Shown: piece after piece, positions 1 through 64,000 of the stretch
How positions within the stretch are numbered: position 1 is the first letter of the stretch
Layout: every line of letters begins with the position of its first letter
Source of the DNA: an uncultured Bacillota bacterium
GTDB lineage: Bacteria; Bacillota; Clostridia; Christensenellales; UBA1242
Assembly (NCBI GenBank): GCA_938034555.1
Contig: CALHLT010000015.1
Location: forward strand, 4,786 to 68,785
Direction: 5' to 3'
DNA: 64,000 nucleotides
Position numbers and translations under genes: made by a program
Notes under the pieces: model-generated
What the model was told of the DNA's origin: nothing
Database searches by the model: none
Seen by the model: the letters and a program-made list of their open reading frames with translations, nothing else

Positions 1-552
1 AAGAAAATACAAATTCATTCTTTATATAGAATTAACGACTATTATAATTTTTGTTCTGAATATAGGAAATATGATATAGCAAACGCAATTGATAATCGCG
101 AAGAATTGTTAAAAGAACTGAAGAGAACCCAATTTGCAACTTATACATATAAAACTGTATTTACGGATAAAAGGAATGTAGGAGTTGCAATTATTATGGA
201 TGGTGAAGGGGAAGAGTTTTTTAATAAATTATTGGAAGTTAAAACTGAAATGAGGAATATTATTAAAGCTAATAGAAAGATTCAGTTTTATGTGGATATT
301 GAAAAAAATCCATGGGAAGTAATTAAATGTATTAAAGGACAAACCTCAAATAAAGAGTATTTTGAAAAAGACAATGTGAAGATTGCGTACCTTAATGCTA
401 TACATTTAGAGGATGCTGAAATGTTTAATAGACAAATATGTTTTGCTTTTTTGCAAAAGAGTGATACATTAAATAAATGTAATAAAATAAGTTTTAATGA
501 ATTAAAAGGAATGTGTCAAACACATGAATCGGTGCAAAATTATGAACAATAA
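1..552 (+). CDS. hypothetical protein (5'-partial; frame open from base 1)
   Basis: Frame 1 has no stop from nt 1 to TAA 550-552, so the listed TTG start at 106 is probably internal. No motif recognised. Confidence 0.5.
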   Translation, partial: KKIQIHSLYRINDYYNFCSEYRKYDIANAIDNREELLKELKRTQFATYTYKTVFTDKRNVGVAIIMDGEGEEFFNKLLEVKTEMRNIIKANRKIQFYVDIEKNPWEVIKCIKGQTSNKEYFEKDNVKIAYLNAIHLEDAEMFNRQICFAFLQKSDTLNKCNKISFNELKGMCQTHESVQNYEQ

Positions 553-1078
553 GCTATTAAAGGAAATTTATAATGAAGATAGCCTTAAATTGGAAGATAT
601 AAGTATCTTTGAAACAAGAGTTAAGATTTTTATAGTAAGAAATAATGAAATTTTAGTAGCTTGTTCTGGTGGTGGATGTCAGTTACCTGGTGGGCATGTT
701 GAACCGAATGAAGACATAGAGGATGCGATTATAAGAGAGGTAGCAGAAGAAACGGGAATGGTTCTTGATAAACATGAAATTATTAATAATTTTTATGAAA
801 TTCAATACTTTGATAAAAACTATAAAAATTCAGGCAGAAACCGACTTTCTAAAGTTTCGTATTTTACCGTAAGGACAGATAAGGTTCCAAATTTAAAAAG
901 AACTAATTTGACGGAAAGAGAGAAGAAGAATAACTTCACTTTAAAAAGTGTTGAAATAAACAAGTTTACTGATTTTGTAGATCAGTTTTTAAAGCCAAAT
1001 CAAAAAGAAATTAATGTAGTTATTGCTAAAGAAATCTTAAAAGTTTATCCACACTTTCTTGAAGCAAATAAAAATTAA
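542..1078 (+). CDS. NUDIX hydrolase
   Basis: Nudix box GGHVEPNEDIEDAIIREVAEETG (GX5EX7REUXEEXGU). Start trimmed to ATG 542 (MNNKLL); the ORF track starts at 524, overlapping the upstream gene. Confidence 0.85.
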   Translation: MNNKLLKEIYNEDSLKLEDISIFETRVKIFIVRNNEILVACSGGGCQLPGGHVEPNEDIEDAIIREVAEETGMVLDKHEIINNFYEIQYFDKNYKNSGRNRLSKVSYFTVRTDKVPNLKRTNLTEREKKNNFTLKSVEINKFTDFVDQFLKPNQKEINVVIAKEILKVYPHFLEANKN

Positions 1079-1167
1079 TTCGTAGTTACATTTCAAGGAT
1101 TGAAAAGAAAATTTTGGAGCGGCTTAAAAAAGAACTCCTTAAAGCCTCAAGTTTTTAAGTTAAAAAA

Positions 1168-1200
1168 ACACCCTCAAATTTTTGGGGTGTTTTTGTTTTT
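1168..1200. terminator. bidirectional rho-independent terminator between convergent genes
   Basis: Hairpin ACACCCT / GGGGTGT with a 9-nt loop. A-run upstream and T-run downstream. Confidence 0.6.
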
Positions 1201-1204
1201 GGTT

Positions 1205-3142
1205 TTAATAAATTCCTGGGTAGAGCAAACTGTTTGAAAGAACAAGGCTGAAATTATAATCGGTGTTCTCTGGGTCGGTTTCGCTCTTAACAATGTCGAA
1301 AACAATTTCAAAGAACGACGATTTGATGTGTTTTTCGTTTAAAACTGTTGTTCCGCCGTGTCCGTTTTTCGATTCAACAACTTTATAGAAATCTTGAACA
1401 CCTTCTTGCTCTGTTAGTCTTGTTTCGTCAACAACGCTGTCGAGAAGTTCTTTGTTTTTGAAGAACCCAACGGTGTAGGTTGTTTCTTTATAGCCCGTTG
1501 AATCAACTTGCGTTTTAACAAGCGAAGGGTCGAGTTTTGAAATATCAACGCCAAAATCAAAATCATCTTCATAGCACGTTTGACCTGCTGCGTTAACGAA
1601 ACTTTGAGCGCCACTAAAGTTGATTTCGTCGGCAGCAAATTCATAGAAGAATTGAGTTCCCGTTTCTTCGTTATAAACGCAATAACGAACTTTTGGAATT
1701 ATTCGAAGGTTCTTGTTTCGGCTCATGAAATTGAAAACAAAACCTGCTTCAAGTTTAATTCCGCCGTCTTTTCTTGTTTCTGCCGAAATTGCAGGAACAA
1801 TAACAATCGACTGATATTCCGCATATGGCTTGCCGGCAAATTGGTCGGTTGCGTCTGGGTCGCCAAAGAAGCTTTCGCCTGGGAAATATTTAACATATGT
1901 TGCAGGCTTTGCCGAGAACGAACCTCTTTCGCTTTCGTTAAGTAATCCTTTTGTTTTTGCGTTTCCTCTTTGCTCTTGGTTAAATGTATATGTTATTTTG
2001 GTTGAGTTTCCGCTTGGGAAAGTGTAAACCCAATCTTCGTCGCTTCCGTCGTAGGTTTGAGAATAAACAAGATATGCAATTGTTGAAACATAGTCGCGGA
2101 AGTTAACTAGTTGATTTCTATATTGATTGTAATCAAGAAGAACAAGGTCTGTTCCAATTATTTCAGTTAAAATATAGTCGATAAGTTTATCTGCATTTTG
2201 CTTTGTTAACCCAACATAGCGCGATTTTTCGAGGTATTCTTGTTTAAGAGATTCTTTATATAATCCAATTTCCTCATCTATATATGGATTGTCATATGTA
2301 TATTCTTCTAAATACCATGTGTGATTTTCATCGCCAATCGTTAAATTTGAAGAAACATTACCTTGTTCTTTGTGTAAATATAGACCTATTAAACTTGGAT
2401 TGTTTTTGCAAGACTTAATTGTAACGTAATAATAAGGTGTATTAAATTCTTGAATTAAACCTTTATTTGATTTTAGGCTAATTTTGCTGCCTGAATCAAT
2501 ACTTAGTGTTGTTGGTTCATAACCCAACATAATTTCATATAAAACAATTTGAAATGCGTCTGTAAATATATCAAAATTATAATTCTCGTTAAAACAGTCG
2601 TTTGGACGTTCATTTCCGCTTTTATTTGTTATTCTATCCTTCCAAACTGAAAATGTTTCATTTTCTTTTGGAGCAATATTTTTATTCCCTTGCAAATTAG
2701 GATTTAAATACCAACTCCAACGATTTGGCAAGTTGGTTTGTTCTTTTGCATATCCATTGTCATTTGTAACTAACATTCTTATGCTATCGTAAAATGGAGC
2801 ATTGTCGGAATATTTATTATATGTATCACCATTTCCGCTTCCATAGTTAAATATTAATCCATTTGAAATATTCCTTAGCATTTCATCGGTTTTTTCATTT
2901 GGAAGTCCGCTATAGCCGCCGCTCTCGCTGTTTGCATAAACTGCGGCAATTCCTGAAACATAGTTTTCGAAAAAAGTTCTTTGATTTTCCCCGCCGCCGC
3001 TTCCGCCGCTTCCGCCGCCAATGTCGCCAATGTCCTTATCGCACCCTGCAAAAAGAAAAGCCGAAAACGAAAACAAAAGAGCAAGGCAAAGGCAAAGAAT
3101 TGCTTTAAGTTTTTTATTAAGTTTTTTAACATTCTTTTTCAT
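1205..3142 (-). CDS. lipoprotein of unknown function (645 aa)
   Basis: Signal peptide plus lipobox LFAG|C, followed by a GGGSGGSGGG linker. No catalytic motif recognised. Confidence 0.75.
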   Translation of the reverse strand: MKKNVKKLNKKLKAILCLCLALLFSFSAFLFAGCDKDIGDIGGGSGGSGGGENQRTFFENYVSGIAAVYANSESGGYSGLPNEKTDEMLRNISNGLIFNYGSGNGDTYNKYSDNAPFYDSIRMLVTNDNGYAKEQTNLPNRWSWYLNPNLQGNKNIAPKENETFSVWKDRITNKSGNERPNDCFNENYNFDIFTDAFQIVLYEIMLGYEPTTLSIDSGSKISLKSNKGLIQEFNTPYYYVTIKSCKNNPSLIGLYLHKEQGNVSSNLTIGDENHTWYLEEYTYDNPYIDEEIGLYKESLKQEYLEKSRYVGLTKQNADKLIDYILTEIIGTDLVLLDYNQYRNQLVNFRDYVSTIAYLVYSQTYDGSDEDWVYTFPSGNSTKITYTFNQEQRGNAKTKGLLNESERGSFSAKPATYVKYFPGESFFGDPDATDQFAGKPYAEYQSIVIVPAISAETRKDGGIKLEAGFVFNFMSRNKNLRIIPKVRYCVYNEETGTQFFYEFAADEINFSGAQSFVNAAGQTCYEDDFDFGVDISKLDPSLVKTQVDSTGYKETTYTVGFFKNKELLDSVVDETRLTEQEGVQDFYKVVESKNGHGGTTVLNEKHIKSSFFEIVFDIVKSETDPENTDYNFSLVLSNSLLYPGIY

Positions 3143-3297
3143 ATTATCTTTATTATATCTAAAAGAAACAAAAATAGCAAGATTTTTGCCCTTTGTTGAA
3201 AAAGAAAAGTTTTTGGCGAGAAAGAAAATAAAAAGCAGCCAAAAGAATTTTAAGGCTGCTTATGTTTTAAATATGTTTTTAAGGGGATTTCAAAAGA

Positions 3298-4269
3298 CTA
3301 AAGGGAAAGGCCGCGATAGTCCGCTTTGCCGTTTGTTTGGCGAACAGTTAAAGTTTTTGTTGTTTCTTTGTTTGTTTCGCTGTCGAAAGTTGGAAAGGTT
3401 ATGTCGAAATAAACAACATTGCTTTGCGCCGAAGCCTGTGCTGTTGATTCTGTTACGAATTCTTTAAAATTTTCTTCGCTTGTGATTTTAATTTCTTTTG
3501 TTCTTCCTTCTTCCATTAATTTGTTAATATGATCTTCTTGGGAGCCAAAAGAGTTTACATTTGCATAAACATTATAAATTTTATTATTTTTCATGCAAGT
3601 AACATTTGTATAATACCCATCGCGATGGGATCTAAATTTAGTTGCATTAAGGATTTGAGCGCCTTCAAGACCAACTTTATCTAAAACATAGTCGCAAAGT
3701 TGGTTGTAAAGTTCTTCGGAAACTGCTTCTTGTAAAACCGAAGATGCAACACGATTGGTTAATTGTAATCCCTCCATTTTCTTACTTACTTGTTCATATG
3801 TAAGCGAAGAGATGTCGCCTAGATTTGTTTCATATGTCATAAATTCAGTATATTTATCGCCATACGTATCTTCATATGAAACATTTGTATAGACCTTCCC
3901 AGTTAATTGGTTAACTCTATAAGAATTGATTTTAGCATTAAGTCGACCTGTTTGAGCCAATCCATTAACAATTGCAGTTTTAAGTTTAGAGTCGCATTCA
4001 TTCATATAGTCTTGTTCGGTTTTTTTATCTTCATCTTGTTTTTGGTCGTCTTGTTTGTTGTCGTCTTGCTTTTGGTCGTCTTGTTTGTTGTCGTCTGTTT
4101 TGTTGTCGTCTGTCTTGTTGTCTGGTTGTGGGGTTACTACAACGGACGAACCTGGGTTTTGTGACGCTTTTTCTTTTGCAGCTTTAACGCCAAAAAATGT
4201 TCCAATAATTGCACTTGCAAAAACAAAAGGGGTTATAATTCCAATTGCAATTTTTGCTCCTTTTTTCAT
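3298..4269 (-). CDS. membrane-anchored protein with D/K/Q-rich repeat linker (323 aa)
   Basis: N-terminal TM helix (IAIGIITPFVFASAIIGTFFGV), then DDNKTDDNKQDDQKQDDNKQDDQKQ repeats. SD AGGAG lies upstream of the ATG. Confidence 0.7.
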   Translation of the reverse strand: MKKGAKIAIGIITPFVFASAIIGTFFGVKAAKEKASQNPGSSVVVTPQPDNKTDDNKTDDNKQDDQKQDDNKQDDQKQDEDKKTEQDYMNECDSKLKTAIVNGLAQTGRLNAKINSYRVNQLTGKVYTNVSYEDTYGDKYTEFMTYETNLGDISSLTYEQVSKKMEGLQLTNRVASSVLQEAVSEELYNQLCDYVLDKVGLEGAQILNATKFRSHRDGYYTNVTCMKNNKIYNVYANVNSFGSQEDHINKLMEEGRTKEIKITSEENFKEFVTESTAQASAQSNVVYFDITFPTFDSETNKETTKTLTVRQTNGKADYRGLSL

Positions 4270-4305
4270 ATTAAGAAATCTCCTTTTTTTTTAATTGTTA
4301 CTTTA

Positions 4306-4334
4306 ATTATATATTTGAATTGAGGGAATGTCAA
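4306..4334 (-). promoter_or_regulatory. sigma-A-type promoter for the 3298..4269 gene
   Basis: Minus strand reads TTGACA-17 nt-TATAAT (-35 at 4329-4334, -10 at 4306-4311). Confidence 0.6.
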
Positions 4335-4441
4335 CCCCCAAATTTTTGGAGAAGACGGGGCGGTTTAAGAGATTGCAAGGGGGGGGAGAGGGGATTAAGA
4401 GAAAAAGGTTGTTAAGGGGAATTAAGCGAGAGGGGGGAAAA

Positions 4442-4472
4442 ACAAAAAAACGCAAACTTTCAAGTTTACGTT
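4442..4472 (-). terminator. rho-independent terminator of rpsU
   Basis: About a 10-bp hairpin. The minus-strand RNA has a G-U where the plus strand would have a C-A mismatch. It is followed by a U-run on the minus strand. Confidence 0.7.
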
Positions 4473-4495
4473 TTCTTTTAGTTACTAATTTAATT

Positions 4496-4678
4496 TTAGC
4501 CGCGTTTTCTTGCGCGTTTTCTTGCGGCTTCGCGTTTCTTTTTGCGTTTAACGCTTGGTTTAAGATATGCTTCTTTTTTACGAATGTCGCCAATAATTCC
4601 ATCGCGTTGACATTTACGTTTAAAGCGTTTCAATGCGCTGTCTAAACTTTCGTTTTCGCCAACTTTAACCATTGTCAT
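4496..4678 (-). CDS. rpsU: 30S ribosomal protein S21
   Basis: [25 protein letters not shown]...[14 protein letters not shown] matches typical S21 sequence and size (60 aa). Confidence 0.95.
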
Positions 4679-4720
4679 GATATCTCACCACCTTTTAGTT
4701 TATAAATTCAAAGTGCTCAT

Positions 4721-4748
4721 ATTATAACATGGGAAAAAAATTTGTCAA
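4721..4748 (-). promoter_or_regulatory. rpsU promoter
   Basis: Minus strand reads TTGACA-16 nt-TGtTATAAT (extended -10). Confidence 0.6.
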
Positions 4749-4775
4749 TCTTTTTTTGGACTTTTATCAAAAAAT

Positions 4776-7700
4776 ATGTTAATATTCTCATATATGAACG
4801 CGATTGCAATTGTTGGAAACAATTTGGACGAAGTTTCGAAGGCGGTTATTTCGCAAATTGAAATTTCAAGTTCGTTTGAACTTGAAAATTTTGTTGTTGT
4901 TCCAGACAGGTTTTCGCTTCTTGCGGAAAAACTTGTTTTTGAGCAACTTGGAATTTCATCTTCATTTAACATAAAGGTTCTTGGGATTTCGCGTCTTGCG
5001 GCATATTTTTCAAACGAAGAAAAAGTTCTTTCGCAAAACGAGAGCAAACTTTTGGTTTATGAGATTCTTCGAAGCGGGGAGTTTAAATTTTTTAAGCCAA
5101 CAATTGAACTTGCAACCGAACTTTTTAACATAATTTCCCAAATTAAGTCGAGCAAGATTTCTTCTTTTGATTTTGAGAAGGGCGCGCAAGGTGAAAAGCA
5201 AAAAGAGGTTGCGAAGGTGTTTTCAATTTACGAAAGCAAAAAAGAGTTTCCCGACCAAAGCGATGTTTTAACAAATCTTTCAAGCAACATTTCATTTGAG
5301 AAAGTTAAGGATTGTTCATTTTTCTTTGCGGGGTTCGACAGTTTAACCGCGCAAGGGGAATCCATTTTGGAAAAACTTATTCTTTTTTCGAAGCGAGTTG
5401 TTATTGGGGCAACGCAGCCTTCAAATCAAAAAAACGCGCTTATATACGACGCGGACATTTTAAACAAGATTTCAAGAATTTCAAGAAGAAACAAAATTGA
5501 AATTAAAAAGACATATTTAAAAAACACATCAAATTCGCTTTCATCGCACATTTTGGAAAATTTATTTCCATTTTCGCCAAAAGTTCTTGAAACAAACAAA
5601 GTTCATCTTTTGGAATTTGAAACGCCAGAAAAGGAGATTCAAGAAATTGCAAAGACGATTTTGTTTTATGTTAAAACAAAGAACAAGCGTTTTTCGAATT
5701 TCAACATTCTATCGGGCGATTTAAACGGGACATCTCAAATTTTTGAGCGGGTTTTTGAGGAATATAACATTCCGCTTTTTCTTGACACGTCGAGGGCAAT
5801 TTCAACTCTTCCAATTCACACATTTTTTGTTTCATTATTTTCCTATTTAAATTCAAAAAATGAAAGTGATTTTTTCAATCTTATTTTAAATCCATATCTT
5901 TCAATTCCAAGCGAGGAAATTTCGTCGCTTAAAAATCTTGCTACGTTAAACGATGAATTTAACGAGGAATTAGCAAATAATTTTGAAAATATTAAAAAAA
6001 TTATTGAAAAAATCAATTATTTTAAACAAAAAACGCAAAATTCTAACTCTTTTTCATATTTTTCGAATTTAATTTATGAAATTATTTCGGAATTTAATTT
6101 AAAAGAAAAAAACGACGAGTTAATCAATTATTTCTCAAAAAATAATTTAAAAAATGAAAAAATATATCTTCAAATTTTCAAAAAGATTGACGGAATAATT
6201 AGCGAACTTTCAAATGATTCTGAAACTTCATTTGAAGAATTTTCAAATCTTTTTCTTTCGCTTTTTGGCGAGAAAGAAATTTCGGCTGTTCCAATTTCAA
6301 CCGATTGTGTTTTTGCGGGCGGAGAAAAATCGTTTTTTGAAAAGCGAGATGTTATGTTTGTTTGCGGGGCGAGCGCGGGAAAAATTCCGCTTGCTTCGAA
6401 AGATCTTGGTTTGATTTCGGACGACGATATTTCGCAAATGAATTTGGAAATTGAGCCAACAATTCGAATGCTTAACAGGCGAAGCAAGCAAAAAGTTTTG
6501 TTTGACATTGCGCCAAACGAAGAACTTTTTGTTTCGTCAAGCGGAAATGAACTTGGCGAAAAAGTTGAGAAGTCGATTATATTTGCTGAACTTCAAAAGA
6601 TTTTTTCGAAAGACGGAAAGCCAATTCAAATTTTTGGAAGTTTCTTTGCGCAATTTTTGCCATATGATGAGTTTGTTTTTTTCAACATTCAAAGCGAACG
6701 AGATTTTAAGGAAGAACTTTTAAAACTTAGAAAGCAAAATCGAATTTCAAAAGAAGAATTTGAAGAGATTTTTGGGAAAGAAAAAATTAGGGAAGAAAAA
6801 ATTTCGATTGCAAAAAATCTTTATCAAAAGTTTTCGCCAACGGGAATTGAAAGATTTTTTATGTGTCCGTTTAAACATTTTTTCACGCACGGGCTTAAAC
6901 TTAAAGAAAATCCTAAAAATGTTTTTGATGCGCGCGACGAAGGAAACTATTTTCACATTGCGGCGCAAAATTTTGTTAAAAGAAATTTGGGAAGGCTTGG
7001 CGAACTTTCAAGCGATGAAATTGAGTTTGAACTTGAAAAAATTGATGGAATAATTAAAAACAACGAAAGATTTTCGCTTCTTTCAAAAAATATTAAGAAT
7101 AAGCATATTTTTGAGATGCTTAAAAAAGAAACGAAAATGCTTTTTGAAAGTGTTTCGTGCGAACAAAAATTTTCGGGATTTGTTGCAAAATTTATGGAAC
7201 AAGGTTTTGAAATTCCGCTTAACGAAAAATCGCTTTTTGGAATTGTTGACCGTGTTGATTTTTGCGAAAACTATCTTCGCGTTGTTGATTATAAAAGCGG
7301 GGAAGTTAAAAAGAGTTTGAGGGCGGTTTATAACGGAATTGAACTTCAACTTTTCATTTATTTAATTGCCATGCAACAAAAATTTTCGAAAGAGCTTGCC
7401 GGAGGGTTCTATCTTCCAATTGGCGGAGATTTTTCGAAATCTGCTTCAAAGAAATTTAAACTTGAAGGTTTTGTCCTTGGCGAGCAAGGTGTTTTAAAGG
7501 CGCTTGACAGGCGATTTGGAAGCAAAACACAAAGCAGCATTGTTGCGCTTAAACTTTCGCCAAAATCCACGGCGGATTGTCTTGTTCTTTCAACAACAAA
7601 AAATGTTTTTTCAAAAGAAGGATTTGAGGCGGCAATTGAATATGTTAAACTTTTGCTTTCAAGCGCGGAAAAAGAAATTTTAAGCGGCGAAATTCCAGCA

Positions 7701-7841
7701 AAGCCAATTGAAGGATATGTTTGCAAAAATTGTCCGTTCTTTGGAATTTGCTCGTTTAAACAAGACGAAAGAGAACAGCAAAGGGACAGCGGGAAAGAAC
7801 TTTCCCAAGCGGATTTTATTAGCATATTAAAGCGAAATTAA
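4776..7841 (+). CDS. addB: helicase-nuclease AddAB, subunit AddB (RexB)
   Basis: 1021 aa directly upstream of addA. C-terminal RecB-type nuclease motif GIVDRVD...VVDYKSG. Fe-S cysteines CPFKHF...CKNCPFFGIC. An alternative start is ATG 4794. Confidence 0.9.
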   Translation: MLIFSYMNAIAIVGNNLDEVSKAVISQIEISSSFELENFVVVPDRFSLLAEKLVFEQLGISSSFNIKVLGISRLAAYFSNEEKVLSQNESKLLVYEILRSGEFKFFKPTIELATELFNIISQIKSSKISSFDFEKGAQGEKQKEVAKVFSIYESKKEFPDQSDVLTNLSSNISFEKVKDCSFFFAGFDSLTAQGESILEKLILFSKRVVIGATQPSNQKNALIYDADILNKISRISRRNKIEIKKTYLKNTSNSLSSHILENLFPFSPKVLETNKVHLLEFETPEKEIQEIAKTILFYVKTKNKRFSNFNILSGDLNGTSQIFERVFEEYNIPLFLDTSRAISTLPIHTFFVSLFSYLNSKNESDFFNLILNPYLSIPSEEISSLKNLATLNDEFNEELANNFENIKKIIEKINYFKQKTQNSNSFSYFSNLIYEIISEFNLKEKNDELINYFSKNNLKNEKIYLQIFKKIDGIISELSNDSETSFEEFSNLFLSLFGEKEISAVPISTDCVFAGGEKSFFEKRDVMFVCGASAGKIPLASKDLGLISDDDISQMNLEIEPTIRMLNRRSKQKVLFDIAPNEELFVSSSGNELGEKVEKSIIFAELQKIFSKDGKPIQIFGSFFAQFLPYDEFVFFNIQSERDFKEELLKLRKQNRISKEEFEEIFGKEKIREEKISIAKNLYQKFSPTGIERFFMCPFKHFFTHGLKLKENPKNVFDARDEGNYFHIAAQNFVKRNLGRLGELSSDEIEFELEKIDGIIKNNERFSLLSKNIKNKHIFEMLKKETKMLFESVSCEQKFSGFVAKFMEQGFEIPLNEKSLFGIVDRVDFCENYLRVVDYKSGEVKKSLRAVYNGIELQLFIYLIAMQQKFSKELAGGFYLPIGGDFSKSASKKFKLEGFVLGEQGVLKALDRRFGSKTQSSIVALKLSPKSTADCLVLSTTKNVFSKEGFEAAIEYVKLLLSSAEKEILSGEIPAKPIEGYVCKNCPFFGICSFKQDEREQQRDSGKELSQADFISILKRN

Positions 7842-7865
7842 AAGTCGAATTATAAAGGAAGAAAA

Positions 7866-10800
7866 ATGGAAAGGAAAAAGATTGAGGAACAAGAAAGAGT
7901 TTTAGACCTTGACGGCGAAAGCGCAATTGTTTCGGCTTCGGCGGGAAGCGGAAAAACAACTGTTATGATTGAAAAAGTTCTTAAATATCTTATGCAAGGC
8001 GTTAAAGTTAAAAATATATTAGCGCTTACTTTCACCAATCAAGCCGCGGCGCAAATGAAACAAAGGCTTCTTTCGAAACTTGGCGAACTTGTTGAAAAAA
8101 CGGGGCGCGTTGAATTTGCAAACGAAATTGATTCTGTTTTGGAAGCGGACATTTCAACTTTCCACTCTTTCTATGAAAAAATTGTTAAAAAATATTTTTA
8201 CATAGTTGGAATTCAACCTGAATTCGAAATCCTTTCAAATGAAAAATTGCTTTCTCTTAAAGACGAAGCGTTTTTAGAGGCTGCTCAAAAACTTAAAAAA
8301 GAGTCTTTTGAAAAATATTTGGAACTTTGCGATGTTCTTGGGAAAAAGAGAAGCGACAGGGCAATTAAAGAGAGAATTTTTAAAATTGATAATTTTCTTT
8401 CTTCGCAATATCAACCCAAAGTTTGGCTTGAAAAAGTTTCAAGAAGTTTGTATGAAAACAAAGATGAAACCCTTTCAACATTTTTTGGCGAAATTAAAAA
8501 CAATGTTTCATATTTTAAAAATAAACTTAATTTGCTTTTGGAAAAGGCAAACATTTTTGATGAAAAAGAGCTTTGCAAGCACATTAACTTATGCAACTTA
8601 AAAATTGACGAACTCTTAAATTGCAAGAATGAAAACTTGTTAGAATTTGTTTCGGGCGAGTTTTCTCTTCCAAAACTTTTGAAATCGCAAGTTTCAGAAA
8701 CTCAAACTTTCCAAGATGTTAAAGAGACAAAAGAAGAATTTGGCGACTATATTAAAAAGATTAAAGCGTTTGATTTTGGAACATATGACAACATTGTTTC
8801 GTCGTTTGAAAGTTGCAAGGAAAACATAACTTCGCTTGTTAATTTATATTGCGACTATAAAAATCTTTTGGACGAGAAAAAAAGAGAACTTGGGGCGTTT
8901 GATTTTTCCGACCTTGAAACTTTTTGCGCAAAGATTTTGGAAAACGACGAAATTTGCAATGAAATTAAAAACGGTTATGAGCAAATTTTTGTTGACGAAT
9001 TCCAAGATATTAACCCAATGCAATATGCAATTTTAAAAAAGATTTCAAAAAACAACAATGTTCTTTTTGTTGGCGATGCAAAGCAAAGTATTTATGCGTT
9101 TAGACAATCGGACGTTGAAATTTTTGTTGACATTTGCAAGGAATTTGAAACGGCAAAGGAAAAGCAATCGCTTCCGCTTAACTGTAATTTCAGAACAAAC
9201 AAAGAAATTCTTGATTTTGATAACGATGTTTTCAAAGTTTTGATGACCGAAAAAAGTTGCGGAATTAACTATGAAAAAAACGCAATGTTTAAAGGGGAAA
9301 GCGATAACTCTTGCGAAGGGAGCAGCGTTAAGATTGTTAAAGTTTTGAAAGAGGAAAAAGAAAAAGAAGAAGCGCCAAGCGAGGTTTTTAAAGTTCTTAA
9401 TTCAAAAAGAAATTTTAAGAATTACAGTTTGGAATCAAAGGCAATTTTGAAAGAAGTTAATAATGTAATAAATGAAAGAATTGTTTTAGATGGGGAAGAG
9501 AAAAAAGTTAATTTTGGCGATATTTCAATTTTGGTTAAAAATCGTTCGAATTTACTTGTTGATTTAGTTTCGCTTTTTCTTGAAAATAATGTTCCGTTCA
9601 TTGTTAACGATGAGTTCGACCTTCTTTCTTCGAAGGAAGTTTGTTTGGTTATTTCAATTTTAAAACTTTGTCTTAATCGAAACGATGATTTCGCGTTGGC
9701 GGCGGTAATGGCTTCCCATTTTGGTATGTTTTCGTTTGACGAGCTTGCAAAAATTAAACTTTTTTCAAACAAAGAATTTTTCTTTGAAAAAGTTTTGGAA
9801 TATTCAAAAGAAAATTCCAACGAAATCTCTGTTAAAATTCAAAAATTCAACTCTCTTCTTGATAGATTAAATTTTGAAATTCAAACAAACGGAGCAAGTG
9901 CGGCCCTTGAAAATCTTTTCTATGAAACAAAATTTTTTGAGTTTGTTCTTTCGCTTAAAGGCGGAAAAGAAAGAGAGGAAAGGCTTAAACAATTTTTGAA
10001 ATATACTCAGCAAAGTGGTTTTGAATTTAACCTTTTTGGATTGGTTTCATATTTAACAAGCATTTCAAATCTTAAAACTGCAAGTTTGAAAAAATGCGAC
10101 GATAACGCAGTTTTAATAACAACAATTCACGCAAGCAAGGGGCTTGAATTTCCTGTTGTTATTTTGGGCGAAACGGGAAAAGATTTAACAAAAACAAAGC
10201 CAGAAACGGACGACCTTAAAATTGACAAAAATCTTGGCTTTGCAATTGACAACTATAATAAAGCCGAAAGAAAAATTTATGATTCAATTTTTAAACAAAT
10301 TCTTTATTCGCGCGCAAAGAAAAAGGAAATTGCAGAAAATTTGCGTCTTCTTTATGTTGCGCTTACAAGAGCAAAAAATAAACTTATCATAACAGGCGAG
10401 GTTTCAAAGGGAATTGAGCCAATCACAAAATTGACAAACTTGGAGTTTATTAAGCCAACTTACCTAAATTATATACTGGGCGCACTTGCCGATTGCAAAA
10501 ATGTTAAAGCCGAAATTTGCGAAGTTTTTGAAGTTAAAAACGAGAAACGCGAGGTTGAGGCTCAAAACATTGAAATTTTGAAAAAAGCAAAAGAAAAAAT
10601 TGACTTTGTTTATGCAAATGAAAACGCAACAAAACTTGCTCTTAAAACCTCTGTTAGCGAAGTTGCGTTTGGAGAAGAAGTTCAACCATATGAAAGCGCA
10701 AATTCGCTTCCAAATAAATTTTATGTTAGCGAGCATTTAAGCGAAATTTCAACGCCAGAAGAAGGAACAATTGTTCATGAAATTTTGGAAAAAGTTGATT

Positions 10801-11225
10801 TTAACAGCGAAACTCTTTCAAGCGATGTTGAGGCTCTTTCAAAAAAACAAACAAAAATTTCCGAACAAGACCTTTCAAAAACTGTTTTGAAAAACATTTC
10901 TCTTCTTCGCGAGGTTTTGCCAAAAAATGGGAAAGTGTTTAAAGAAAAACAGTTTATGATTTACGCAAGCCCAAAAGAAATTTTTGGGGAAGGGGAGGAA
11001 GAAAGAATTTTAATTCAAGGGAAATTAGATTTAATTTTCGTTGGAGAAAAAAACATTTTAATTGACTATAAATACACATCAATTTCAAACGAAGAAAGAC
11101 TTATTTCAAAATATAAAAAGCAACTTTTAACCTATGCTTTTGCCGCCCAAAAAGCGCTTGGAAAAGATATTGACGAGATTTATTTGTTAAGTTTAAAGAA
11201 TTCGAAATTAATTAAAATTAATTAA
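7866..11225 (+). CDS. addA: helicase-nuclease AddAB, subunit AddA (UvrD/Rep-like helicase plus nuclease)
   Basis: Walker A SASAGSGKTTVM, FVDEFQD, TIHASKGLEF, LLYVALTRA, and C-terminal nuclease GKLDLIF...LIDYKYT. Confidence 0.92.
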   Translation: MERKKIEEQERVLDLDGESAIVSASAGSGKTTVMIEKVLKYLMQGVKVKNILALTFTNQAAAQMKQRLLSKLGELVEKTGRVEFANEIDSVLEADISTFHSFYEKIVKKYFYIVGIQPEFEILSNEKLLSLKDEAFLEAAQKLKKESFEKYLELCDVLGKKRSDRAIKERIFKIDNFLSSQYQPKVWLEKVSRSLYENKDETLSTFFGEIKNNVSYFKNKLNLLLEKANIFDEKELCKHINLCNLKIDELLNCKNENLLEFVSGEFSLPKLLKSQVSETQTFQDVKETKEEFGDYIKKIKAFDFGTYDNIVSSFESCKENITSLVNLYCDYKNLLDEKKRELGAFDFSDLETFCAKILENDEICNEIKNGYEQIFVDEFQDINPMQYAILKKISKNNNVLFVGDAKQSIYAFRQSDVEIFVDICKEFETAKEKQSLPLNCNFRTNKEILDFDNDVFKVLMTEKSCGINYEKNAMFKGESDNSCEGSSVKIVKVLKEEKEKEEAPSEVFKVLNSKRNFKNYSLESKAILKEVNNVINERIVLDGEEKKVNFGDISILVKNRSNLLVDLVSLFLENNVPFIVNDEFDLLSSKEVCLVISILKLCLNRNDDFALAAVMASHFGMFSFDELAKIKLFSNKEFFFEKVLEYSKENSNEISVKIQKFNSLLDRLNFEIQTNGASAALENLFYETKFFEFVLSLKGGKEREERLKQFLKYTQQSGFEFNLFGLVSYLTSISNLKTASLKKCDDNAVLITTIHASKGLEFPVVILGETGKDLTKTKPETDDLKIDKNLGFAIDNYNKAERKIYDSIFKQILYSRAKKKEIAENLRLLYVALTRAKNKLIITGEVSKGIEPITKLTNLEFIKPTYLNYILGALADCKNVKAEICEVFEVKNEKREVEAQNIEILKKAKEKIDFVYANENATKLALKTSVSEVAFGEEVQPYESANSLPNKFYVSEHLSEISTPEEGTIVHEILEKVDFNSETLSSDVEALSKKQTKISEQDLSKTVLKNISLLREVLPKNGKVFKEKQFMIYASPKEIFGEGEEERILIQGKLDLIFVGEKNILIDYKYTSISNEERLISKYKKQLLTYAFAAQKALGKDIDEIYLLSLKNSKLIKIN

Positions 11226-11329
11226 CAAAAAAATATTGAAAAATTATTAAAAAATATTGAAAAAATATTAGTTAATAATTTTTTTATGTGTTATACTAAC
11301 TTCGAATTTAACATGGAGGTTAAAAAATA

Positions 11330-13876
11330 ATGAAGTTATTAAACGTTGATATTTTTCAAAGTATAATAAATTTCTTCGAAACAATTAAAACAAATTTTTC
11401 GCTTGAATACTTATTATACATATTCGTTGGACTTGAAGTTTTAACAATCATTGTTTTCTCAATCGTTGCGCACAATGTTTATGAAATGCGCTTAACTCGT
11501 GCGGTTGATAAAATTAATGCTTATTTATACGAAGTTCAATACATTAATGAAAGCAATTTAATTGAGTTTAACAACATGATGAAAAGGGTGCCAAAAACTT
11601 TAAGATATCATTGGCAACAATATATGCTTAACAGAGATAAAGCACCAAGCGAATACATGTCGGTTGTTAACTGCATTGACAGACCGCTTAAAAGCAGCGC
11701 GCTTTCGGCAAACATTAAAGTTGCAAAGGCTTTAAGTTATATCTATGCAATTCTTTCGTTCATCTTTGCATGCGGTTTTGCATCAAGCCAAACAGACATT
11801 GGAACAGGCGTATACATTATGATTTTTGCAATTCCAGCAATGGTTTTGCTTTTGAACTACATTTTTGTTATCGCTTTGGACATTAGAAAAGCAAGCAACA
11901 CAAGCGAACTTTATCAAACATTCCACATCTTTAACAGATTTATTGATAAAGCGGTTTCAACAATGCCAAGTTATGTTGACTTTGAAGTTTTGTTCACTGC
12001 AAAAGAAATCAAACGCGGAATTCCTGTTTTGAACGAATACATTGAAAAACGCCAACTTCAAGAACAAGAAGAAATGAAGAAAGCAAGAGAAAATGCTATT
12101 CAACATGAAGCATACAATTTTGAAGAAGCAGGCGAGAAAGGCGAACTTGTTTTGGAACGCGCAATGAAAGAAACAGAAATCTTTGTTAGCATGCGCAATC
12201 GCTTGAACACGGAAATTGACCAATTCGAAAAAGAAATTGACAGTCTTAAACGTAGTTTTGAAAACACAAGCAAAGACTATCAAAAGAAACTTCAAGCAAG
12301 CAAGGAAAACACAGAGCGTTTAAGAGAGCAACAAGAAGCAACAACTAACCGTATTGAAAGCAACTACATCAGAAAACAACAAGCAGACGAAATTAAGAAA
12401 CAACAGCAAATTGAAAAAGACCAAACAGATGCTCAACTTAAATTTAATCAATCAATTGACAACTTAACTGCTGAAATCACAAAGAGAAAAGAAGAACTTG
12501 AAGAGGGCAGACTTAACGTTGAAAAATCAATGCTTGCAGAATACAAAACTTTCTCTAACAAAATTTACGAAGAAATTCGTGAAAGTGTTAACGAACGCGT
12601 TAAAAGCGAACGTGAAGAACTTATTGGGGCAAGAGAAGAGGTTGCTCGCGAACTTGAAAAAGCAATGACCCAAATTGACACTCTTGAAATGCAAAATAAA
12701 GTTTTAGTTAATAAAGCGGCAGAACGCGAAGCATATGTTAAAGCAAGCGTTGAAAAAGAAAAACGCGAACTTCAAGAAGAACTTGTTGCTAAACAAGAAG
12801 AAATTAATGAAAAGAACAAACAAATTCAACTTATTTCCTCAAGTTATGTTGAAGAAATTGAAAAATCTAATAAAGAGGTTAAAGAAGAGCAACCTGTTGA
12901 AGAAATTAAGATTGAAGAGCCAAAAGCAGACGAATTTGGCGGGAAATATGACGACAACGGAAACTATGTCTATCCAAACGGCTCATATTACGACCCACAA
13001 GGCAACTATCACGACGAAACTGGAAAAGTTTTTGATAAAGACGGCGTTTTAATTGAAGATAACAGCAAGCCAGAAGAAGTTGAACCAAAGAAAGAAGAAG
13101 TTCAAGTTCAAAAGCCTGCTCAAGAGCCTGTTGAAGAAAAAACTGAAGAGAAACCAGAAGAGAAACCAGAAGAAAAAACTGAAGAGCAAACTTTCGAACA
13201 AGTTGAAGATTTAACTGCGTTTAATAATGAAGAACCTGTTGAAACTTCGAATGAAGAACCTTTGGAAGAAGAACCTTCTGAAAACTTGGAAGAGGCAAGC
13301 GAAGAGCAAGAAACCGAGGAAAAACCAGAAGGTAAAAGACGCGGACGCCCAAGAAAAGAGCAAACAGAAGAGCCTGTTAAACCAGCTGGAAGACGCGGAC
13401 GCCCAAGAAAAGAACAAACCGAAGAGGCGCCAAAACCAGCGGGCAAACGCGGAAGACCAAGAAAAGAAACTGAACCTCAAGAACCAGCAGAAGAACCTGC
13501 TAAAAAACGCGGACGCCCAAGAAAGGAAGAAAGCGTTGAAACAGTTGCAAGCGCAGAGCCAGCAAGAAAACGCGGACGTCCTAAAAAAGAGGAGGCTGCG
13601 CAAGAAGTGAAGGAAGAACCAGCAAAGAAACGCGGTCGTCCTAAAAAGGAAGAAAGCGAAGAGTCTGTTAAACCAGCGGGCAAGCGCGGACGCCCAAAAA
13701 AAGAGCAAACAGAAGAAGCTCCAAAGCCAGCAGGCAAACGCGGAAGACCTAAAAAAGTTAACATCGACGAAAATTTGAAACTTATTGAAGAAAGACTTAA
13801 AGAACAAAACAGACTTCTTCAAGAGCAACAAAAAGCGCTTGATAAAACAGTTAATGGGGTTAACCCAAAAAATTAG
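11330..13876 (+). CDS. polytopic membrane / coiled-coil protein with eight C-terminal AT-hook (RGRP) motifs
   Basis: N-terminal TM helices, about 300 aa of E/K/Q heptad-like sequence, an acidic PE-rich linker, then 8x [KR][KR]RGRP[RK]K. Confidence 0.8.
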   Translation: MKLLNVDIFQSIINFFETIKTNFSLEYLLYIFVGLEVLTIIVFSIVAHNVYEMRLTRAVDKINAYLYEVQYINESNLIEFNNMMKRVPKTLRYHWQQYMLNRDKAPSEYMSVVNCIDRPLKSSALSANIKVAKALSYIYAILSFIFACGFASSQTDIGTGVYIMIFAIPAMVLLLNYIFVIALDIRKASNTSELYQTFHIFNRFIDKAVSTMPSYVDFEVLFTAKEIKRGIPVLNEYIEKRQLQEQEEMKKARENAIQHEAYNFEEAGEKGELVLERAMKETEIFVSMRNRLNTEIDQFEKEIDSLKRSFENTSKDYQKKLQASKENTERLREQQEATTNRIESNYIRKQQADEIKKQQQIEKDQTDAQLKFNQSIDNLTAEITKRKEELEEGRLNVEKSMLAEYKTFSNKIYEEIRESVNERVKSEREELIGAREEVARELEKAMTQIDTLEMQNKVLVNKAAEREAYVKASVEKEKRELQEELVAKQEEINEKNKQIQLISSSYVEEIEKSNKEVKEEQPVEEIKIEEPKADEFGGKYDDNGNYVYPNGSYYDPQGNYHDETGKVFDKDGVLIEDNSKPEEVEPKKEEVQVQKPAQEPVEEKTEEKPEEKPEEKTEEQTFEQVEDLTAFNNEEPVETSNEEPLEEEPSENLEEASEEQETEEKPEGKRRGRPRKEQTEEPVKPAGRRGRPRKEQTEEAPKPAGKRGRPRKETEPQEPAEEPAKKRGRPRKEESVETVASAEPARKRGRPKKEEAAQEVKEEPAKKRGRPKKEESEESVKPAGKRGRPKKEQTEEAPKPAGKRGRPKKVNIDENLKLIEERLKEQNRLLQEQQKALDKTVNGVNPKN
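13330..13760 (+). repeat. in-frame tandem repeats encoding the AT-hook units (about 18-20 aa period)
   Basis: Repeated CCAGC(T/G)GG(A/C)A(A/G)ACGCGGA(C/A)G(C/A)CC(A/T)A(G/A)AAAAGA units encoding PAGKRGRPRKEQTEE-type peptides. Confidence 0.8.
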
Positions 13877-13883
13877 TTAGATA

Positions 13884-13916
13884 AAATCGTTCCATTTTTG
13901 GGAGCGATTTTTATTT
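13884..13916 (+). terminator. rho-independent terminator
   Basis: 10-bp stem AAATCGTTCC / GGAGCGATTT (one G-U) with a T-rich tail. Confidence 0.65.
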
Positions 13917-14006
13917 TAACAAAATTATAAATCTTAATTTTATTGACAAGAATTAAATTGAAAAGTTTTGTCATATAATAAATTTGTGCTATTATTTTAA
14001 GGAAAT

Positions 14007-14897
14007 ATGAAAAAGATTTTTGTTTTAATGTTTATTATGCTTTTTGGCTTTTCGCTTGCGGGTTGCACATCGGCAGTTGAACTTTCGGCTGTTAACACAA
14101 ATTTCTCGTCATATTATTTTGTTGCAGATTTTTCAAGCGGATATGGAGCTCTTACGGAAAGCGAGCAAGCGGTTTTGAAAAATAAAGTGGAGGGTCTTGC
14201 AAGCGACTATCTTGATGACATAATTTTGCGTTACTACGCGGCATTAACCAGTTTTAAAGAGCAAGGATTTATAACTGAAAACGAAAAAATAATTTACAAA
14301 AATCATCTAAGTTCATATATGAATTGGAATGATGGGGCTTTTGCAATTGAACTTCGATTTGCTTCCAAAGCGTCCTCAAGAATTTTCATTCGAAGCGCTG
14401 AATATTCTGGTGCACAAAACGAAACAACAACATTTAAAACTGTTACAACAGAAAAATTTAAGGGCGTTTTCTCAAAAACAAAGAACAACATAATAACAAC
14501 AAGTTTGGAAGAATACTTTGAAACTGGCGCAAAATCGGCGCTTAGAACTCTTGGCGAGGAAACAGTAAACAAAATTCCAAATGTTGAATTCTATTATATG
14601 TTCATAACTCAAAATGTTAAATTGCGTGCGAAAAATGCGAATGAAACATTGGAGGCAGCGGGCGGAACAGTTTATTGCTTCTATTCAAACAGCGACTATT
14701 CTGAACTTGAATTCGAGTTTTATGTTGTTCAAGCAAACAGGCTTATATACTATTTAATTTGCCTTGCAATTGCCTTTATTTTCGTTGCAATCTATCTTAT
14801 TGTTATCTATTTTAAAAGGCCAAAAAACAACTTAGTTGAAGAGGGAAAAGACGATTCAACAACGAAATTTGAAATTCCAACAAACGGCGAAGGTTAA
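14007..14897 (+). CDS. lipoprotein with C-terminal TM anchor (296 aa)
   Basis: Lipobox FSLAG|C and a C-terminal helix LIYYLICLAIAFIFVAIYLIVIYF. Confidence 0.7.
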   Translation: MKKIFVLMFIMLFGFSLAGCTSAVELSAVNTNFSSYYFVADFSSGYGALTESEQAVLKNKVEGLASDYLDDIILRYYAALTSFKEQGFITENEKIIYKNHLSSYMNWNDGAFAIELRFASKASSRIFIRSAEYSGAQNETTTFKTVTTEKFKGVFSKTKNNIITTSLEEYFETGAKSALRTLGEETVNKIPNVEFYYMFITQNVKLRAKNANETLEAAGGTVYCFYSNSDYSELEFEFYVVQANRLIYYLICLAIAFIFVAIYLIVIYFKRPKNNLVEEGKDDSTTKFEIPTNGEG

Positions 14898-14937
14898 TTT
14901 AATTTGACTTTCGCTTTTTTTATGTTATAATTCGCGT

Positions 14938-15201
14938 GTGATTGACAGAAAAGAAAAACGAAAATTTAAAAAAGATGCAAAAAGAAGAATGATTGAAATG
15001 TTTGCGTCAATTCCTTTTGGTGTTGCGTTTGCATATCTTTTCTATTGGCTCAAACTTTCTGTTGGTCTTCAATTGTTTTTAACAGTTGTTTGCTGGGGAG
15101 CGATTATTGGAATTGTTGAACTTATTTTCTTTTTAGTTAATAAGGCAGTTCAAAAACGCGAGGCTTCAAAGCCAAAACGACGCGACCCATTTGCAGACTA
15201 G
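14938..15201 (+). CDS. small two-TM membrane protein (87 aa)
   Basis: Basic N-terminus followed by two hydrophobic helices. GTG start, so the call is weak. Confidence 0.45.
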   Translation: MIDRKEKRKFKKDAKRRMIEMFASIPFGVAFAYLFYWLKLSVGLQLFLTVVCWGAIIGIVELIFFLVNKAVQKREASKPKRRDPFAD

Positions 15202-15211
15202 GAGGAAGAAA

Positions 15212-16654
15212 ATGAGCGAGAAATTTAAAACCATGCCACACAGCATTGAAGCAGAACAATCGGTTCTTGGCTCGATGCTTATTGATAATGAGGCTCCACT
15301 TACGATTTTTTCGGCGCTAACAGGCGACGATTTCTATTCCGCTGTTAACAAAAAAATTTACGAAAGAATGCAAGAACTTTACAGAGCAAATAAGCCAATT
15401 GACTTTGTTACTTTAACCGATTTGCTTGATAAAAATGGCGAACTTGAAAATGTTGGAGGAATTGAATATGTTACAACATTAACAAATGCTGTTCCTTCGG
15501 CTGCAAACTTCAAATATTATGTTGACATTGTTAAACGCGATTCGCTTTTTAGAAAACTTATTTCAAGCGGACAAAAAATTATTGAAACTGCTTATGATGC
15601 AACCGACGACAAAGCAGCGCTTAAATTTGCCGAAAAAGAAATTTTTGATATTGCAGAAAATCAAGATGTTTCGTCGCTTGAACATATTGAAGGCGCTTTA
15701 AAAGAGGTTATTGAAAAACTTAATCAAATTGCAAAAGACCCAAATTCTCTTCGTGGGCTTTCAACTGGGTTCACGGATTTGGACGCTATAACAAACGGGC
15801 TTCAAAATTCCGATCTTATTTTGCTTGCTGCTCGTCCTGGCGTTGGAAAAACCTCTCTTGCAATGAACATTGTTACAAATGCTGCGGTTGACGGAAAGAA
15901 AAATTGTGCAATTTTCTCTCTTGAAATGCCAAAAACGCAAATTGCACAAAGATCTATGTGCTCGGTTGCGGGCGTTAGCATGGAAAAGGCTCTTAAAGGA
16001 CAACTTTCTGTTGATGAATGGACAGCAATGATTAAAGCAAGCCGCAAACTTTCGGAAGCGAACATTTTCATTGATGATTCAAGTATTAACGACCCTAACG
16101 ACATACTTTCAAAGTGCAGAAGAATTAAGAGAGAGCGCGGGCTTGACCTTGTTATGATTGACTATCTTCAACTTATGAAAGCGGACAAAAACTCCAACTA
16201 TGACAACAAAGTTTTGGAAGTTGGGGAAATAACAAGAACTCTTAAAATTGCTGCAAGAGAACTTAATGTTCCAATTATCCTTCTTTCGCAACTTTCGCGT
16301 GCTGTTGAGCAAAGAAAAGGCGACCATCGACCTGTTCTTTCCGACCTTCGTGACAGCGGTTCAATTGAGCAAGATGCCGACATTGTTATGTTCATTTATA
16401 AACCAGACATGTATAACGATGTTGTTACGGAAGAGAGCGATGTTGCAGAACTTATTGTTGCAAAGCACAGAAACGGGCGCCAAGGAACAGTTAAATTGCG
16501 CTGGATTGGCGAAACAACAAGTTTTGCAGATTATAACAAAGGACAACAACTTCCTAAGCCAAAAACAGTTGTTGCGCAAACAGACGAGGAAATTAAGGCA
16601 GAGCCTGTTATTGACGAAAAGGAGCTTGAAGAAATTAAAGACTTGTTTGAATAG
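15212..16654 (+). CDS. dnaB: replicative DNA helicase DnaB
   Basis: PHSIEAEQSVLGSML N-terminal motif, Walker A ARPGVGKTSLAMN, and IDYLQLM. SD AGGAGG sits 6 nt before ATG 15212. Normal length, so no intein. Confidence 0.95.
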   Translation: MSEKFKTMPHSIEAEQSVLGSMLIDNEAPLTIFSALTGDDFYSAVNKKIYERMQELYRANKPIDFVTLTDLLDKNGELENVGGIEYVTTLTNAVPSAANFKYYVDIVKRDSLFRKLISSGQKIIETAYDATDDKAALKFAEKEIFDIAENQDVSSLEHIEGALKEVIEKLNQIAKDPNSLRGLSTGFTDLDAITNGLQNSDLILLAARPGVGKTSLAMNIVTNAAVDGKKNCAIFSLEMPKTQIAQRSMCSVAGVSMEKALKGQLSVDEWTAMIKASRKLSEANIFIDDSSINDPNDILSKCRRIKRERGLDLVMIDYLQLMKADKNSNYDNKVLEVGEITRTLKIAARELNVPIILLSQLSRAVEQRKGDHRPVLSDLRDSGSIEQDADIVMFIYKPDMYNDVVTEESDVAELIVAKHRNGRQGTVKLRWIGETTSFADYNKGQQLPKPKTVVAQTDEEIKAEPVIDEKELEEIKDLFE

Positions 16655-16667
16655 AATTAAAAAATGT

Positions 16668-16693
16668 AAAACTCCCTTAAAGGGAGTTTTTTT
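16668..16693 (+). terminator. dnaB terminator
   Basis: ACTCCC-TTAA-GGGAGT hairpin followed by a T7 run. Confidence 0.75.
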
Positions 16694-16971
16694 ATGCAAT
16701 TTTTGCCATGCGTCATTCAAAAATTGGCAAAAAAAACGCGTTGCAAAATAGTTTTTGTTATTAAAATTTTATAACAACAGCATTTGCAAAATAGGTTTGA
16801 GAAAAATTTTAAGTAGGCTTTTATATGATTTTGGGCAAAAAGCAGGTCAAAAATTGCTAAACTTGGGGCGAAAAATGGGGAAAGAAAAAGAAAAAAGTCG
16901 AATTTTGTAAAAAAATATAAAAATGATTTTGATATTTTTACAAAAATTAGTAAAATAAATGGCAGCCATTG

Positions 16972-17001
16972 TTGACAATGTTAAAGCGCGATTTTTATAA
17001 T
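16972..17001 (+). promoter_or_regulatory. sigma-A-type promoter
   Basis: TTGACA (16972-16977), 18 nt, TATAAT (16996-17001). Confidence 0.6.
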
Positions 17002-17002
17002 C

Positions 17003-17204
17003 TAAGTGATGTTGGCTTGTTGCTTTGCAACAATCCAAGTTGCTTGGCAGCAACATCTGCAATAAATTGCAGCCTCACAGATTGGATTATCGTCAGTTGC
17101 TGGTAAATATACCTTCGGGCTGTTTGCCGTCAACTTTAGATAATGTTTTCGTGTCTATTAAAAATTTTAATAGGCTAGCTTTATTACGTAGCAAGGGGAG
17201 AATT
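17003..17204 (+). promoter_or_regulatory. long structured 5' leader (copy A of a leader also present at 48769..48927)
   Basis: About 200 nt between the promoter and ATG 17205. It shares conserved blocks, spacing and helices with the 48.8 kb leader (see findings). Confidence 0.45.
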
Positions 17205-17774
17205 ATGGAATTAAAAATTTGGGCAAAAACAATGTTAACAGTTCAAAGACATCTTGATAGGGTTACAAGAGCCTTGGATAAAATTATTTTAAAAAAAGCT
17301 GTTTCTTCAGCATTTGTGACATCAAAAAACTTGATGGAGCAAAGCTGTGAGCGCATTAGCAAATATATAATAAATCTTTCACAATCTAAAATCAATTTAA
17401 TAAATTTAAACACAATTTGCGTTAAATCGCTTAAAGGAATTGACAAAACTTCTGCCAAAATTTTGATTTTAAAGCATATTGACGGAAAACAAAGCAGCGA
17501 AATTGCTTCGCTTTTAGGGCTTAGCAACAGAACATATTTTCGCAGGCTTAATTTGGCTTATGAAAAAATTGAAAGTTGGCTTTTGGCAAATGGTTTTTCA
17601 TCTAGTTTTTTTGAGCAAAAATATGCTTGCGAAGGCTGGATTATGGAAGTTTATAACAAAAATTTGGAGTTTTTTGAAAATCCCAAACAAAGTGAAATAT
17701 CAACAATTGATGTTAGTTTCTTGAAAGGTATTGTTTCCGCAATTTCAAAAGCGGCTCATTCGTCATATTCATAA
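17205..17774 (+). CDS. sigma-70 region-4-like HTH regulator (Xpf/phage late-regulator-like), 189 aa
   Basis: ILILKHIDGKQSSEIASLLGLSNRTYFRRLNLAYEKI resembles a sigma region 4.2 HTH. SD GGGGAG precedes ATG 17205. The upstream part of the listed ORF (from 17025) is leader. Confidence 0.6.
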   Translation: MELKIWAKTMLTVQRHLDRVTRALDKIILKKAVSSAFVTSKNLMEQSCERISKYIINLSQSKINLINLNTICVKSLKGIDKTSAKILILKHIDGKQSSEIASLLGLSNRTYFRRLNLAYEKIESWLLANGFSSSFFEQKYACEGWIMEVYNKNLEFFENPKQSEISTIDVSFLKGIVSAISKAAHSSYS

Positions 17775-18604
17775 TAATCTTGGTGGTGCATTTTCTTGCG
17801 TTTTTTTCTAGGTTTTAAGTCCGCTTCTTCCATTGCGCGCGCCGTGATTTTTGTTGGACGAAAAAGAAGATAGATTATAACGAGGCAAGGCAAGCAAACC
17901 GCAACAATAATTATTATTTGAGTTACGGAAGGAAGCGAGCCCATTGCGTCGCCGTCGGCTGGAGTTGTTGAAGCGTCAACCGTGAAATCGGGCTCATCAA
18001 TGTATTCAAGAGGTTCGGTGTTTGCTGGAATTTCGGTTAAGGAATCGCAAAAGGCGTTATAGACATAGCCAAAAGATTCTTTTCCGCTTTTAATATACTT
18101 GCAAAAAAACCATGTTGAAGTTCGATTTGTTATTGCTTCTTCGCCTTCAATTTCGCCATAAAATTTTAAACTTGTTTCAAGATAGCCAATTTGTTCAATT
18201 GTGTTTAGCCCTTGCGATTGGGTTGGGGAGGAGCGAAGTTCAATTCCGCCAGGAACAAAAACACGAAAGGTTGCGTTTGCAAAAGGCGTTTCTGGAATTC
18301 CGTTTACGCATTGAACATCTGCTTTTTTAACATAACCATAAACATCAATATATCGAGCAGAGAAGAAGAGATTGTTGTCGCATTTGTCAATTTCAATATA
18401 GTAACTTTGAGGAATTGTGAAATACACATTCGTGAAATCCTCACTTCCGCTTGTTGAGCGATATAACTTAACTGTTTTCGAGATTGCTTTTGCAAAATAT
18501 GGTTCTTCGGCGCTAACTTGGCTTATAGTTGGACATGAGAAAAAAGATAGCAAAAGCATAAGCGAAAAAACAACTAAACAAATAAGGCAATTTTTTCTTT
18601 GCAT
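17756..18604 (-). CDS. secreted/TM protein with two SH3b-like repeats (282 aa)
   Basis: Signal peptide, two about 70-aa segments with SH3b-like spacing (YVKKADV..., YVYNAFCD), a TM helix IIIIVAVCLPCLVIIYLLF, and a basic tail. Its 3' end overlaps the convergent regulator gene by 19 nt. Confidence 0.6.
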   Translation of the reverse strand: MQRKNCLICLVVFSLMLLLSFFSCPTISQVSAEEPYFAKAISKTVKLYRSTSGSEDFTNVYFTIPQSYYIEIDKCDNNLFFSARYIDVYGYVKKADVQCVNGIPETPFANATFRVFVPGGIELRSSPTQSQGLNTIEQIGYLETSLKFYGEIEGEEAITNRTSTWFFCKYIKSGKESFGYVYNAFCDSLTEIPANTEPLEYIDEPDFTVDASTTPADGDAMGSLPSVTQIIIIVAVCLPCLVIIYLLFRPTKITARAMEEADLKPRKKRKKMHHQDYYEYDE

Positions 18605-18679
18605 GCTTAAATTTTAACAATTACACTAGGAAAAAAGCGAGAAGAAAAAGGTCGATTTTTGTTGTATATGCGAGGGAAA

Positions 18680-20137
18680 ATGAAAAAACAAAAAATTTAC
18701 GAAGCTATTTATGAAATTGAAAATGAAATTGAAAAAAGAAACAAATACTGCGCGCTTGAAAAATATAACGCGGGCGAGAAAAAACACCTTAAACAACTTG
18801 AATTTCACAAGTGTTTAAAGCGAAACAGGTGGGTTTTTGGAGGAAACAGAAGCGGAAAAACCGAGTGTGGGGCGGTTGAATGTGTTTGGCTTGCAAGAGG
18901 AATTCATCCTTTTCGTCCAAACAAAAAAGATGTTTCAATTTGGGTTGTTTCGCTTTCAAAACAAGTTCAGCGAGATGTTGCACAAAGCAAAATTTTCCAT
19001 TATTTAAAGCCAGATTGGATTGAAGAAATTGTTATGGAAACAGGGAGCAAAGATTTCCCACAAAACGGATTTGTTGACTATATTCTTGTTAAAAATATTT
19101 TTGGCGGAACAAGCAAAATTGGATTTAAAAGTTGCGACCAAGGACGCGAAAAATTCCAAGGAACTTCGCTTGACTTTGTTTGGTTCGACGAAGAGCCGCC
19201 AGAGGAAATATATCGGGAATGCAAAATGCGCGTTATTGATAAAAAAGGTGAAATTTTTGGAACGATGACGCCGCTTAAAGGATTAACTTGGGTTTATAAC
19301 GAAATTTATTTAAACGAAGGCGGCGACGACGAGGTTTGGTCAATTTCAATGAACTGGGACGATAACCCATATCTTGACGAAGACGAAATTAAAAGCCTTA
19401 AATCTTGTATGAGCGAAGAAGAACTTGAAAGCAGATGCTATGGAAAATTTAAGAGTTTTGGGGGACTTGTGTATCCAGAATTTGACCCTCAAATTCATGT
19501 TGTCGAGCCGTTTGATGTTCCAAAAGAATGGTTTGATAAAATTTCAATTGACCCCGGACTTAACAATCCGCTTTCGGCGCACTGGTATGCCGTTGACTTT
19601 GACGGAAATGTTTATGTTATTGCCGAACACTATGAAGCGGGGAAAGACATAATTTATCATTCAAATTCAATTAAGCGCATATGCGAAAATTTGGGCTGGA
19701 AAACTGGGTTTGGCGGAAAAATTGAAGCAATAATCGACAGCGCGGCAACGCAAACAACCCTTGCAAGCGAAAAAAGTGTTTGTGATTTATTTTTTGAAAA
19801 TGGAATTTTGGCAAATCCGCATGTTAACAAAGACCTTTTTTCGGGAATTAACAAGGTTAAATCCTATTTAAAAAATGCGGAAGGGAAAAGCAAACTTTTC
19901 ATTTTTAAGAACTGCGAAAACTTAATTCGTGAAATTAAGGGGTATTTTTGGGGCAATGGCGATAGGCCAACAAAGAAAGATGACCACTCGCTTGACGAAC
20001 TTCGCTATTACATTATGTCGCGTCCGGAAAGCCCAAAAGTTGAAAAGAAAAAGACGGAAGTTGAAAAAGACAAGGAAAGGCTTATTCGAAAACTTGATTT
20101 TTCAAGAAAAACCTTTGGAATTAAAAAGTTCAAATAA
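18680..20137 (+). CDS. terL: phage terminase large subunit (apparently intact)
   Basis: Walker A GGNRSGKT, Walker B LDFVWFDEEP, and nuclease acidic motifs ISIDPG, IIDSAA, DDHSLDELRYY. Start chosen at ATG 18680 after GAGGG; the ORF track starts at TTG 18659. Confidence 0.9.
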   Translation: MKKQKIYEAIYEIENEIEKRNKYCALEKYNAGEKKHLKQLEFHKCLKRNRWVFGGNRSGKTECGAVECVWLARGIHPFRPNKKDVSIWVVSLSKQVQRDVAQSKIFHYLKPDWIEEIVMETGSKDFPQNGFVDYILVKNIFGGTSKIGFKSCDQGREKFQGTSLDFVWFDEEPPEEIYRECKMRVIDKKGEIFGTMTPLKGLTWVYNEIYLNEGGDDEVWSISMNWDDNPYLDEDEIKSLKSCMSEEELESRCYGKFKSFGGLVYPEFDPQIHVVEPFDVPKEWFDKISIDPGLNNPLSAHWYAVDFDGNVYVIAEHYEAGKDIIYHSNSIKRICENLGWKTGFGGKIEAIIDSAATQTTLASEKSVCDLFFENGILANPHVNKDLFSGINKVKSYLKNAEGKSKLFIFKNCENLIREIKGYFWGNGDRPTKKDDHSLDELRYYIMSRPESPKVEKKKTEVEKDKERLIRKLDFSRKTFGIKKFK

Positions 20138-20180
20138 TGGGAATAATAGAAAAGTGCTCGACAGAAAAGAAAGAATTGTT

Positions 20181-20522
20181 ATGTCATATATTTTTGTTAA
20201 CTGCGAAAATGGCGAAAAGGCAAAAACCCGTCTTTTTTCGTCGCAGGAAATTGTTGATGTTTTGGCAAAAAGAAAATATGTTGTTTCAACAAGCGAACTT
20301 AACGAAATTATGATTTCGCTTTCAAAAGAGGGGCTTATTGATTTTGTTCAAAGTGAAAGCAAAAAAGGAAGTGTTTTTTGTGTTTCGCTTAAAGAAAAGG
20401 GGCTTCTTTTTAAAAAAGACACCCAAAAAGAACGATTGCACGCTTCGTGGATTATACTTCGAACTGCGCTTTTGGCGGTTTTAAGTTTTGTTGTTGGTCT
20501 TTTGCTTAGAGCAATTTTTTGA
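20181..20522 (+). CDS. small tail-anchored protein with winged-helix-like N-domain (113 aa)
   Basis: ATG 20181 lies after the terL stop. C-terminal TM helix ALLAVLSFVVGLLLRAIF. The N-terminal part of the listed ORF (19929-20180) overlaps terL and was discarded. Confidence 0.5.
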   Translation: MSYIFVNCENGEKAKTRLFSSQEIVDVLAKRKYVVSTSELNEIMISLSKEGLIDFVQSESKKGSVFCVSLKEKGLLFKKDTQKERLHASWIILRTALLAVLSFVVGLLLRAIF

Positions 20523-20565
20523 CAAATTTTGGGAAATTTGAATTTATGTGCATTAAAATTTCAAT

Positions 20566-20592
20566 AAAGGGACGGCTGTTCCCTTTTTTTTG
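20566..20592 (+). terminator. rho-independent terminator
   Basis: AAAGGGA-cggctgt-TCCCTTT followed by a T-run. Confidence 0.7.
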
Positions 20593-20645
20593 TTGATTTT
20601 TTTTGAAAATAGGGTTATAGTTATATTAACCAAAAGAGAGGGAAA

Positions 20646-21290
20646 ATGATTCTTGTTAAAAACCTAAGCCTTAAATTCACAAAAGAATTCTATGCGCTTT
20701 ATGATGTTAACCTTGAAATTAAGAAAGGAGAGGCAGTTGCGCTTCTTGGCGAAGAGCACAGCGGAAAAACAACGCTTCTTCGTGTTTTGTGTAAACTTGA
20801 AAAAGATTTCACGGGTGAGGTTTACATTAAAGACATTCCGCTTAAAAAGGTTGATTTTTCGCTTGATGTTAACATGGGATATATTCCTGCTGCGCCTGTT
20901 TTCTTCGAGAAAAAAACGGTTTATCAAAACCTTCAAGCGCTTTTGAAATCAAGGAAAATTAACAAGTCGCAAAGAGAAGAAAAGATTAACAAACTTTTAA
21001 TTGAATATAACCTTGAAAAGTTTAGAGATGAAAAAGTTAAAAATCTTACTCTTTTCGAGAAATATGTTCTTTCAATTGCTCGTCTTTCGCTTAGGGAAAT
21101 TGAGCTTGTTTTAATTGACAATATTTTTGAAAATCTTTCGCAAGAAGAGTATGAAAAAATTTGCGAATTAATTAAAAAACAATTCCTTCAAAACAAGGTT
21201 ACAACTGTTATTGCAACAACATCGCCTTCTGTTGCCAAGGACTTGACAAAACGAACAATTAAGTTTAAACTTGGCTCAATTACGGAATAG
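20646..21290 (+). CDS. ABC-type ATPase with degenerate signature and Walker B motifs
   Basis: Walker A GEEHSGKTTL. The signature position reads LTLFEK rather than LSGGQ. Walker B is LVLIDN, so the catalytic Glu is replaced by Asn. Confidence 0.8.
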   Translation: MILVKNLSLKFTKEFYALYDVNLEIKKGEAVALLGEEHSGKTTLLRVLCKLEKDFTGEVYIKDIPLKKVDFSLDVNMGYIPAAPVFFEKKTVYQNLQALLKSRKINKSQREEKINKLLIEYNLEKFRDEKVKNLTLFEKYVLSIARLSLREIELVLIDNIFENLSQEEYEKICELIKKQFLQNKVTTVIATTSPSVAKDLTKRTIKFKLGSITE

Positions 21291-21332
21291 CAAAAGAAAA
21301 CTTAAAGAACTTGAACTAAATTTGGGAGCAAT

Positions 21333-21683
21333 ATGAAAAACGAAAATGCTATTTTCACAATTCAATCGAACAGAGATCTTTTTTCAACAGAGCGTGTTGT
21401 TGGGAAAAAACTTAAAATTGTTGAATATAAAAGATTTTTTAAAAACAAGGAACTTATTAAAATTCTTGAAAATGAAGCTCTTTGCGAAACTGCAAAAGCA
21501 TTCCTTTGCGGAAACTTAAACCTTGCGCAAGCCTCAACAAATTCTTATATGCACAGAAACACCCTTATCTATCGAATTGAAAAAATTAACAGCACAATTG
21601 GGCTCGACCTTAAAAAATTTGAAGATTGCGTTCTTTTTGTTAACATGTTGGAAATTTATAAAATGGTGGTAAACAAAAAATGA
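21333..21683 (+). CDS. PucR/CdaR C-terminal-type HTH protein (116 aa)
   Basis: NLAQASTNSYMHRNTLIYRIEKINSTIGLDLKKFED matches the PucR_C HTH pattern. Confidence 0.65.
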   Translation: MKNENAIFTIQSNRDLFSTERVVGKKLKIVEYKRFFKNKELIKILENEALCETAKAFLCGNLNLAQASTNSYMHRNTLIYRIEKINSTIGLDLKKFEDCVLFVNMLEIYKMVVNKK

Positions 21684-22618
21684 TGTTTAAAAACTCATGC
21701 AAATTAGTTGCTGCAAACTTCTCAATTGTTTGGAAGTTAATTCTTTATTACATTCTTGTTACAGGAATCACAATTGGGTTGATTGCGCCTTTTTTTGGAA
21801 CAATTGGTGAGTTTTTTAATGCTAGCGGAACGCTTAGCGACATTGGGGTTCTTTTAACTAAATTTAATGTTTCGGTTAATCCTTTTGAATTAATTGTTGA
21901 CCTTAACACAGTTGTTACAAACTTTTTAAGTCTGTTTTTTGAGTTTTTTGCAACAAAAACATTGGTTGCGTTATACTTATGCTTTGTTGTTTTATATGTT
22001 TTCCCAGTTCTTCTTGGGCTTGCAGATTTTGCTGTTGGGCAAACTTTGTTTGGATATATGTCGAGTTTAACAAGATATTCTTTTGTTGGTTCGTATATGA
22101 AATATTTTGCAAGAAGCGCAAGATTCCAGCTTTTCAAAAATCTTGTTATGCTTCCTGTTAATCTCTTAATTATAACCTTAATTGTTTTAACGCTTCGTTT
22201 AAGCCTTGTTGGCGGGGTTATAATTTACTTTATGCCTCTTATTGTTGTTGCTGTTTTAATAACGCTTATGGCTCTTAAAAAGACATTTTTTGCAGGTTGG
22301 ATGCCAGCAATTGTTGTTTACGACTGCAACATGTTTAAAGGATTTGCAAAGGGACTTAAAGCAGTTATGAGAAGATTCTCAAAAATTTTCTCAAACGCGC
22401 TTGTTATAATGCTTCTTTGCGTTGGAATAATATATCTTTTTGGAACTTTCGCATCTCCAATTTTAATTCCATTCTTCTCTGTTTTCTTCTATGTTTTTGA
22501 AATGGTTATGTTCTTTGGAAGCCAAGGAATGAGATATTATGTTGACCTTGACACAATTCTTTCGCCAAAACGTTTGGAAGAAAGCGATTCATTTAGAAAA
22601 GTTAAACAAATTATTTAA
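21680..22618 (+). CDS. polytopic membrane protein (312 aa)
   Basis: At least 6 hydrophobic helices. ATGA overlap with the upstream HTH gene. Confidence 0.7.
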   Translation: MMFKNSCKLVAANFSIVWKLILYYILVTGITIGLIAPFFGTIGEFFNASGTLSDIGVLLTKFNVSVNPFELIVDLNTVVTNFLSLFFEFFATKTLVALYLCFVVLYVFPVLLGLADFAVGQTLFGYMSSLTRYSFVGSYMKYFARSARFQLFKNLVMLPVNLLIITLIVLTLRLSLVGGVIIYFMPLIVVAVLITLMALKKTFFAGWMPAIVVYDCNMFKGFAKGLKAVMRRFSKIFSNALVIMLLCVGIIYLFGTFASPILIPFFSVFFYVFEMVMFFGSQGMRYYVDLDTILSPKRLEESDSFRKVKQII

Positions 22619-22745
22619 CTTGTTTTTAACATTTAAAAGAATTTTTTGAAAAATTCAAAAGATAAATGCACTTATAATGCTGATTTGAGATTGAAAATAA
22701 AGCAATCTTTTTTGCTTTAAATATATATTTATAAAGGAAAAATTT

Positions 22746-24650
22746 ATGGACACAATTGAAAAAACACAAACAAATGAAACAAAAAATGAAGTTAAAACTT
22801 CAAAAAAACCGGTTGTTGCAAGGCAGCCAAAACAAATTCAAAAGAAAAAGGTTCAAGAAAAACCTTTCTCTGGCGAAAAACAAAAAAGACCTTTGAAAAA
22901 ACAAGGTCAAGAAGCAAAACAAAATGTTGCTTCGAAAAAAACCGTTAAGGAAGAAAGAGAGCCAACTTTAAATGTTGAAGTTGCTCCTAAAAAAAGTTCG
23001 AAAAAGCCAGTTAAAATAACTTTCCTTGGGGGAGTTGGCGAAATTGGAAAGAACATGACTGCAATTGAATATGACAATGAAATTATTGTTATCGACGGCG
23101 GGCTTTCTTTCCCAACAGGTGAATTCCCAGGAATTGACCTTGTTGTTCCAGACATTTCCTATCTTCTTGCAAACAAATCGAAAGTTAAAGGAATTCTTTT
23201 AACCCACGGCCATGAAGACCATATTGGCGGGCTTCCATACATCTTAAACGAACTTAAAGTTCCTGTTTATGGAACAGCAATGACTCTTGCGCTTTTGGAT
23301 AACAAAATGCAGGAACACAAAATTGAATATAAAGGCGTTTGCGTTAAGCCTAAAAACCTTTTAAAAATTGGAAATTTCCAAGTTGAATTCATTAAAGTTA
23401 GCCATTCAATTGCAGGTTCGCTTGCGCTTTCAATTTCAACTCCGTGCGGAAATATAATCCACACGGGCGATTTCAAAATTGATTTTGCGCCAATTGACGG
23501 AGTTATGACAGATTTAACTCGATTTGGCGAACTTGGGAAAAAAGGTGTTAACCTTCTTCTTTGCGAAAGCACAAACGTTTGCAGAAAAGGTTATTCAATG
23601 AGCGAGTCGAACGTCGGAAAAACACTTGAAACGCTTTTTGATAAGTTTAAAGGAAAACGACTTTTTGTTGCAACCTTTGCATCAAATGTTCACCGTCTTC
23701 AACAACTTCTTTGGCTTGCAGAAAAATTTAAGAGAAAGGTTGCTTTTGCAGGACGAAGCATGATTAATGTTACAGAGGCTGCATCAAAAATTGGCGAAAT
23801 TTCTTACGACAAAAACAACATAATTGAAATGGACAAAATCGACAAATATGCCGATGGCGAACTTTTAATTCTTTGCACGGGAAGTCAAGGCGAACCTCTT
23901 AGCGCGCTAACACGCATGGCTCATGGCGAATTTAACAAAGTTAAACTTGGCGAAGGCGATGTTGTTATTTTCTCTGCTTCTCCAATTCCAGGAAATGAAA
24001 AAGCAGTTTACAATGTTATTAACGAACTTTTCAAAAAAGGTGTTGATGTTATTTACGACGAACTTGCCGATGTTCACGCTTCGGGGCACGCTTGTCAAGA
24101 AGAACTTAAAACAATTCACGCGTTAACAAATCCTAAATTCTTCATTCCAATTCACGGAGAATATCGCCACCTTAAACAACATAAGGAACTTGCAATTGGA
24201 ATGGGAATGAACGCGCGCGATATAATTTTGCCAGAACTTGGAATGCAAGTTGAAATGGGCGAAAACTATATCAAACAAGCGGGTTATGTTACAGCGGGAA
24301 TTCGACTTGTTGACGGTTCTGGGCTTGGAGATATGGGAAGTTCAGTTTTGAAGGAAAGAAAACAACTTTCGGAAGAAGGTTTCTGTGTTGTTGTTCTTAA
24401 TATGAGTTCGCTTTCTGGCGGAGCAGGTTTTGAACCTTTCATAATAACAAGGGGAGTTGTTTATGATAAGGAAGCCGAGGCGTTCACTCAAGACGCTCGA
24501 ACAGTTATTGCTTCTGCTCTTCGCGAGCAAGATTTGCGTTCGTTCGACCCTAACGAAATTAAGGCGAACGTTAAAAAAGTTCTTTCGAATTTCATTTTCA
24601 AAAGAACTAAACGCCGTCCAATGATTTTAACAATCTTGCTTATGGCATAA
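22746..24650 (+). CDS. rnj: ribonuclease J with about 95-aa Lys-rich N-terminal extension
   Basis: Metallo-beta-lactamase motif HGHEDHIGG, beta-CASP layout, and HASGHACQEEL. Confidence 0.93.
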   Translation: MDTIEKTQTNETKNEVKTSKKPVVARQPKQIQKKKVQEKPFSGEKQKRPLKKQGQEAKQNVASKKTVKEEREPTLNVEVAPKKSSKKPVKITFLGGVGEIGKNMTAIEYDNEIIVIDGGLSFPTGEFPGIDLVVPDISYLLANKSKVKGILLTHGHEDHIGGLPYILNELKVPVYGTAMTLALLDNKMQEHKIEYKGVCVKPKNLLKIGNFQVEFIKVSHSIAGSLALSISTPCGNIIHTGDFKIDFAPIDGVMTDLTRFGELGKKGVNLLLCESTNVCRKGYSMSESNVGKTLETLFDKFKGKRLFVATFASNVHRLQQLLWLAEKFKRKVAFAGRSMINVTEAASKIGEISYDKNNIIEMDKIDKYADGELLILCTGSQGEPLSALTRMAHGEFNKVKLGEGDVVIFSASPIPGNEKAVYNVINELFKKGVDVIYDELADVHASGHACQEELKTIHALTNPKFFIPIHGEYRHLKQHKELAIGMGMNARDIILPELGMQVEMGENYIKQAGYVTAGIRLVDGSGLGDMGSSVLKERKQLSEEGFCVVVLNMSSLSGGAGFEPFIITRGVVYDKEAEAFTQDARTVIASALREQDLRSFDPNEIKANVKKVLSNFIFKRTKRRPMILTILLMA

Positions 24651-24651
24651 T

Positions 24652-24942
24652 TTAAGATTTATTTTGCGCTTTAAAGTCGTAGGCTCTTGACGTTGGGGTG
24701 TTAACTCCATAAAGTTCAACGAGAATTGCGTCTTCTCCAATTTTACAAATTTGAGAAAAAGGGATGAAAAGGTCGTTCCCACCTTTTAAAAATCCAAAAA
24801 TTGATTTGTTTCCAGGAACAACAATTCCGCTTATTTGACTTGTTGGAAGCGAAATAACAATGTCAACAATGTGCCCAAGGCGCGTTCCGTCAACAATGTT
24901 TATAACTTCTTTGCATCTTAAATCTAAAAACGAGGATTCCAA
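24652..24942 (-). CDS. YlmC/YmxH-family PRC-barrel (sporulation-associated) protein
   Basis: DLRCKEVINIVDGTRLGHIVD...ICKIGEDAILVE matches the family pattern. 96 aa. Confidence 0.8.
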   Translation of the reverse strand: MESSFLDLRCKEVINIVDGTRLGHIVDIVISLPTSQISGIVVPGNKSIFGFLKGGNDLFIPFSQICKIGEDAILVELYGVNTPTSRAYDFKAQNKS

Positions 24943-25026
24943 ACTTTGTTCCTTTTTAATATGTATATATGATTAAAATGCAAAAAATAACACTATTAAA
25001 CAATTTTCGACAAAGCATAAAAAAAT

Positions 25027-25050
25027 AAAAACCGCAACCTACGGTTTTTT
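25027..25050 (-). terminator. nrdR terminator (palindromic)
   Basis: AAAAACCG-caaccta-CGGTTTTT. Confidence 0.55.
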
Positions 25051-25058
25051 ATTTTTAA

Positions 25059-25502
25059 TTAAAGAGTTTGAAGGAAGTTAATTAAATTTGAAACATCTTC
25101 AAATTTGCGATAGACACAAGCAAAACGTATGTAGGCAATTTCGTCAAGTTCTTTAAGTTTTTTCATAACAAGTTCACCAATTTCGTTTGAACTTACTTCT
25201 TGATTAAGCGAATTTGTTAATGTTTTTTCAATGTCCATAACAACTTCGTCAATTTGACTCATGCTAACAGGGCGTTTTTCGCACGCTTTGATGATTCCTT
25301 TTTTAATTTTTTCAGGGTCGAAAGTTTGGCGGCTTCCGTCCGATTTAACAACCAAAATTGGAGTTGTTTCAACGGTTTCATATGTTGTGAATCTCTTTCC
25401 GCAATTTAAACATTCGCGACGGCGACGAATTGAATTTGATTCGTCGGTTGAGCGAGAATCGATAACCTTGCTGTCAAAATATCCACAATATATACATTTC
25501 AT
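25059..25502 (-). CDS. nrdR: transcriptional repressor NrdR
   Basis: MKCIYCGY...SRVIDSR zinc ribbon (CxxC...CxxC) plus an ATP-cone. Start trimmed to ATG 25502. Confidence 0.93.
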   Translation of the reverse strand: MKCIYCGYFDSKVIDSRSTDESNSIRRRRECLNCGKRFTTYETVETTPILVVKSDGSRQTFDPEKIKKGIIKACEKRPVSMSQIDEVVMDIEKTLTNSLNQEVSSNEIGELVMKKLKELDEIAYIRFACVYRKFEDVSNLINFLQTL

Positions 25503-25613
25503 GATGCACCTCTTTTCAATATCTAGGTATAATTTACCACAATGAATTCCAAAAAACAAGCATTTTCCAAAAGAAATTTCATTTTGACAAAAGTTTAAAC
25601 ATAGAATAAAACT

Positions 25614-25856
25614 ATGGAACTTATTTCGCTTTGTGAGTGCGATCGAAATCGAAAATATATCATCGAAAAAATTGAGTGCGAAAGCGTTGGCGTTGCAAGG
25701 CGGCTTAGCGAACTTGGGTTTTATAAAGGTGCAAAAATTCGCGTTTCTTGCTTTTCCGCGCTTAAAAAAACTGTCCTTCTTGAAATTGAGGGCTACACCG
25801 TTTCTCTTCGTTCAACAATTGCAAGTTGCGTTAAAGTTTTGGAGGCGGGGAAATGA
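25614..25856 (+). CDS. feoA: FeoA-family protein
   Basis: 80-aa SH3-like FeoA pattern (RRLSELGFYKGAKIRV), directly upstream of and overlapping feoB. Confidence 0.85.
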   Translation: MELISLCECDRNRKYIIEKIECESVGVARRLSELGFYKGAKIRVSCFSALKKTVLLEIEGYTVSLRSTIASCVKVLEAGK

Positions 25857-27940
25857 ACATAAGGAAAATTAACAATCCGCTTGCCGCTTGGCTTGCAAAA
25901 AAAGCGAGTGTTAAAACTCAAAATTTACAAGAAAAACTTTTGCTTGTTGGAAATCCAAACACGGGGAAAACAACTTTATTTAACTCGCTAACTCGCTCGA
26001 ACGAACATGTTGGAAACTGGCATGGAGTTACGGTTAGCGAGAAAGAAAAGAGATTTACTGCCAATGGGCAAAGTTATGTTCTTGTTGACCTTCCTGGGTT
26101 ATATTCTTTAACGCCGCTTAGTTATGAAGAGGAGGTTGCAAGCGAATACGTTTTCAAAAATTCAACATGTCAAATAATTAACATATGCGACATTAATAAT
26201 TTAAAACGCAATTTATTTTTAACTCTTCAACTTCAAGAGATTTCAAATGTTATTGTTTTTGTTAACACATTTAAAAATATTAATAAAAAAGATAAAAAAT
26301 TAAGCGAAAAAATTAATGAAACAAAAAATGCATTAAATAAATTAAAATTAAATTATTTTATTGGAAATGCTGAAAATAAAAAAGATATTATTTTATTTAA
26401 AAAGGAATTAATTAAATTAAAAAATACACAAAAAAATGTTAATTTGGAAAAATTTAAGCAAAAATATGAAAAAAATAATAATTTAAATTATGAAGAAGAA
26501 AATTCAAAAAAATTTAAATATATTAATTCTTTTTTTAATTCAAAAACAAACGAAGTTGCGTATGGCGCGTCAAAACTTGATAAAATTTTCTTAAACAAAT
26601 ATCTTGCACTTCCAATTTTTTTTGGAATTTTATTTCTTGTTTTCTATTTAACTTTTTTCTCGCTTGGGGCATGGCTTTCCGACCTTCTTCGAACTCTTGT
26701 TCAGGACATAATTGGCGGGCAAATTGTTTCCTCTCTTAAAAGTGTTTGCAGTGTTGCGTGGGTTGTTGACCTTGTTGAAACAGGAATTATTGGCGGCGTT
26801 GGAAGCATTCTTTCGTTTTTGCCGCAAGTTATTTTGCTTTTCTTTTTCCTTTCTTTAATTGAAGACAGTGGATATCTTGCTCGCGTTGCATTTTTGTTTG
26901 AAGACATTTTTGCAAAAGTTGGGCTAAGCGGAAAAAGTGTGTATTCGCTTCTTATGGGCTTTGGGTGTTCAACAACGGCGGCTCTTACGGCGAGAAATAT
27001 GGAGGATAAGAACGCAAAAATTAAAACAGCGCTTTTAACGCCGTATATGAGTTGCAGCGCCAAACTTCCAATTTACGCTGTTATTGGCGGAGCATTTTTT
27101 GGAGCAACGAACATTCTTGTTATTTTCGGGCTTTATATGCTTGGGGTTGTTGTTGCAATTCTTCTTAGTTTAATTTTGGAAAAGAAAGCGCTTAAAAGCA
27201 AAGAGCAGTCTTTTATTTTGGAGTTTCCGGCATATCGAATTCCGTCAGTTAAACGCGTTTTAAAAATCCTTTGGGAAAATGTTAAACTTTTCCTTGTTCG
27301 AATTGGAACAGTAATTTTTTCTCTTAACATTATTGTTTGGATTTTTCAAAGTTTTTCGTTTGGGTTCAAATTTGTTCCAACGCAAGGCGGAACAAGCATG
27401 CTTGAAGCAATTGGAGGGTTTTTAGCACCAATTTTTATTCCACTTGGATTTGGTAATTGGGGCGCAACTTCGGCGCTTATTGCGGGGCTTGCTGCAAAAG
27501 AAATTATTGTTAGTTCAATTGCAATGTTTAACGGTGTTAATGTTTCGGGCGACAGTTTGAATAATCAAACAATGCGTTCGATTATGGATCCTTCTGCTGC
27601 GGTTTGTTTCACTCCTGCAAGCGCACTTTCGTTCATGGTTTTTTGTCTTTTATATTCGCCATGTTTGGCAACGATTTCAGTTTTTAAGAAAGAAATTGGA
27701 AGAAAATGGACTTGGATTTCAATTGTAATCCAGTTTGCTGTTGCATATGTTCTTGCTTTAATTTCGTTTAATATATATCGCCTTATTGAAATTGTTGGGG
27801 CTCTTAATTCAATTTGGATTTTCCTTGCAGCGGTTGCAATTTCTTGTTCAATAGTTTTTGTTGTTAATCGAATTAAACAAAAAAAGTATTGCAGTTTTGG
27901 AAATAACTGCAAAAATTGCAATAAATGCAAAAAAAATTAA
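25853..27940 (+). CDS. feoB: ferrous iron transporter FeoB (with K/N-rich insertion and Cys-rich C-tail)
   Basis: G1 motif GNPNTGKTTLFN, DLPG, and polytopic permease domains. ATGA overlap with feoA. Confidence 0.92.
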   Translation: MNIRKINNPLAAWLAKKASVKTQNLQEKLLLVGNPNTGKTTLFNSLTRSNEHVGNWHGVTVSEKEKRFTANGQSYVLVDLPGLYSLTPLSYEEEVASEYVFKNSTCQIINICDINNLKRNLFLTLQLQEISNVIVFVNTFKNINKKDKKLSEKINETKNALNKLKLNYFIGNAENKKDIILFKKELIKLKNTQKNVNLEKFKQKYEKNNNLNYEEENSKKFKYINSFFNSKTNEVAYGASKLDKIFLNKYLALPIFFGILFLVFYLTFFSLGAWLSDLLRTLVQDIIGGQIVSSLKSVCSVAWVVDLVETGIIGGVGSILSFLPQVILLFFFLSLIEDSGYLARVAFLFEDIFAKVGLSGKSVYSLLMGFGCSTTAALTARNMEDKNAKIKTALLTPYMSCSAKLPIYAVIGGAFFGATNILVIFGLYMLGVVVAILLSLILEKKALKSKEQSFILEFPAYRIPSVKRVLKILWENVKLFLVRIGTVIFSLNIIVWIFQSFSFGFKFVPTQGGTSMLEAIGGFLAPIFIPLGFGNWGATSALIAGLAAKEIIVSSIAMFNGVNVSGDSLNNQTMRSIMDPSAAVCFTPASALSFMVFCLLYSPCLATISVFKKEIGRKWTWISIVIQFAVAYVLALISFNIYRLIEIVGALNSIWIFLAAVAISCSIVFVVNRIKQKKYCSFGNNCKNCNKCKKN

Positions 27941-27995
27941 AAATATTTATTTAATTAGAGTTTTAGGCAATAAAAAATTAAATTATATAATAAAA

Positions 27996-28019
27996 AATAA
28001 GGCAAAAACCTTATTTTTA
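27996..28019. terminator. bidirectional terminator between feoB and typA
   Basis: AATAAGG-caaaaa-CCTTATT flanked by A- and T-runs. Confidence 0.65.
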
Positions 28020-28022
28020 TTC

Positions 28023-29855
28023 TTATTTATTATTTAAGCCAAGTTCTTTTGCTTTTTGGCGAAGACGCATATTATGGTCGAGTTCTTTTTTACGAATTCG
28101 TATGCTTTTTGGGGTTACTTCCAAAAGTTCGTCGTCGCACAAGAATTCAATGCAATCTTCAAGAGTCATAATTCTTGGTGGAATTAAGCGAAGAGCTTCG
28201 TCGGAACCTGAACTTCGGCAGTTTGAAAGGTGTTTTTTCTTGCAAACGTTAACGCAAATGTCGTCGCCTTTTGGATTTTGTCCAACAACCATTCCAGCAT
28301 AAACTTGTGTTCCTGGGGTTATGAAAAGGTCGCCACGTTCTTGCGCATTGAAAAGTCCATAAACAATTGCCTCGCCGGTTTCGAAAGCGATAAGTGAGCC
28401 GTATTCACGGCGGTTGATTGGGCCTTTATATTCTTCATAGCCGCTGAAAACAGATGCCATAATTCCTTCGCCGCGAGTGTCGGTTAAGAATTCCGATTTA
28501 AATCCAAAAAGTCCGCGTTCTGGAATTTTGAATTCCATTTTCATTCTTGAATTATGGTCGGACATTTGAATTAATTCGCCTTTTCTTGTTCCCATTTTAT
28601 TCATGATTGTTCCAACGCAATCGGCAGGAACGTCAATTGTTAAAAGGTCCATTGGTTCAAGTTTCTTCCCGTTTTCTTCCAAGAACAAAACTCTTGGCAT
28701 TGAAACTTGGAATTCATATCCGTCGCGTCGCATATTTTCAATTAAAATTGAAAGATGCATTTCGCCTCGGCCGCAAACTGTGAATGCTTCGGTTGAGGAA
28801 GTGTCGGAAACGCGAAGAGAAAGGTCTTTAACGGCTTCTTTATAAAGTCTTTCGCGAAGGTGACGGCTTGTTACAAATTTTCCTTCTTTTCCTGCAAATG
28901 GACTGTTATTAACCATGAAAGTCATTTCAACGGTTGGTTTGTCGATTTGGACGAACTCAATTGGAGTTGTGTCGAGAGGGGAGCAAACAGTGTCGCCAAT
29001 TTGCGCTTGTTCAATTCCAGCGATGCAAACAATGTCGCCTGCTTTCCCAAGTTCCAAAGGAACGCGTTTAAGCCCAACAAATTCAAAAAGTTGAACAATT
29101 TTCCCTTTAATGTTTCTTTCTTCGTGATAGTTTGTTACAACAACGCTGTCGCCAACTTTTGCTGTTCCTTGCGCAATTTTACCAATAACAAGGCGTCCAA
29201 CAAAGTCGTTATGTTCGGCGGAAGAAATAAGCATTTTGAAAGGTTTCGATTCGTCGCCGCTTGGGGCTGGAATGTGGGAAATGATTGTTTCAAAAAGTGG
29301 TTTCATGTCGGTTCCAAACTTGTTTGGGTCTAAACTTGCGTGGCCTTGGCGAGCGGAGCAATAAACAAATGGACTGTTAAGTTGGTCCTCATTTGCGTCA
29401 AGGTCTAAGAAAAGTTCCAAAATTTCGTCTTGAACTTCGGAAATTCTTGCGTCTGGCTTGTCGATTTTGTTAATAACAACAATAACCTTTAAATTAAGAG
29501 CAAGCGCTTTTTCCAAAACAAAACGTGTTTGAGGCATTGCGCCTTCAAAAGCGTCAACAACAAGCAAAACGCCGTCAACCATTTTTAAAACACGTTCAAC
29601 TTCGCCGCCGAAATCTGCGTGTCCTGGGGTGTCGACAACATTAATTTTAATTCCTTTATACATGCAACTTGCGTTCTTTGAAAGGATTGTGATTCCGCGT
29701 TCGCGTTCCAAAGCGTTTGAATCCATAACTCTGTCTTCAACAACTTGGTTTTCATGAAAAACATTCCCTTGTTTCAAAAGTTCGTTAACAAGAGAGGTTT
29801 TGCCGTGGTCAACGTGGGCAATTATTGCAATGTTTCTAATTTTTTCGTTTGTCAT
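28023..29855 (-). CDS. typA: translational GTPase TypA/BipA
   Basis: [32 protein letters not shown], and 610 aa with EF-G-like domain order. Confidence 0.95.
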
Positions 29856-29984
29856 ATATTTTTTTCCTTCGTTAATTTTAACCTAATTTATTATTTATAT
29901 AATTAAGACTTTTCGAGTATAACACTTGAAAGGGCGGCTTGCAAGTGAAAAAGCAAAAAAGTTTGAAAAAAGTTTGATTTTTTA

Positions 29985-30013
29985 TTGACAAACGCGTTAA
30001 AACAATATAGAAT
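29985..30013 (+). promoter_or_regulatory. promoter of tRNA-Gln
   Basis: TTGACA-17 nt-TAGAAT, ending 11 nt before the tRNA 5' end. Confidence 0.6.
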
Positions 30014-30024
30014 ATTTCACGCTA

Positions 30025-30099
30025 AGGGGTGTAGCCAAGCGGTAAGGCACCAGACTTTGACTCTGGCATGCGTAGGTTCAAATCCTGCCACCCCTGCCA
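30025..30099 (+). tRNA. tRNA-Gln (anticodon UUG), CCA encoded
   Basis: Hand-folded cloverleaf: acceptor AGGGGTG/CACCCCT, anticodon loop ACTTTGA, T-arm GTAGG-TTCAAAT-CCTGC, 3' GCCA. Confidence 0.9.
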
Positions 30100-30103
30100 A
30101 AGA

Positions 30104-30127
30104 AAAGCCCAAATGGGCTTTTTTTTT
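30104..30127 (+). terminator. tRNA-Gln terminator
   Basis: AAGCCC-aaat-GGGCTT followed by a T-run of at least 7. Confidence 0.8.
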
Positions 30128-30194
30128 ATTTAAATTAAATTTTATTTCGTAAAAAATTTTAAACGATTAAAAAAGAAAAAACTAAGGAATTTTA

Positions 30195-30224
30195 TTAAAA
30201 AAGAAAGCCAAGGGGCTTTCTTTA
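30195..30224 (-). terminator. tRNA-His terminator
   Basis: AGAAAGCC-aagg-GGCTTTCT hairpin with a U-run on the minus strand. Confidence 0.65.
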
Positions 30225-30230
30225 ATTTTA

Positions 30231-30308
30231 TGGGGTGGAAGATGAGATTCGAACTCACGACCTCTGGTGCCACAAACCAGCGCTCTAACCAGCTGAGCTA
30301 CATCCACC
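30231..30308 (-). tRNA. tRNA-His (anticodon GUG) with encoded G-1 and CCA
   Basis: Reverse complement folds as G-1 plus GTGGATG acceptor, D-arm GCTC/GAGC, anticodon loop TTGTGGC, T-loop TTCGAAT, and discriminator C pairing G-1. One T-T mismatch in the acceptor stem. Confidence 0.88.
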
Positions 30309-30329
30309 ATATTTTGAAATTCTTTTAAG

Positions 30330-30358
30330 AGTATACCGATTAAAAGGGCGATTGTCAA
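30330..30358 (-). promoter_or_regulatory. promoter of tRNA-His
   Basis: Minus strand reads TTGACA-17 nt-TATACT. Confidence 0.6.
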
Positions 30359-30436
30359 CAATTTTTGGACAAAATATTTTACTTTAAATAAAATTTATAT
30401 TTGGAAATGGGAAATAATTGTGGTAAAATCAAAACG

Positions 30437-31768
30437 ATGAAAAAACCACTTGTTGCAATTGTTGGAAGACCTAACACAGGAAAGAGCACATTTTTCAACA
30501 GAATTTGCGGAAAAAGAATTAGTATTACCAATGACATGCCGGGCGTAACGCGCGACAGAATTTATGCTGACGCAACTTGGGTTGGGAAGGTTTTCACGCT
30601 TGTTGACACGGGCGGGCTCGACAGCAAAAGCGACGATGTTTTTCAAAAAACAATTCGCTCGCAGGCGCAAATTGCAATTGACCTTGCAGATGTTATTATT
30701 CTCATGGTTGACGGCAAAGACGGGCTTACGCAAGCAGACGAAGAAGTTGCAACTCTTCTTAGAAAAACAAAGAAAAAAGTTATTCTTGTTGTTAATAAAC
30801 TTGATAGATTTGAAGTTGAAAACACCTATGATTTCTATTCTCTTGGGCTTGGGCATCCTTTCCCAATTTCTTGCGAGCAAGGGAAAGGGCTTGGTGAAGT
30901 TTTGGACGAAATTGTTGCGTCGCCTTGCTTTAAAGATTCTGCGCTTGAAGGCGAGGAAGATGAGAGAATTAAGATTGCTGTTGTTGGGCGACCAAACGCC
31001 GGGAAAAGTTCAATTGTTAACCGTCTTCTTGGGGAAGAAAGGGTTGTTGTTTCAAACGTTGCGGGAACAACGCGCGACGCAATTGACACGCCTTTTAAGT
31101 ATAACGGGAAAGAATATGTTTTAATTGACACGGCGGGAATTCGACGCCAAAGAAGCGTTGAACGCGAAAGTGTTGAGGGATATTCTGTTATTCGCGCAAT
31201 GGAAGCAATTAAGCGCGCAGATGTTGTTTTGATTGTTTTTGACGCAAGCCAAGAAATAAGCGAACAAGATGTTCGAATTGCAGGATATGTTCATGAAGAA
31301 GGAAAGCCAAGTTTGGTTGTTATGAACAAATGGGATTTAGTTTCGAAAGATGAAGGAACAATTTTGTCATACACAAAAATGCTTGAAGAAAAACTTTCTT
31401 TCATGAGTTATTTTAAACCTCTTTTTGTTTCGGCTTTAAACGGAAAGCGTCTTGAAAAAATTATGCCAAGCATAATTGAAGTTAAGGAAAACAATTCAAG
31501 GAGAGTTACAACGGGAACGCTTAACGAGGTTATTCAAAAAGCACTTCTTGCGCAAGAACCTCCAACAAAGGCGGGACGCAGACTTAAAATTTTGTATGGA
31601 ACGCAAGCAGAAATTTGTCCTCCAACTTTTGTTATTTTTGTTAATGACGCAAGTTTAGTTCATTTTTCATATCAAAGATTCTTGGAAAATCGTCTTCGAG
31701 ATGCAATTAATTTCGAGGGAACTCCAATTAAACTTATTTTCAAAAACAGGAAAGAAAAGGAGCAATAG
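30437..31768 (+). CDS. der: ribosome-associated GTPase Der (EngA)
   Basis: Two G-domains (GRPNTGKST and GRPNAGKSS) plus a KH-like C-terminus. Start trimmed to MKKPLVAIVG (ATG 30437); the ORF track starts at 30401. Confidence 0.93.
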   Translation: MKKPLVAIVGRPNTGKSTFFNRICGKRISITNDMPGVTRDRIYADATWVGKVFTLVDTGGLDSKSDDVFQKTIRSQAQIAIDLADVIILMVDGKDGLTQADEEVATLLRKTKKKVILVVNKLDRFEVENTYDFYSLGLGHPFPISCEQGKGLGEVLDEIVASPCFKDSALEGEEDERIKIAVVGRPNAGKSSIVNRLLGEERVVVSNVAGTTRDAIDTPFKYNGKEYVLIDTAGIRRQRSVERESVEGYSVIRAMEAIKRADVVLIVFDASQEISEQDVRIAGYVHEEGKPSLVVMNKWDLVSKDEGTILSYTKMLEEKLSFMSYFKPLFVSALNGKRLEKIMPSIIEVKENNSRRVTTGTLNEVIQKALLAQEPPTKAGRRLKILYGTQAEICPPTFVIFVNDASLVHFSYQRFLENRLRDAINFEGTPIKLIFKNRKEKEQ

Positions 31769-31771
31769 CCA

Positions 31772-32527
31772 ATGGAATGGTGGAGATACGTTATTGTTAT
31801 TGTTGTTTCCTATTTCCTTGGGAACATTAACTTTGCGCGTATTCTTTCAAAAAAAGTTTTGAAAGACGACATAACAAAGCAGGGAAGCGGAAATCCGGGA
31901 ACAATGAATATGCTTCGTTCGTTTGGATTTAAAGCGGGAATTTTAACGCTGTTTTTAGACGCGCTTAAAGGTTCGGCGGCGGCTCTTTTAGGGTTCTTCC
32001 TTTTCAAAGGATATGAAGGAGCATATGTTGACATTTGGGGCTTGCATTCTTCGGCGGAAGCAATGATGGGGCTTTATATTGGCGGTCTTAGCGTTATGAT
32101 TGGCCATAATTTCCCTGTTGTTTATAAATTTAAAGGCGGAAAGGGCGTTGCTTGTATGCTTGGAGTTTACGCAGTTTCCTCGCCAATTTGGGTTGCAATT
32201 TGCTTTGTTTTTGGGTTTATTTACCTATATATTTTCGAATATGCAGCGGTTACATCTTTTCTTTTCATCTCAATTGTAACCTTCATTGAGGCTCTTAAAT
32301 ATACAGGCGCAAATGCTAACTTACCTGTTACAATTTTGCTCTTTGTTATGTATTGCTTAACTTGGTTTATGCACAGGCAAAACATTTTCCGTTTGCTTGT
32401 TGGAACGGAAAACAAGGCGAATTTGAAAGCGTCGCTTAAAAAGATGTATTCCAAGAAAGAAATTAAGCAAGAGAAAAAAGAAATTAAACAAGAGAAAAAA
32501 GAAGACAAGAAAAAGGAAATTGGCTGA
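31772..32527 (+). CDS. plsY: glycerol-3-phosphate acyltransferase PlsY (with repeated K/E C-terminal tail)
   Basis: GSGNPGTMN motif and a polytopic membrane profile. The tail reads KKEIKQEKKEIKQEKKEDKKKE. Confidence 0.9.
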   Translation: MEWWRYVIVIVVSYFLGNINFARILSKKVLKDDITKQGSGNPGTMNMLRSFGFKAGILTLFLDALKGSAAALLGFFLFKGYEGAYVDIWGLHSSAEAMMGLYIGGLSVMIGHNFPVVYKFKGGKGVACMLGVYAVSSPIWVAICFVFGFIYLYIFEYAAVTSFLFISIVTFIEALKYTGANANLPVTILLFVMYCLTWFMHRQNIFRLLVGTENKANLKASLKKMYSKKEIKQEKKEIKQEKKEDKKKEIG

Positions 32528-33934
32528 TTGGATATTAAAAACCTTAAACAAAAGAAGCTTAAAGAAAACTTAAGAAAAAAACAGAGCGATATGGCTCGTG
32601 TTTTTGTTGACGAAAACAATCTTTCAATTTATAGAGATACTCAAAAATGTATTAAATGCGGACGCTGCAAAACTGCTTGCGAAAATGCAACAGGTCTTGG
32701 CGAATTTTATGGTGTTAACAAAGAAGGAGCACCAAGTGTTTGTCTTAACTGCGGGCAATGCACAATTGCTTGCGGCTCGAATGCGCTTTTTGAAAAGGAA
32801 AGTTATTCAAAGGTTTTTAAGGAACTTGAAAACTACGATAAACTTCTTGTTGTTTCAGCCGCGCCCGCTGTTCGTGTTGCTCTTGCCGAGGAATTTGGAT
32901 TTGCGCCAGGGCAATATGACGAAGGAAGAATGATAACTGCGCTTCGAATGCTTGGGTTCGACTATGTTTTTGATGTCACTTTTGGGGCAGATTTAACAGT
33001 TATTGAAGAGGCAAGCGAACTTATTGAAAGAATAACAAAAAAAACGAAACCGCTTCCAATGCTGTCAAGTTGTTGCCCTGCGTGGGTTAGATTTGTTGAA
33101 CTTTTTGAGCCAGAGTTAATTCCAAACCTGTCTTCAACAAAAAGCCCAATTTCAATTCAAGGGGCAATTATAAAAACATATTTTGCGCGCATGAAAAAGG
33201 TTAAGCCCGAAAATGTTGTTCATGTTGTTATTGCGCCATGCACGGCAAAAAAATATGAAATATCGCGCGAAGAACTTTCAATTTCCGACGATTTTGGATA
33301 TATGCCGGGAATTCATGATGTTGACTATGTTTTAACAACTCGAGAACTTGCGCATATGATTCGAAAACAAAACATTCCATATGGAAATTTGTATGAAGGA
33401 ACTTTCGATAAAATTTGTTCAAGAGGCTCGGGAAGCGGCTTAATTTTTGGGGCAAGCGGCGGCGTTACAGAGGCTGTTTTGCGCGAGGCAAACTATATGT
33501 TAACCGGAAAAGAGCCAGACGAAAAACTTTTAAAACTTGAAAAAGTTCGTGGGCTTGCAGGAGTTAAAGAAGACGAAGTTAACATTGGCGGGGCAATTGT
33601 TAAGGTTGCAGCAGTTTCGGGGCTTCGAAATTTCCACTTGCTTTTGCAAAAAATTAAAGAAGGGAAAGCCGATTACGATTTCATTGAGGTTATGGCATGC
33701 GCGGCGGGATGCGCCGGAGGCGGCGGACAACCAAAAAAAGTTGACGATTTCATTAGGCAAAAACGAATTGATGCTTTATACTTAAAAGACGAAGAAACGG
33801 AAATTCGTTCGGCGCATAACAACCCAGAAATTAAGCAAATTTATTCCGAATTTTTGGGCGAACCGATTGGAGAAACAAGCGAATTGCTTCTTCACACAAC
33901 ATATTTCAATCGTTCTTCGGAAATTTTAAAATAG
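32528..33934 (+). CDS. hydA: [FeFe]-hydrogenase (2x[4Fe-4S] ferredoxin domain plus H-cluster domain)
   Basis: [11 protein letters not shown] / [11 protein letters not shown], and H-cluster motifs [36 protein letters not shown] start at 32528 is uncertain; ATG 32591 is the alternative. Confidence 0.88.
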
Positions 33935-33948
33935 AAAGGAGAAAAATT

Positions 33949-34479
33949 ATGGAACTTAAAGGATCTAAAACAGAAAAAAATTTAATGGAAGCGTTTGCGG
34001 GCGAAAGCCAAGCAAGAAATAAGTATACATATTATGCTTCAAAAGCAAGAAAAGACGGATATGAAGAGATTGCAAACATTTTTGAAGAAACAGCAGGAAA
34101 CGAAAAAGAACACGCAAAAATGTGGTTTAAAGCGCTTCATGGCGGCACGGTTCCAATGACCCTTGAAAACTTGCTTGATGCAGCAGCAGGCGAGCATGGG
34201 GAATGGACAGAAATGTATGCAAGAATGGCAAAAGAAGCAAGAGAAGAAGGGTTCGACCGTCTTGCATATCAATTTGAAGCAGTTGCAGCAATTGAAAAAC
34301 ATCATGAGGAGCGTTATCAAAAACTTGTTGAAGAAATTAGAAACGGCTCAACATTCAAAAAAGATGAAATTGTTGCATGGAAATGTTTAAACTGCGGACA
34401 CATTCATTTTGGGAAAGAACCACCAAAAGTTTGCCCAGTTTGCGACCACCCACAAAGCTACTTTACAACAAGAGTTTAA
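33949..34479 (+). CDS. rbr: rubrerythrin
   Basis: Ferritin-like diiron domain ([10 protein letters not shown]..., [16 protein letters not shown]-type motifs) plus a C-terminal rubredoxin-like CLNCG...CPVC. Confidence 0.92.
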
Positions 34480-34500
34480 AAGCGCAAATGCGCTTTTTCT
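34478..34500 (+). terminator. rubrerythrin terminator
   Basis: AGCGC-aaat-GCGCT followed by T5. Confidence 0.7.
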
Positions 34501-34515
34501 TTTAGGAAGGCAAAG

Positions 34516-35766
34516 ATGACAAAAGTTTTAAGCGAATATGAAAAAGATAAGCAAGAGAAAAAACAATTGCTTGTTAGAAATGAATTCCTATATTTTGAAA
34601 AGTCAAGCGGGAAATATGAGTTTCCAATTATAAAAAAACAAAATATTAACATAGATGATATTAACTTTTTAAGTTATAACGATGCAAAACTTAATGATTT
34701 GGAAAATTTAGATAAAACTATACATTTCTTTACTTACGATTGGAAATTTGAAAAAGTTTATGAAAATCCGAAAGTTGAACTTGAGAAACTTAAACAATAT
34801 AAGTATGTTTTAAGCCCAGATTTTAGCATTTTCACTAATATGCCAATTGCGCTTCAAATTGAAAGTGTGTTTAAAAATCGTTGGTGCGGTGCGTTTTGGC
34901 AAAAAAATGGGATTAAAGTTATTCCAACTGTAAGTTGGGGAGATGAAAGAAGTTTCGATTTTTGTTTCGATGGAATTGAACAAGGTTCAGTTGTTGCCGT
35001 TTGCACTTTTTATCGAGAAAATTGTGAAGAAGAGTTTATGCTTGGATATAACGAAATGCTTAAACGAATTAAACCAAGTTTTGTTATTTGCTATGACGAT
35101 CCGTTCCCAAGCATGAAAGGAAATTTTAAAAGTTTTCTTCCAACAACCTATCAGTGGACAAAAAACTTGGGATGGAAAGATTTAATTCAGTTTAAGTGGG
35201 AAAAACAAAATTTAAATGTTTCAGGATTAAATAAGGAAGATTTTAAATTTTTCGATTATGACGACCCCTATGTTAAAGACCAAATTGTTAATTGCTCAAT
35301 TTGCGGAAAACTTGCAGTTCAGGATCAATATGGAAACGGGGAGTGCCCGAACTGCGGCTGGAAGTTTAGCAAAGATGAAAAAGGACTTGAAAAAGATTTG
35401 GGAATAAGTTATCCAATGCTTGTTTCGCCAACAATGGCAAGAAAACAATATACTCTTGGAAAACCTTTTAAAGCAACATTTGAAGAATTTGTTAATGGAT
35501 TAAAATTTTATAGTGAAATGACTTTTAAATTCAAAAACAAAAACTATGGCGTGTTTTTTTACAGCGTCAATTTAAACAAAGTTAAAACCGCAAAAGAATT
35601 GGACGGCGTTGTTGAGTTTTTTCAAGATAAAAAGCCAGAAAGCACTCAAACCTTTCCAACAATTAAAAGTTTCATGGAAAATGCAACAATTGAGGGCAAA
35701 CGCCTTCAAGAACTTTGGGACGAAGTTTCTTTTGCAGGATTTATGTATTGCGGAGAGGGAATATAA
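34516..35766 (+). CDS. hypothetical protein, DUF4417-like N-domain plus Zn-ribbon (416 aa)
   Basis: The segment FFTYDWKFE...SPDFSIFTNMP...NRWCGAFWQKNGIKVIPTVSWG recalls DUF4417 from memory only. A CSICG...CPNCG zinc ribbon lies mid-protein. Confidence 0.55.
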   Translation: MTKVLSEYEKDKQEKKQLLVRNEFLYFEKSSGKYEFPIIKKQNINIDDINFLSYNDAKLNDLENLDKTIHFFTYDWKFEKVYENPKVELEKLKQYKYVLSPDFSIFTNMPIALQIESVFKNRWCGAFWQKNGIKVIPTVSWGDERSFDFCFDGIEQGSVVAVCTFYRENCEEEFMLGYNEMLKRIKPSFVICYDDPFPSMKGNFKSFLPTTYQWTKNLGWKDLIQFKWEKQNLNVSGLNKEDFKFFDYDDPYVKDQIVNCSICGKLAVQDQYGNGECPNCGWKFSKDEKGLEKDLGISYPMLVSPTMARKQYTLGKPFKATFEEFVNGLKFYSEMTFKFKNKNYGVFFYSVNLNKVKTAKELDGVVEFFQDKKPESTQTFPTIKSFMENATIEGKRLQELWDEVSFAGFMYCGEGI

Positions 35767-35793
35767 AAGACCGAATTATTCGGTCTTTTTTTT
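35766..35793. terminator. bidirectional terminator between convergent genes
   Basis: 10-bp stem AAAGACCGAA-tta-TTCGGTCTTT with a T-run. Confidence 0.75.
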
Positions 35794-35795
35794 AT

Positions 35796-35999
35796 TTAAA
35801 ATTCAACGTCTTCAACGAATTCGTCAATTGTTATTTTGAAGATTTTGCACATTTTCATAATGTAGACGATGCTTGGAACATACGCGTCTTTTTCCCATTT
35901 TCCAACTGCAGTGTAAAAAATTCCAAGTTTTTGGGCGAGGCTTCTTTGTGATAGTCCGTTTAAATTCCTGTAATACTTAATTTTTTCTCCAATAGTCAT
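35796..35999 (-). CDS. XRE-family HTH transcriptional regulator (67 aa)
   Basis: IGEKIKYYRNLNGLSQRSLAQKLGIFYTAVGKWEKD matches the canonical Cro/C1-type HTH. Confidence 0.85.
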   Translation of the reverse strand: MTIGEKIKYYRNLNGLSQRSLAQKLGIFYTAVGKWEKDAYVPSIVYIMKMCKIFKITIDEFVEDVEF

Positions 36000-36032
36000 A
36001 TAATTATGTTACCCTAATTGGGGACAAAATAC

Positions 36033-36061
36033 TTGACAGCACCCGCATAGGGTGCTATAAA
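36033..36061 (+). promoter_or_regulatory. promoter with palindromic operator in the spacer
   Basis: TTGACA-17 nt-TATAAA. The spacer is GCACCC-gcata-GGGTGC (36039-36055), a likely repressor site, possibly for the divergent XRE gene. Confidence 0.55.
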
Positions 36062-36067
36062 TTTATT

Positions 36068-36391
36068 ATGACATTTGACGAAATTAAAGAAATTGATTTA
36101 AAGGCATGTGGTATTTACGAATTAAGAGAAATAGGAAGACAAATTGGTGTTCAGCATCCTACAATGAGGAAAAGAAATGATTTAGAAAATGAAATTCGAC
36201 TAATTCTTGATCATAAAAAGTTACCTTGGCGTGAAAATCCAAAAATTGGGAGAAAAGCAAAAAAACTTAGAATTTCATTTGTTGATGAAATATATAGACA
36301 GGAATATATAGCAATGCTGACTGAACAACTTGAAAAAGAGTTTGAATTTATCAAAAAACACATTCAAAATTTTATTCAAAAAAATTTTTAA
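36068..36391 (+). CDS. hypothetical protein with Rho_N/SAP-like N-terminal helix-hairpin (107 aa)
   Basis: The LKACGIYELREIGRQIGV pattern resembles Rho N-terminal/SAP-like motifs. Otherwise unknown. Confidence 0.5.
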   Translation: MTFDEIKEIDLKACGIYELREIGRQIGVQHPTMRKRNDLENEIRLILDHKKLPWRENPKIGRKAKKLRISFVDEIYRQEYIAMLTEQLEKEFEFIKKHIQNFIQKNF

Positions 36392-36409
36392 AAAAGTGGC
36401 ACAAAATGC

Positions 36410-36438
36410 TTGACAATGATCTTTTGCAGAGCTATAAT
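36410..36438 (+). promoter_or_regulatory. hrcA-operon promoter
   Basis: Perfect TTGACA (36410-36415), 17 nt, TATAAT (36433-36438). Confidence 0.75.
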
Positions 36439-36441
36439 GTG

Positions 36442-36468
36442 CTAGCACTTGAAAGAAGAGAGTGCTAG
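36442..36468 (+). promoter_or_regulatory. CIRCE operator (HrcA binding site)
   Basis: CTAGCACTT-N9-GAGTGCTAG versus consensus TTAGCACTC-N9-GAGTGCTAA, immediately after the -10. Confidence 0.9.
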
Positions 36469-36517
36469 CAATAAATTTAATCTTATTGCATACAATTATA
36501 AAGTCGAGGGAAAAAAG

Positions 36518-37540
36518 TTGAAACTTAGCGAAAGGAAAAAAGAAATTCTTCTTGCAACAATTGAGGACTATATTAAAGATGCAAGCCCAATAACAAGCAA
36601 TTGTGTTAAAGAAAGACATCTTCCAAACATAAGTTCGGCAACTTTGCGTTTTGAACTTAACGCGCTTGAAGCCATGGGGTTTTTGAAACAACTTCACACT
36701 TCTGGCGGGCGAATTCCAACAACGCAGGGTTATAGATTTTATGTTGAAAATTTGCTTGGCGATTTTAAGTTTGAACCTTCGAAAATTGACCGCGTTGGCG
36801 AAATTTTAAGCGAAAGAACAAAATCTGTTAATGAAATTGTTTCGGAACTTGCAAATTTAATTAGCGAAGCGACGAACTATCCAACCGTTGTTATGATGGA
36901 CGGATATGACAATTTGGTTATCGAAGAAATTAAAATTGTTTCTTTGCTTAATGAAACGGCGCTTATCTTACTTGGAACACGAAACGGAATTGTTAGCTTT
37001 TCAATTAAGTCGAAAGCAAGCCAAAAATCTTGCGATGACGCGGCAAAACTTCTAACAAAAAAATTTCGTGGCGAAACAATTGGGTTTATGACAGAAAACA
37101 TTAACTTTGTTGAAAAGGAAATTAACAAAGAAGTTGGCGACTATAAGTTCATTGCGCAAAGCCTTTTAAACGAACTTAAAAAACTTTCTCAAAGTAAATA
37201 TGTTGGAGTTAAAAACAAAGGTTCGTTCAAACTTTTGGAAAGCGGGGAAGAGAGAACAGTTGTTGGAACAAAGCGAACTCTTCAACTTTTGGAAGATGAA
37301 GATGAACTTGAAAACTTGCTTTTAACCGATGAAAAAGAACTTAGCGTTGACCTTTCCGACGACGATGAAGCCCTTGGCGGAGTTGCAATTGTTAAAGCCC
37401 CGTTGGTGGTTTCGGGAAGATATGTTGGAACAATTGGTGTGTTTGGCCCTCAAAGAATGGATTATATGTCAATTGCGTCAGCACTTAAATTCCTTACAAA
37501 CGAAATGGAAAATCTTGATAGATTGGAGGATAAAAAATGA
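36518..37540 (+). CDS. hrcA: heat-inducible transcription repressor HrcA
   Basis: LSERKKEILLATIEDYI...HTSGGRIPTTQGYRFYV. Start set at TTG 36518, 7 nt after GAGGG. The listed TTG 36449 lies inside CIRCE. Confidence 0.9.
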   Translation: MKLSERKKEILLATIEDYIKDASPITSNCVKERHLPNISSATLRFELNALEAMGFLKQLHTSGGRIPTTQGYRFYVENLLGDFKFEPSKIDRVGEILSERTKSVNEIVSELANLISEATNYPTVVMMDGYDNLVIEEIKIVSLLNETALILLGTRNGIVSFSIKSKASQKSCDDAAKLLTKKFRGETIGFMTENINFVEKEINKEVGDYKFIAQSLLNELKKLSQSKYVGVKNKGSFKLLESGEERTVVGTKRTLQLLEDEDELENLLLTDEKELSVDLSDDDEALGGVAIVKAPLVVSGRYVGTIGVFGPQRMDYMSIASALKFLTNEMENLDRLEDKK

Positions 37541-38061
37541 GCAAAAAAGAGCACGAAAAAGAAAAGAAAGAATGTTGCCGTGAAAACGAATGTTGCAATG
37601 AGCATAAGTGCGAATGCGAATGTTCCTGCGAGCCAGAAAAGAATGAATATCTTGAAATGGCGCAACGAATTCAAGCGGAATTTGACAACTATCGCAAGCG
37701 TTCGAATGACATTGTTAAGGTTTCAAGGCAAGATGGAATTATTGAGGCGGTTTTAAGGTTTTTGCCTGCAATCGATTCAATTGAAAAAGCAAAACAAATG
37801 ATAACAGATAAGAAAACCTTGGAAGGAATTGAGCTTATTGAAAAAGAACTTAAAAATTCCTTAAAAGCGCTTAGCATTGAGGAAATTGAAGCAAAAGGAA
37901 AGGTTTTTGACCCAAAACTTCACAATGTTATTGCAGTTAAATATGATAATTCGCTTGGCGATTCCGTTATAACAGATGTTTACCAAGCTGGTTATAAAAT
38001 TGGCGACCGAGTTTTACGATATTCCCAAGTTATCGTTAACAAGGTCAAAGAAAATAATTAA
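37537..38061 (+). CDS. grpE: nucleotide exchange factor GrpE (Cys-rich N-terminus)
   Basis: AEFDNYRKR motif and a C-terminal beta domain. ATGA overlap with hrcA. Confidence 0.9.
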
Positions 38062-38081
38062 AAGAAAGGAGATATACGAAT

Positions 38082-39908
38082 ATGAGTAAAATTATTGGGA
38101 TTGATTTAGGAACAACGAACTCTTGCGTTGCAGTTATGGAAGGCGGACAACCAACCGTTATTCCAAATGCAGAAGGAGGAAGAACAACACCATCGGTTGT
38201 TGCAATTAATAAAGACGGCGAAAGACTTGTTGGACAAGTTGCAAAACGTCAAGCAGTTGCAAACCATGAAAACACTGTTGTTTCAATTAAAAGAGAAATG
38301 GGAACAGACCATAAAGTTACATTGGGAGGAAAGCAATATACTGCGCCAGAAATTTCGGCAATGATTTTGGCAAAACTTAAACAAGACGCAGAAAGTTACC
38401 TTGGCGAAAAAGTTACACAAGCAGTTATAACTGTTCCTGCATACTTTAACGATAGCCAACGTCAAGCAACGAAAGATGCTGGTAAAATTGCTGGGCTTGA
38501 AGTTTTAAGAATTATCAACGAACCAACCGCAGCATCGCTTGCATATGGTCTTGACAAGGGCGAAAACAAGAACCAAAAAATCTTAGTTTACGATCTTGGC
38601 GGCGGAACATTCGATGTTTCAATTCTTGAAATTGGTGATGGCGTTTTTGAAGTTCTTTCAACAAACGGCGACACTCGTCTTGGCGGCGATGACTTTGATA
38701 ACAGAATTATCAATCTTCTTGTTGATGAATTCAAAACTAAGGAAGGAATTGACCTTTCAAAAGACAAACTTGCAATGCAAAGACTTAAAGAAGCAGCTGA
38801 AAAAGCAAAAATTGACCTTTCTGCTTCAACAAAAACAACAATCAGCCTTCCATTCATAACCGCTGATGCAACAGGCCCTAAACACCTTGAATATGATTTA
38901 ACACGTGCTAAATTCGATAGCATAACTTCCGACCTTGTTGATAAAACAATTGTTTGCACGAAGAAAGCCATGGCAGATGCTAAACTTTCATATTCCGACA
39001 TTGATAAGGTTATTTTAGTTGGTGGTTCAACAAGAATTCCAGCAGTTTTTGAAGCTGTTAAAGAACAAACAGGAAAAGAACCATACAAAGGAATTAACCC
39101 AGATGAATGCGTTGCAATTGGTGCAGCAATTCAAGCCGGAGTTTTAGGGGGAGATGTTAAAGATGTTCTTCTTCTTGATGTAACCCCACTTTCACTTGGA
39201 ATTGAAACCCTTGGCGGTGTTTTCACAAAACTTATTAACAGAAACACAACAATTCCAACAAGAAAATCTCAAATTTTCTCAACCGCAACCGATAATCAAC
39301 CAGGCGTTGACATTCATGTTTTGCAAGGGGAAAGAGAATTTGCAGCTCAAAATAAATCACTTGGAAGATTCCAACTTACCGATATTCCACCAGCACCACG
39401 TGGCGTTCCACAAATTGAAGTTACTTTCGATATTGATGCTAACGGAATTGTTAATGTTTCGGCAAAAGACCTTGGAACAAACAAGGAACAAAAAATTACA
39501 ATAACTGCTTCTTCAAACCTTTCGGAAGAAGAAATTAACAAAGCAATTAAAGAAGCAGAAGCACACGCCGAAGAAGATAAAAAACACAAAGAGTTTGTTG
39601 ACACTAAAAACCAAGCAGACCAAATGATTTATCAACTTGAAAAGATGCTTAAAGAAAGCGGCGACAAACTTGCAGAAGAAGATAAACAAAAACTTCAAGC
39701 TGCAATTGAAAAAGGCAAAAAAGATTTTGAAACAACCGACCTTGAAGAACTTAAAAAGGGTCTTGAAGAGTTAACAAAAGTTTCAAATGAAGTTTTCACA
39801 AAGATGTATCAAAACGCAAGCAACGCTCAAAACACAAATCCTAACGGAAATAATGATAACAACGGCTCGAACGGAAGCGACGGCGAAGAAGAAGTTATCA
39901 TCGACTAA
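38082..39908 (+). CDS. dnaK: chaperone DnaK (Hsp70)
   Basis: [36 protein letters not shown]. Confidence 0.97.
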
Positions 39909-39921
39909 GCATAAGGATAAT

Positions 39922-40410
39922 ATGAAAGATTTAATTGTTGTTGATATGCAAAAGGGGTTTATTAACGAAAAAAACGAGTTTTTAGTTGAAAAAATTAACT
40001 CTCTTTTGAAAAATAACCGATTTAATTGTGTTTATTACACTCGTTTTCGAAACCACAGCGAATGTCCGTTTAAAACACTCTTAAACTATGACGAAATGAT
40101 GGAGAAAGATGCGCAAGAAATTATTGTTTCAAGAAAAAACAATTCTTGCGTTCTCCATAAAAGTTCCTATGGTTTAGACCCAAACGACATTGAACTTCTT
40201 AAAGCAAAAGATGTTAAAGAAATTTATCTTTGCGGAACAGATGTTGATGCGTGCATTTTGGCAATTGCATTCCAACTTTTCGACAGCGGAATTAAACCAA
40301 TTCTTGTTTGGGATGCAGTTGGGAGCAGTTCGAAAACCGATTTTAAAGAAAGTTTGAAACCTCTTTTTCAAAGAAACTTTGGAAACGACAGCATAATTGA
40401 ACATATTTAG
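39922..40410 (+). CDS. isochorismatase/cysteine-hydrolase-family protein (162 aa)
   Basis: [10 protein letters not shown] and [21 protein letters not shown] match the family. SD AAGGA precedes ATG 39922. The listed ORF start 39787 overlaps the dnaK 3' end. Confidence 0.8.
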
Positions 40411-40417
40411 GAGATTT

Positions 40418-41551
40418 ATGGCAAACAAAGATTACTATGAAACTTTGGGTGTTAAGAAAGACGCAAGCGCCGACGAAATTAAGTCGGCGTATCGTCGTCT
40501 TGCAAAGAAATACCACCCAGATTTGAATAAAGACAATAAAGATGCCGCAGAAAAGTTTAAAGATGTTAACGAGGCGTATGAAGTCCTTGGCGACGAGAAA
40601 AAGCGCGCGAACTACGACCAATTTGGAAACGCGGAGGGACAACCAAACTTTGGCGACTATTTCAGCAGCGGGAATGGCGCAAACTTTTCTGGGAACTTTT
40701 CGGAAGGATTTGGAGGATTTGGCGATTTCTTTGGCGATCTTTTTGGAGCATTTGGCGGGGGCAGGGGAAGAACTGTTGAACGCGGGGAAGACATTGAACT
40801 TCAAATGACATTGTCTTTTGAAGAGGCGGCCTTTGGAGTTAAAAAAGAAATTAACATTCCAAAAGTTGAAAAATGTTCGTCTTGCAGCGGGACGGGCGCA
40901 AAAAATGGAAAAGAGTTTTCAACTTGCCAAACTTGCCGCGGAACAGGGCGTGTTCGCTATTCCCAACAAACAATTTTTGGAACAACAATTCAAGAAGGAC
41001 CTTGCAAGGACTGCAACGGAACAGGAAAACTTGTTAAAGAGAAATGCACCGATTGCGGCGGAAAAGGTTATAAAAAGATTACTAAAACTGTTAAAATCAA
41101 TGTTCCAGCCGGAATTGATAACGGTCAAACAATAACTTTAAGAGGCGAGGGCAATGCGCCAGTTCGCGATGGAGTTCCTGGCGATCTTCGAATTCACATT
41201 CGTGTTTCGCCACATAAAGTTCTTGTTAGAAACGGAAACGACTTGCTTTTGGAACTTTATGTTCCATTCACAACCGCGCTTCTTGGCGGAAAAGTTACAA
41301 TTCCAACCCTTAAAGGAACCTATGACCTTGAAATTAAAGAGTTAACACAAAGCGGAACAATAATGCGACTTAAAGGAAAGGGCGTTAAAATCTTGAACCG
41401 CGAAGCCTATGGCGATTTGATTGTTACGGTTAAAACCGAAGCACCAAAATCAATCGACCGCAAAACAAAAGAACTCTTAAAACAAGTTTCAGAGCAAATT
41501 CCTCAAAGCAGCTACTCAAAATATGAAAACTATCTTAAAAAAATTCGCTAA
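40418..41551 (+). CDS. dnaJ: co-chaperone DnaJ
   Basis: J-domain [15 protein letters not shown] region, and four CxxCxGxG repeats. SD AGGAG precedes ATG 40418. Confidence 0.95.
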
Positions 41552-41571
41552 CCCCCTTAGCGAATTTTTTT
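41542..41571 (+). terminator. dnaJ terminator
   Basis: AATTCGCTAA-ccccc-TTAGCGAATT followed by T-run. The stem includes the stop codon. Confidence 0.8.
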
Positions 41572-41662
41572 ATGCTTAAAACTAATTCAAACTAACAACC
41601 ATATTTAAGTCAACAAAATTTTAAATCGCTCGCGTAAAATTAAATCGCCAAAACATGCCAAT

Positions 41663-41711
41663 AAACCCAATAAAAAACAACCACATAACGTGGTTGTTTT
41701 TTATTGGGTTT
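41663..41711. terminator. 22-bp perfect palindrome, likely the bidirectional terminator of the LRR gene
   Basis: AAACCCAATAAAAAACAACCAC-ataac-GTGGTTGTTTTTTATTGGGTTT. Confidence 0.65.
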
Positions 41712-41724
41712 GTTATCAGAAATT

Positions 41725-44700
41725 TTATTTCTTTCCGCCTGAGCGAGTAATTGTCAAATTACCATGGATTGTTACTTTAACTTCCATATATGCTTTCATG
41801 GAGACTGTTGATTTACACAAAAGACGTCCAGATTTGTTTGTTGTGTCGCAGGTTGCTGAATCAACATCTCCCCACTTGTTCCACGAATCAATTGTTGCGT
41901 TGCCAGAAATTGACCAGTTGATGTATGCCGAGTTAAATGCATATCCCCAACAGTGCATCGAAATTGTAAATTGAGTCCCTGCTTCAAGGCGTATTGTTCC
42001 GCTTTCAGCTCCGTTAACATTAAATGAACCATTGCTTCCGCTGGAACCAGTAATTGTAATCGTATACATAGTCTTTTTCAATTGCAAGGTGCAACTTGTA
42101 TATGACGACGTTATGCTTGTTATTTTTGTGTTTCTGTTAGTATCTGTAGATTTATACCAAGAATAATCAGTCTTTGATGGTAAAGCAATAGAAGTTCCAC
42201 TCTTTATAGATTTTGGAGTGTAAATCGTTGTTAAGCTTGTACAAGCGTATATCATATATGATGTGCTTGTAACACTTGACATATTAAAGTTTGAGATACT
42301 AAGTGAAGTTAATGCTGAACATTTGTAAAACATATAAGCCATATCTATAACATTATTAGTAACAAAGCTTGAAAGATTAATGAATGTAATCTTTACACAT
42401 TCAGAAAACATACTTGACATGTTTGTAACTTTACTTGTTACAAAATTGGAAAGATCAATTGAAGTTAATAGAGAGCATTCGGCGAACATACCCCCCATTT
42501 CTAAAACATTTGATGTATTAAAGCTTGATAAAGAAATTGAAGTAAAGTAATTATTTTCAGCAAACATATAATTCATACTAGTTACATTGCTAGTATCAAA
42601 ATTATCAAAGTTTATGCTAGTTAAATGCAAATGACATCCACTTCGGCTTATGTCTACTGTGTCATCATCGCTTGCAGCTATTGCATCGTAGTTTCTGCGG
42701 AATAAATTACTAGAATTTATAGGTGCATAGATAGTTACAGGGCTATAGAAGATGGCGTCATAATTACTTGAATCTCTTGAATTTGCCCTTAAATAAACAA
42801 TTATATCTGTTACTCCATAAGTGGAAGACGTATAATTAATTGTGCCAGCAGGGTTTGATGCTCCCACAGAAAGTGTTTTATAGCCTGATCCTGTTGGTCG
42901 AGTTTTTGTGAATTTGATTGTTGCTAAAGTATATGAATCAGATATCACATCTTTCCAATCTCTTCTTAAATACGACTTATTTAAAGTCCAACTTGCAGTG
43001 AAAGTAAAGTTTTTAGCATAGATGAAAACTTCATCTTGATCCCCTTCTGCGCTGTAGGTTCCATCTTTTTCAAAGGAAACATGCATGCCAGAATCTTCGG
43101 TGTACCAATCAAACGAATAACCAGTTCGTGTTGGGCAAGTTATTTTTTGATTTGAAAGTTCAGTTGTGCAAGTTGCGTTTGTATAGAACTTATTTCCATT
43201 AACTCTAAACCAAAGTTCACTCGTTCCTCCTGAGCCACCATTTTTGTTAAATGTTATTTTATAAATATTTCCATCTAATACTAAAGTGGTATTTATACAA
43301 GAAGAAGTAATTTGAGTGTAAGTGCTTGTTGTTCCTTGTTTAAACCAACCGTAGTTCGTTGGAGCGGTTGGTAAATCAACCGCCGTGCTGCCAATTGCTT
43401 TTGGAGTTTGAATTGTAGTTAATGCAGTGCAGTCGTTAAGCATATCTGTTGTATTTGTAACATTACTCATATTAAAAGAGGAAATATTGAGAGTGGTTAA
43501 TTTATAGTTATATGCAAACATTAGTTGCATATTTGTAACTTTACTGGTGTCAAAACTTGAAACATCAAGTGAAGTTAAAACTAAATTGCCTTGAAACATA
43601 TTATCCATGTTTGTTACATTACTTGTATTGAAATTAGTAAGCGTTAAACTGGTTAATTTTTCACAGACGGCAAACATATACTCCATAGTTGTAACCTTGC
43701 TTGTGTCAAAACTTGAAACATCAAGTGAGGTCAATTTTGCACATGATGCAAACATGAGTGCCATATTTGTAACCTTGCTTGTGTTAAAGTTTGAAACATT
43801 AAGAGAAGTTAAACTTCTACATGAAGCAAACATTCTTGACATATTTGTAACTTTGCTTGTGTCAAAGCCCAAAACATCTAGGGTTGTTAATTGTGTGCAA
43901 TATTCAAACATATTTAACATATCAGTTGTGTTGCTAGTGTTAAAATTCCCAAAAGAAATTGATGTAAGACTAGTTAAATTATAAAATAAACCATTTGAAT
44001 TAGTTGGTGAGTAAATTGTTACGGGACTATAGAAAACAACATCATATGTTGAAGTGTTTGAAGAGTTTGCTTTAACATATGCTTTAACATCAAAAACTCC
44101 ACAGTTATCATACCAATACATATCCTCACTGTTTGATTGAGAACCAACTGAAACAATTGTATAGCCAGAACCTGATGGGACTGTATTTGTAAAAGTAATT
44201 GTTTTAATCTTACTTTGCGTGTAATTTGAATTTTTAGATTGTAAAACCGTTTGCCAATCAGATCGTAAATAGGATTCATTCAAAGTCCAATGTGCGTAAA
44301 TTGTGTGGTTGGATACAGTTGAAACAATTGTTGTTTCAGTAACTTGCGTTCCGTCTGATGCTGCAGTCCACCAACCATTAAATGTGTAGCCAGTTCTTGT
44401 TGGGGTAGGAAGCGTTCCGTAAGCGGCATTGTATGTCACTTTCTTTGTTGCGGTTTTGCTTCCGCTTGCGATTGTCCAACCAGAAGTTGTTGGAATTGTT
44501 CCGCCGTTCGCATTTGCGGTTACGGTGTATCTATTAGCTGTCCAATGCGCGTAGATAGTGTGGTTGGATGCGGTTTTAACTGTTGTTGAGGACTCAACTT
44601 TTGACCCGCCAGTTTGAGCAGAGAACCAACCCGCAAATGTGTAACCGTTTCTTGTTGGAGTTGGGAGAGTTCCATAGGTTGAATCGTAGGTTACTTGTTT

Positions 44701-46134
44701 AGTTGCGGTTGCGCCGCCGCTTGCAACTGTCCAACCGCTTGTTGTTGGGATTGTTCCGCCATTTGCGTTTGCAGTTACGGTAAACTTATTTCCTTGCAAA
44801 ACTAAGGTTTTGCTAAGGCAAGCCGAGGTTATTTGAGTGTATGCGTTATTTGGGTTCGCTTGGTCGAACCAAGAATAATTGGTTTTTGTTGGCAAAGCAA
44901 CCGCCGTGCTTCCAATTGCTTTTGGAGTTTTAATTTCGGTTAAAGAGGAACAGCCAGAAAGCATCCAATCCGTTTTTGTAACTTTTGACATATCAAAAGA
45001 CGACAGATTAAGCGAAGTTAAGGAAGAGCAGTCAGAGAACATATACCTCATATCTGCAACATTGCTTGTGTTGAAGTTTGAAAGATTAAGCGAGGTTAAG
45101 GAAGAGCAGCTGGAGAACATATGATACATATTTGTAACCTTGCTTGTGTTGAAGCTGGAAATATTAAGAGAAGTTAAAGCCTTGCAATCGAGGAACATCT
45201 GAGACATAGATGTAACATTGGTTGTGTCAAAATTTGAAAGGTCGAGCGAGATTAAAGAAGAACAGCTCCAGAACATACCATGCATATATGTAACATTGCT
45301 TGTGTCAAAGTTAGAAAGGTGAAGCGAGGTTAAGGAAGAGCAGTAATAGAACATCTGCATCATACCTGTAACTTTGCCTGTGTTGAAGTTTGAAAGATTA
45401 AGCGAGGTTAAAGAAGAGCAGCCTTCGAACATACTATACATATTTGTAACATTGCTTGTGTCGAAGTTTCCAAAAGAGATTGAAGTTAAATTTGTAAGGA
45501 GATTTGCAGTTGTTGAATTACTAAACAAATAACTTGAATCTTTTGGTGCGTAAATTGTGTATGGAGAATAGAACGAAATTTTGTATTTTCCGGTTGAAAG
45601 GGCGGTGTAGTAGGCTTTAACATCAAAGATCCCGCAATCTTCTGCCCAAACTTTTGCGGCGGTTTCATCGGTTACGCCAACAGAGCCAATTAGGGTTGCG
45701 CCGCTTGGAACTGACGAAACAAATTCAATTTGTTCAATGTTTGCTTGCGAGCCAACGGGAGAGGCATTAACAATTGCTTGCCATTTTGGACCCATTGTTA
45801 AATATGCTTCGTTCTTAATCCAGTTTGCGGTTACGCGGCGATTGGAAGTAATATTTGTGTAGTCTGTCCAGCCGTTAAAGCTGTAGCCTGTTCGTGTTGG
45901 GTTGTTGGCTGGCGCAACTGCGTCGTGGCCATATGCAACTTGCTGAGTTTCGAAAACTTTGTCGTCGTAGTTTAAGAATTCAACGGTAAAGTATGGAACG
46001 GTGTATTTAATTGAGCCTCCCATATCAATCTGTTCTTTTTGTCCAGCGAAAACGCCAACAACAGCCCCTGTTGTTGCAAGAATTGTTATTGCAAATGCAA
46101 TAAAGAACTTACTCCAAAAACTCATTAACTTCAT
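41725..46134 (-). CDS. giant BspA-type leucine-rich-repeat surface protein with Listeria-Bacteroides (Flg_new-like) repeats (1469 aa)
   Basis: N-terminal signal/anchor. Three blocks of about 22-24-aa repeats ([27 protein letters not shown]). Tandem units read [17 protein letters not shown]...GYTFxGW. Confidence 0.85.
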
Positions 46135-46150
46135 AACTTTTCTCCTTAGG

Positions 46151-46291
46151 TTAACAAAAAAGAGAAACCGCTGTGCTCTTGCACAATAGTTTCTCTAAAG
46201 TATATGTATTAAATTCATGCGCGAAAAAAGATGGCTTACAAGAAGAGCGACAGTTACTTTCTCTTTCATTTTTATCTTGCGCCTTGCACAT
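46151..46291 (-). CDS. candidate small ORF (46 aa, 5 Cys) in the 5' region of the LRR gene
   Basis: AAGGAG, 5 nt, then ATG. Product is [46 protein letters not shown]. Its stop lies 4 nt before the SD of the LRR gene. Too short for the ORF track. Confidence 0.35.
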
Positions 46292-46536
46292 TTTTTCTCC
46301 TTTGTTTAGTAAAGTTTAATTTAATATTATATATATTTAACACTTTTTTATGTAGAATTGCAAACAATTTTAATAAAAAATTTCAATATGTTTCTTGCAT
46401 GTTTAAAGTTTTAGTCTTTTAGATTAAATTAACGCATTTTGCCGGCAAAAATTTTTTCGGGGGCGAATAAAAAATTGTTAAACTAATTTTGCAAAAGCAG
46501 TTGCGAATTTTGACGGGAATGATGTATCATATAGAT

Positions 46537-47802
46537 ATGAAAGTTGTTATTCACACGCTTGGATGCAAAGTTAATCAATATGAAAGCGATGCAATTGCCC
46601 TTGCCTTGGAGGAGAGGGGAATTGATGTTTCATACGACCTTGAAAAGGCGGACGCATATGTTGTTAACACGTGCGCGGTTACGAATGAGGCAGAGAAAAA
46701 ATCGCGCCAAGTTTTGGCAAAAATTCAAAAATTAAACCCAAAAGCGAAGATATATGTGTGTGGATGTGCAAGTCAGCATAATCCTCAAAATTTTCAAAAA
46801 GGGAAAAATGTTGTTCATATTTCGGGCGTTGCAAACAAACTTAAGCTTGCCGACGCAATTGAAAAAGGAACGGGAGTTGTTGAACTTGATTTACTTCCTG
46901 CGGAATATAACGACACATATGTTTCAAAACCTTCAAAAACGCGCGCATACATTAAAATTCAAGATGGATGCAACAATTTTTGTTCATATTGCTTAATTCC
47001 ATATTTAAGAGGAAGAAGCAGGTCGAGAAATGTTGTTGAAATTTTAAATGAAGTTGAAAATTTGCAACAATTCGCAAAAGAAATTGTTTTAACCGGGATT
47101 GACATTTCCGATTTTAAAATTGACGGCAAGCCAGCTCTTGGAAAACTTTTGGAAATGCTTTCCGATTATAACGTTCGAATTAGGCTTGGCTCGCTTGAAC
47201 AAGGTGTTGTTAACGACGAACTTTTGGAAGTGATTTCAAAAATGAAAAATCTTTGCCCTCATTTCCATCTTTCTCTTCAAAGCGGAAGCGCATCCGTTCT
47301 TAAAAGAATGAACAGGCACTACACGCCAGAGCAGTTTCTTGCGGTTGTTCAAAAAATTCGAAAATGTTTTGTTAACCCTGCAATAACAACAGATGTTATT
47401 GTTGGATTTCCTGGCGAAACCGAGGAAGAATTTATGGAAACAGTTAATTTTGTTAAAAAAGTTAAATTTTTCCAAATTCATGTTTTCCCATATTCAAAGC
47501 GCGAGGGAACAGTTGCAGCAAGAATGAAAGACTTAAACGGAGATATTAAACGAAAAAGAGTTGAAATTCTTGAAAAAATTAATGAAAAACTGCAAAAAAA
47601 ATACATAAATAAATGCAAAAAAACTCTTCATTCCGTTTTAATTGAGGAAAAAGAAGGTCAATATTATGTTGGTCACGCCGAAAATTACATTAAATGTTAC
47701 ATTAAAGCGGAAAAATTAAATCTAAACACTTTTGTTACCGTTAAACTTAAAAAACCTTATATTGACGGGGCATTAGCAGTTGTTAAAAATATGAAAAAAT
47801 AG
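46537..47802 (+). CDS. mtaB: radical-SAM methylthiotransferase, MtaB-like
   Basis: N-terminal TLGCKVNQYESD, radical-SAM CNNFCSYCLIPYLRG, and a TRAM-like C-terminus. Start trimmed to ATG 46537. Confidence 0.85.
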   Translation: MKVVIHTLGCKVNQYESDAIALALEERGIDVSYDLEKADAYVVNTCAVTNEAEKKSRQVLAKIQKLNPKAKIYVCGCASQHNPQNFQKGKNVVHISGVANKLKLADAIEKGTGVVELDLLPAEYNDTYVSKPSKTRAYIKIQDGCNNFCSYCLIPYLRGRSRSRNVVEILNEVENLQQFAKEIVLTGIDISDFKIDGKPALGKLLEMLSDYNVRIRLGSLEQGVVNDELLEVISKMKNLCPHFHLSLQSGSASVLKRMNRHYTPEQFLAVVQKIRKCFVNPAITTDVIVGFPGETEEEFMETVNFVKKVKFFQIHVFPYSKREGTVAARMKDLNGDIKRKRVEILEKINEKLQKKYINKCKKTLHSVLIEEKEGQYYVGHAENYIKCYIKAEKLNLNTFVTVKLKKPYIDGALAVVKNMKK

Positions 47803-47959
47803 TTAAAAAATATAAAAAATTTAATTTTTTTAATAAAAAACAATAAAAAATCTTAATTATTAAAATAATTTAATTAAAAATAAAATAAATTTTTAATAAA
47901 ATAGCAAAAAAAATAATAAAAATTAAATAAAAAAATAATAAAAAAAGGAGAAAAAATTT

Positions 47960-48295
47960 ATGGATTGCGTATTTTGCAAAATAATTTCGGGGGAAATTCC
48001 TTCAGAAAAAGTTTATGAGGACGAAACTTGCGTTATTTTTAAGGATATTGAACCAATTGCTCCAATTCATCTTCTTATGGTTCCAAAAAAACATTATGCA
48101 AGACTTGAAGAAGCAACAGTTAGCGAGGCAATGGAACTTTCGTTTATGCTTAACAAACTTGCGCAAATGAAAGATGAACTTGGGCTTTCAAAGGGCTATC
48201 GAATTATAATTAACCAAGGCGACGACGCAGGGCAAACTGTTCAACATTTGCATGTTCATATTATTGGCGGAAAGAAACTTTCTTGGGAAGCATAG
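47960..48295 (+). CDS. HIT-family (histidine triad) protein
   Basis: CVFCKII...HLHVHIIGG motif. 111 aa. Confidence 0.9.
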   Translation: MDCVFCKIISGEIPSEKVYEDETCVIFKDIEPIAPIHLLMVPKKHYARLEEATVSEAMELSFMLNKLAQMKDELGLSKGYRIIINQGDDAGQTVQHLHVHIIGGKKLSWEA

Positions 48296-48315
48296 GCGCT
48301 TGGTTGACGGGAAAA

Positions 48316-48693
48316 ATGAAAACAGATTTTAAATTAAATTTATATCCGGAAATTAAAAAATCCTATTCGAAACTTGTTAAATTGCGTAATAAATTGCTTA
48401 GCGTAAGTTTAAAAAACGGGGAAAACGCAACAAAATTAAGGGAAGAAATTAATGCTTTGGAACGGGGCGAAATTAGCGAACTTATTTTTAAAACATTTTG
48501 CAAAAAAGTTAAATTTGTTTTTCACGAAGTTGAAGGCAAAAAAGAATGGGATAAAGTTTTTGGACAAGACTTTGCGAAACTGACAGACGGGCAAAAAGAA
48601 GAGTTGACTGGGCTCATTGATGGGGATTTTATCTATCGTTTGCCACGTGAATTTTACAACGATAATCCATATTTTGAAGGTTATTATGATTAA
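48316..48693 (+). CDS. hypothetical protein (125 aa)
   Basis: ORF with no recognised motif. Start set at ATG 48316; the ORF track TTG 48283 overlaps the HIT gene. Confidence 0.5.
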   Translation: MKTDFKLNLYPEIKKSYSKLVKLRNKLLSVSLKNGENATKLREEINALERGEISELIFKTFCKKVKFVFHEVEGKKEWDKVFGQDFAKLTDGQKEELTGLIDGDFIYRLPREFYNDNPYFEGYYD

Positions 48694-48732
48694 AAACTGC
48701 CAAGATTTATTGGTGGTTTTTATTTTTGCGTA

Positions 48733-48761
48733 TTGACAAACTGGGCTGGGTTTGCAATAAT
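48733..48761 (+). promoter_or_regulatory. sigma-A-type promoter
   Basis: TTGACA-17 nt-AATAAT. Confidence 0.55.
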
Positions 48762-48768
48762 ATATACA

Positions 48769-48927
48769 TAAGTGATGAGGATTGGTTTAAATTATCTAAT
48801 CAAGATATTGGCACAACTTTGATTTAAAACAGCAGCATCACAAATTTGGATTATCTTAAGTTTATTGTCAACAGTTCATTCTGGCTTGGAATAACAACTT
48901 TGATAAGACAAAAAATAAAGGGAAAAT
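48769..48927 (+). promoter_or_regulatory. structured 5' leader (copy B of the leader at 17003..17204)
   Basis: TAAGTGATG, TCACAAATTTGGATTATCTTAAGTT and CAACTTTGATAAG blocks align with copy A at equal spacing. Confidence 0.45.
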
Positions 48928-50358
48928 ATGCCTAAGAAAAAATATGTTTATGCGAATAAAAGACTTCTTTTAAACAAAGATTCTTTGGAAAATGAAGACC
49001 AATTGTTTTATATTTCGCCGCTTCTTGCTAAGCAAATTGGCGAAAAATTTAATTTGGGCAAAAGCGTTGAGGAAAGATTTAAGTTATATTTTGAAGCACT
49101 TCATTATATGGGAATTTCGCCTTTGCTTGATGCAAGAAAAATTCGAAGAGATGTTGCGGATTTAAGAGTTGATAAATATCTTAGCTTAAATGATAGACAA
49201 GCATATGCAATAACGGATATTGCTGATGAAAAAATTATTTCAATTCGAAATAGTTTTAGGGAAAATAATTTTTGCACGATATTTCATGAAATGAATCATA
49301 TTTTTTCAAAGCATAACTACTCAAAAACTAACAAAGAATTTCAAAGTTTGAATGACCCTTTTTACGTTGATAAAGAAATCCAACACCAATTTGGATATTT
49401 CCTTGATTTTGGCGAGAATGAAAACGACAACTATAATCAATTTGATGAAGGAGTTACGGAATATCTTGCTTTAAGACAAGTTGCATATGCTGTTAAGCGT
49501 GATGTTCCTCTTGGGTCATATCGTTTTGAAGTTCAGTTTGTAAGAATGTTTTATTTACTTGCGGGGAATGCTCTTTTTGAAGGATATTTTAATGATGGCG
49601 ACTTTTCAAGAATAGCAAGAGAAATTGGGGTTGAAGATGTAACAGAAAAAACCATTAAATCAATTGCATATGCAATTTCGCAAGTGCAAAACCAAAGTAT
49701 GTCTCTTATGCTTGAAACTGAGGCTCTTTTAAACAAAAACATGATTTTGCTTTTGGCAGATAAAGTTGAGGGAATTGTTTGGGATAATTTGGAATTGTTT
49801 GAAAATGTTGGTGAAATTGAAAAACTTATTGGAAATGCATTTTCAAACTTCGCTCAAACATTCTATTTTGGTTCTTCCGAAAAAGAAGTTGATCAATTGT
49901 TAAGACCAGAAACTTTCAACTTTTTAACAGAAATGTATTTTAATCTTGTTGAAGATGTTAACGAGGACATTTGCGAAAAAGGGCTTGAAGAAAAATTAGG
50001 GCTTATTAACCTTGAAAACAAAACATTTGACGGTGTTTGCGATTTCTTTAAATTTATTAACAGCAGGAATTATGGAATTGTTCTTGTTGACGAAAAACCA
50101 TTAACTTTTGAAAACCTTCTTGCGCAAGAAAAAGTTTGCGTGTATAATGAAGCAAAAGGGAACTATATAAGAAAAAAACAAAAAATTGGGGATCCTCTTT
50201 TCATGGAGGAGTTTGGAAATCAAACGGATGTCCTTGACGGAATTTATAAGGCTGATGCAGCAAGACAGAAATTTAGCAAGCCACAAATTAAAGATTTTAG
50301 TGAATTTGAAAACGCTCAAACAGATGGCGAGCAAAACGAAGCCGAAATGGAAATGTAG
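48928..50358 (+). CDS. hypothetical protein with HExxH motif (476 aa)
   Basis: TIFHEMNHIF is a possible zinc-metallopeptidase motif, with a downstream EGVTEYL Glu. No family recognised. Confidence 0.65.
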   Translation: MPKKKYVYANKRLLLNKDSLENEDQLFYISPLLAKQIGEKFNLGKSVEERFKLYFEALHYMGISPLLDARKIRRDVADLRVDKYLSLNDRQAYAITDIADEKIISIRNSFRENNFCTIFHEMNHIFSKHNYSKTNKEFQSLNDPFYVDKEIQHQFGYFLDFGENENDNYNQFDEGVTEYLALRQVAYAVKRDVPLGSYRFEVQFVRMFYLLAGNALFEGYFNDGDFSRIAREIGVEDVTEKTIKSIAYAISQVQNQSMSLMLETEALLNKNMILLLADKVEGIVWDNLELFENVGEIEKLIGNAFSNFAQTFYFGSSEKEVDQLLRPETFNFLTEMYFNLVEDVNEDICEKGLEEKLGLINLENKTFDGVCDFFKFINSRNYGIVLVDEKPLTFENLLAQEKVCVYNEAKGNYIRKKQKIGDPLFMEEFGNQTDVLDGIYKADAARQKFSKPQIKDFSEFENAQTDGEQNEAEMEM

Positions 50359-50375
50359 AGAATTGGAGGAAAAAC

Positions 50376-51107
50376 ATGGGACAAATTATTAAATTTAGCA
50401 CACAAGAAGAATGGAAAGAAGCGGGAGTTGAACCTTCGGTAACTCGTTTTTTGAAAAAACTTTTCGTTGATTTGGACGACAGATATGATCCAAAATCTCC
50501 AATTAATTTGATTAACATTTTATATAACATGGGCGTTGAAGTTGTTGATATGGAATGCACAGACCGATCGGAAATTGCGCATCTTTCAATGGGCGAAGAA
50601 CCTCGTCGTCTTTTAATTGACACCATGGCTGTTGGGATGAATAAAAACGTTATGTTTGAAATTATGGCGGCGTGTGTTAAATATATTTACGACTGCAAAA
50701 AAATTATTGACCAAAACTATAACGAGCCAACGCCAGAACTTTTAAACATGTATCGCGAAATTGTTTCGGAAGCGGCCGACGATTTGCCTATTCCACGCTA
50801 TGAAAATTATGTTAATAAAAAAGGCGTAACAAAGAAAAGAAAACTTTCGCTTTCTGATAAAAAGTTATATAAAAAATATTTAATTGATAAGGAAGTTCAA
50901 TCTTTACACACCGAAGAAGGCTTTGAAAACTATAAGAAAACTTTAATTTCGGACATGATTTTTAGAGAAGGTTATCCGGACTATATTATTGAAAATATGA
51001 ACGGGTCAATTAGGGACGATGCAATCTTTGCAAAAGCGCTTGCTTCGCGCGATGCGGGATATGAAAAAGAGCCTTCAAAAATTGAATCATTTCACGAATT
51101 TGAATAA
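50376..51107 (+). CDS. hypothetical protein (243 aa)
   Basis: ORF 17 nt after the preceding gene, with SD GGAGGA. No catalytic motif recognised. Confidence 0.6.
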   Translation: MGQIIKFSTQEEWKEAGVEPSVTRFLKKLFVDLDDRYDPKSPINLINILYNMGVEVVDMECTDRSEIAHLSMGEEPRRLLIDTMAVGMNKNVMFEIMAACVKYIYDCKKIIDQNYNEPTPELLNMYREIVSEAADDLPIPRYENYVNKKGVTKKRKLSLSDKKLYKKYLIDKEVQSLHTEEGFENYKKTLISDMIFREGYPDYIIENMNGSIRDDAIFAKALASRDAGYEKEPSKIESFHEFE

Positions 51108-51123
51108 GGAAAACAAAAAAGAG

Positions 51124-51148
51124 CGCGAAAAATTTTTCGCGTTTTTTC
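51124..51148 (+). terminator. rho-independent terminator
   Basis: CGCGAAA-aatt-TTTCGCG followed by T6. Confidence 0.7.
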
Positions 51149-51177
51149 TTGACATATATATTTAATTATGTTAAATT
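51149..51177 (+). promoter_or_regulatory. rplU-operon promoter
   Basis: TTGACA-17 nt-(TGt)TAAATT extended -10. Confidence 0.6.
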
Positions 51178-51183
51178 ACCAAT

Positions 51184-51266
51184 GTGCCGCGTTAAAGTGG
51201 TTTTTTATTAAGTGCCTTGTTAGGGCCACCATAAGAGCGAGTTTGGTTAGAGGAGGTAAGGAAAAA
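51184..51266 (+). ncRNA. probable L21 ribosomal-protein leader
   Basis: About 85-nt structured 5' UTR (GTGG...CCAC helix) ahead of rplU-prp-rpmA, the context of the Firmicutes L21 leader. Not verified against a covariance model. Confidence 0.4.
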
Positions 51267-51572
51267 ATGTTTGCAATTGTTCAAACAGGCGGAAAACAAT
51301 ATAAAGTTTCTGTTGGTGACGAAATCAATGTTGAAAAACTTGAACGTAATGTTGGCGACAAAATTAAACTTGATGTTTTAATGCTTGCTGATGGCGAAGC
51401 AGTTAAAGCTGGAAACCCAGTTCTTAGCGATGCTGTTTGCGAAGCAGAAATTGTTGAGCATGGAAAAGGTGACAAAATTATCGTTTTCAAATATAAAGCT
51501 AAGAAAAACGAACGCAAAAAACAAGGTCATCGTCAACCATATACAAAAATTAAAATCACAGCGATTAAATAA
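51267..51572 (+). CDS. rplU: 50S ribosomal protein L21
   Basis: MFAIVQTGGKQYKV with SD GGAGG upstream. The listed ORF start 51168 is leader. Confidence 0.95.
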   Translation: MFAIVQTGGKQYKVSVGDEINVEKLERNVGDKIKLDVLMLADGEAVKAGNPVLSDAVCEAEIVEHGKGDKIIVFKYKAKKNERKKQGHRQPYTKIKITAIK

Positions 51573-51907
51573 TGACAAAAATAACTTTTTTTAAGAAAAA
51601 CAATCTCACAGTGGGATTTAGAGCCGAGGGGCACACGGGATTTGCCGAAGAAGGAAATGACATTGTTTGTTCGGCAATTTCAACCGCAACTCAAATGACA
51701 GTTGTTGGGCTTCAAGATGTTCTTGGCTTGAAAATTTCCTTAAAAAAAGACGATCGAAACGCACTTTTAGAGTGCAAACTTGCTTCAAAAGAAACCGAAA
51801 TTGAAAAAGCACAAAGTTTTTTTAAAACGCTTGAAATTTCGCTTAAAGCAATTGAGCAAGATTATAAAAAATATATGAAAGTGGAGGTTAAAGATGAAAT
51901 TGTTTAA
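51572..51907 (+). CDS. prp: ribosomal-processing cysteine protease Prp (YsxB)
   Basis: [18 protein letters not shown] carries the His/Cys dyad. Lies between rplU and rpmA, with a TAATG overlap. Confidence 0.9.
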
Positions 51908-52169
51908 TATTCAACTTTTTGCTCATAAGAAAGGTGGCGGTTCAACAAAGAACGGCAGAGATAGTAATTCAAAACGTCTTGGTGTTAAAGCATCTGACGG
52001 TCAATTTGTTCTTGCTGGCTCAATCATCATTCGCCAAGTTGGAACTAAAGTTTACCCAGGCGTTAATGTTGGGCTTGGAAAAGACTACACACTTTTTGCT
52101 CTTAAAGACGGAAAAGTTAAATTTTCAAAGAGCGGAAGCAAAAAACTTGTTAATATTGTTGAAGAATAA
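51894..52169 (+). CDS. rpmA: 50S ribosomal protein L27 with Prp-cleavable N-extension
   Basis: MKLFNIQLF|[15 protein letters not shown]. Confidence 0.95.
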
Positions 52170-52175
52170 TTTAAA

Positions 52176-52203
52176 AAACGAAACATTGTTTCGTTTTTTT
52201 TAT
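52176..52203 (+). terminator. rpmA terminator
   Basis: AAACGAAAC-att-GTTTCGTTT followed by T-run. Confidence 0.8.
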
Positions 52204-52296
52204 GTCCTTTAAAAAGCAAAATAATTTTAGTTTTATAAGCCAAAATTTATTATAAAAAATCTAACTTTTTTTAGAAATTTGTGATATAATTTAGCC

Positions 52297-53196
52297 ATGA
52301 ACTATCAACTTGACGGAAACAAAATTATTGTTCTTTGCGAGAATTTCGACTCGAAAAGTATTTTTGAATGCGGTCAAGTTTTTTCATACAAGAAATTCGA
52401 CGATATTTATATTTCATTTCCGCTTGGGAATTTAGCGGCGGTTTATAAAGAAAATGGAAAATTTGTTATTGAAATTTTGAAAGGTGATGTTGATTTTTTT
52501 GTTAATTTTTTCGACCTTGAACGAGATTATCAAGAAATTATCAATCGAATTGAACGCCTTAACTTGGATTTTGGAAAAGAAATTTTGGAAAAAGCAATTG
52601 AAACAGGAAAGGGAATTCGAATTTTAAAGCAAGACGAATTTGAAACAATTGTAACCTTCCTTTTTTCGCAAAATAATAACATTAAAAGGTTCACGAATTC
52701 GCTTTTGGCTCTTCGACGAGATTATGGAGAGGAGATTGTTCCAACAAATATTTCACAAAATGAAAAAGTTAACGAAATTTTGAAAACCGAAAAATTTAAC
52801 TCTTTTCCAAGTTTGGAAAAACTTCTTGCTGCAAATGAGCAGTATTTTTCGAAAATTGGAGCAGGCTATCGCGCAAGTTATTTGAAAGAAACAATTGCGC
52901 AAATGCCAATGTTTTTAGGCCAAGATTTTTCCTTAATTTCAACGCAAGAACTTGAAGAGCAGCTTCTTAAAATGAAGGGAATTGGGCTTAAGGTTGCAAT
53001 GTGCATCATGCTTTTTGGATTTCAACGTTTTGATGTTTTTCCTGTTGACACATGGATTCGAAAAGTTTTTTCCGATTTTAACACGGGCGAAAATCTTCCG
53101 GCAACGGCAATTTCAAGAAAACTTGTTGGCGAGTTTAAAGACCTTTCTGGCTTTGCTCAACAGTATTTGTTCTACTTTAAAAGAGGGAACGGCTGA
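52297..53196 (+). CDS. ogg: 8-oxoguanine DNA glycosylase (Ogg, HhH-GPD family)
   Basis: FECGQVF N-domain and HhH-GPD MKGIGLKVAMCIMLFG...FPVDTWIRKV. Confidence 0.8.
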   Translation: MNYQLDGNKIIVLCENFDSKSIFECGQVFSYKKFDDIYISFPLGNLAAVYKENGKFVIEILKGDVDFFVNFFDLERDYQEIINRIERLNLDFGKEILEKAIETGKGIRILKQDEFETIVTFLFSQNNNIKRFTNSLLALRRDYGEEIVPTNISQNEKVNEILKTEKFNSFPSLEKLLAANEQYFSKIGAGYRASYLKETIAQMPMFLGQDFSLISTQELEEQLLKMKGIGLKVAMCIMLFGFQRFDVFPVDTWIRKVFSDFNTGENLPATAISRKLVGEFKDLSGFAQQYLFYFKRGNG

Positions 53197-53229
53197 TTTG
53201 GTTATTTTGAACAAAAGAAATTTTTGATA

Positions 53230-53376
53230 TTGACAAATGTAAACTTGTGTGATACCATAATTTATGGAAGCAACCCCCATCAAATATTGTTTCCACGAAG
53301 AGAGTGTTTTATAATTTTTTTCGCTCTCTTCTCCTTTTTTTATATCCTTGGCGGCGTTTTAAAATGCCGCTTTTTT
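53230..53376 (+). ncRNA. candidate small RNA (own promoter and terminator)
   Basis: TTGACA-17-TGaTACCAT promoter (53230-53258). Two 8-bp hairpins (GGAAGCAA/TTGTTTCC and GAAGAGAG/CTCTCTTC). Terminator GCGGC-N10-GCCGC followed by T6 (53351-53376). Confidence 0.3.
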
Positions 53377-53472
53377 CTTGCAAAAAAAATTTTAAAAAAA
53401 GGGCTTTATTTTTTTTAATATATATGTTATAATACTCATGAAAATAGAATAAAGAAAAATGAGGAGAAAAAT

Positions 53473-53997
53473 ATGTGGCAAGAAATAGTTGAAGCTTTCA
53501 CGACGATGCAATGGTATATCATTCTTCCTCTTTGCTTGGGAGTTGTCCTTTTGGTTATTGAATGCTTCGTTCCTGGCTTTGGGTTCTTCGGAATTTCTGG
53601 AATCGTTTGCTTGGTTGGAGGAATCATCGCTAATGCGGTTTTAACCAAATCAATTGCACAAACATTGTTCTTGATTGCGCTTTTGTTTGTTTTCATCTTC
53701 CTTTTATTTTTAATATTTATTCGATCTGCAAGGTTTGGTCTTATAAGTAAAACGCCGTTCGTTGAAAAGAAAACCGCCGTTCCAAGAGATTATGCGGATA
53801 AAAGTAAAGACCAAAACAGAAACTTAATTGGTCAACGCGGCGTTGCTATCACACCTTTCACACCATCTGGGAAATTCATGATTGACGATAAAGTTTTTGA
53901 CGGAATAACCCGAGGTGAAGCTCTTGATAAAAATGATGTTATCAAAGTTTCGGATGTTGAAGGAAATAAAATTGTTGTTGAAAAAGTGGAGGTATAA
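53473..53997 (+). CDS. nfeD: NfeD-family membrane protein
   Basis: N-terminal TM helices plus a C-terminal OB-fold-like segment ([25 protein letters not shown]...). Immediately upstream of floA. Confidence 0.8.
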
Positions 53998-53999
53998 AA

Positions 54000-55007
54000 A
54001 TGAATTTAAGTTTATTAGGATTATCTGCTGGAATGATTGCTTTAATAACTGTTTTAAGCGTTTTAGCAGTTTGTTTCATCGTAATTATTTGCTTAGTTCC
54101 AATTAAACAATGGTTTATTGCGCTTGTTTCTGGCGCGCACATTTCGATGGGACGTTTAATTGGTATGAGAATGCGTCGTGTTAAAATAACACCAATTGTT
54201 GCTGCTTACATTCAAGCAAGAAAAGCAGGAATTGACCTTGACATTGTTGACCTTGAAACACACTACATGGCAGGGGGCGATATTGAAAAAGTTATTGTTG
54301 CGTTAATTTCAGCGCACAGTGCGAAACTTCCTCTTTCGGTTGACCAAGCAAAAGCAATTGACCTTGCTGGACGTGACGTTGCGAAAGCGGTTAAAATGTG
54401 TGTTACTCCTGTTGTTATTGAAACTGGCTGGATTTCTGCAATTGCGAAAGACGGTATTGAACTTAGAGTTAAAGCGAAAATCACTTTAAGATCGAACCTT
54501 CCTCGTCTTGTTAGAGGAGCGGGCGAAGAAACAATTTTGGCTCGTGTTGGCGAAGGTATTGTTACAACCGTTGGTTCGGCTTTAACCCACACAGAAGTTT
54601 TGGAAAACCCAGACATAATTTCAAAAACTGTTTTGAACAAAGGTTTGGACGTTTCAACAGCATACGAAATTCTTTCAATTGAAATGGCAGACATTGATGT
54701 TGGACAAAACATTGGTGCGAAACTTGACATCGACCGTGCTGAAGCGGAAAAAGCAGTTGCTCAAGCAAAAGCTGAGGAAAGAAAAGCAATGGCAAATGCT
54801 ATTGAACAAGAAATGAAGGCAAAAACTCAAGAAATGAAAGCGATGGTTCTTGCAGCCGAAGCCGAAGTTCCAAAAGCAATGGCCGACGCAATTAAGAGCG
54901 GAAACCTTGGAGTTATGGATTACTATAAAATTCAAAACTTAAATTCCGACACTGCAATGAGAAACTCAATTGCTGGCGTTGATAAGAAAAAACAAGGCGG
55001 AGTTTAA
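54000..55007 (+). CDS. floA: flotillin-like protein FloA (YqfA/UPF0365)
   Basis: [27 protein letters not shown] and a SPFH-like core. 335 aa. Confidence 0.9.
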
Positions 55008-55025
55008 TAGTTGATTAACAAAATT

Positions 55026-55050
55026 AAAGTGGCCGCTTGGCCACTTTTTT
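55026..55050 (+). terminator. floA terminator
   Basis: AAAGTGGCC-gctt-GGCCACTTT followed by T-run. Confidence 0.8.
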
Positions 55051-55067
55051 AAAATGACGAGGTGAAA

Positions 55068-55700
55068 ATGGTTTGGATAATTGGTATTTCGGCTCTTGCT
55101 CTTGGAGCTCTAATTTACTTCCTTGTTCCTGTTTTTAAAAAAGCCGCTAAAAATAGAGGCGAAAAGAAAGACAGGTCGAGCGAGCGAGAACTTAAAAAAC
55201 AACAAAGACTTGAGAAAAGAGAAGAAAAGAAACAACTTAAAAAAGAAAAAAGTGTTAAAAAAGAAGATATTTCTGCGGAAAATCCTCATGTTTTTGAACT
55301 TAAAGGCGACGAATTTGGGGAAGATCTTAAACCTCTTGAAGACCCAGACACAAAGGTTAATTATGATAATTTGGCTTTTGGAGGGACGGAGGAAACTCCA
55401 GCAGCGCCAAAAGACCAAAATTCATTATCAAACAACATCGAAGATATGTTTAATGAATATTTCTTAGATGAGCGCGAAGACGATAAGCCAGAAAAACCAG
55501 TTGATAATGTTGAGTTTAATTCAGATGGAACTGTTGACAGTGCAGATGGCGACGACGAAGAGATTAAAGATTTCTTGGAAGAATTTAATAGAGTTTCAAT
55601 GCAAGGAAAATCTACAATTAAAGACGACTTTGAAAACCTTTCTCCAGAAATGAAAGCGCTTATGATTTCAAACTTTTTAGACAGAAAAGATAACTTTTAA
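55068..55700 (+). CDS. single-pass membrane protein with highly charged K/E then acidic tail (210 aa)
   Basis: TM helix VWIIGISALALGALIYFLVPVF followed by low-complexity charged sequence. SD GAGGTG lies before ATG 55068. Confidence 0.6.
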   Translation: MVWIIGISALALGALIYFLVPVFKKAAKNRGEKKDRSSERELKKQQRLEKREEKKQLKKEKSVKKEDISAENPHVFELKGDEFGEDLKPLEDPDTKVNYDNLAFGGTEETPAAPKDQNSLSNNIEDMFNEYFLDEREDDKPEKPVDNVEFNSDGTVDSADGDDEEIKDFLEEFNRVSMQGKSTIKDDFENLSPEMKALMISNFLDRKDNF

Positions 55701-55735
55701 GTTTTGGCAGCCAATATTTACTTTTTAAATTTTAG

Positions 55736-55776
55736 CACCGTATAATTGAGAAAAAATCAATTATGCGGTGTTTTTT
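55736..55776 (+). terminator. 14-bp hairpin plus T-run at the host / phage-module boundary
   Basis: CACCGTATAATTGA-gaaaaaa-TCAATTATGCGGTG (one G-U) followed by T6, abutting ATG 55777. The 5' arm contains TATAAT. Confidence 0.7.
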
Positions 55777-56064
55777 ATGAGCAAAAGTATATCAGAAAAA
55801 GAAATTAAAAATGCGCTTTACAAAAAAGCAATTGGCTATGAAGCAAACGAAGTTGTTGAGGAATTTGTTTTGGACGAAAGCGGCGACTATAAATTAAACA
55901 AGAAAAAGGTTACGAAGAAACATATTTCGCCAGACCTTGCGGCGGTTAAACTTCTTCTTGAAAAACTTGAAAAGAAAACAGAAAAGTATGCAAATTTAAC
56001 CGATGAGCAACTTCTTCAAGAAAAGTTGCGTTTGCTTGAATTGCTTGAAAAAAACAAAAAATAA
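55777..56064 (+). CDS. terminase-small-subunit-like protein lacking an N-terminal HTH (95 aa)
   Basis: KKAIGYEANEVVEEF...KKKVTKKHISPDLAAVKLLLEKL resembles the central/C-terminal part of Firmicute phage TerS proteins, from memory. Sits immediately upstream of the portal. No SD. Confidence 0.4.
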   Translation: MSKSISEKEIKNALYKKAIGYEANEVVEEFVLDESGDYKLNKKKVTKKHISPDLAAVKLLLEKLEKKTEKYANLTDEQLLQEKLRLLELLEKNKK

Positions 56065-56163
56065 TTAAAAATTTAATGGAAATTGTTTTTTTTATCGTTA
56101 ATTAACTTAGTATTTAGCGATTTTTTTTCGCTTTATATATCAAATTTTTAAATGGAGGAAAAA

Positions 56164-58077
56164 ATGAAAAATAATTCAAACCAAACTGGCAGAGAACAAG
56201 TTTTTGAAGAGGATTTGGTTAAAGAAGTTTTGGACGATTTCAAAACAAGACAGCAAGAAAGAAAAAGTTTTGAAACGCAATGGGAACTTAACATGAATTT
56301 CCTTATGGGAAATCAATATTGCAGCATTGGCCCTTCGGGCGAGGTTGAGGAATATGACAAACAATTCTATTGGCAAGAAAGAGAAGTTTACAACCACATT
56401 GCGCCAATCATTGAATCTCGTTTGGCAAAACTTATTAACATGAAACCAACCATGACGGTTGTTCCAGCGTCGGGAGATGAGCGCGATGTTAAAACTGCAA
56501 AAATTTCCAAAAAAATTGTTAATGCTGTTTATAACAAACTTTGCGTTAGCGGTGTTATTTCGGAGGCGAACAATTGGAGCGAAGTTTGCGGAACAAGTTT
56601 TTATAAAGTAAGTTGGAACCCAGGCAAAGGAACAATTTTGAAAGATGACGAAATGGGAAAAGTTTGCAGCGGGGAAGTTGAGGTTACTGTTTGTCCACCT
56701 TTTGAAATTTATCCAGAGAGTTCAAGTTGCAGCGACATTGACAATTGTAAGTCAATCATTCATGCAAGAGCATATCACGTTGACGAAATTAAAAGCATTT
56801 GGGGCGTTGATGTTAAAGGCGAAGACATAAATGTTTTTTCGCTTGATAATGTTACAGCAATTGGCGGCTATGGCTATTTTGGAAACACAAGCAAAGTTAC
56901 AAGCGGTGTTAGAAAAAATTACGCAGTTGTTATTGAAAAATATGAGATGCCAACAGTTGAATTCCCAAACGGAAGACTTATCATTGTTGCTGGGGATAAA
57001 CTTGTTTATCTTGGAGAATTGCCATATTTTAACGGAAACGACGGCGAAAGATGTTTTCCATTCATTCGCCAAGCGTGCATTGAACAACCGGGTTGTTTTT
57101 GGGGCTCAAGCATTATTGAGCGCTTAATTCCTGTTCAACGTTCTTTTAACACTCTTAAAAACAGAAAACATGAGTTTATGAACAGACTTTCAATGGGCGT
57201 TTTGACGGTTGAGGATGGCTCAATCGATACCGAAAATTTGGAAGACGACGGGCTTAGCCCTGGCAAAGTTTTGGTCTATCGCCAAGGTGCAACGCCTCCA
57301 AGATTTATGAATTTCGACCGTGTTCCTGTTGATTTTGCAGCCGAAGAAAACATGCTTTTAAATGAGTTCACATACATAAGCGGGGTTTCCGATTTGCTTA
57401 GAAATTCACTTTCATCCTATTCAAACATGTCGGGCGTTGCGCTTCAAGTTTTGGTTGAACAAGACGACACTCGAATTTCAATAACAGCCGAAAAAATTCG
57501 CGAAGCAATTAAGACAATGGCAAAACATGTTTTGCGTTTATATCGTCAATTTGCAACCGTTCCTCGTCTTTCAAAAATTGTTGGCGACAACGGCGAAATT
57601 GAAGTTTTCTATTTTAATGCGTCCGACATATCAAGCGACGACATTGTTTTTGAAACAACAAACGAAGTTGGCGAAACAGTTGCGCAAAAACGCAGCATGG
57701 TTTTCGACCTTCTTAATGCGGGTCTTTTGCACGACGAAAACGGGAAACTTTCAAACAGAATGCGTGTTAAAGCGCTTGACCTTCTTGGCTTTGGTGTTTG
57801 GGAAAATGCGCAAGACATTAACGAACTTCACCTTAAAAAAGCGTCAAGCGAAAACCTTAAATTTTTGAAAGGTGAAACAAAAATTGAGCCTTTGGAAGTT
57901 GACGACCACGACATTCATATTTCGGAGCACACGGCTTTGATGCTTGGCAATGAATTTGCGAAAAAGGCAGAAAGAAACGAAAAACTTACTGAAATTGTTT
58001 TAAAACACATAAGAGCGCATAAACAAATGAAAGCGATGCAAGAGAGTATTGAAAATTCAAAGATAACGGAGAAATAG
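56164..58077 (+). CDS. phage portal protein
   Basis: About 637 aa. The N-terminal RQQERKSFETQWELNMNFLMGNQY pattern is typical of portals. Position before scaffold and coat fits. GGAGG lies 5 nt before ATG 56164. Confidence 0.8.
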   Translation: MKNNSNQTGREQVFEEDLVKEVLDDFKTRQQERKSFETQWELNMNFLMGNQYCSIGPSGEVEEYDKQFYWQEREVYNHIAPIIESRLAKLINMKPTMTVVPASGDERDVKTAKISKKIVNAVYNKLCVSGVISEANNWSEVCGTSFYKVSWNPGKGTILKDDEMGKVCSGEVEVTVCPPFEIYPESSSCSDIDNCKSIIHARAYHVDEIKSIWGVDVKGEDINVFSLDNVTAIGGYGYFGNTSKVTSGVRKNYAVVIEKYEMPTVEFPNGRLIIVAGDKLVYLGELPYFNGNDGERCFPFIRQACIEQPGCFWGSSIIERLIPVQRSFNTLKNRKHEFMNRLSMGVLTVEDGSIDTENLEDDGLSPGKVLVYRQGATPPRFMNFDRVPVDFAAEENMLLNEFTYISGVSDLLRNSLSSYSNMSGVALQVLVEQDDTRISITAEKIREAIKTMAKHVLRLYRQFATVPRLSKIVGDNGEIEVFYFNASDISSDDIVFETTNEVGETVAQKRSMVFDLLNAGLLHDENGKLSNRMRVKALDLLGFGVWENAQDINELHLKKASSENLKFLKGETKIEPLEVDDHDIHISEHTALMLGNEFAKKAERNEKLTEIVLKHIRAHKQMKAMQESIENSKITEK

Positions 58078-58081
58078 GATA

Positions 58082-58765
58082 ATGGAACAAGAAAAAATTT
58101 ATGGGGAACAACCAGCAGAAAGCGAGCAAGCACAAGAAGGAATTGATGAGAAAGAAGAAAATGAAAAAGACGGTGCCTCTACGTCGCAAAGCGGCTCCCA
58201 ATTTGGCAAATTCTCTTGCGCGGAAGATTTAGTTAATGCATATAACAATCTTCAAGCGGAGTTTACGAGAAAATGTCAAAAACTTAGCGAAATTCAAAAA
58301 CAAATTGCCGAAAAGGAAATTGAAGAAACTTCTTTGCAAAAAGATGAACCAGAAGAAATTTCTCCGGCGTTTGAACAAGACAACTGGCAAACAAAAGTTG
58401 CAGAGTTTTTGCAAAAAAACGATAGTGCAAAAGAATTTTCGCGCGAGATTTCAAATGAAATTTTGAAAGATAAAGACCTTCAAGCTTCGCCAGATATGCT
58501 TGAAGTTGCTTGGGCAAGGGTCCTTTCAAAAGTGTTTAAAACACCAAAACAAATGGCGCAAGAAAGTTCGTTTATGGAAGAGTTTGTCCTTTCAAACGAC
58601 GAAGTTAAAAAGCGAGTTTTGGGGTCTTATTTAAATGAGATTAGAAGCGCGCCAAATGTTATTGGAAGCAGCACTCGCGGAGGCGAAACCTTGTTTAAGA
58701 GAGTTTCAAAGCCAACATCGCTTAATGACGCAAAAGCGTTGGCGGAGAAATTATTAAAAACTTAA
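58082..58765 (+). CDS. capsid scaffolding protein (by position and composition)
   Basis: 227 aa, acidic and helical, between portal and coat. Confidence 0.55.
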   Translation: MEQEKIYGEQPAESEQAQEGIDEKEENEKDGASTSQSGSQFGKFSCAEDLVNAYNNLQAEFTRKCQKLSEIQKQIAEKEIEETSLQKDEPEEISPAFEQDNWQTKVAEFLQKNDSAKEFSREISNEILKDKDLQASPDMLEVAWARVLSKVFKTPKQMAQESSFMEEFVLSNDEVKKRVLGSYLNEIRSAPNVIGSSTRGGETLFKRVSKPTSLNDAKALAEKLLKT

Positions 58766-58872
58766 TTTAATTAAAAAAAACTTAAAAATTTAAGTAAAAA
58801 ACATTAAAAAACATGATTTTTTGATGTTTTTTCTTTAAATTGCGTTAGAAAAAATTTTGATGGAGGGAAAAA

Positions 58873-60117
58873 ATGGTTTCATTAACAAGTGCTAGCAACG
58901 CATTAAAAAATGTTTATTTAGGCGTTGTTGCAAACCAACTTAACACAAATGCAAACCCACTTCTTGGAAGAATTGAACAATCAACTTCCGATGTTTGGGG
59001 AAAGCAAATTATTAAACTTGCGCCATTTGGAATTAATGGCGGAATTGGGGCTGGAACAGAAACAGGAACTTTGCCAATTGCAGCAGAAAATCAATATGTT
59101 CAATTTGTTACAGACCTTAAAAACTTATACGGAAAAATTTCAATTTCCGATAAAGCAATGAGAGCTTCGGCAAACAGCGCAGGCGCTTTCGTTAACCTTT
59201 TAAACGCAGAAATGGAAGGGCTTGTTAAAGCAAGCAGCTTCAATTTTGGACGTATGCTTTATGGCGACGGCAGCGGCTTATTAGCAACTGTTTCAAGTTT
59301 CAGCTCTTCCGACGGAGCAATTTCTGTTGACAGCGTTCGCAACCTTATTGAAGGAATGGTTGTTGACGTTTATAACGGAACAACAAAAGTTGAAGCATCA
59401 AGCGGAAAGAGAATTAAGTTTGTTGACAGAGTTAACAAAAAATTCTATCTTGACGCAACAGCAAGTTCTTTAACTTTTGCTCAAAATTACACAATTTTTG
59501 TTCAAAATTCAAAAGGACTTGAAATAACAGGTCTTGGCGCAATTTTTGGCGAAGGAACAACTCTTTATGGGTTAACAAAATCTAACTATCCTTGGCTTTC
59601 ACCTTATAAAGATTCAACAGAAAAAGAAATTTCTGACGAAACAATTCAAGCGGGCTTGGACAGTTTGGAAGAAACAGGCGGGCTTAGCGCTAACTTCATA
59701 ACTTGCTCAAGAACTGTTAGAAAAGCATATCAAACATATTTGTCATATTTCAAGAGAAACATTGATGTTATGGATCTCGCAGGCGGATATAAAGCAATAA
59801 CATACAACGGAATTCCAGTTTTTGCAGATAGATTTGTTAAAGACGACGAAATGTATTTGCTTAACACCGACGAATTTACTTTGCATCAACTTTGCGATTG
59901 GAAATGGCTTGAAGGCGACGACGGAAAAGTTATTAAACAAAATCCAAACGAAGCAACATATTGCGCAACTCTTGTTAAATATGCCGACTTAATTTGCAAC
60001 AAACCAAACGCACAAGGAAAAATCTCTGGAATTAAATCCACTGTAACAAATCCTTTCAAGTCGACAACAATTGTTGAAACACCTTCAACAAACACAAACG
60101 CAGGCAACGGCGAATAG
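58873..60117 (+). CDS. major capsid (coat) protein
   Basis: 414 aa. Lies after the scaffold gene with a strong SD GGAGGG. The N-terminal LKNVYLGVVANQLNTNANPLL pattern resembles P22-coat-like MCPs of Firmicute phages, from memory. Confidence 0.75.
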   Translation: MVSLTSASNALKNVYLGVVANQLNTNANPLLGRIEQSTSDVWGKQIIKLAPFGINGGIGAGTETGTLPIAAENQYVQFVTDLKNLYGKISISDKAMRASANSAGAFVNLLNAEMEGLVKASSFNFGRMLYGDGSGLLATVSSFSSSDGAISVDSVRNLIEGMVVDVYNGTTKVEASSGKRIKFVDRVNKKFYLDATASSLTFAQNYTIFVQNSKGLEITGLGAIFGEGTTLYGLTKSNYPWLSPYKDSTEKEISDETIQAGLDSLEETGGLSANFITCSRTVRKAYQTYLSYFKRNIDVMDLAGGYKAITYNGIPVFADRFVKDDEMYLLNTDEFTLHQLCDWKWLEGDDGKVIKQNPNEATYCATLVKYADLICNKPNAQGKISGIKSTVTNPFKSTTIVETPSTNTNAGNGE

Positions 60118-60145
60118 TTTAAACAAAAAATAAGGAGCTTTAAAA

Positions 60146-60478
60146 ATGCTTGTTGAAATTTTGAATGACGTGTTTTTTATTGGAGCAAGACTTAAAGAAA
60201 TTGATGATGACTATAAAATTTTCTATAACACAAAAAAACAAAAGTTTGAAATTCATTGCATGGGGCAAATTGGGGGCAGTTATTGTTTAACTGTCCCTTA
60301 TGCTTGCCTTGACGCAAGAACAATTGAGTTTGTTAGGAAAACGAGAGTTGAAAACAGAGAAAAACTTATTGATGAAATTGATAAAGAAAACTTAAAAAAT
60401 CAAGAAAAAAACGAAAAAACAATATTAAACGAAGCAAAAGACAAATTATTTGAACAAATTAAATACTCAAAACTTTAA
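60146..60478 (+). CDS. hypothetical phage-module protein (110 aa)
   Basis: SD AAGGAG. No motif recognised. Confidence 0.55.
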   Translation: MLVEILNDVFFIGARLKEIDDDYKIFYNTKKQKFEIHCMGQIGGSYCLTVPYACLDARTIEFVRKTRVENREKLIDEIDKENLKNQEKNEKTILNEAKDKLFEQIKYSKL

Positions 60479-60492
60479 AAGGAGGATTAGAA

Positions 60493-61062
60493 ATGACAAT
60501 TAAAAGCATTTTGAAAACCGCTTGCATTTTTCTTCAAAAAGACGAACTTCTTTCGGTTCAAAGTCTTGACGGAACAGAAACCGAAACCGACGAGCAAACA
60601 AAAGAGTTAAGCCTTCTTCTAAGATGTCTTAATCTTGTTTTAAGCGAAATTGCAACAGACTACATTCCGCTTTTGAAAACCGAAACAGTTTCTTCAACTG
60701 ACGGGAAAATTTTGCTTTCATCTCTTTCAAAAGATGTTTTGGACATTGTTAAAGTTGAAAACAAATTTATGCTTTCCGAGCCATATAAGTTGTTCCCAGA
60801 CAGCATTGAAACAATCCCAGGCGAAGTTAAAATTACATATTCATATGAACCGGCAAAACTTGAAAGTTTAACAAGCGAAATTGAAAACTTTTCGGGCAAA
60901 TTAACCGACAGGCTTGTTGCTTATGGTGTTGCCATGGAATATTGTTTCATTTGCGGTCTTCACGACGACGCATCAATTTGGGAAAAGCGTTTTAAAGACG
61001 GTTTGTTAATTGCAGCAAGAAAAAAATCCACAATTCGTCTTCCAAAACGGAGGTGGATTTAA
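60493..61062 (+). CDS. head-tail adaptor-like protein (P22 gp4 position), 189 aa
   Basis: Assigned only by synteny and size. SD AGGAGG. Confidence 0.35.
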   Translation: MTIKSILKTACIFLQKDELLSVQSLDGTETETDEQTKELSLLLRCLNLVLSEIATDYIPLLKTETVSSTDGKILLSSLSKDVLDIVKVENKFMLSEPYKLFPDSIETIPGEVKITYSYEPAKLESLTSEIENFSGKLTDRLVAYGVAMEYCFICGLHDDASIWEKRFKDGLLIAARKKSTIRLPKRRWI

Positions 61063-62573
61063 TGATTTATAAAAATGAACTTCTTTTAAAAAATAAAATA
61101 ACAAAAAAACTTTCTCTTTCAACTTTTAAGCATGGAATTAACACGGAAACCGATGAAAGTTCGCTTCCATATAACTATGCAAAAGTTTCCTATAACTATA
61201 ATTTCAATCGCGGAGAACTTAAAACTGGAACAGGTTTTAAGATTTTAACGCTTCCGCAAACAAACACGGCAAACGCAACGATGCGCGAACTTCAAATTCT
61301 TGACGAATATACAAACCTTAACAAACTTTGGCTTTTTCCATACTATGACACAACATTCAACTATCGCGACCATATGCTTGTTTTAAGTTTCGATAACCTT
61401 GTTGAGTATGTTAAGATCATTGGAATTAACCCAGTTTTCAGCAACATCGACCTTAACGGAACGCTTCAATTCACATCAGAGCCAAGCGCTGTTTACTATA
61501 ACATTAACGGAACTGATGTTATGCTTGTAAGTTCGCCAACCGACGGAATGTTTAAGTTCCAACCGGCAACTTCAAGCGAACTTCTTGCGTCTGCGCCAAA
61601 AATTATTTCAATTTGCCGTCACTATGAGCGTGTTTTCGCAATTGAGGAAGGAAAACGAAACAAACTTGTTTTCAGCGCCAACCTCGACCCAACAAACTGG
61701 GATATGAATCTTGACAATGCAGGCTATATTGAAATTATTGACGACCGCGGATGTTTGCAAAAAGTTGTTAGTTTTAACGACTATGTTTACATATTCAAAG
61801 AATATGGAATTTCGCGTCTTTCGGCTTATGGAGACCAATCGGAATTCAGTTTGTCGAGTATGTTTGTTACAAGCGGAAAAATTTATGGAAATTCAGTTTG
61901 TGTTTGCGGGGACAGAATTATGTTCCTTGCGCGCGACGGAATCTATTCGTTTGACGGATATTCCGCAACAAAACTTTCGCTTAACATTGAATCGATGTTT
62001 GAAGACAACAACGACAAATGTTGCAGCGCATATCACAACGGAAAATATTACCTTGGTTGCCGTCTTAAATATGACGACAGCGAAGTTGTTGGGTGCGAAG
62101 CATTTTCGGGCGGATATATTAACAACTCTTTAATTGAACTTGACCTTAAAACGGGAGACATTAGTTTAACGCGCGGAGTTGATTTAAAAGATATGTGTTC
62201 AATTGAATATGAAACAGTTAATAAGCTTGCGGTTCTTTTTAACAATGAGCACAAGAAAAAACTTGGGGAAATGGACGCAAGTGGCGCAATTTTTGGTGTT
62301 CCGCTTAAAAAGATTTGGACTTCGCCATACACGAACTTGGGATATCCCGACAAAACTAAAAAAATAACAAAATTTACACTTGTTGCAAAGGAAAATTGCA
62401 AAGTTATCATCAAAACAGATCTTGAAACAAAAACATTCGAGGTGAAGGGGAAAAATTCAACCTCGGTTATCTATCCAAATTTAAAAGGCGAAATGTTTCA
62501 ATTTTCCCTTGAAACCGACGGCAGTCTTGCATCAATTGCCTGCCCGGAAATTACGATTGATATAAGCCGATGA
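61062..62573 (+). CDS. tail hub / stabilisation-like protein (P22 gp10 position), 503 aa
   Basis: Assigned by synteny and size. Beta-rich sequence. TAATG overlap with the upstream gene; the ORF track GTG 61053 is the alternative start. Confidence 0.35.
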   Translation: MIYKNELLLKNKITKKLSLSTFKHGINTETDESSLPYNYAKVSYNYNFNRGELKTGTGFKILTLPQTNTANATMRELQILDEYTNLNKLWLFPYYDTTFNYRDHMLVLSFDNLVEYVKIIGINPVFSNIDLNGTLQFTSEPSAVYYNINGTDVMLVSSPTDGMFKFQPATSSELLASAPKIISICRHYERVFAIEEGKRNKLVFSANLDPTNWDMNLDNAGYIEIIDDRGCLQKVVSFNDYVYIFKEYGISRLSAYGDQSEFSLSSMFVTSGKIYGNSVCVCGDRIMFLARDGIYSFDGYSATKLSLNIESMFEDNNDKCCSAYHNGKYYLGCRLKYDDSEVVGCEAFSGGYINNSLIELDLKTGDISLTRGVDLKDMCSIEYETVNKLAVLFNNEHKKKLGEMDASGAIFGVPLKKIWTSPYTNLGYPDKTKKITKFTLVAKENCKVIIKTDLETKTFEVKGKNSTSVIYPNLKGEMFQFSLETDGSLASIACPEITIDISR

Positions 62574-62632
62574 ACCTTGAAAATATAAGACTTAAAAACA
62601 TTGAAAATTTCAACAATCTAGGAGGAGTTAAA

Positions 62633-63559
62633 ATGGCCGAATATAAAAGCACAAGTTCCAAAAGTGATTTTGAAAAAGAAAAAGAAGAAACTTTTTCAAA
62701 ACTTCAAGAAATTGATAAAAAATATTCAAAAGAGACTTTTTCGCCAAAAGAAATTCAATCGCTTGGCTTAGAGAAAAAAGAATTTAATGCGCCAAGCGAA
62801 GATGAAATTAAAGCCGAAGCGGAAAACACTCTTAAAGATGAAAGAGAAAACGAAAGACAAAAACTTGAATCTTCATTCTTAAACAAATTTTCAAAATTGG
62901 AAGCAAAAATTGAGGACGCCGGAGATGAAAAAGAGGAATCAATTGAAGATGCTTTCAAAAATTATAAATCATCGCTAAGAAAAACAACCAACAGTTCGAT
63001 TAAGCAAGGAATTTCGCGTTCGTCAATTTTTAACGAAGCGGTTAAGGCAATTGAAGGAACAAAAGACGAACAGATTAGTTCCGCAATAAGCGAGTTTAAC
63101 AAAAACATCGAGCGCCTTTCGGGCGAAAAAGAGGTTTTGGAAATGCAAAAACAAAACGCTCTTGATGGGTTCGATATTTCATATGCAGTTAAACTTGAAA
63201 ATAAAATTGCAAAAATTAACAGCGAAATTTCGAGGCAACAGAAGGAAGTTGACAACTTCAACAAAGAAATTGACCGCAAGGAAAAAGAGTTTGTTGCGGC
63301 GCAAGAAAAAGGAAATAGCAAAGAGCAAAAACGCGTTGAAACCCATAATAAAAACCTTGAAAAACAGATTGAGAAACTTGGGAAAGATGGCGTTTTAAAT
63401 CAAATGCATTCTGAAAAGTATGATGTTGTTTTAAACTATTTAATGAAACTTCCAAAAGAGGTTGCGCTTAATGAACTTCAAAAAGACAATAGATATGAAA
63501 TGCTTTTAAGCAATTATTATCCTGCTGTTTATGCACAAATTTTAAACAGAAAGGAATAG
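62633..63559 (+). CDS. coiled-coil protein (P22 gp26 needle/plug position), 308 aa
   Basis: Long E/K heptad-like sequence. AGGAGG precedes ATG 62633. The ATGA-coupled start at 62570 is the alternative. Confidence 0.45.
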   Translation: MAEYKSTSSKSDFEKEKEETFSKLQEIDKKYSKETFSPKEIQSLGLEKKEFNAPSEDEIKAEAENTLKDERENERQKLESSFLNKFSKLEAKIEDAGDEKEESIEDAFKNYKSSLRKTTNSSIKQGISRSSIFNEAVKAIEGTKDEQISSAISEFNKNIERLSGEKEVLEMQKQNALDGFDISYAVKLENKIAKINSEISRQQKEVDNFNKEIDRKEKEFVAAQEKGNSKEQKRVETHNKNLEKQIEKLGKDGVLNQMHSEKYDVVLNYLMKLPKEVALNELQKDNRYEMLLSNYYPAVYAQILNRKE

Positions 63560-63565
63560 TATGAA

Positions 63566-63991
63566 ATGTGGCAAGACATTTTAAATATTGTTATTTCAAA
63601 CGGAATTTTTGCAACGCTTTTTGTGTGCCTTTTGGCATATTTGCTTAAGGACAGCGCAAAACGCGAAGATAAATACACCCAAACTATAAATTCTCTTAAC
63701 AAAAGTGTTAACGAAATTCGTCAAGCAAACGAAAAAGTTGACGAAATTAAAGAAGATGTTGGGGAGATTAAAGATTCTTCGAAAGAAAGCAAAAAAAATA
63801 TTTCTTTGGTTGCAAACGCAACAAAGGAAATCCAAGGAAAACTTGAACAAACAAGCTCCTCAATTTCGTCAATTAACGAAAACTTGAAAACGCACAGCAA
63901 ACTTATCAAAAAAGTTTCAAGAGATGTTAAGGGTGTTAAAAATGATGTTAAAGAAATTAAGAAAGTTGTTTTTCCAAAGGAGGAGTTATGA
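63566..63991 (+). CDS. BhlA/UviB-family holin-like protein with coiled-coil tail (141 aa)
   Basis: The N-terminus ILNIVISNGIFATLFVCLLAYLLKDSAKREDKY resembles the BhlA/UviB TM-plus-KxSxxRE motif. Confidence 0.55.
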   Translation: MWQDILNIVISNGIFATLFVCLLAYLLKDSAKREDKYTQTINSLNKSVNEIRQANEKVDEIKEDVGEIKDSSKESKKNISLVANATKEIQGKLEQTSSSISSINENLKTHSKLIKKVSRDVKGVKNDVKEIKKVVFPKEEL

Positions 63992-64000
63992 AAAATAAAT

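Follow-up and report, generated by a model that had tools for sequence, protein, structure and literature searches.

A displaced large terminase gene in a gut Clostridia genome as the probable partner of a distant, gene transfer agent-like capsid locus

In the window, that is, the whole stretch of 64,000 nucleotides that was analysed, a large terminase gene (terL) occurs with no portal or capsid gene adjoining it, and the sole portal-capsid block, which starts at 56.2 kb, has no terL. Both observations of the preliminary description were borne out, and the dnaK, typA, der and hydrogenase genes that it placed between the two loci were confirmed; the genes found there are those for RNase J, FeoB, TypA, Der, [FeFe] hydrogenase, HrcA/GrpE/DnaK/DnaJ, L21/Prp and FloA. 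The arrangement raises the question of whether the terminase is a remnant, has taken on another role, or serves the capsid genes from a distance. The features of the two loci are listed in Table 1.

Table 1. Features of the terL-side and portal-side loci (positions in the window).
Feature	Position	Strand	Basis or remarks
Regulatory region and promoter of sigma-like gene	16896..17001	+	Promoter scan, motif enrichment
AGTCGAA box	16896		Part of upstream region of sigma-like gene
TTTTGTAAAAA inverted pair	16903..16913 and 16935..16945		Upstream of sigma-like gene
Promoter elements of sigma-like gene	TGGCAG 16960..16965; -35 TTGACA 16972..16977; -10 TATAAT 16996..17001		Scores 12/12 in scan
Sigma-region-4-like HTH protein (sig), candidate activator of module	17205..17774	+	189 aa; Pfam, AlphaFold/Foldseek, conservation
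SH3b membrane protein (mem)	17756..18604	-	Signal peptide, two SH3b-like repeats, C-terminal transmembrane segment, charged tail
Large terminase TerL, Terminase_6 type, intact	18680..20137	+	485 aa; family matches, motifs, homologues
Small tail-anchored protein	20181..20522	+	Lineage-specific, outside conserved module
Portal-half promoter-like site	55705..55772	+	TGGCAG 55705..55710, TTTACT 55717..55722, TATAAT 55741..55746
16-bp hairpin and T-run	55734..55772		Terminator scan; overlaps promoter-like site, ends just before TerS-like start codon
Truncated small-terminase-like protein (preP)	55777..56064	+	95 aa; phrog_309 "terminase small subunit"
Portal, P22-like	56152..58077	+	Pfam P22_portal 67.6 bits; phrog_156 E 2e-40
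Scaffold-like protein	58082..58765	+	Position, acidic/helical composition
Major capsid protein (MCP), podovirus type	58873..60117	+	NF033394 capsid_maj_Podo 263 bits (NCBIfam, cut-off 80); phrog_14242 E 5e-55
Two small conserved virion/connector candidates	60146..60478; 60493..61062	+	110 aa; 189 aa; conserved order
506-aa virion structural protein, tail or nozzle candidate	61053..62573	+	phrog_3287 "virion structural protein" E 2e-10
DUF7934 coiled-coil protein	62570..63559	+	Pfam DUF7934 121 bits
BhlA-family holin	63566..63991	+	Pfam Holin_BhlA 52.7 bits

Judged by its sequence, TerL is a predicted terminase of the Terminase_6 (T4/P22) type, with an N-terminal ATPase bearing Walker A, Walker B and coupling motifs and a C-terminal RNaseH-like nuclease with an acidic triad. 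It scored 54.8 bits against Pfam Terminase_6N (PF03237; cut-off 22) and matched Terminase_6C (PF17289) weakly, at 20.2 bits, just below the cut-off of 22.6; PF17289 is precomputed in many of its homologues. It also matched phrog_2 and, in the PDB, the large terminase 5oe8 (4e-9) and 4dkw (6e-5), an entry deposited under the name “Large terminase protein”. In an alignment of 12 sequences, the Walker A (GGNRSGKTECG), Walker B (LDFVWFDEEPP) and TMTP coupling motifs were invariant, as were the nuclease residues D291, D353 and D435/H436/D439. The gene is thus intact, as had been claimed, with no inactivating changes in that alignment. The window contains no second terL and no terL remnant.

That no small terminase accompanies TerL proved correct for the immediate neighborhood of terL, but a truncated TerS-like gene, preP, had been missed beside the portal gene. 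Its product matches phrog_309 (E 4e-8) only over profile positions 191–246 of 319, the C-terminal part, and the same family matches 14 of 15 preP homologues (phrog_23444 matches 11 of 15). No HTH or N-terminal DNA-binding region was found in its 95 residues, and a PDB sequence search returned no match. Further along, the scaffold-like gene, for which family searches (Pfam, PHROG, NCBIfam) gave no match, lies between portal and capsid genes in all related loci. Related loci also carry the two small candidates, in conserved order, behind the capsid gene, and they retain the 506-aa virion protein as well; family searches gave no informative match for the two small candidates. The DUF7934 protein occupies the equivalent position in the related loci L090 and L095. 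The module ends with BhlA and Phage_holin_1 in L001, L086, L090, L094 and L095, and from comparison with L090 the second holin is expected just past the end of the window. Neither an endolysin nor a clear receptor-binding protein was recognized in the module, and tail sheath or tube genes are absent from it.

Comparison with 85 related loci, each inspected over ±10 kb, accounts for the orphan terL. In most relatives the genes form a single contiguous module of ~12 kb that is bordered by core genes (gyrB/gyrA/ssb, for example), and in 56 of the 70 informative loci the order is sig, mem (on the minus strand), terL, preP, portal, scaffold, MCP, further genes and holins, with 4–5 virion proteins between capsid and holins. 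In these same 56 of 70 loci, terL is directly upstream of homologues of the 55.8–64 kb block of the window, preP being the next gene in the contiguous relatives. The terL of the window is an orphan because its relatives carry one module that, in the clade of the window, is broken between TerL and the TerS-like gene, the halves now lying 35.6 kb apart. Some relatives have inserts of 2.8–4.9 kb exactly at the terL|preP junction, and in the TerL tree such loci are sisters of the split clades. In at least three other settings a portal half without terL adjoins host genes, following rpoA-L17-RNaseH in L086/L094 and, as in the window, FloA in L090, with L095 as the third. The sig-mem-terL trio is intact in every split lineage and thus separable from the head genes. 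The split state is clade-specific in the TerL tree and persists through a large clade; the split is old. At the TerL|TerS junction, insertions and rearrangements would have carried the packaging enzyme and the regulator away from the head-lysis block. Both an 82% TerL relative and an 84% portal relative were found in one sample, SRR12711184.

Such a break might also be expected of a decaying defective prophage, with terL and the capsid block as unrelated or functionless remnants, especially as the module is short, has no recognizable tail fibers or endolysin and is divided by 35.6 kb of core genes in this genome. We find this barely conceivable. All module genes are intact, with dN/dS values of 0.13–0.4 despite a dS of ~0.5–1 even to the nearest relatives compared (L004/L090); the values were 0.13 for TerL (versus L004), 0.13 for portal, 0.19 for MCP, 0.15 for preP, 0.16–0.34 for the sigma-like protein, 0.25–0.32 for the SH3b membrane protein and 0.16 for the 506-aa virion protein, with 0.16 for the host DnaB. 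Both halves are therefore under purifying selection, and neither frequent frameshifts or losses in close relatives nor dN/dS near 1 was observed. In addition, TerL is 63–82% identical across hundreds of species with its catalytic motifs invariant, and the split state has persisted.

The same conservation could reflect co-option of TerL for a host function in the split lineages, for example as a nuclease or ATPase acting with the regulator and SH3b protein, the capsid locus using another terminase or none. The cohesion of the trio in every split lineage fits this, as does the stronger conservation of TerL than of portal or capsid (63–82% versus 39–69% identity). However, in most relatives the trio is joined to head genes, neither the motifs nor the rate of TerL changed with the split, the window has no other terL, and the TerS-like partner stays at the portal locus under purifying selection, so that we regard co-option as highly improbable.

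TerL has more than 5000 homologues, of which the best 120 are all 67–98% identical and lie on chromosomal contigs of up to 390 kb, and at least 507 matches in species-representative genomes; portal has more than 5600, with the same ladder of identities. Hundreds of gut Clostridia species of the Christensenellales type keep the module under selection, and the named members are Christensenellales. IMG/VR labels many of the fragments carrying the module as viral. These calls, together with a chromosomal context that varies by clade (dnaB, groESL or gyrA/ssb upstream), are points in favor of a mobile element, whether an active temperate phage, a satellite or a capsid-forming island, with the rest encoded elsewhere or spread horizontally, and with the orphan terL as a by-product of recent rearrangement. 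This is very unlikely in view of the inheritance of the module. TerL diverges in step with DnaB (identity to the window 82/83% for TerL/DnaB in L004 and 73/68% in L006), and the dS of TerL and portal (0.87–0.96) is close to that of the host gene (0.76 for DnaB). The GC content of the carrying loci, 25–55%, follows the host, the arrangement state is clade-specific, and phage-sized contigs have TerL relatives at most 37% identical. No integrase, replication or lysogeny genes were present within 10 kb in any inspected locus, and a search for junction repeats found none.

Overall, these data support the earlier proposal that TerL serves a distant capsid module, as in dispersed GTA loci. The 56 of 70 contiguous loci and the same phages among the best matches of TerL and of portal and MCP point to this, as do the correlated identities of TerL and portal to the window across loci (Spearman 0.61), the purifying selection with equal dS and the old, clade-specific split. 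The findings named beforehand as speaking against the link, namely inactivating changes, a second prophage in the window and, among the ±10 kb loci compared, independent distribution of the two loci, did not appear.

The neighbors of terL were also largely as first described. The sigma-like protein lies just above the cut-offs for Sigma70_r4_2 (25.8 bits, cut-off 25.7) and Sigma70_ECF (24.6 bits, cut-off 21.1). The best Foldseek matches of its AlphaFold model (pLDDT 78) were ECF region-4 domains of SigL/SigD/SigE (TM 0.75–0.83 normalized to the target, rmsd 1.1–2 Å), and the protein is therefore predicted to have the sigma-4 domain by which ECF or group-4 sigma factors bind the -35 element. 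Its N-terminal 78 residues, modeled with lower confidence, form mainly two long helices separated by a short one; full-length ECF matches had a TM of ~0.3, the score against TIGR02937 was 21.4 (cut-off 42.9), and no sigma-2 domain was recognizable by Foldseek or profile searches. The sig gene is kept beside terL in loci from divergent genomes, and the SH3b membrane gene accompanies both in most loci. As reported, the latter is convergent with sig with a 19-nt overlap in the ORF map, and it is divergent from terL; SH3_3 is present in 13 of its 22 homologues (best E 3e-11). The small tail-anchored ORF exists, gave no match in Pfam and PHROG searches, and is confined to the closest relatives (among 85 loci, only L004 has a homologue).

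Upstream of sig, the composite TGGCA-N6-8-TTGAC-N16-19-TATAAT has 26 matches in 3 Mb of related loci, of which 19 are directly upstream of sig. In 45 sig-upstream regions, TTTTGTAAAA was enriched 36x and TGTCGAA 13x; TTTTGTAAAAA has no copies in the window beyond its inverted pair. In the split loci L094 and L095, preP is likewise preceded by the TGGCA, -35 and -10 architecture, and L090 retains the hairpin of the portal half, one pair having undergone a compensatory change from G-C to A-T. The shared architecture suggests that the dispersed loci may be under common control. The portal-half promoter resembles that of the regulator gene itself and not the region upstream of terL, which gives no direct support to the idea that the sigma-like protein controls both loci.

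Together, the two loci probably make up a single domesticated module of phage origin that a large clade of gut Clostridia has inherited vertically and that is GTA-like, with TerL acting in trans. With nothing encoded for integration, replication or lysogeny, the module is built like a gene transfer agent (viriform). Of the features listed by Kogay et al. 2022, as summarized in part in PMC12946183, caudovirus-derived head and packaging genes in a cellular genome, free of replication, integration and lysogeny genes, were found in the window and in L001, L086, L090, L094 and L095. Dispersion over several loci occurs in the window and split relatives, and vertical inheritance with purifying selection was found by local congruence of TerL and DnaB rather than with a genome-wide species tree. 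We hypothesize that a host signal switches on the regulator and portal loci, that procapsids assemble from the products of the 56–64 kb locus, and that TerL from the 18.7 kb locus reaches them by diffusion. TerL and the TerS-like protein, which lacks a DNA-binding region, would then package host DNA non-specifically with headful cutting, and the holins would free the particles. Points against this reading are that related capsids belong to ~45 kb phages, a reduced head size being typical of GTAs, and that no endolysin or clear receptor-binding protein was recognized.

The conservation and selection evidence is the same if the domesticated particle has another function, such as a PBSX-like killer, a device for programmed lysis or eDNA release, or a cargo-carrying capsid, with TerL still serving the distant head. 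Holins are a conserved component of the module, and for the GTA of Faecalibacterium prausnitzii (FpGTA) it has been noted that it might act like PBSX and not deliver DNA (PMC12946183). We consider such a function unlikely. This is because strong purifying selection on TerL, the TerS-like protein and portal points to the importance of DNA packaging, a contractile killer is unlikely with so short a podovirus-type set of tail genes, and GTA-like packaging of host DNA has been seen in Christensenellales genera (PMC12946183). In that study, host-DNA reads of ~4.1 and ~6.3 kb in VLPs were assigned to the genera HGM11616 and QANA01, both placed in Christensenellaceae, as GTA-like packaging of host fragments of those sizes (Supplementary Data 1), with no gene cluster assigned to it there. 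These reads bear indirectly on one more feature of the Kogay et al. list, namely that GTA particles carry essentially random host DNA in fragments shorter than would be needed for the encoding genes.

The GTA-like module is a strong candidate for the source of these particles, which are reported to package random host DNA. With somewhat less than even confidence, we suggest that it could be an undescribed, order-wide Christensenellales GTA cluster, domesticated apart from FpGTA, with an uncoupled TerL locus working in trans and a sigma-4-like switch, and that it is the source of the HGM11616 and QANA01 particles. The sigma-4-like activator would turn on production, and since its own promoter has conserved Spo0A-box-like (TGTCGAA) and TTTTGTAAAA repeats, particle release would be tied to a stationary-phase or starvation signal. 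If true, the module would account for the 4–6 kb host-DNA-filled particles of both genera in human faecal viromes.

Among cultured phages, portal and capsid are closest to those of the Arthrobacter phages Jasmine, Brad and Adat and the Microbacterium phage Shocker, which also appear among the 25 TerL matches listed. They share with the module the order TerL, two small genes, portal, further genes and capsid, but at only 23–29% identity, and each is an entire phage of ~45 kb, equipped with replication and lysis modules; beyond TerL, portal and capsid, no module protein is detectably similar to theirs.

In PBSX of Bacillus subtilis, a sigma-like positive regulator (Xpf) likewise stands just upstream of the terminase genes (xtmA/xtmB). 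PBSX is a defective, host-DNA-packaging element of a Firmicute, contiguous and myovirus-like with a contractile tail. The parallel drawn in the preliminary description holds as an analogy only: the score of TerL against the PBSX-family terminase model (TIGR01547) is 28.6 bits against a cut-off of 105, which led us to reject that family, and the regulator has no sigma-2 domain that we could find. The podovirus-type capsid and the absence of tail sheath and tube genes also led us to reject a PBSX-like element for the module.

RcGTA and its alphaproteobacterial counterparts (Rhodobacter capsulatus, Caulobacter) derive from phages, are inherited vertically under purifying selection and are encoded at several loci that are controlled in trans, and the module is likewise vertically inherited, selected, phage-derived and multi-locus. 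The ancestry of RcGTA is unrelated, being a siphovirus-like HK97-type head-tail cluster with CtrA/GafA/GafYZ as regulators, and its TerL stays in the head cluster, whereas TerL is the displaced gene of the module.

FpGTA is, like the module, a gut Clostridia element, with a ~10 kb operon for TerS-like protein, TerL, portal, a scaffold-position gene, capsid and podovirus-type proteins (PMC12946183, Nat Commun 2026;17:2046). Both are without replication or integration genes, both are near-ubiquitous in their own host group, and FpGTA occupies two loci (125 kb apart), as the module does in the window. Neither TerS has an evident DNA-binding domain (PMC12946183), as is stated for alphaproteobacterial GTA TerS by Sherlock et al. 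2019 in the form cited there. Membership of the FpGTA family was nevertheless rejected on capsid family and TerS position. The FpGTA capsid is annotated as “N4-gp56 family” and that of the window as NF033394, a separation made by annotation, and N4-gp56 models gave no match to the window MCP at E<=0.01. Domestication independent of FpGTA is proposed because the capsid families differ by this annotation. In the ten-gene FpGTA operon, TerS is immediately upstream of TerL, whereas preP lies downstream of terL where the module is contiguous and at a distance of 35.6 kb in the window. The second FpGTA locus holds baseplate, fiber and lysis genes, whereas the module is broken between TerL and TerS; unlike FpGTA, the module also has a sigma-r4-like regulator and an SH3b membrane protein among its conserved components.

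The window is a chromosome segment with a GC content of ~35%, and neither of its two phage-like loci forms a compositional island. Around the first (15.2–20.5 kb), the order starts at dnaB, followed by a gene for a sigma-like protein, a gene for an SH3b-domain membrane protein on the opposite strand and the large terminase gene, terL. Downstream of terL are a small tail-anchored ORF and genes for an ABC ATPase, a PucR-type HTH protein and RNase J. The second (55.8–64 kb) encodes, in order, a 95-aa terminase small subunit-like (TerS-like) protein, a P22-like portal, a protein in the scaffold position, the major capsid protein, two small proteins, a virion protein of 506 aa, a coiled-coil protein (DUF7934) and a holin of the BhlA family. 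The capsid protein matched phrog_14242 and, at 263 bits, the NCBIfam family capsid_maj_Podo. The genes separating the loci are all genes of core metabolism and information processing, and encode NrdR, FeoB, TypA, two tRNAs, Der, PlsY, [FeFe] hydrogenase, rubrerythrin, HrcA-GrpE-DnaK-DnaJ, a large DUF285 surface protein, a MiaB-like enzyme, HIT, L21-Prp, OGG and NfeD-FloA. The preliminary description had reported an orphan terL with its capsid block elsewhere, and this was borne out, because the window contains neither another terL nor a remnant of one and, outside the two loci, no further phage-like gene.

Features of the two phage-like loci and of other parts of the window (window coordinates)
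Feature	Coordinates	Strand	Remarks
848-aa protein	11330..13876	+	AT-hook motifs the sole recognisable feature; conserved in related locus L004; stretch strongly skewed to A over T (AT skew 0.39–0.45)
dnaB	15191..16654		First gene in the 15.2–20.5 kb order
Promoter region of sigma-like gene	16896..17001
TTTTGTAAAAA, inverted pair	16903 and 16935		Found nowhere else in the window
5' region of sigma-like gene	17008..17204
Sigma-like protein, 189 aa	17205..17774		Sigma70_r4_2 and Sigma70_ECF, marginal but above threshold
C-terminal HSSYS of sigma-like protein	17760..17774		Conserved end in the window's clade; YSSYS in 1 of 14 (alignment A3)
SH3b protein, 282 aa	17756..18604	opposite to sigma-like gene	19-nt overlap with sigma-like gene
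-10-like hexamer of SH3b gene	18605..18625	-
TTAAATTTTARCA, exact copies	18607 and 55725
terL	18680..20137		Terminase_6N, phrog_2; Terminase_6C weak
DUF4417 protein, 416 aa	34516..35766	+	Among core genes, rubrerythrin on one side, hrcA on the other
TGGCA-N-TTGACA-N-TATAAT	36397..36438		Just 5' of hrcA-grpE-dnaK-dnaJ
DUF285 surface-type protein, 1469 aa	41725..46134	-	Six DUF285 and four Listeria-Bacteroides repeats; between the two loci
Predicted promoter of portal half	55705..55746		TGGCAG-N6-TTTACT-N18-TATAAT
Hairpin with T-run	55734..55772		16 bp
TerS-like ORF (preP)	55777..56064		95 aa

Comparison of the window's proteins with 85 related loci indicated that the terL locus and the 55.8–64 kb locus belong together. 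The idea that an orphan TerL serves a distant structural module, as in dispersed GTA loci, was thereby supported: in 56 of the 85, homologues of the 55.8–64 kb genes lay in the same order no more than 10 kb downstream of terL, and terL and portal were less than 1.5 kb apart in 43 of the 49 loci where a capsid gene was also found. No portal was present within 8–10 kb downstream of terL in 14 of the loci, and another 15 were too short for portal presence to be scored. In L001, a typical contiguous case, the module lies downstream of gyrB, gyrA, a deacetylase gene, ssb and an unknown gene, and consists of the sigma-like gene, the SH3 protein gene (minus strand), terL, genes for 104- and 71-aa proteins, the portal gene, genes for proteins of 212, 396, 126, 186, 503, 399 and 275 aa, and the holin genes BhlA and Phage_holin_1. 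The window's TerS-like ORF is a homologue of the gene directly 3' of terL in L001, and therefore the break in the window falls exactly between TerL and the TerS-like gene. Across 49 loci, TerL identity to the window also correlated with portal identity to the window (Spearman 0.61, p = 3e-6).

In a neighbour-joining tree of TerL, the window clustered with L004, L006, L021 and a large set of further split loci. The sister groups of this split clade have inserts of 2.8–4.9 kb at the terL/TerS-like junction, and loci with inserts of 3.3–4.1 kb form the sister group of a second split clade (L002/L013). Both contexts of the window were found again in loci from one sample: L004 (TerL 82% identical) has dnaB upstream and ABC/PucR/RNase J downstream, and L090 (portal 84%) runs from dnaK to L21-Prp-L27, OGG, NfeD and FloA, then the TerS-like and portal genes. 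Portal halves without terL were also observed in L086 and L094, where they follow rpoA-L17-RNase H, and in L095, which has a third context. When the window was compared with the L004/L090 lineage, dN/dS was 0.13 for both TerL (dS 0.96) and portal (dS 0.87), 0.19 for capsid (dS 0.51), 0.15 for the TerS-like protein and 0.16 for the 506-aa protein, compared to 0.16 for DnaB (dS 0.76). These estimates indicate a constraint on both halves that resembles that on the replicative helicase. The halves have thus diverged jointly with a host gene, from before the speciation that separated the window from the L004/L090 lineage. The GC content of module-carrying loci ranges from 25 to 55% and tracks that of the host. 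Overall, the split is old, clade-specific and tolerated by selection, and the contiguous, insert-bearing and split clades could serve as a natural experiment in how a terminase gene can leave its head genes yet stay under selection.

We searched the junctions for repeats able to reunite the halves by recombination and found only AT-rich chance matches of 10–12 nt. The terL/TerS junction is an insertion hot spot, with inserts at 11549..13960 in L007, 11647..15257 in L040 and 11794..14277 in L002. These hold large ORFs (369–827 aa), which may represent cargo or additional parts of the particle; the 827-aa ORF of L002 had no Pfam match.

With regard to the nature of the element, none of the inspected loci had a gene for an integrase, a repressor, replication or excision within 10 kb. 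The TerS-like protein matched phrog_309, “terminase small subunit” (E 4e-8), as did 14 of 15 homologues, the match covering only positions 191–246 of the 319 in the profile. At 95 aa it is too short to hold the N-terminal DNA-binding domain, and a search of its profile against PDB sequences returned noise only. A public protein collection contained >5000 TerL homologues, of which the best 120 were 67–98% identical, on contigs of up to 390 kb labelled Clostridia or Eubacteriales; portal homologues gave the same ladder of identities. A scan of species representatives (one genome per species) gave at least 507 matches, and the named carriers among the matches listed were Christensenella, Christensenellaceae, Ca. 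Onthoplasma and Ca. Scatosoma. In IMG/VR the module is present as short “viral” fragments (TerL 61–67% identical). A sister tier there (L109, L110, L111 and L113; TerL 51–55%, portal ~40%, capsid ~39%) has the same gene order on contigs of 50–62% GC, and may be a related domesticated element of other, high-GC Clostridia.

Phage-sized contigs (~40 kb) that share portal and capsid were far more divergent (TerL 30–37%, portal and capsid 20–28% identical). Cultured-phage matches of portal and capsid came almost only from one small group (Arthrobacter phages Jasmine, Brad and Adat, and Microbacterium phage Shocker; identity 23–29%), plus a few uncultured contigs, and the group was also among the 25 TerL matches listed. 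As close relatives are many and phage-sized contigs distant, the family is a tight, widespread cluster far from known phages. Judged from its genes, the module fits a gene transfer agent (GTA; viriform). This is because a phage-derived head, packaging and lysis set is present and autonomous functions are absent, and because of the vertical inheritance, the purifying selection and a TerS-like protein without a DNA-binding domain. Most likely, the element is GTA-like and vertically inherited, with separate terminase/regulator and head/lysis loci in the window's clade and a TerL that would act in trans.

The sigma-like gene beside terL is conserved in divergent genomes. Its product is a predicted sigma-4-like DNA-binding protein: the AlphaFold model is all-helical (pLDDT 78), and its central domain can be superposed on region 4 of the ECF sigma factors SigL, SigD and SigE (TM 0.75–0.83, normalised to target; rmsd 1.1–2 Å over 59–73 residues). 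The N-terminal part consists mainly of two long helices, and no clear sigma-2 domain was seen in the model. The parallel drawn earlier with Xpf of PBSX holds as an analogy only, because this TerL is not of the PBSX family (score 28.6 bits, cut-off 105). The SH3b protein combines a signal peptide with a pair of SH3b-like repeats, a transmembrane segment and a charged tail, and 13 of 22 homologues matched SH3_3; cell-wall binding, lysis control and signalling are possible roles. In the window and at the equivalent place in about 10 inspected loci, its gene has a -10-like hexamer (TAAAAT/TATAAT) 6–7 nt upstream of the ATG and lacks a Shine-Dalgarno sequence, which suggests a leaderless mRNA. The tail-anchored ORF 3' of terL is lineage-specific.

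Conservation of the sigma-like gene's promoter is striking and extends across very divergent genomes (L001–L083). TGGCA lies about 6 nt 5' of near-consensus -35 and -10 hexamers, and is preceded by TGTCGAA-like and TTTTGTAAAA repeats. The composite TGGCA-N6-8-TTGAC-N16-19-TATAAT had 26 matches in 3 Mb of loci; 19 were directly upstream of the sigma-like gene and two, from the split loci L094 and L095, preceded the TerS-like gene, and the promoter of the window's portal half is a near match. The copy 5' of hrcA is one of five non-module matches. In 45 regions of 350 nt upstream of the sigma-like gene, TGTCGAA occurred 27 times (13x background; shuffles: mean 1.5, maximum 5) and TTTTGTAAAA 48 times (36x), counts that come from related loci and hence are not independent. 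TGTCGAA, which matches the Spo0A-box consensus, serves as a lead only. Of 84 loci, 33 have a TGTC(G/A)A box 15–60 nt 5' of terL, compared to ~10% expected. We infer, partly on statistical grounds, that the motifs of the sigma-like gene, terL and the portal half are regulatory leads on the module.

The hairpin ahead of the portal half ends just 5' of the TerS-like start codon and shares sequence with the predicted promoter's -10 hexamer. L090 (9560..9660) keeps the hairpin with one compensatory G-C to A-T change, and it probably insulates the portal half against read-through from upstream. We rejected the shared 13-mer TTAAATTTTARCA as evidence of co-regulation since its one-mismatch count equals chance; exact copies occur only upstream of terL and preP, and that at terL overlaps the apparent -10 box of the divergent SH3b gene. 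A sigma-54-like reading of the TGGCA element was also rejected, as the element lacks a GC at -12 and is followed by canonical hexamers at -35 and -10. The ~190 nt between promoter and start codon of the sigma-like gene, a stretch that L004 and L006 lack, form several hairpins when folded (MFE -61 kcal/mol, z = -3.3) and have no Rfam match; Rfam scans of the window and this 5' region yielded no riboswitch or leader family, and two tRNAs only.

Within the human gut microbiota, Christensenellales are heritable, associated with health and hard to culture, and GTAs are well established in Alphaproteobacteria. We did not find a paper describing this gene cluster. If the module makes GTAs, it offers a concrete gene set for several open problems: GTA-like packaging in faecal viromes would gain candidate genes (TerL, TerS-like, portal, capsid, holins and a candidate regulator), and the known range of GTAs would come to include a second large group of Firmicutes from the gut. 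Recognising module fragments listed as viral in IMG/VR would also improve the annotation of “viral” contigs in gut metagenomes.

GTA-like packaging of host fragments of ~4.1 kb and ~6.3 kb has been reported for HGM11616 and QANA01, which were placed in Christensenellaceae, the genes not being named (PMC12946183). The same paper describes FpGTA, the gene transfer agent of Faecalibacterium, as a podovirus-like element at two loci 125 kb apart (PMC12946183), to which the module is comparable. The FpGTA capsid is annotated as “N4-gp56 family”, whereas the window's capsid belongs to capsid_maj_Podo and had no N4-gp56 match in NCBIfam, the capsid family being an indirect test of kinship; the position of TerS differs as well. 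Because of these differences in capsid annotation and TerS position, we have filed the module as an element that would work like FpGTA and lies outside the FpGTA family.

Follow-up and report, generated by a model that had tools for sequence, protein, structure and literature searches.

FpGTA of Faecalibacterium prausnitzii is encoded by a podovirus-like, ~10-kb chromosomal operon (PMC12946183, Nat Commun 2026). A small terminase subunit (TerS) without a DNA-binding domain has been reported for FpGTA and for RcGTA, the gene transfer agent (GTA) of Rhodobacter capsulatus (PMC12946183). In the same study, Nanopore VLP sequencing revealed GTA-like packaging of ~4.1-kb and ~6.3-kb fragments in the Christensenellaceae MAGs HGM11616 and QANA01, and the genes behind it were not identified (PMC12946183). 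Here, we report a gene system, found in a 64,000-nucleotide stretch of DNA from Christensenellales-type Clostridia (the window), that is a strong candidate for those genes because it combines intact, conserved genes for head, neck, and lysis with a packaging motor 36 kb away and lacks replication and integration genes in the regions searched; the loci have not been matched to those two assemblies. Our best reading is that the head-to-lysis cassette and the terminase locus form one GTA-like particle system that has been divided between two co-regulated loci.

A single plus-strand operon fills positions 55.7 to 64.0 kb of the window with head, neck, and lysis genes of the short-tailed-phage type; all of the open reading frames listed in a preliminary description of this DNA were found again at the same positions. 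The first gene (55777 to 56064, 95 aa) is TerS-like (phrog_309, terminase small subunit, E = 4.8e-8). The match covers positions 191 to 246 of 319, only the C-terminal part of the profile, and by this profile comparison the protein lacks the N-terminal DNA-binding domain; it carries a conserved motif, ALxKKAxGY..E.VEEY...KKKVTKKH. The portal gene extends to 58077 and encodes 641 aa if counted from 56152, although the probable start is at 56164, behind GGAGGA. Its product matches PF16510 (P22_portal, 1e-18), phrog_156 (2.2e-40), and, in the profile search, PF23899 (SU10_portal). The next gene (58082 to 58765, 227 aa) had no significant family match in profile searches; it is assigned to the scaffold slot by position alone and is conserved in 78 loci. 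The major capsid protein (MCP; 58873 to 60117, 414 aa) matches phrog_14242 (5.1e-55) and NF033394 (capsid_maj_Podo, 2.8e-78). It is followed by a 110-aa protein (60146 to 60478) that is present in 74 loci, has a weak match to phrog_17018 as its sole family match, and is a candidate head-completion or decoration protein.

The preliminary description had compared the following two genes to P22 gp4 and gp10, an analogy that AlphaFold models support. The 189-aa product of the first (60493 to 61062) was modeled by AF2 with a pLDDT of 87.6, and Foldseek matched the model (E = 4.5e-6 to 1e-3) to adaptor or connector chains of KHP30, P1, SU10, Pa223, crAss001, N4, GP4, and VP1. At the level of predicted structure, this confirms a podovirus-type head-to-tail adaptor analogous to P22 gp4 and the SU10 adaptor. 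The 503-aa product of the second (61062 to 62573), related to phrog_3287 (virion structural protein), is a predicted beta-propeller (pLDDT 87.9, pTM 0.87) with its best Foldseek match to the Pa223 tail (9nwi_Y; E = 2.6e-22, TM 0.74); other top matches were VP1, GP4, the PhiM1 nozzle, P22 gp10 (8u10_1), Sf6 gp8, SU10, and T7 gp12. The model thus confirms a podovirus tail nozzle, the analogue of P22 gp10 and T7 gp12.

The remaining cassette genes encode a coiled-coil protein and lysis functions. The coiled-coil protein (62570 to 63559, 329 aa; PF25588, DUF7934, 7.2e-35) is a candidate needle, plug, or internal protein, but it is not universal in the family, being missing or replaced in a large subclade (L046 and L057 to L078). 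A BhlA/XhlA-type membrane protein (63566 to 63991, 141 aa; PF10960, Holin_BhlA, 4.2e-14; phrog_2429), annotated as a lysis accessory, is followed in 40 loci by a Phage_holin_1-type holin gene, c10, whose family representative matches PF04531 (1.1e-5) and phrog_297 (holin, 4.5e-12). In the window, c10 starts at 63988, overlapping the preceding stop codon (ATGA), and runs past the end at 64000. On the longer piece of the same contig (L001), it ends at position 11753, before a strong terminator with a 15-bp stem (L001 positions 11764 to 11796, equivalent to window positions 64333 to 64365), and host genes resume at once (an SDR gene, peptidase M1, trmD, and others).

The other genes of the window have housekeeping functions (addAB, dnaB, RNase J, feoB, bipA, hrcA-dnaK, rplU-prp-rpmA, ogg, nfeD, and floA), in line with the earlier statement that the upstream region is host-like and without integrase, repressor, or replication genes. 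No integrase, repressor, replication, or tail-fiber gene was found in the 64-kb window or in the 10 kb that follow it, no receptor-binding protein or endolysin in the ~74 kb around the cassette, and no tail gene, terL, integrase, or att site downstream of the cassette on L001.

The preliminary description had also reported that the large-terminase slot was empty. The gap between the TerS-like gene and the portal gene is indeed 87 nt (56065 to 56151) with no ORF, but the inference misread the architecture, since terL in relatives lies upstream of the TerS-like gene. Nor is the large terminase missing: it is encoded within the window on the plus strand and had simply gone unmentioned. The TerL frame opens at 18659 and ends at 20137, with its likely start at ATG 18680, behind the Shine-Dalgarno sequence GAGGGAAA. 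The product matches PF03237 (Terminase_6N, 1.4e-14), Terminase_6C, and phrog_2 (1.5e-31); its translation shows Walker A (GGNRSGKTE), Walker B (DFVWFDEEP), and nuclease Asp motifs; and it is 69% identical to the TerL encoded directly ahead of the cassette in relatives.

Two conserved genes accompany terL. The first, c16 (17025 to 17774, plus strand), encodes a sigma-70 region-4/ECF-like regulator (PF08281, 1.3e-5; PF07638, 4.7e-5) that also matches phrog_36 and phrog_248 (transcriptional regulator/activator). Its real start is likely at 17205 (MELKIWAKT...), giving a 189-aa product, and it is syntenic with terL in at least 15 loci and in IMG/VR fragments. We regard c16 as a candidate activator that stood first in the ancestral operon. 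Between c16 and terL lies c13 (17756 to 18604, minus strand), which encodes a 282-aa membrane or secreted protein without a family match in profile searches and is a conserved neighbor in 19 loci.

In relatives, the order is c16, c13 (antisense), terL, the TerS-like gene, c9, and portal. Of the 80 genome loci, ~20 have the system as a single block adjacent to RNase J, as do most IMG/VR fragments and the distant loci L108 to L111; the RNase J neighborhood recurs even in a relative with an MCP identity below 50%. In 41 loci, the gap between the TerS-like and portal genes contains a 72-aa Cys-rich ORF; terL is never located there. The lineage of the window has lost c9. Detachment of terL has occurred in two subclades, including that of the window, where it lies ~36 kb upstream of the cassette, still beside c16, c13, c19, and RNase J, the site of the whole cassette in relatives. 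The parts are therefore dispersed in the chromosome, as had been proposed, with terL in the ancestral locus and a promoter element common to both loci.

The c16 promoter (16957 to 17001, plus strand) reads AAA-TGGCAG-CCATTG-TTGACA-N18-TATAAT, a perfect match to the sigma-70 type. The cassette promoter (55705 to 55746, plus strand; TGGCAG-CCAATA-TTTACT-N18-TATAAT) is the best promoter-like site in its region and is conserved across L001 to L009 despite saturated dS. A 17-nt pattern common to the two is found at no other site in the window; the number of matches expected by chance is 0. The element TG[GT]CA[CG]-N6-TTGA precedes c16 in 12 of 15 loci versus 4 of 1,265 other genes, and the composite motif precedes the TerS-like gene in 22 of 65 loci, all without an adjacent terL, versus 1 of 1,070 other genes. 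Because the moved block and c16 carry the same promoter type, both loci should fire together. Given that a looser form of the pattern fits the hrcA promoter at 36397 as well, the upstream element is perhaps not confined to the cassette system.

As the preliminary description had noted, the module begins directly behind a hairpin terminator, a 16-bp stem with a run of seven U residues (55734 to 55772, plus strand) that abuts the ATG of the TerS-like gene. This conserved hairpin stops upstream (p210) transcription. Its 5' arm includes the invariant -10 box, the 3' arm provides a Shine-Dalgarno sequence, GGUG, and, across eight species, 4 of its 16 predicted pairs show compensatory changes.

More than 6,000 MCP homologues (66 to 99% identity) occur in Christensenellales/Clostridia MAGs, and the MCP is encoded in at least 496 GTDB species-representative genomes. 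We retained 80 loci from 80 different contigs and assemblies, the relatives compared all being MAGs. The cassette is chromosomal, syntenic, and intact in all 80, as far as the contigs reach, and its flanking genes are conserved within subclades. Purifying selection acts on every cassette gene and on terL and c16 (dN/dS, 0.02 to 0.44), with values of 0.05 to 0.25 for the TerS-like gene, 0.02 to 0.11 for portal, 0.13 to 0.30 for the scaffold-slot gene, 0.03 to 0.12 for MCP, 0.04 to 0.23 for the nozzle gene, 0.04 to 0.3 for c16, 0.05 to 0.17 for c13, and 0.02 to 0.07 for terL. The cassette co-diverges with the chromosome, its dS being similar to that of adjacent floA, nfeD, ogg, RNase J, and trmD-region genes.

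These data bear on whether the cassette is an ordinary, decaying prophage truncated on its left arm, the alternative in the preliminary description. The absence of lysogeny, replication, and tail-fiber modules and the loss of c9 in the lineage of the window would fit such decay. However, genes that remain intact in 80 loci at low dN/dS while dS is saturated, the identical minimal gene set in lineages with <50% MCP identity, and a conserved promoter/terminator architecture with a covarying hairpin leave this explanation with almost no credibility. The opposing proposal, a domesticated GTA-like system, would have been refuted by a second terL, integrase, and att sites just downstream, by restriction to this strain, or by searches denying the portal, coat, and neck identities. 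None of this occurred: nothing phage-like follows the holin on L001, the cassette is not strain limited, and profile and structure searches confirmed portal, coat, adaptor, and nozzle. The proposal is thus supported, with GTA function remaining an inference.

A phage satellite or capsid-forming island (cf-PICI-like) would build its own heads and need a helper phage to be induced, to obtain tails, or to lyse the cell. In its favor, the gene set is restricted to head and packaging genes without replication genes, and IMG/VR classifiers label cassette fragments as viral. We nevertheless consider it very unlikely, because integrase, att, primase/rep, and helper-sensing genes are absent from all 80 loci and the chromosomal neighborhood is fixed and co-diverges with the host. 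The element also encodes its own podovirus nozzle and so has no need of helper tails, and an element whose terL is physically separate, as in at least two subclades, could not be excised and packaged as one unit.

We conclude that the system is probably a vertically inherited, chromosomally fixed small-podovirus remnant, a GTA-like element (viriform) of Christensenellales-type Clostridia. Particle production, random packaging of host DNA, and delivery to recipients are inferred, in the absence of data on packaging, particles, or transfer from this organism. We postulate that a podovirus kept only the genes required to assemble a short-tailed particle filled with DNA and to break open the cell: c16, TerL, the TerS-like protein without a DNA-binding domain, portal, scaffold, capsid, adaptor, nozzle, the coiled-coil protein, and two holin-type proteins. 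The block from the TerS-like gene to the holin would then have relocated by ~36 kb, leaving c16, c13, and terL in place and bringing along a copy of the promoter type TGGCAGCCA-N3-TTxAC-N18-TATAAT. Both promoters may be switched on in a subpopulation of cells. Portal and scaffold would provide the base for procapsid assembly; TerL and a TerS without sequence-specific DNA binding could load arbitrary chromosomal DNA into heads by headful packaging; adaptor and nozzle would close the portal; and the BhlA-like protein and holin, with an unlinked or host lysin, may release the particles.

It remains possible, if unlikely, that the domesticated particle does something other than gene transfer, with DNA packaged and released by lysis but not delivered; possible roles include release of eDNA or a public good, a phage decoy, and a device for killing or self-lysis, as has been argued for PBSX. 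The lack of a receptor-binding protein or tail fiber in the cassette or the 74 kb around it is consistent with this, as is the dispensability of the coiled-coil protein in one subclade, and delivery is also left open by the authors of the FpGTA study (PMC12946183). Yet fiber genes may lie at another site, as they do in FpGTA operon II and RcGTA, PBSX-type killing requires a contractile tail that is not present, and a DNA exit channel of adaptor and nozzle under strong purifying selection is difficult to reconcile with ejection being irrelevant.

Considered as a GTA-like element, the system resembles FpGTA in being a podovirus-like chromosomal operon of a gut Clostridia lineage, a likeness noted without direct sequence comparison (PMC12946183). 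The two share a TerS without a DNA-binding domain, TerL, portal, a scaffold-slot gene, MCP, small conserved proteins, a nozzle, and a coiled-coil protein (annotated "TolA" in FpGTA), and in both, replication and lysogeny genes are absent and the parts lie in more than one locus (PMC12946183). We also list among the likenesses that FpGTA is near-ubiquitous in its host genus (PMC12946183). In contrast to the present element, FpGTA has been shown experimentally to produce particles, its MCP is named an N4-gp56 family protein (ours matches only NF033394, capsid_maj_Podo), and its terL is described as following TerS rather than preceding it, as in the ancestral order here, or lying 36 kb off, as in the window genome. 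Here, moreover, holins are within the cassette, and no second operon for fiber, receptor-binding protein, and endolysin was found.

RcGTA and other alphaproteobacterial GTAs are likewise domesticated head-plus-packaging clusters with vertical inheritance and purifying selection; their TerS has no specific DNA-binding domain, their accessory loci are scattered over the chromosome, and lysis releases the particles (PMC12946183). RcGTA differs in being siphovirus-like, with tail tube, tape measure, and fibers where the podovirus-like cassette has only adaptor and nozzle, in its HK97-type protease and MCP of another lineage, and in its control by CtrA/GafA.

With the late module of Salmonella phage P22, the cassette shares a P22-type portal (PF16510), a scaffold ahead of the coat gene, an adaptor-fold protein followed by a nozzle-fold protein that structurally matches gp10, and a coiled-coil protein at the gp26 position. 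Unlike P22, neither the window genome nor its relatives have terL between TerS and portal, and the cassette lacks tailspike, ejection proteins, lysozyme, and immunity, integration, and replication genes. The adaptor is nearer to the SU10/KHP30/Pa223 type than to P22 gp4, and the sequence relatives of the MCP are actinophage and metagenomic podovirus capsids at ~25% identity.

PBSX of Bacillus subtilis is unlike the cassette in being a myovirus-like tailocin of ~28 kb with a contractile tail, a repressor (Xre), and an amidase. The likenesses are that PBSX is a chromosomal defective-phage element of the Firmicutes that packages host DNA, that a sigma-like factor, Xpf, has its gene immediately ahead of the terminase genes, and that PBSX lyses the cell with an XhlA/BhlA-type protein and holin pair.

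ORF listing and profile searches confirmed the plus-strand gene list of the preliminary description. The cassette opens with a TerS-like gene, G1 (55777-56064), whose match to phrog_309 (small terminase; positions 191-246 of 319, E 4.8e-8) covers the C-terminal part only. It is followed by the portal gene (56152/56164-58077), which matches PF16510 P22_portal (1e-18) and phrog_156 (2e-40), and by G3 (58082-58765; 227 aa), which has no family match and is assigned to the scaffold slot from position only. The major capsid protein (MCP; 58873-60117) matches phrog_14242 (5e-55) and NF033394 capsid_maj_Podo (2.8e-78), the latter being the sole MCP model retrieved from NCBIfam at E<=0.1. G5 (60146-60478; 110 aa), the role of which is unknown, precedes the adaptor G6 (60493-61062; 189 aa) and the nozzle G7 (61062-62573; 503 aa), and the series continues with the coiled-coil protein G8 (62570-63559; PF25588, DUF7934) and G9 (63566-63991), a member of the BhlA family (PF10960). 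The genes are tightly packed, with overlapping stop and start codons at several junctions.

When the PDB was searched with sequence profiles from the nozzle, adaptor and MCP alignments, nothing useful was retrieved; no capsid matched the MCP profile at E<=0.1, and tblastn of the MCP against cultured phages found only ~25%-identity matches to actinophage capsids. Because these profiles failed to identify G6 and G7, we built alignments from database homologues and predicted the two structures. The G7 model is a beta-propeller (pLDDT 87.9, pTM 0.87), and the PDB structures that it matches best are without exception tail nozzles of podoviruses, namely those of Pa223 (the top match, 9nwi_Y; E 2.6e-22, TM 0.74), VP1, GP4, PhiM1, P22 gp10 (entries 8u10_1 and 9jg6_a), Sf6 gp8, SU10 and T7 gp12. 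The G6 model (pLDDT 87.6) matches the head-to-tail adaptors of KHP30, P1, SU10, Pa223, crAss001, N4 and GP4. The analogy with P22 gp4 and gp10 drawn earlier from gene order is therefore structurally correct.

A 226-kb metagenomic scaffold carrying the same sequence (L001) supplies 10 kb past the window end, and there the cassette closes with one further gene, which overlaps G9 by ATGA. The representative of its family is a Phage_holin_1 holin (PF04531, 1.1e-5; phrog_297, 4.5e-12); the holin sequence of this strain is incomplete, an N run (assembly gap) lying within the gene at L001 11491-11577. A terminator with a 15-bp stem directly follows, and beyond it lie host genes for an SDR, peptidase M1, trmD, a ylqF-type GTPase, yraN, pta, tsaD, ytfJ and dacB. 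The inspection beyond 64 kb that had been proposed thus found no integrase or tail genes, and there are no phage-like genes downstream of the cassette on L001. The upstream neighbors are ogg, nfeD, floA and a gene for a 212-aa membrane protein. Across the ~74 kb of window and extension, no integrase, repressor, replication gene, tail fibre or endolysin was found; the phage-derived genes present are structural, packaging and lysis genes only, with housekeeping genes on both sides.

The remaining window genes include addB/addA, dnaB, RNase J, feoB, bipA, two tRNAs, hrcA-dnaK, a MiaB-like enzyme, rplU-prp-rpmA and a DUF285 surface protein. The last of these (41725-46134, minus strand; 1,469 aa), with six DUF285 repeats and Listeria-Bacteroides (Flg_new) repeats, is encoded by a gene that is the sole large one on the minus strand in this region. 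Neither of two adjacent ORFs directly upstream of rplU (48928-50358 and 50376-51107; 476 and 243 aa) matched a Pfam or PHROG family. Beside addAB and dnaB, where the AT skew is extreme (0.42 at 12 to 14 kb), there is an ORF of 848 aa (11330-13876) that contains AT-hook motifs.

In relatives, a 478-aa gene with Walker A and B motifs adjoins the cassette. Its homologue in the window, 69% identical, is the large-terminase gene terL (18659/18680-20137, plus strand), which matches PF03237 Terminase_6N (1.4e-14), Terminase_6C and phrog_2 (1.5e-31) and has intact ATPase and nuclease motifs. Beside it are c16 (17025-17774, plus strand; likely start 17205), which encodes a sigma-70 region-4/ECF-like regulator, and c13 (17756-18604, minus strand), a conserved membrane-protein gene in antisense orientation. 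Downstream of terL come a small winged-helix/transmembrane ORF, an ABC ATPase, an HTH_30 protein, the membrane protein c19 and RNase J. The small ORF (~113 aa; 20183-20522), between terL and a terminator at 20566-20586, has by eye the appearance of a winged-helix domain followed by a C-terminal transmembrane helix.

Relatives have terL on one side of the cassette and c19/RNase J on the other. These three genes remain together in the window, so we infer from gene order that it was the G1-to-holin block that moved, over ~36 kb to the floA/p210 site, and that terL stayed. The suggestion that the parts of the system are dispersed was thus borne out, with terL and c16 at 17 to 20 kb and the cassette at 55.7 to 64.3 kb; the encoding loci total ~12 kb (16957-20586 plus 55705-64365). 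The 87-nt gap between G1 and the portal, reported previously as an empty large-terminase slot, has the stated length, but its reading needs revision. Forty-one loci (including L014, 7331-7555, and L060) have there a 72-aa Cys-rich, zinc-ribbon-like ORF, c9, which has no Pfam or PHROGs family match and is absent from the window. The gap corresponds to this small gene, which comparison with relatives indicates was lost in the lineage of the window, and not to terL.

The MCP has >6,000 database homologues, and the best 120 are 66 to 99% identical; named hosts among these 120 are Christensenellales, Clostridia and “Christensenella sp.” MAGs. When one genome was scanned for each GTDB species, the MCP proved to be encoded in at least 496 species, so that the distribution is clade-wide and not patchy at the strain level. 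We fetched 80 loci, one per assembly, and analyzed them by tblastn and ORF clustering. As far as the contigs reach, G1 to G7 are always present and in constant order. Most loci have G9 and the holin gene, and one large subclade lacks G8 or has another gene in its place. The flanks are ordinary host genes, conserved inside subclades. No integrase or att, repressor or antirepressor, or replication genes were found in the window, L001 or the commonest flanking gene clusters of the 80 loci, which were read by eye with spot Pfam/PHROG scans, singleton flanking ORFs being left out.

Three arrangements were distinguished. In the first, c16, antisense c13, terL and G1 onward form a single contiguous block; the second is similar, but with a surface-protein gene, c12, inserted after terL. 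In the third, there is no terL within 10 kb, and this arrangement is found in the clade of the window (L001-L009) and in a second clade (L046/L057-L081). An alternative hypothesis, that the element is a capsid-forming satellite of the PICI type, is poorly supported and in our judgment very improbable, given that no int or rep genes were found in the sequence so read and that terL is unlinked from the cassette in these two subclades.

The inserted gene c12 lies between terL and G1 in 22 loci (including L021, 4015-6426, and L014, 3555-6917). It encodes a fast-evolving protein of 780 to 1,120 aa (dN/dS up to 0.43) with a Peptidase_M26_N-like region, an InlB B-repeat and a C-terminal membrane anchor. 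We considered c12 as a possible fibre and rejected it on account of this anchor and its absence from the window. In L057-L081 the cassette is just upstream of apparent comEC-type (c21) and holA (c22) genes, identified by eye without a profile search. The comEC adjacency is notable in that uptake of the Rhodobacter capsulatus GTA employs competence proteins; it may, however, be a coincidence.

A profile search of 50%-identity cluster representatives with the MCP retrieved 499 clusters at E<=1e-30. Among sampled clusters, two further lineages (L108-L110 and L111) have the same minimal cassette in a chromosomal context with terL attached, and the former also adjoins RNase J, O-methyltransferase and peptidase U32 genes. 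The remoter matches L112 and L113 are genuine phages, with an SU10-type adaptor, giant polyvalent proteins or DnaB. IMG/VR fragments with 47 to 68% MCP identity mostly show the contiguous arrangement. IMG/VR entries L082-L107, catalogued as viral genomes, carry pieces of the chromosomal cassette and are probably pieces of host chromosomes rather than viruses.

Pairwise Nei-Gojobori estimates of dN/dS were 0.02 to 0.44 in all cassette genes, terL, c16 and c13, and were lowest (0.02 to 0.12) in the portal, MCP, nozzle and terL. The dS of cassette genes is in the range of adjacent housekeeping genes (for L001 versus L003, 0.34 to 1.2 in the cassette and 0.43 to 1.8 in the flanks). FloA identity and MCP protein identity move together across L002-L009, and the RNase J neighborhood is conserved in deep relatives. 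These patterns, to judge from the sequence comparisons, fit co-divergence with the chromosome under purifying selection, and neither decay nor recent horizontal spread is a fit. The comparison with sister genomes called for in the preliminary description was thus favorable in presence (at least 496 species), synteny (80 loci) and selection, and the alternative raised there, a prophage truncated on one arm and decaying, is poorly supported; we regard it as hardly credible.

The 70 nt preceding G1 are conserved in L001-L009 despite saturated synonymous sites. They contain, in order, TGGCAG, a -35-like TTTAC, an invariant TATAAT 17 to 18 nt on, and a 16-bp hairpin with U7 that abuts the ATG. Four pairs of the hairpin show compensatory changes. 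The TATAAT, which lies in its 5' arm, is invariant and the pairing partners vary (55705-55776 and the equivalents in L002-L009). GGUG of the 3' arm is likely the Shine-Dalgarno sequence of G1. We postulate that the hairpin would stop read-through from the upstream gene, whereas transcripts from the embedded promoter lack the 5' arm and so would escape termination; GGUG of the freed 3' arm would then serve as the Shine-Dalgarno sequence.

A composite motif, TGGCA[CGT]-N5-7-TT[GT][ACT]-N18-24-TA[TA]AAT, occurs before G1 in 22 of 65 loci, none of which has an adjacent terL, and before 1 of 1,070 other genes. A related element (A-tract, TG[GT]CA[CG], N6, TTGA) stands ahead of c16 in 12 of 15 loci, compared with 4 of 1,265 other genes; it was never found before terL or c13. 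In the window, TG[GT]CA[CG]-N6 lies directly upstream of the -35 box at both sites (16957-17001 and 55705-55746). The c16 promoter (16960 TGGCAGCCATTGTTGAC ... TATAAT) and the cassette promoter (55705 TGGCAGCCAATATTTAC ... TATAAT) have in common a 17-nt pattern found nowhere else in the window, with 0 occurrences expected. A looser version of the motif also matches the hrcA promoter (36397-36438), which leaves the specificity of the element to this system uncertain. The simplest account is that the ancestral operon was driven from the c16 promoter and that this promoter type was duplicated onto the cassette at the split; if so, the terL/c16 locus and the cassette should be co-regulated, a prediction in which co-expression is inferred from the motifs.

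Other candidate signals were rejected. A 12-mer upstream of terL and G1 (TTAAATTTTARC) is not conserved in L004-L009, and 7 of 100 shuffles reach two matches. The TGGCAC-like element is not a sigma-54 promoter: its spacing and its -12 GC are wrong for one, and it stands ahead of a canonical -35/-10 pair. Simple k-mer counts for the sequence before G1 yielded mainly A/T-rich words. The c16 leader (~200 nt; 17008-17204) contains the short inverted repeats GTTGCTTTGCAAC, TTGCTTGGCAGCAAC and TGCAATAAATTGCA; an Rfam scan returned two tRNAs only and no known riboswitch in this leader.

We conclude that the element is a GTA-like viriform of a podovirus-like subtype, with packaging and transfer being inferred. 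It has kept the packaging motor, a TerS without a DNA-recognition domain, the portal, capsid, adaptor, nozzle and a two-protein holin set, whereas the functions of replication, lysogeny and integration have been lost. Such a gene content, combined with vertical inheritance throughout the clade and a layout over several loci, constitutes a GTA signature. The head and packaging genes are in the host chromosome and are unaccompanied by modules for replication, integration or lysogeny; long-term vertical inheritance under purifying selection is met on the sequence evidence, without formal tree reconciliation; and the genes occupy more than one locus yet are co-regulated, insofar as promoter motifs imply co-expression. 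The earlier working hypothesis of a domesticated, GTA-like particle system is supported, and it is extended by the location of terL, the ancestral architecture and the shared promoter. Particles with a role other than transfer remain a real, if unlikely, alternative, because packaging and transfer are inferred and neither a receptor-binding protein, which was not identified in the 74 kb examined, nor an endolysin has been found.

The GTA-like element resembles P22 in its P22-type portal (PF16510), gp4-like adaptor and gp10-like nozzle. It differs from P22 in having no terL between terS and the portal, where there are 87 nt here and the 72-aa ORF in relatives, and in lacking genes for tailspike and ejection proteins; the analogy of G8 with gp26 is one of position only. 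In contrast to integrated prophages, no integrase/att, repressor or replication genes were found with it in the sequence read, and its distribution is clade-wide.

In the searchable literature, one system alone is closely comparable, the podovirus-like GTA of Faecalibacterium prausnitzii (FpGTA; proteins RCH50844-RCH50852). It is a 10.5-kb operon encoding a TerS without a DNA-binding domain, TerL, portal, MCP, nozzle and a “TolA”-like protein, with a second structural/lysis operon 125 kb away; its particles are ~40 nm and hold 8.4 to 8.9 kb of random host DNA (PMC12946183). The same study, from 2026, reported GTA-like packaging in other genera as well, with chromosomal DNA of the Christensenellaceae MAGs HGM11616 sp900761075 (928_concoct.122; ~4.1 kb) and QANA01 sp019420265 (scaffold 928T_NODE_10; ~6.3 kb) present in virus-like particles as pieces of fixed length. 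It limited its gene search to Faecalibacterium, Gemmiger and Onthomonas MAGs and did not identify the genes behind the Christensenellaceae packaging (PMC12946183). The cassette is therefore a natural candidate for the Christensenellaceae particles, although its presence in the HGM11616 and QANA01 MAGs is unverified. It makes this open question directly testable by providing a parts list, a putative regulator, a promoter signature and hundreds of species. In the human gut microbiota, Christensenellaceae and Christensenellales are prevalent. If confirmed, the system would rank as just the second GTA of podovirus-like type, would add a further major order of gut anaerobes to those with GTAs and would offer a natural example of a domesticated virus split into separate loci with co-regulation kept; it would also bear on horizontal gene flow and on how “viral” contigs and VLP DNA in gut metagenomes are read.

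The two systems share a parts list (TerS without a DNA-binding domain, TerL, portal, scaffold slot, MCP, nozzle and coiled-coil protein). They differ in that terL here is upstream of the TerS-like gene in relatives and detached in the window, and in that the FpGTA MCP (RCH50849.1) is named as N4-gp56 family, whereas the MCP here matches NF033394 only. Judged from family name and profile match alone, this mismatch points to a different capsid lineage and possibly to independent domestication. Because the capsid family differs, we tentatively propose, without being able to call it probable, an ancient, order-wide Christensenellales GTA domesticated independently of FpGTA and wired by a dedicated TGKCAS-N6 promoter element copied at the split. 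If so, the element could be used genome-wide to find the missing fibre, receptor-binding and lysin genes, and podovirus-derived GTAs would have arisen repeatedly in gut Clostridia.
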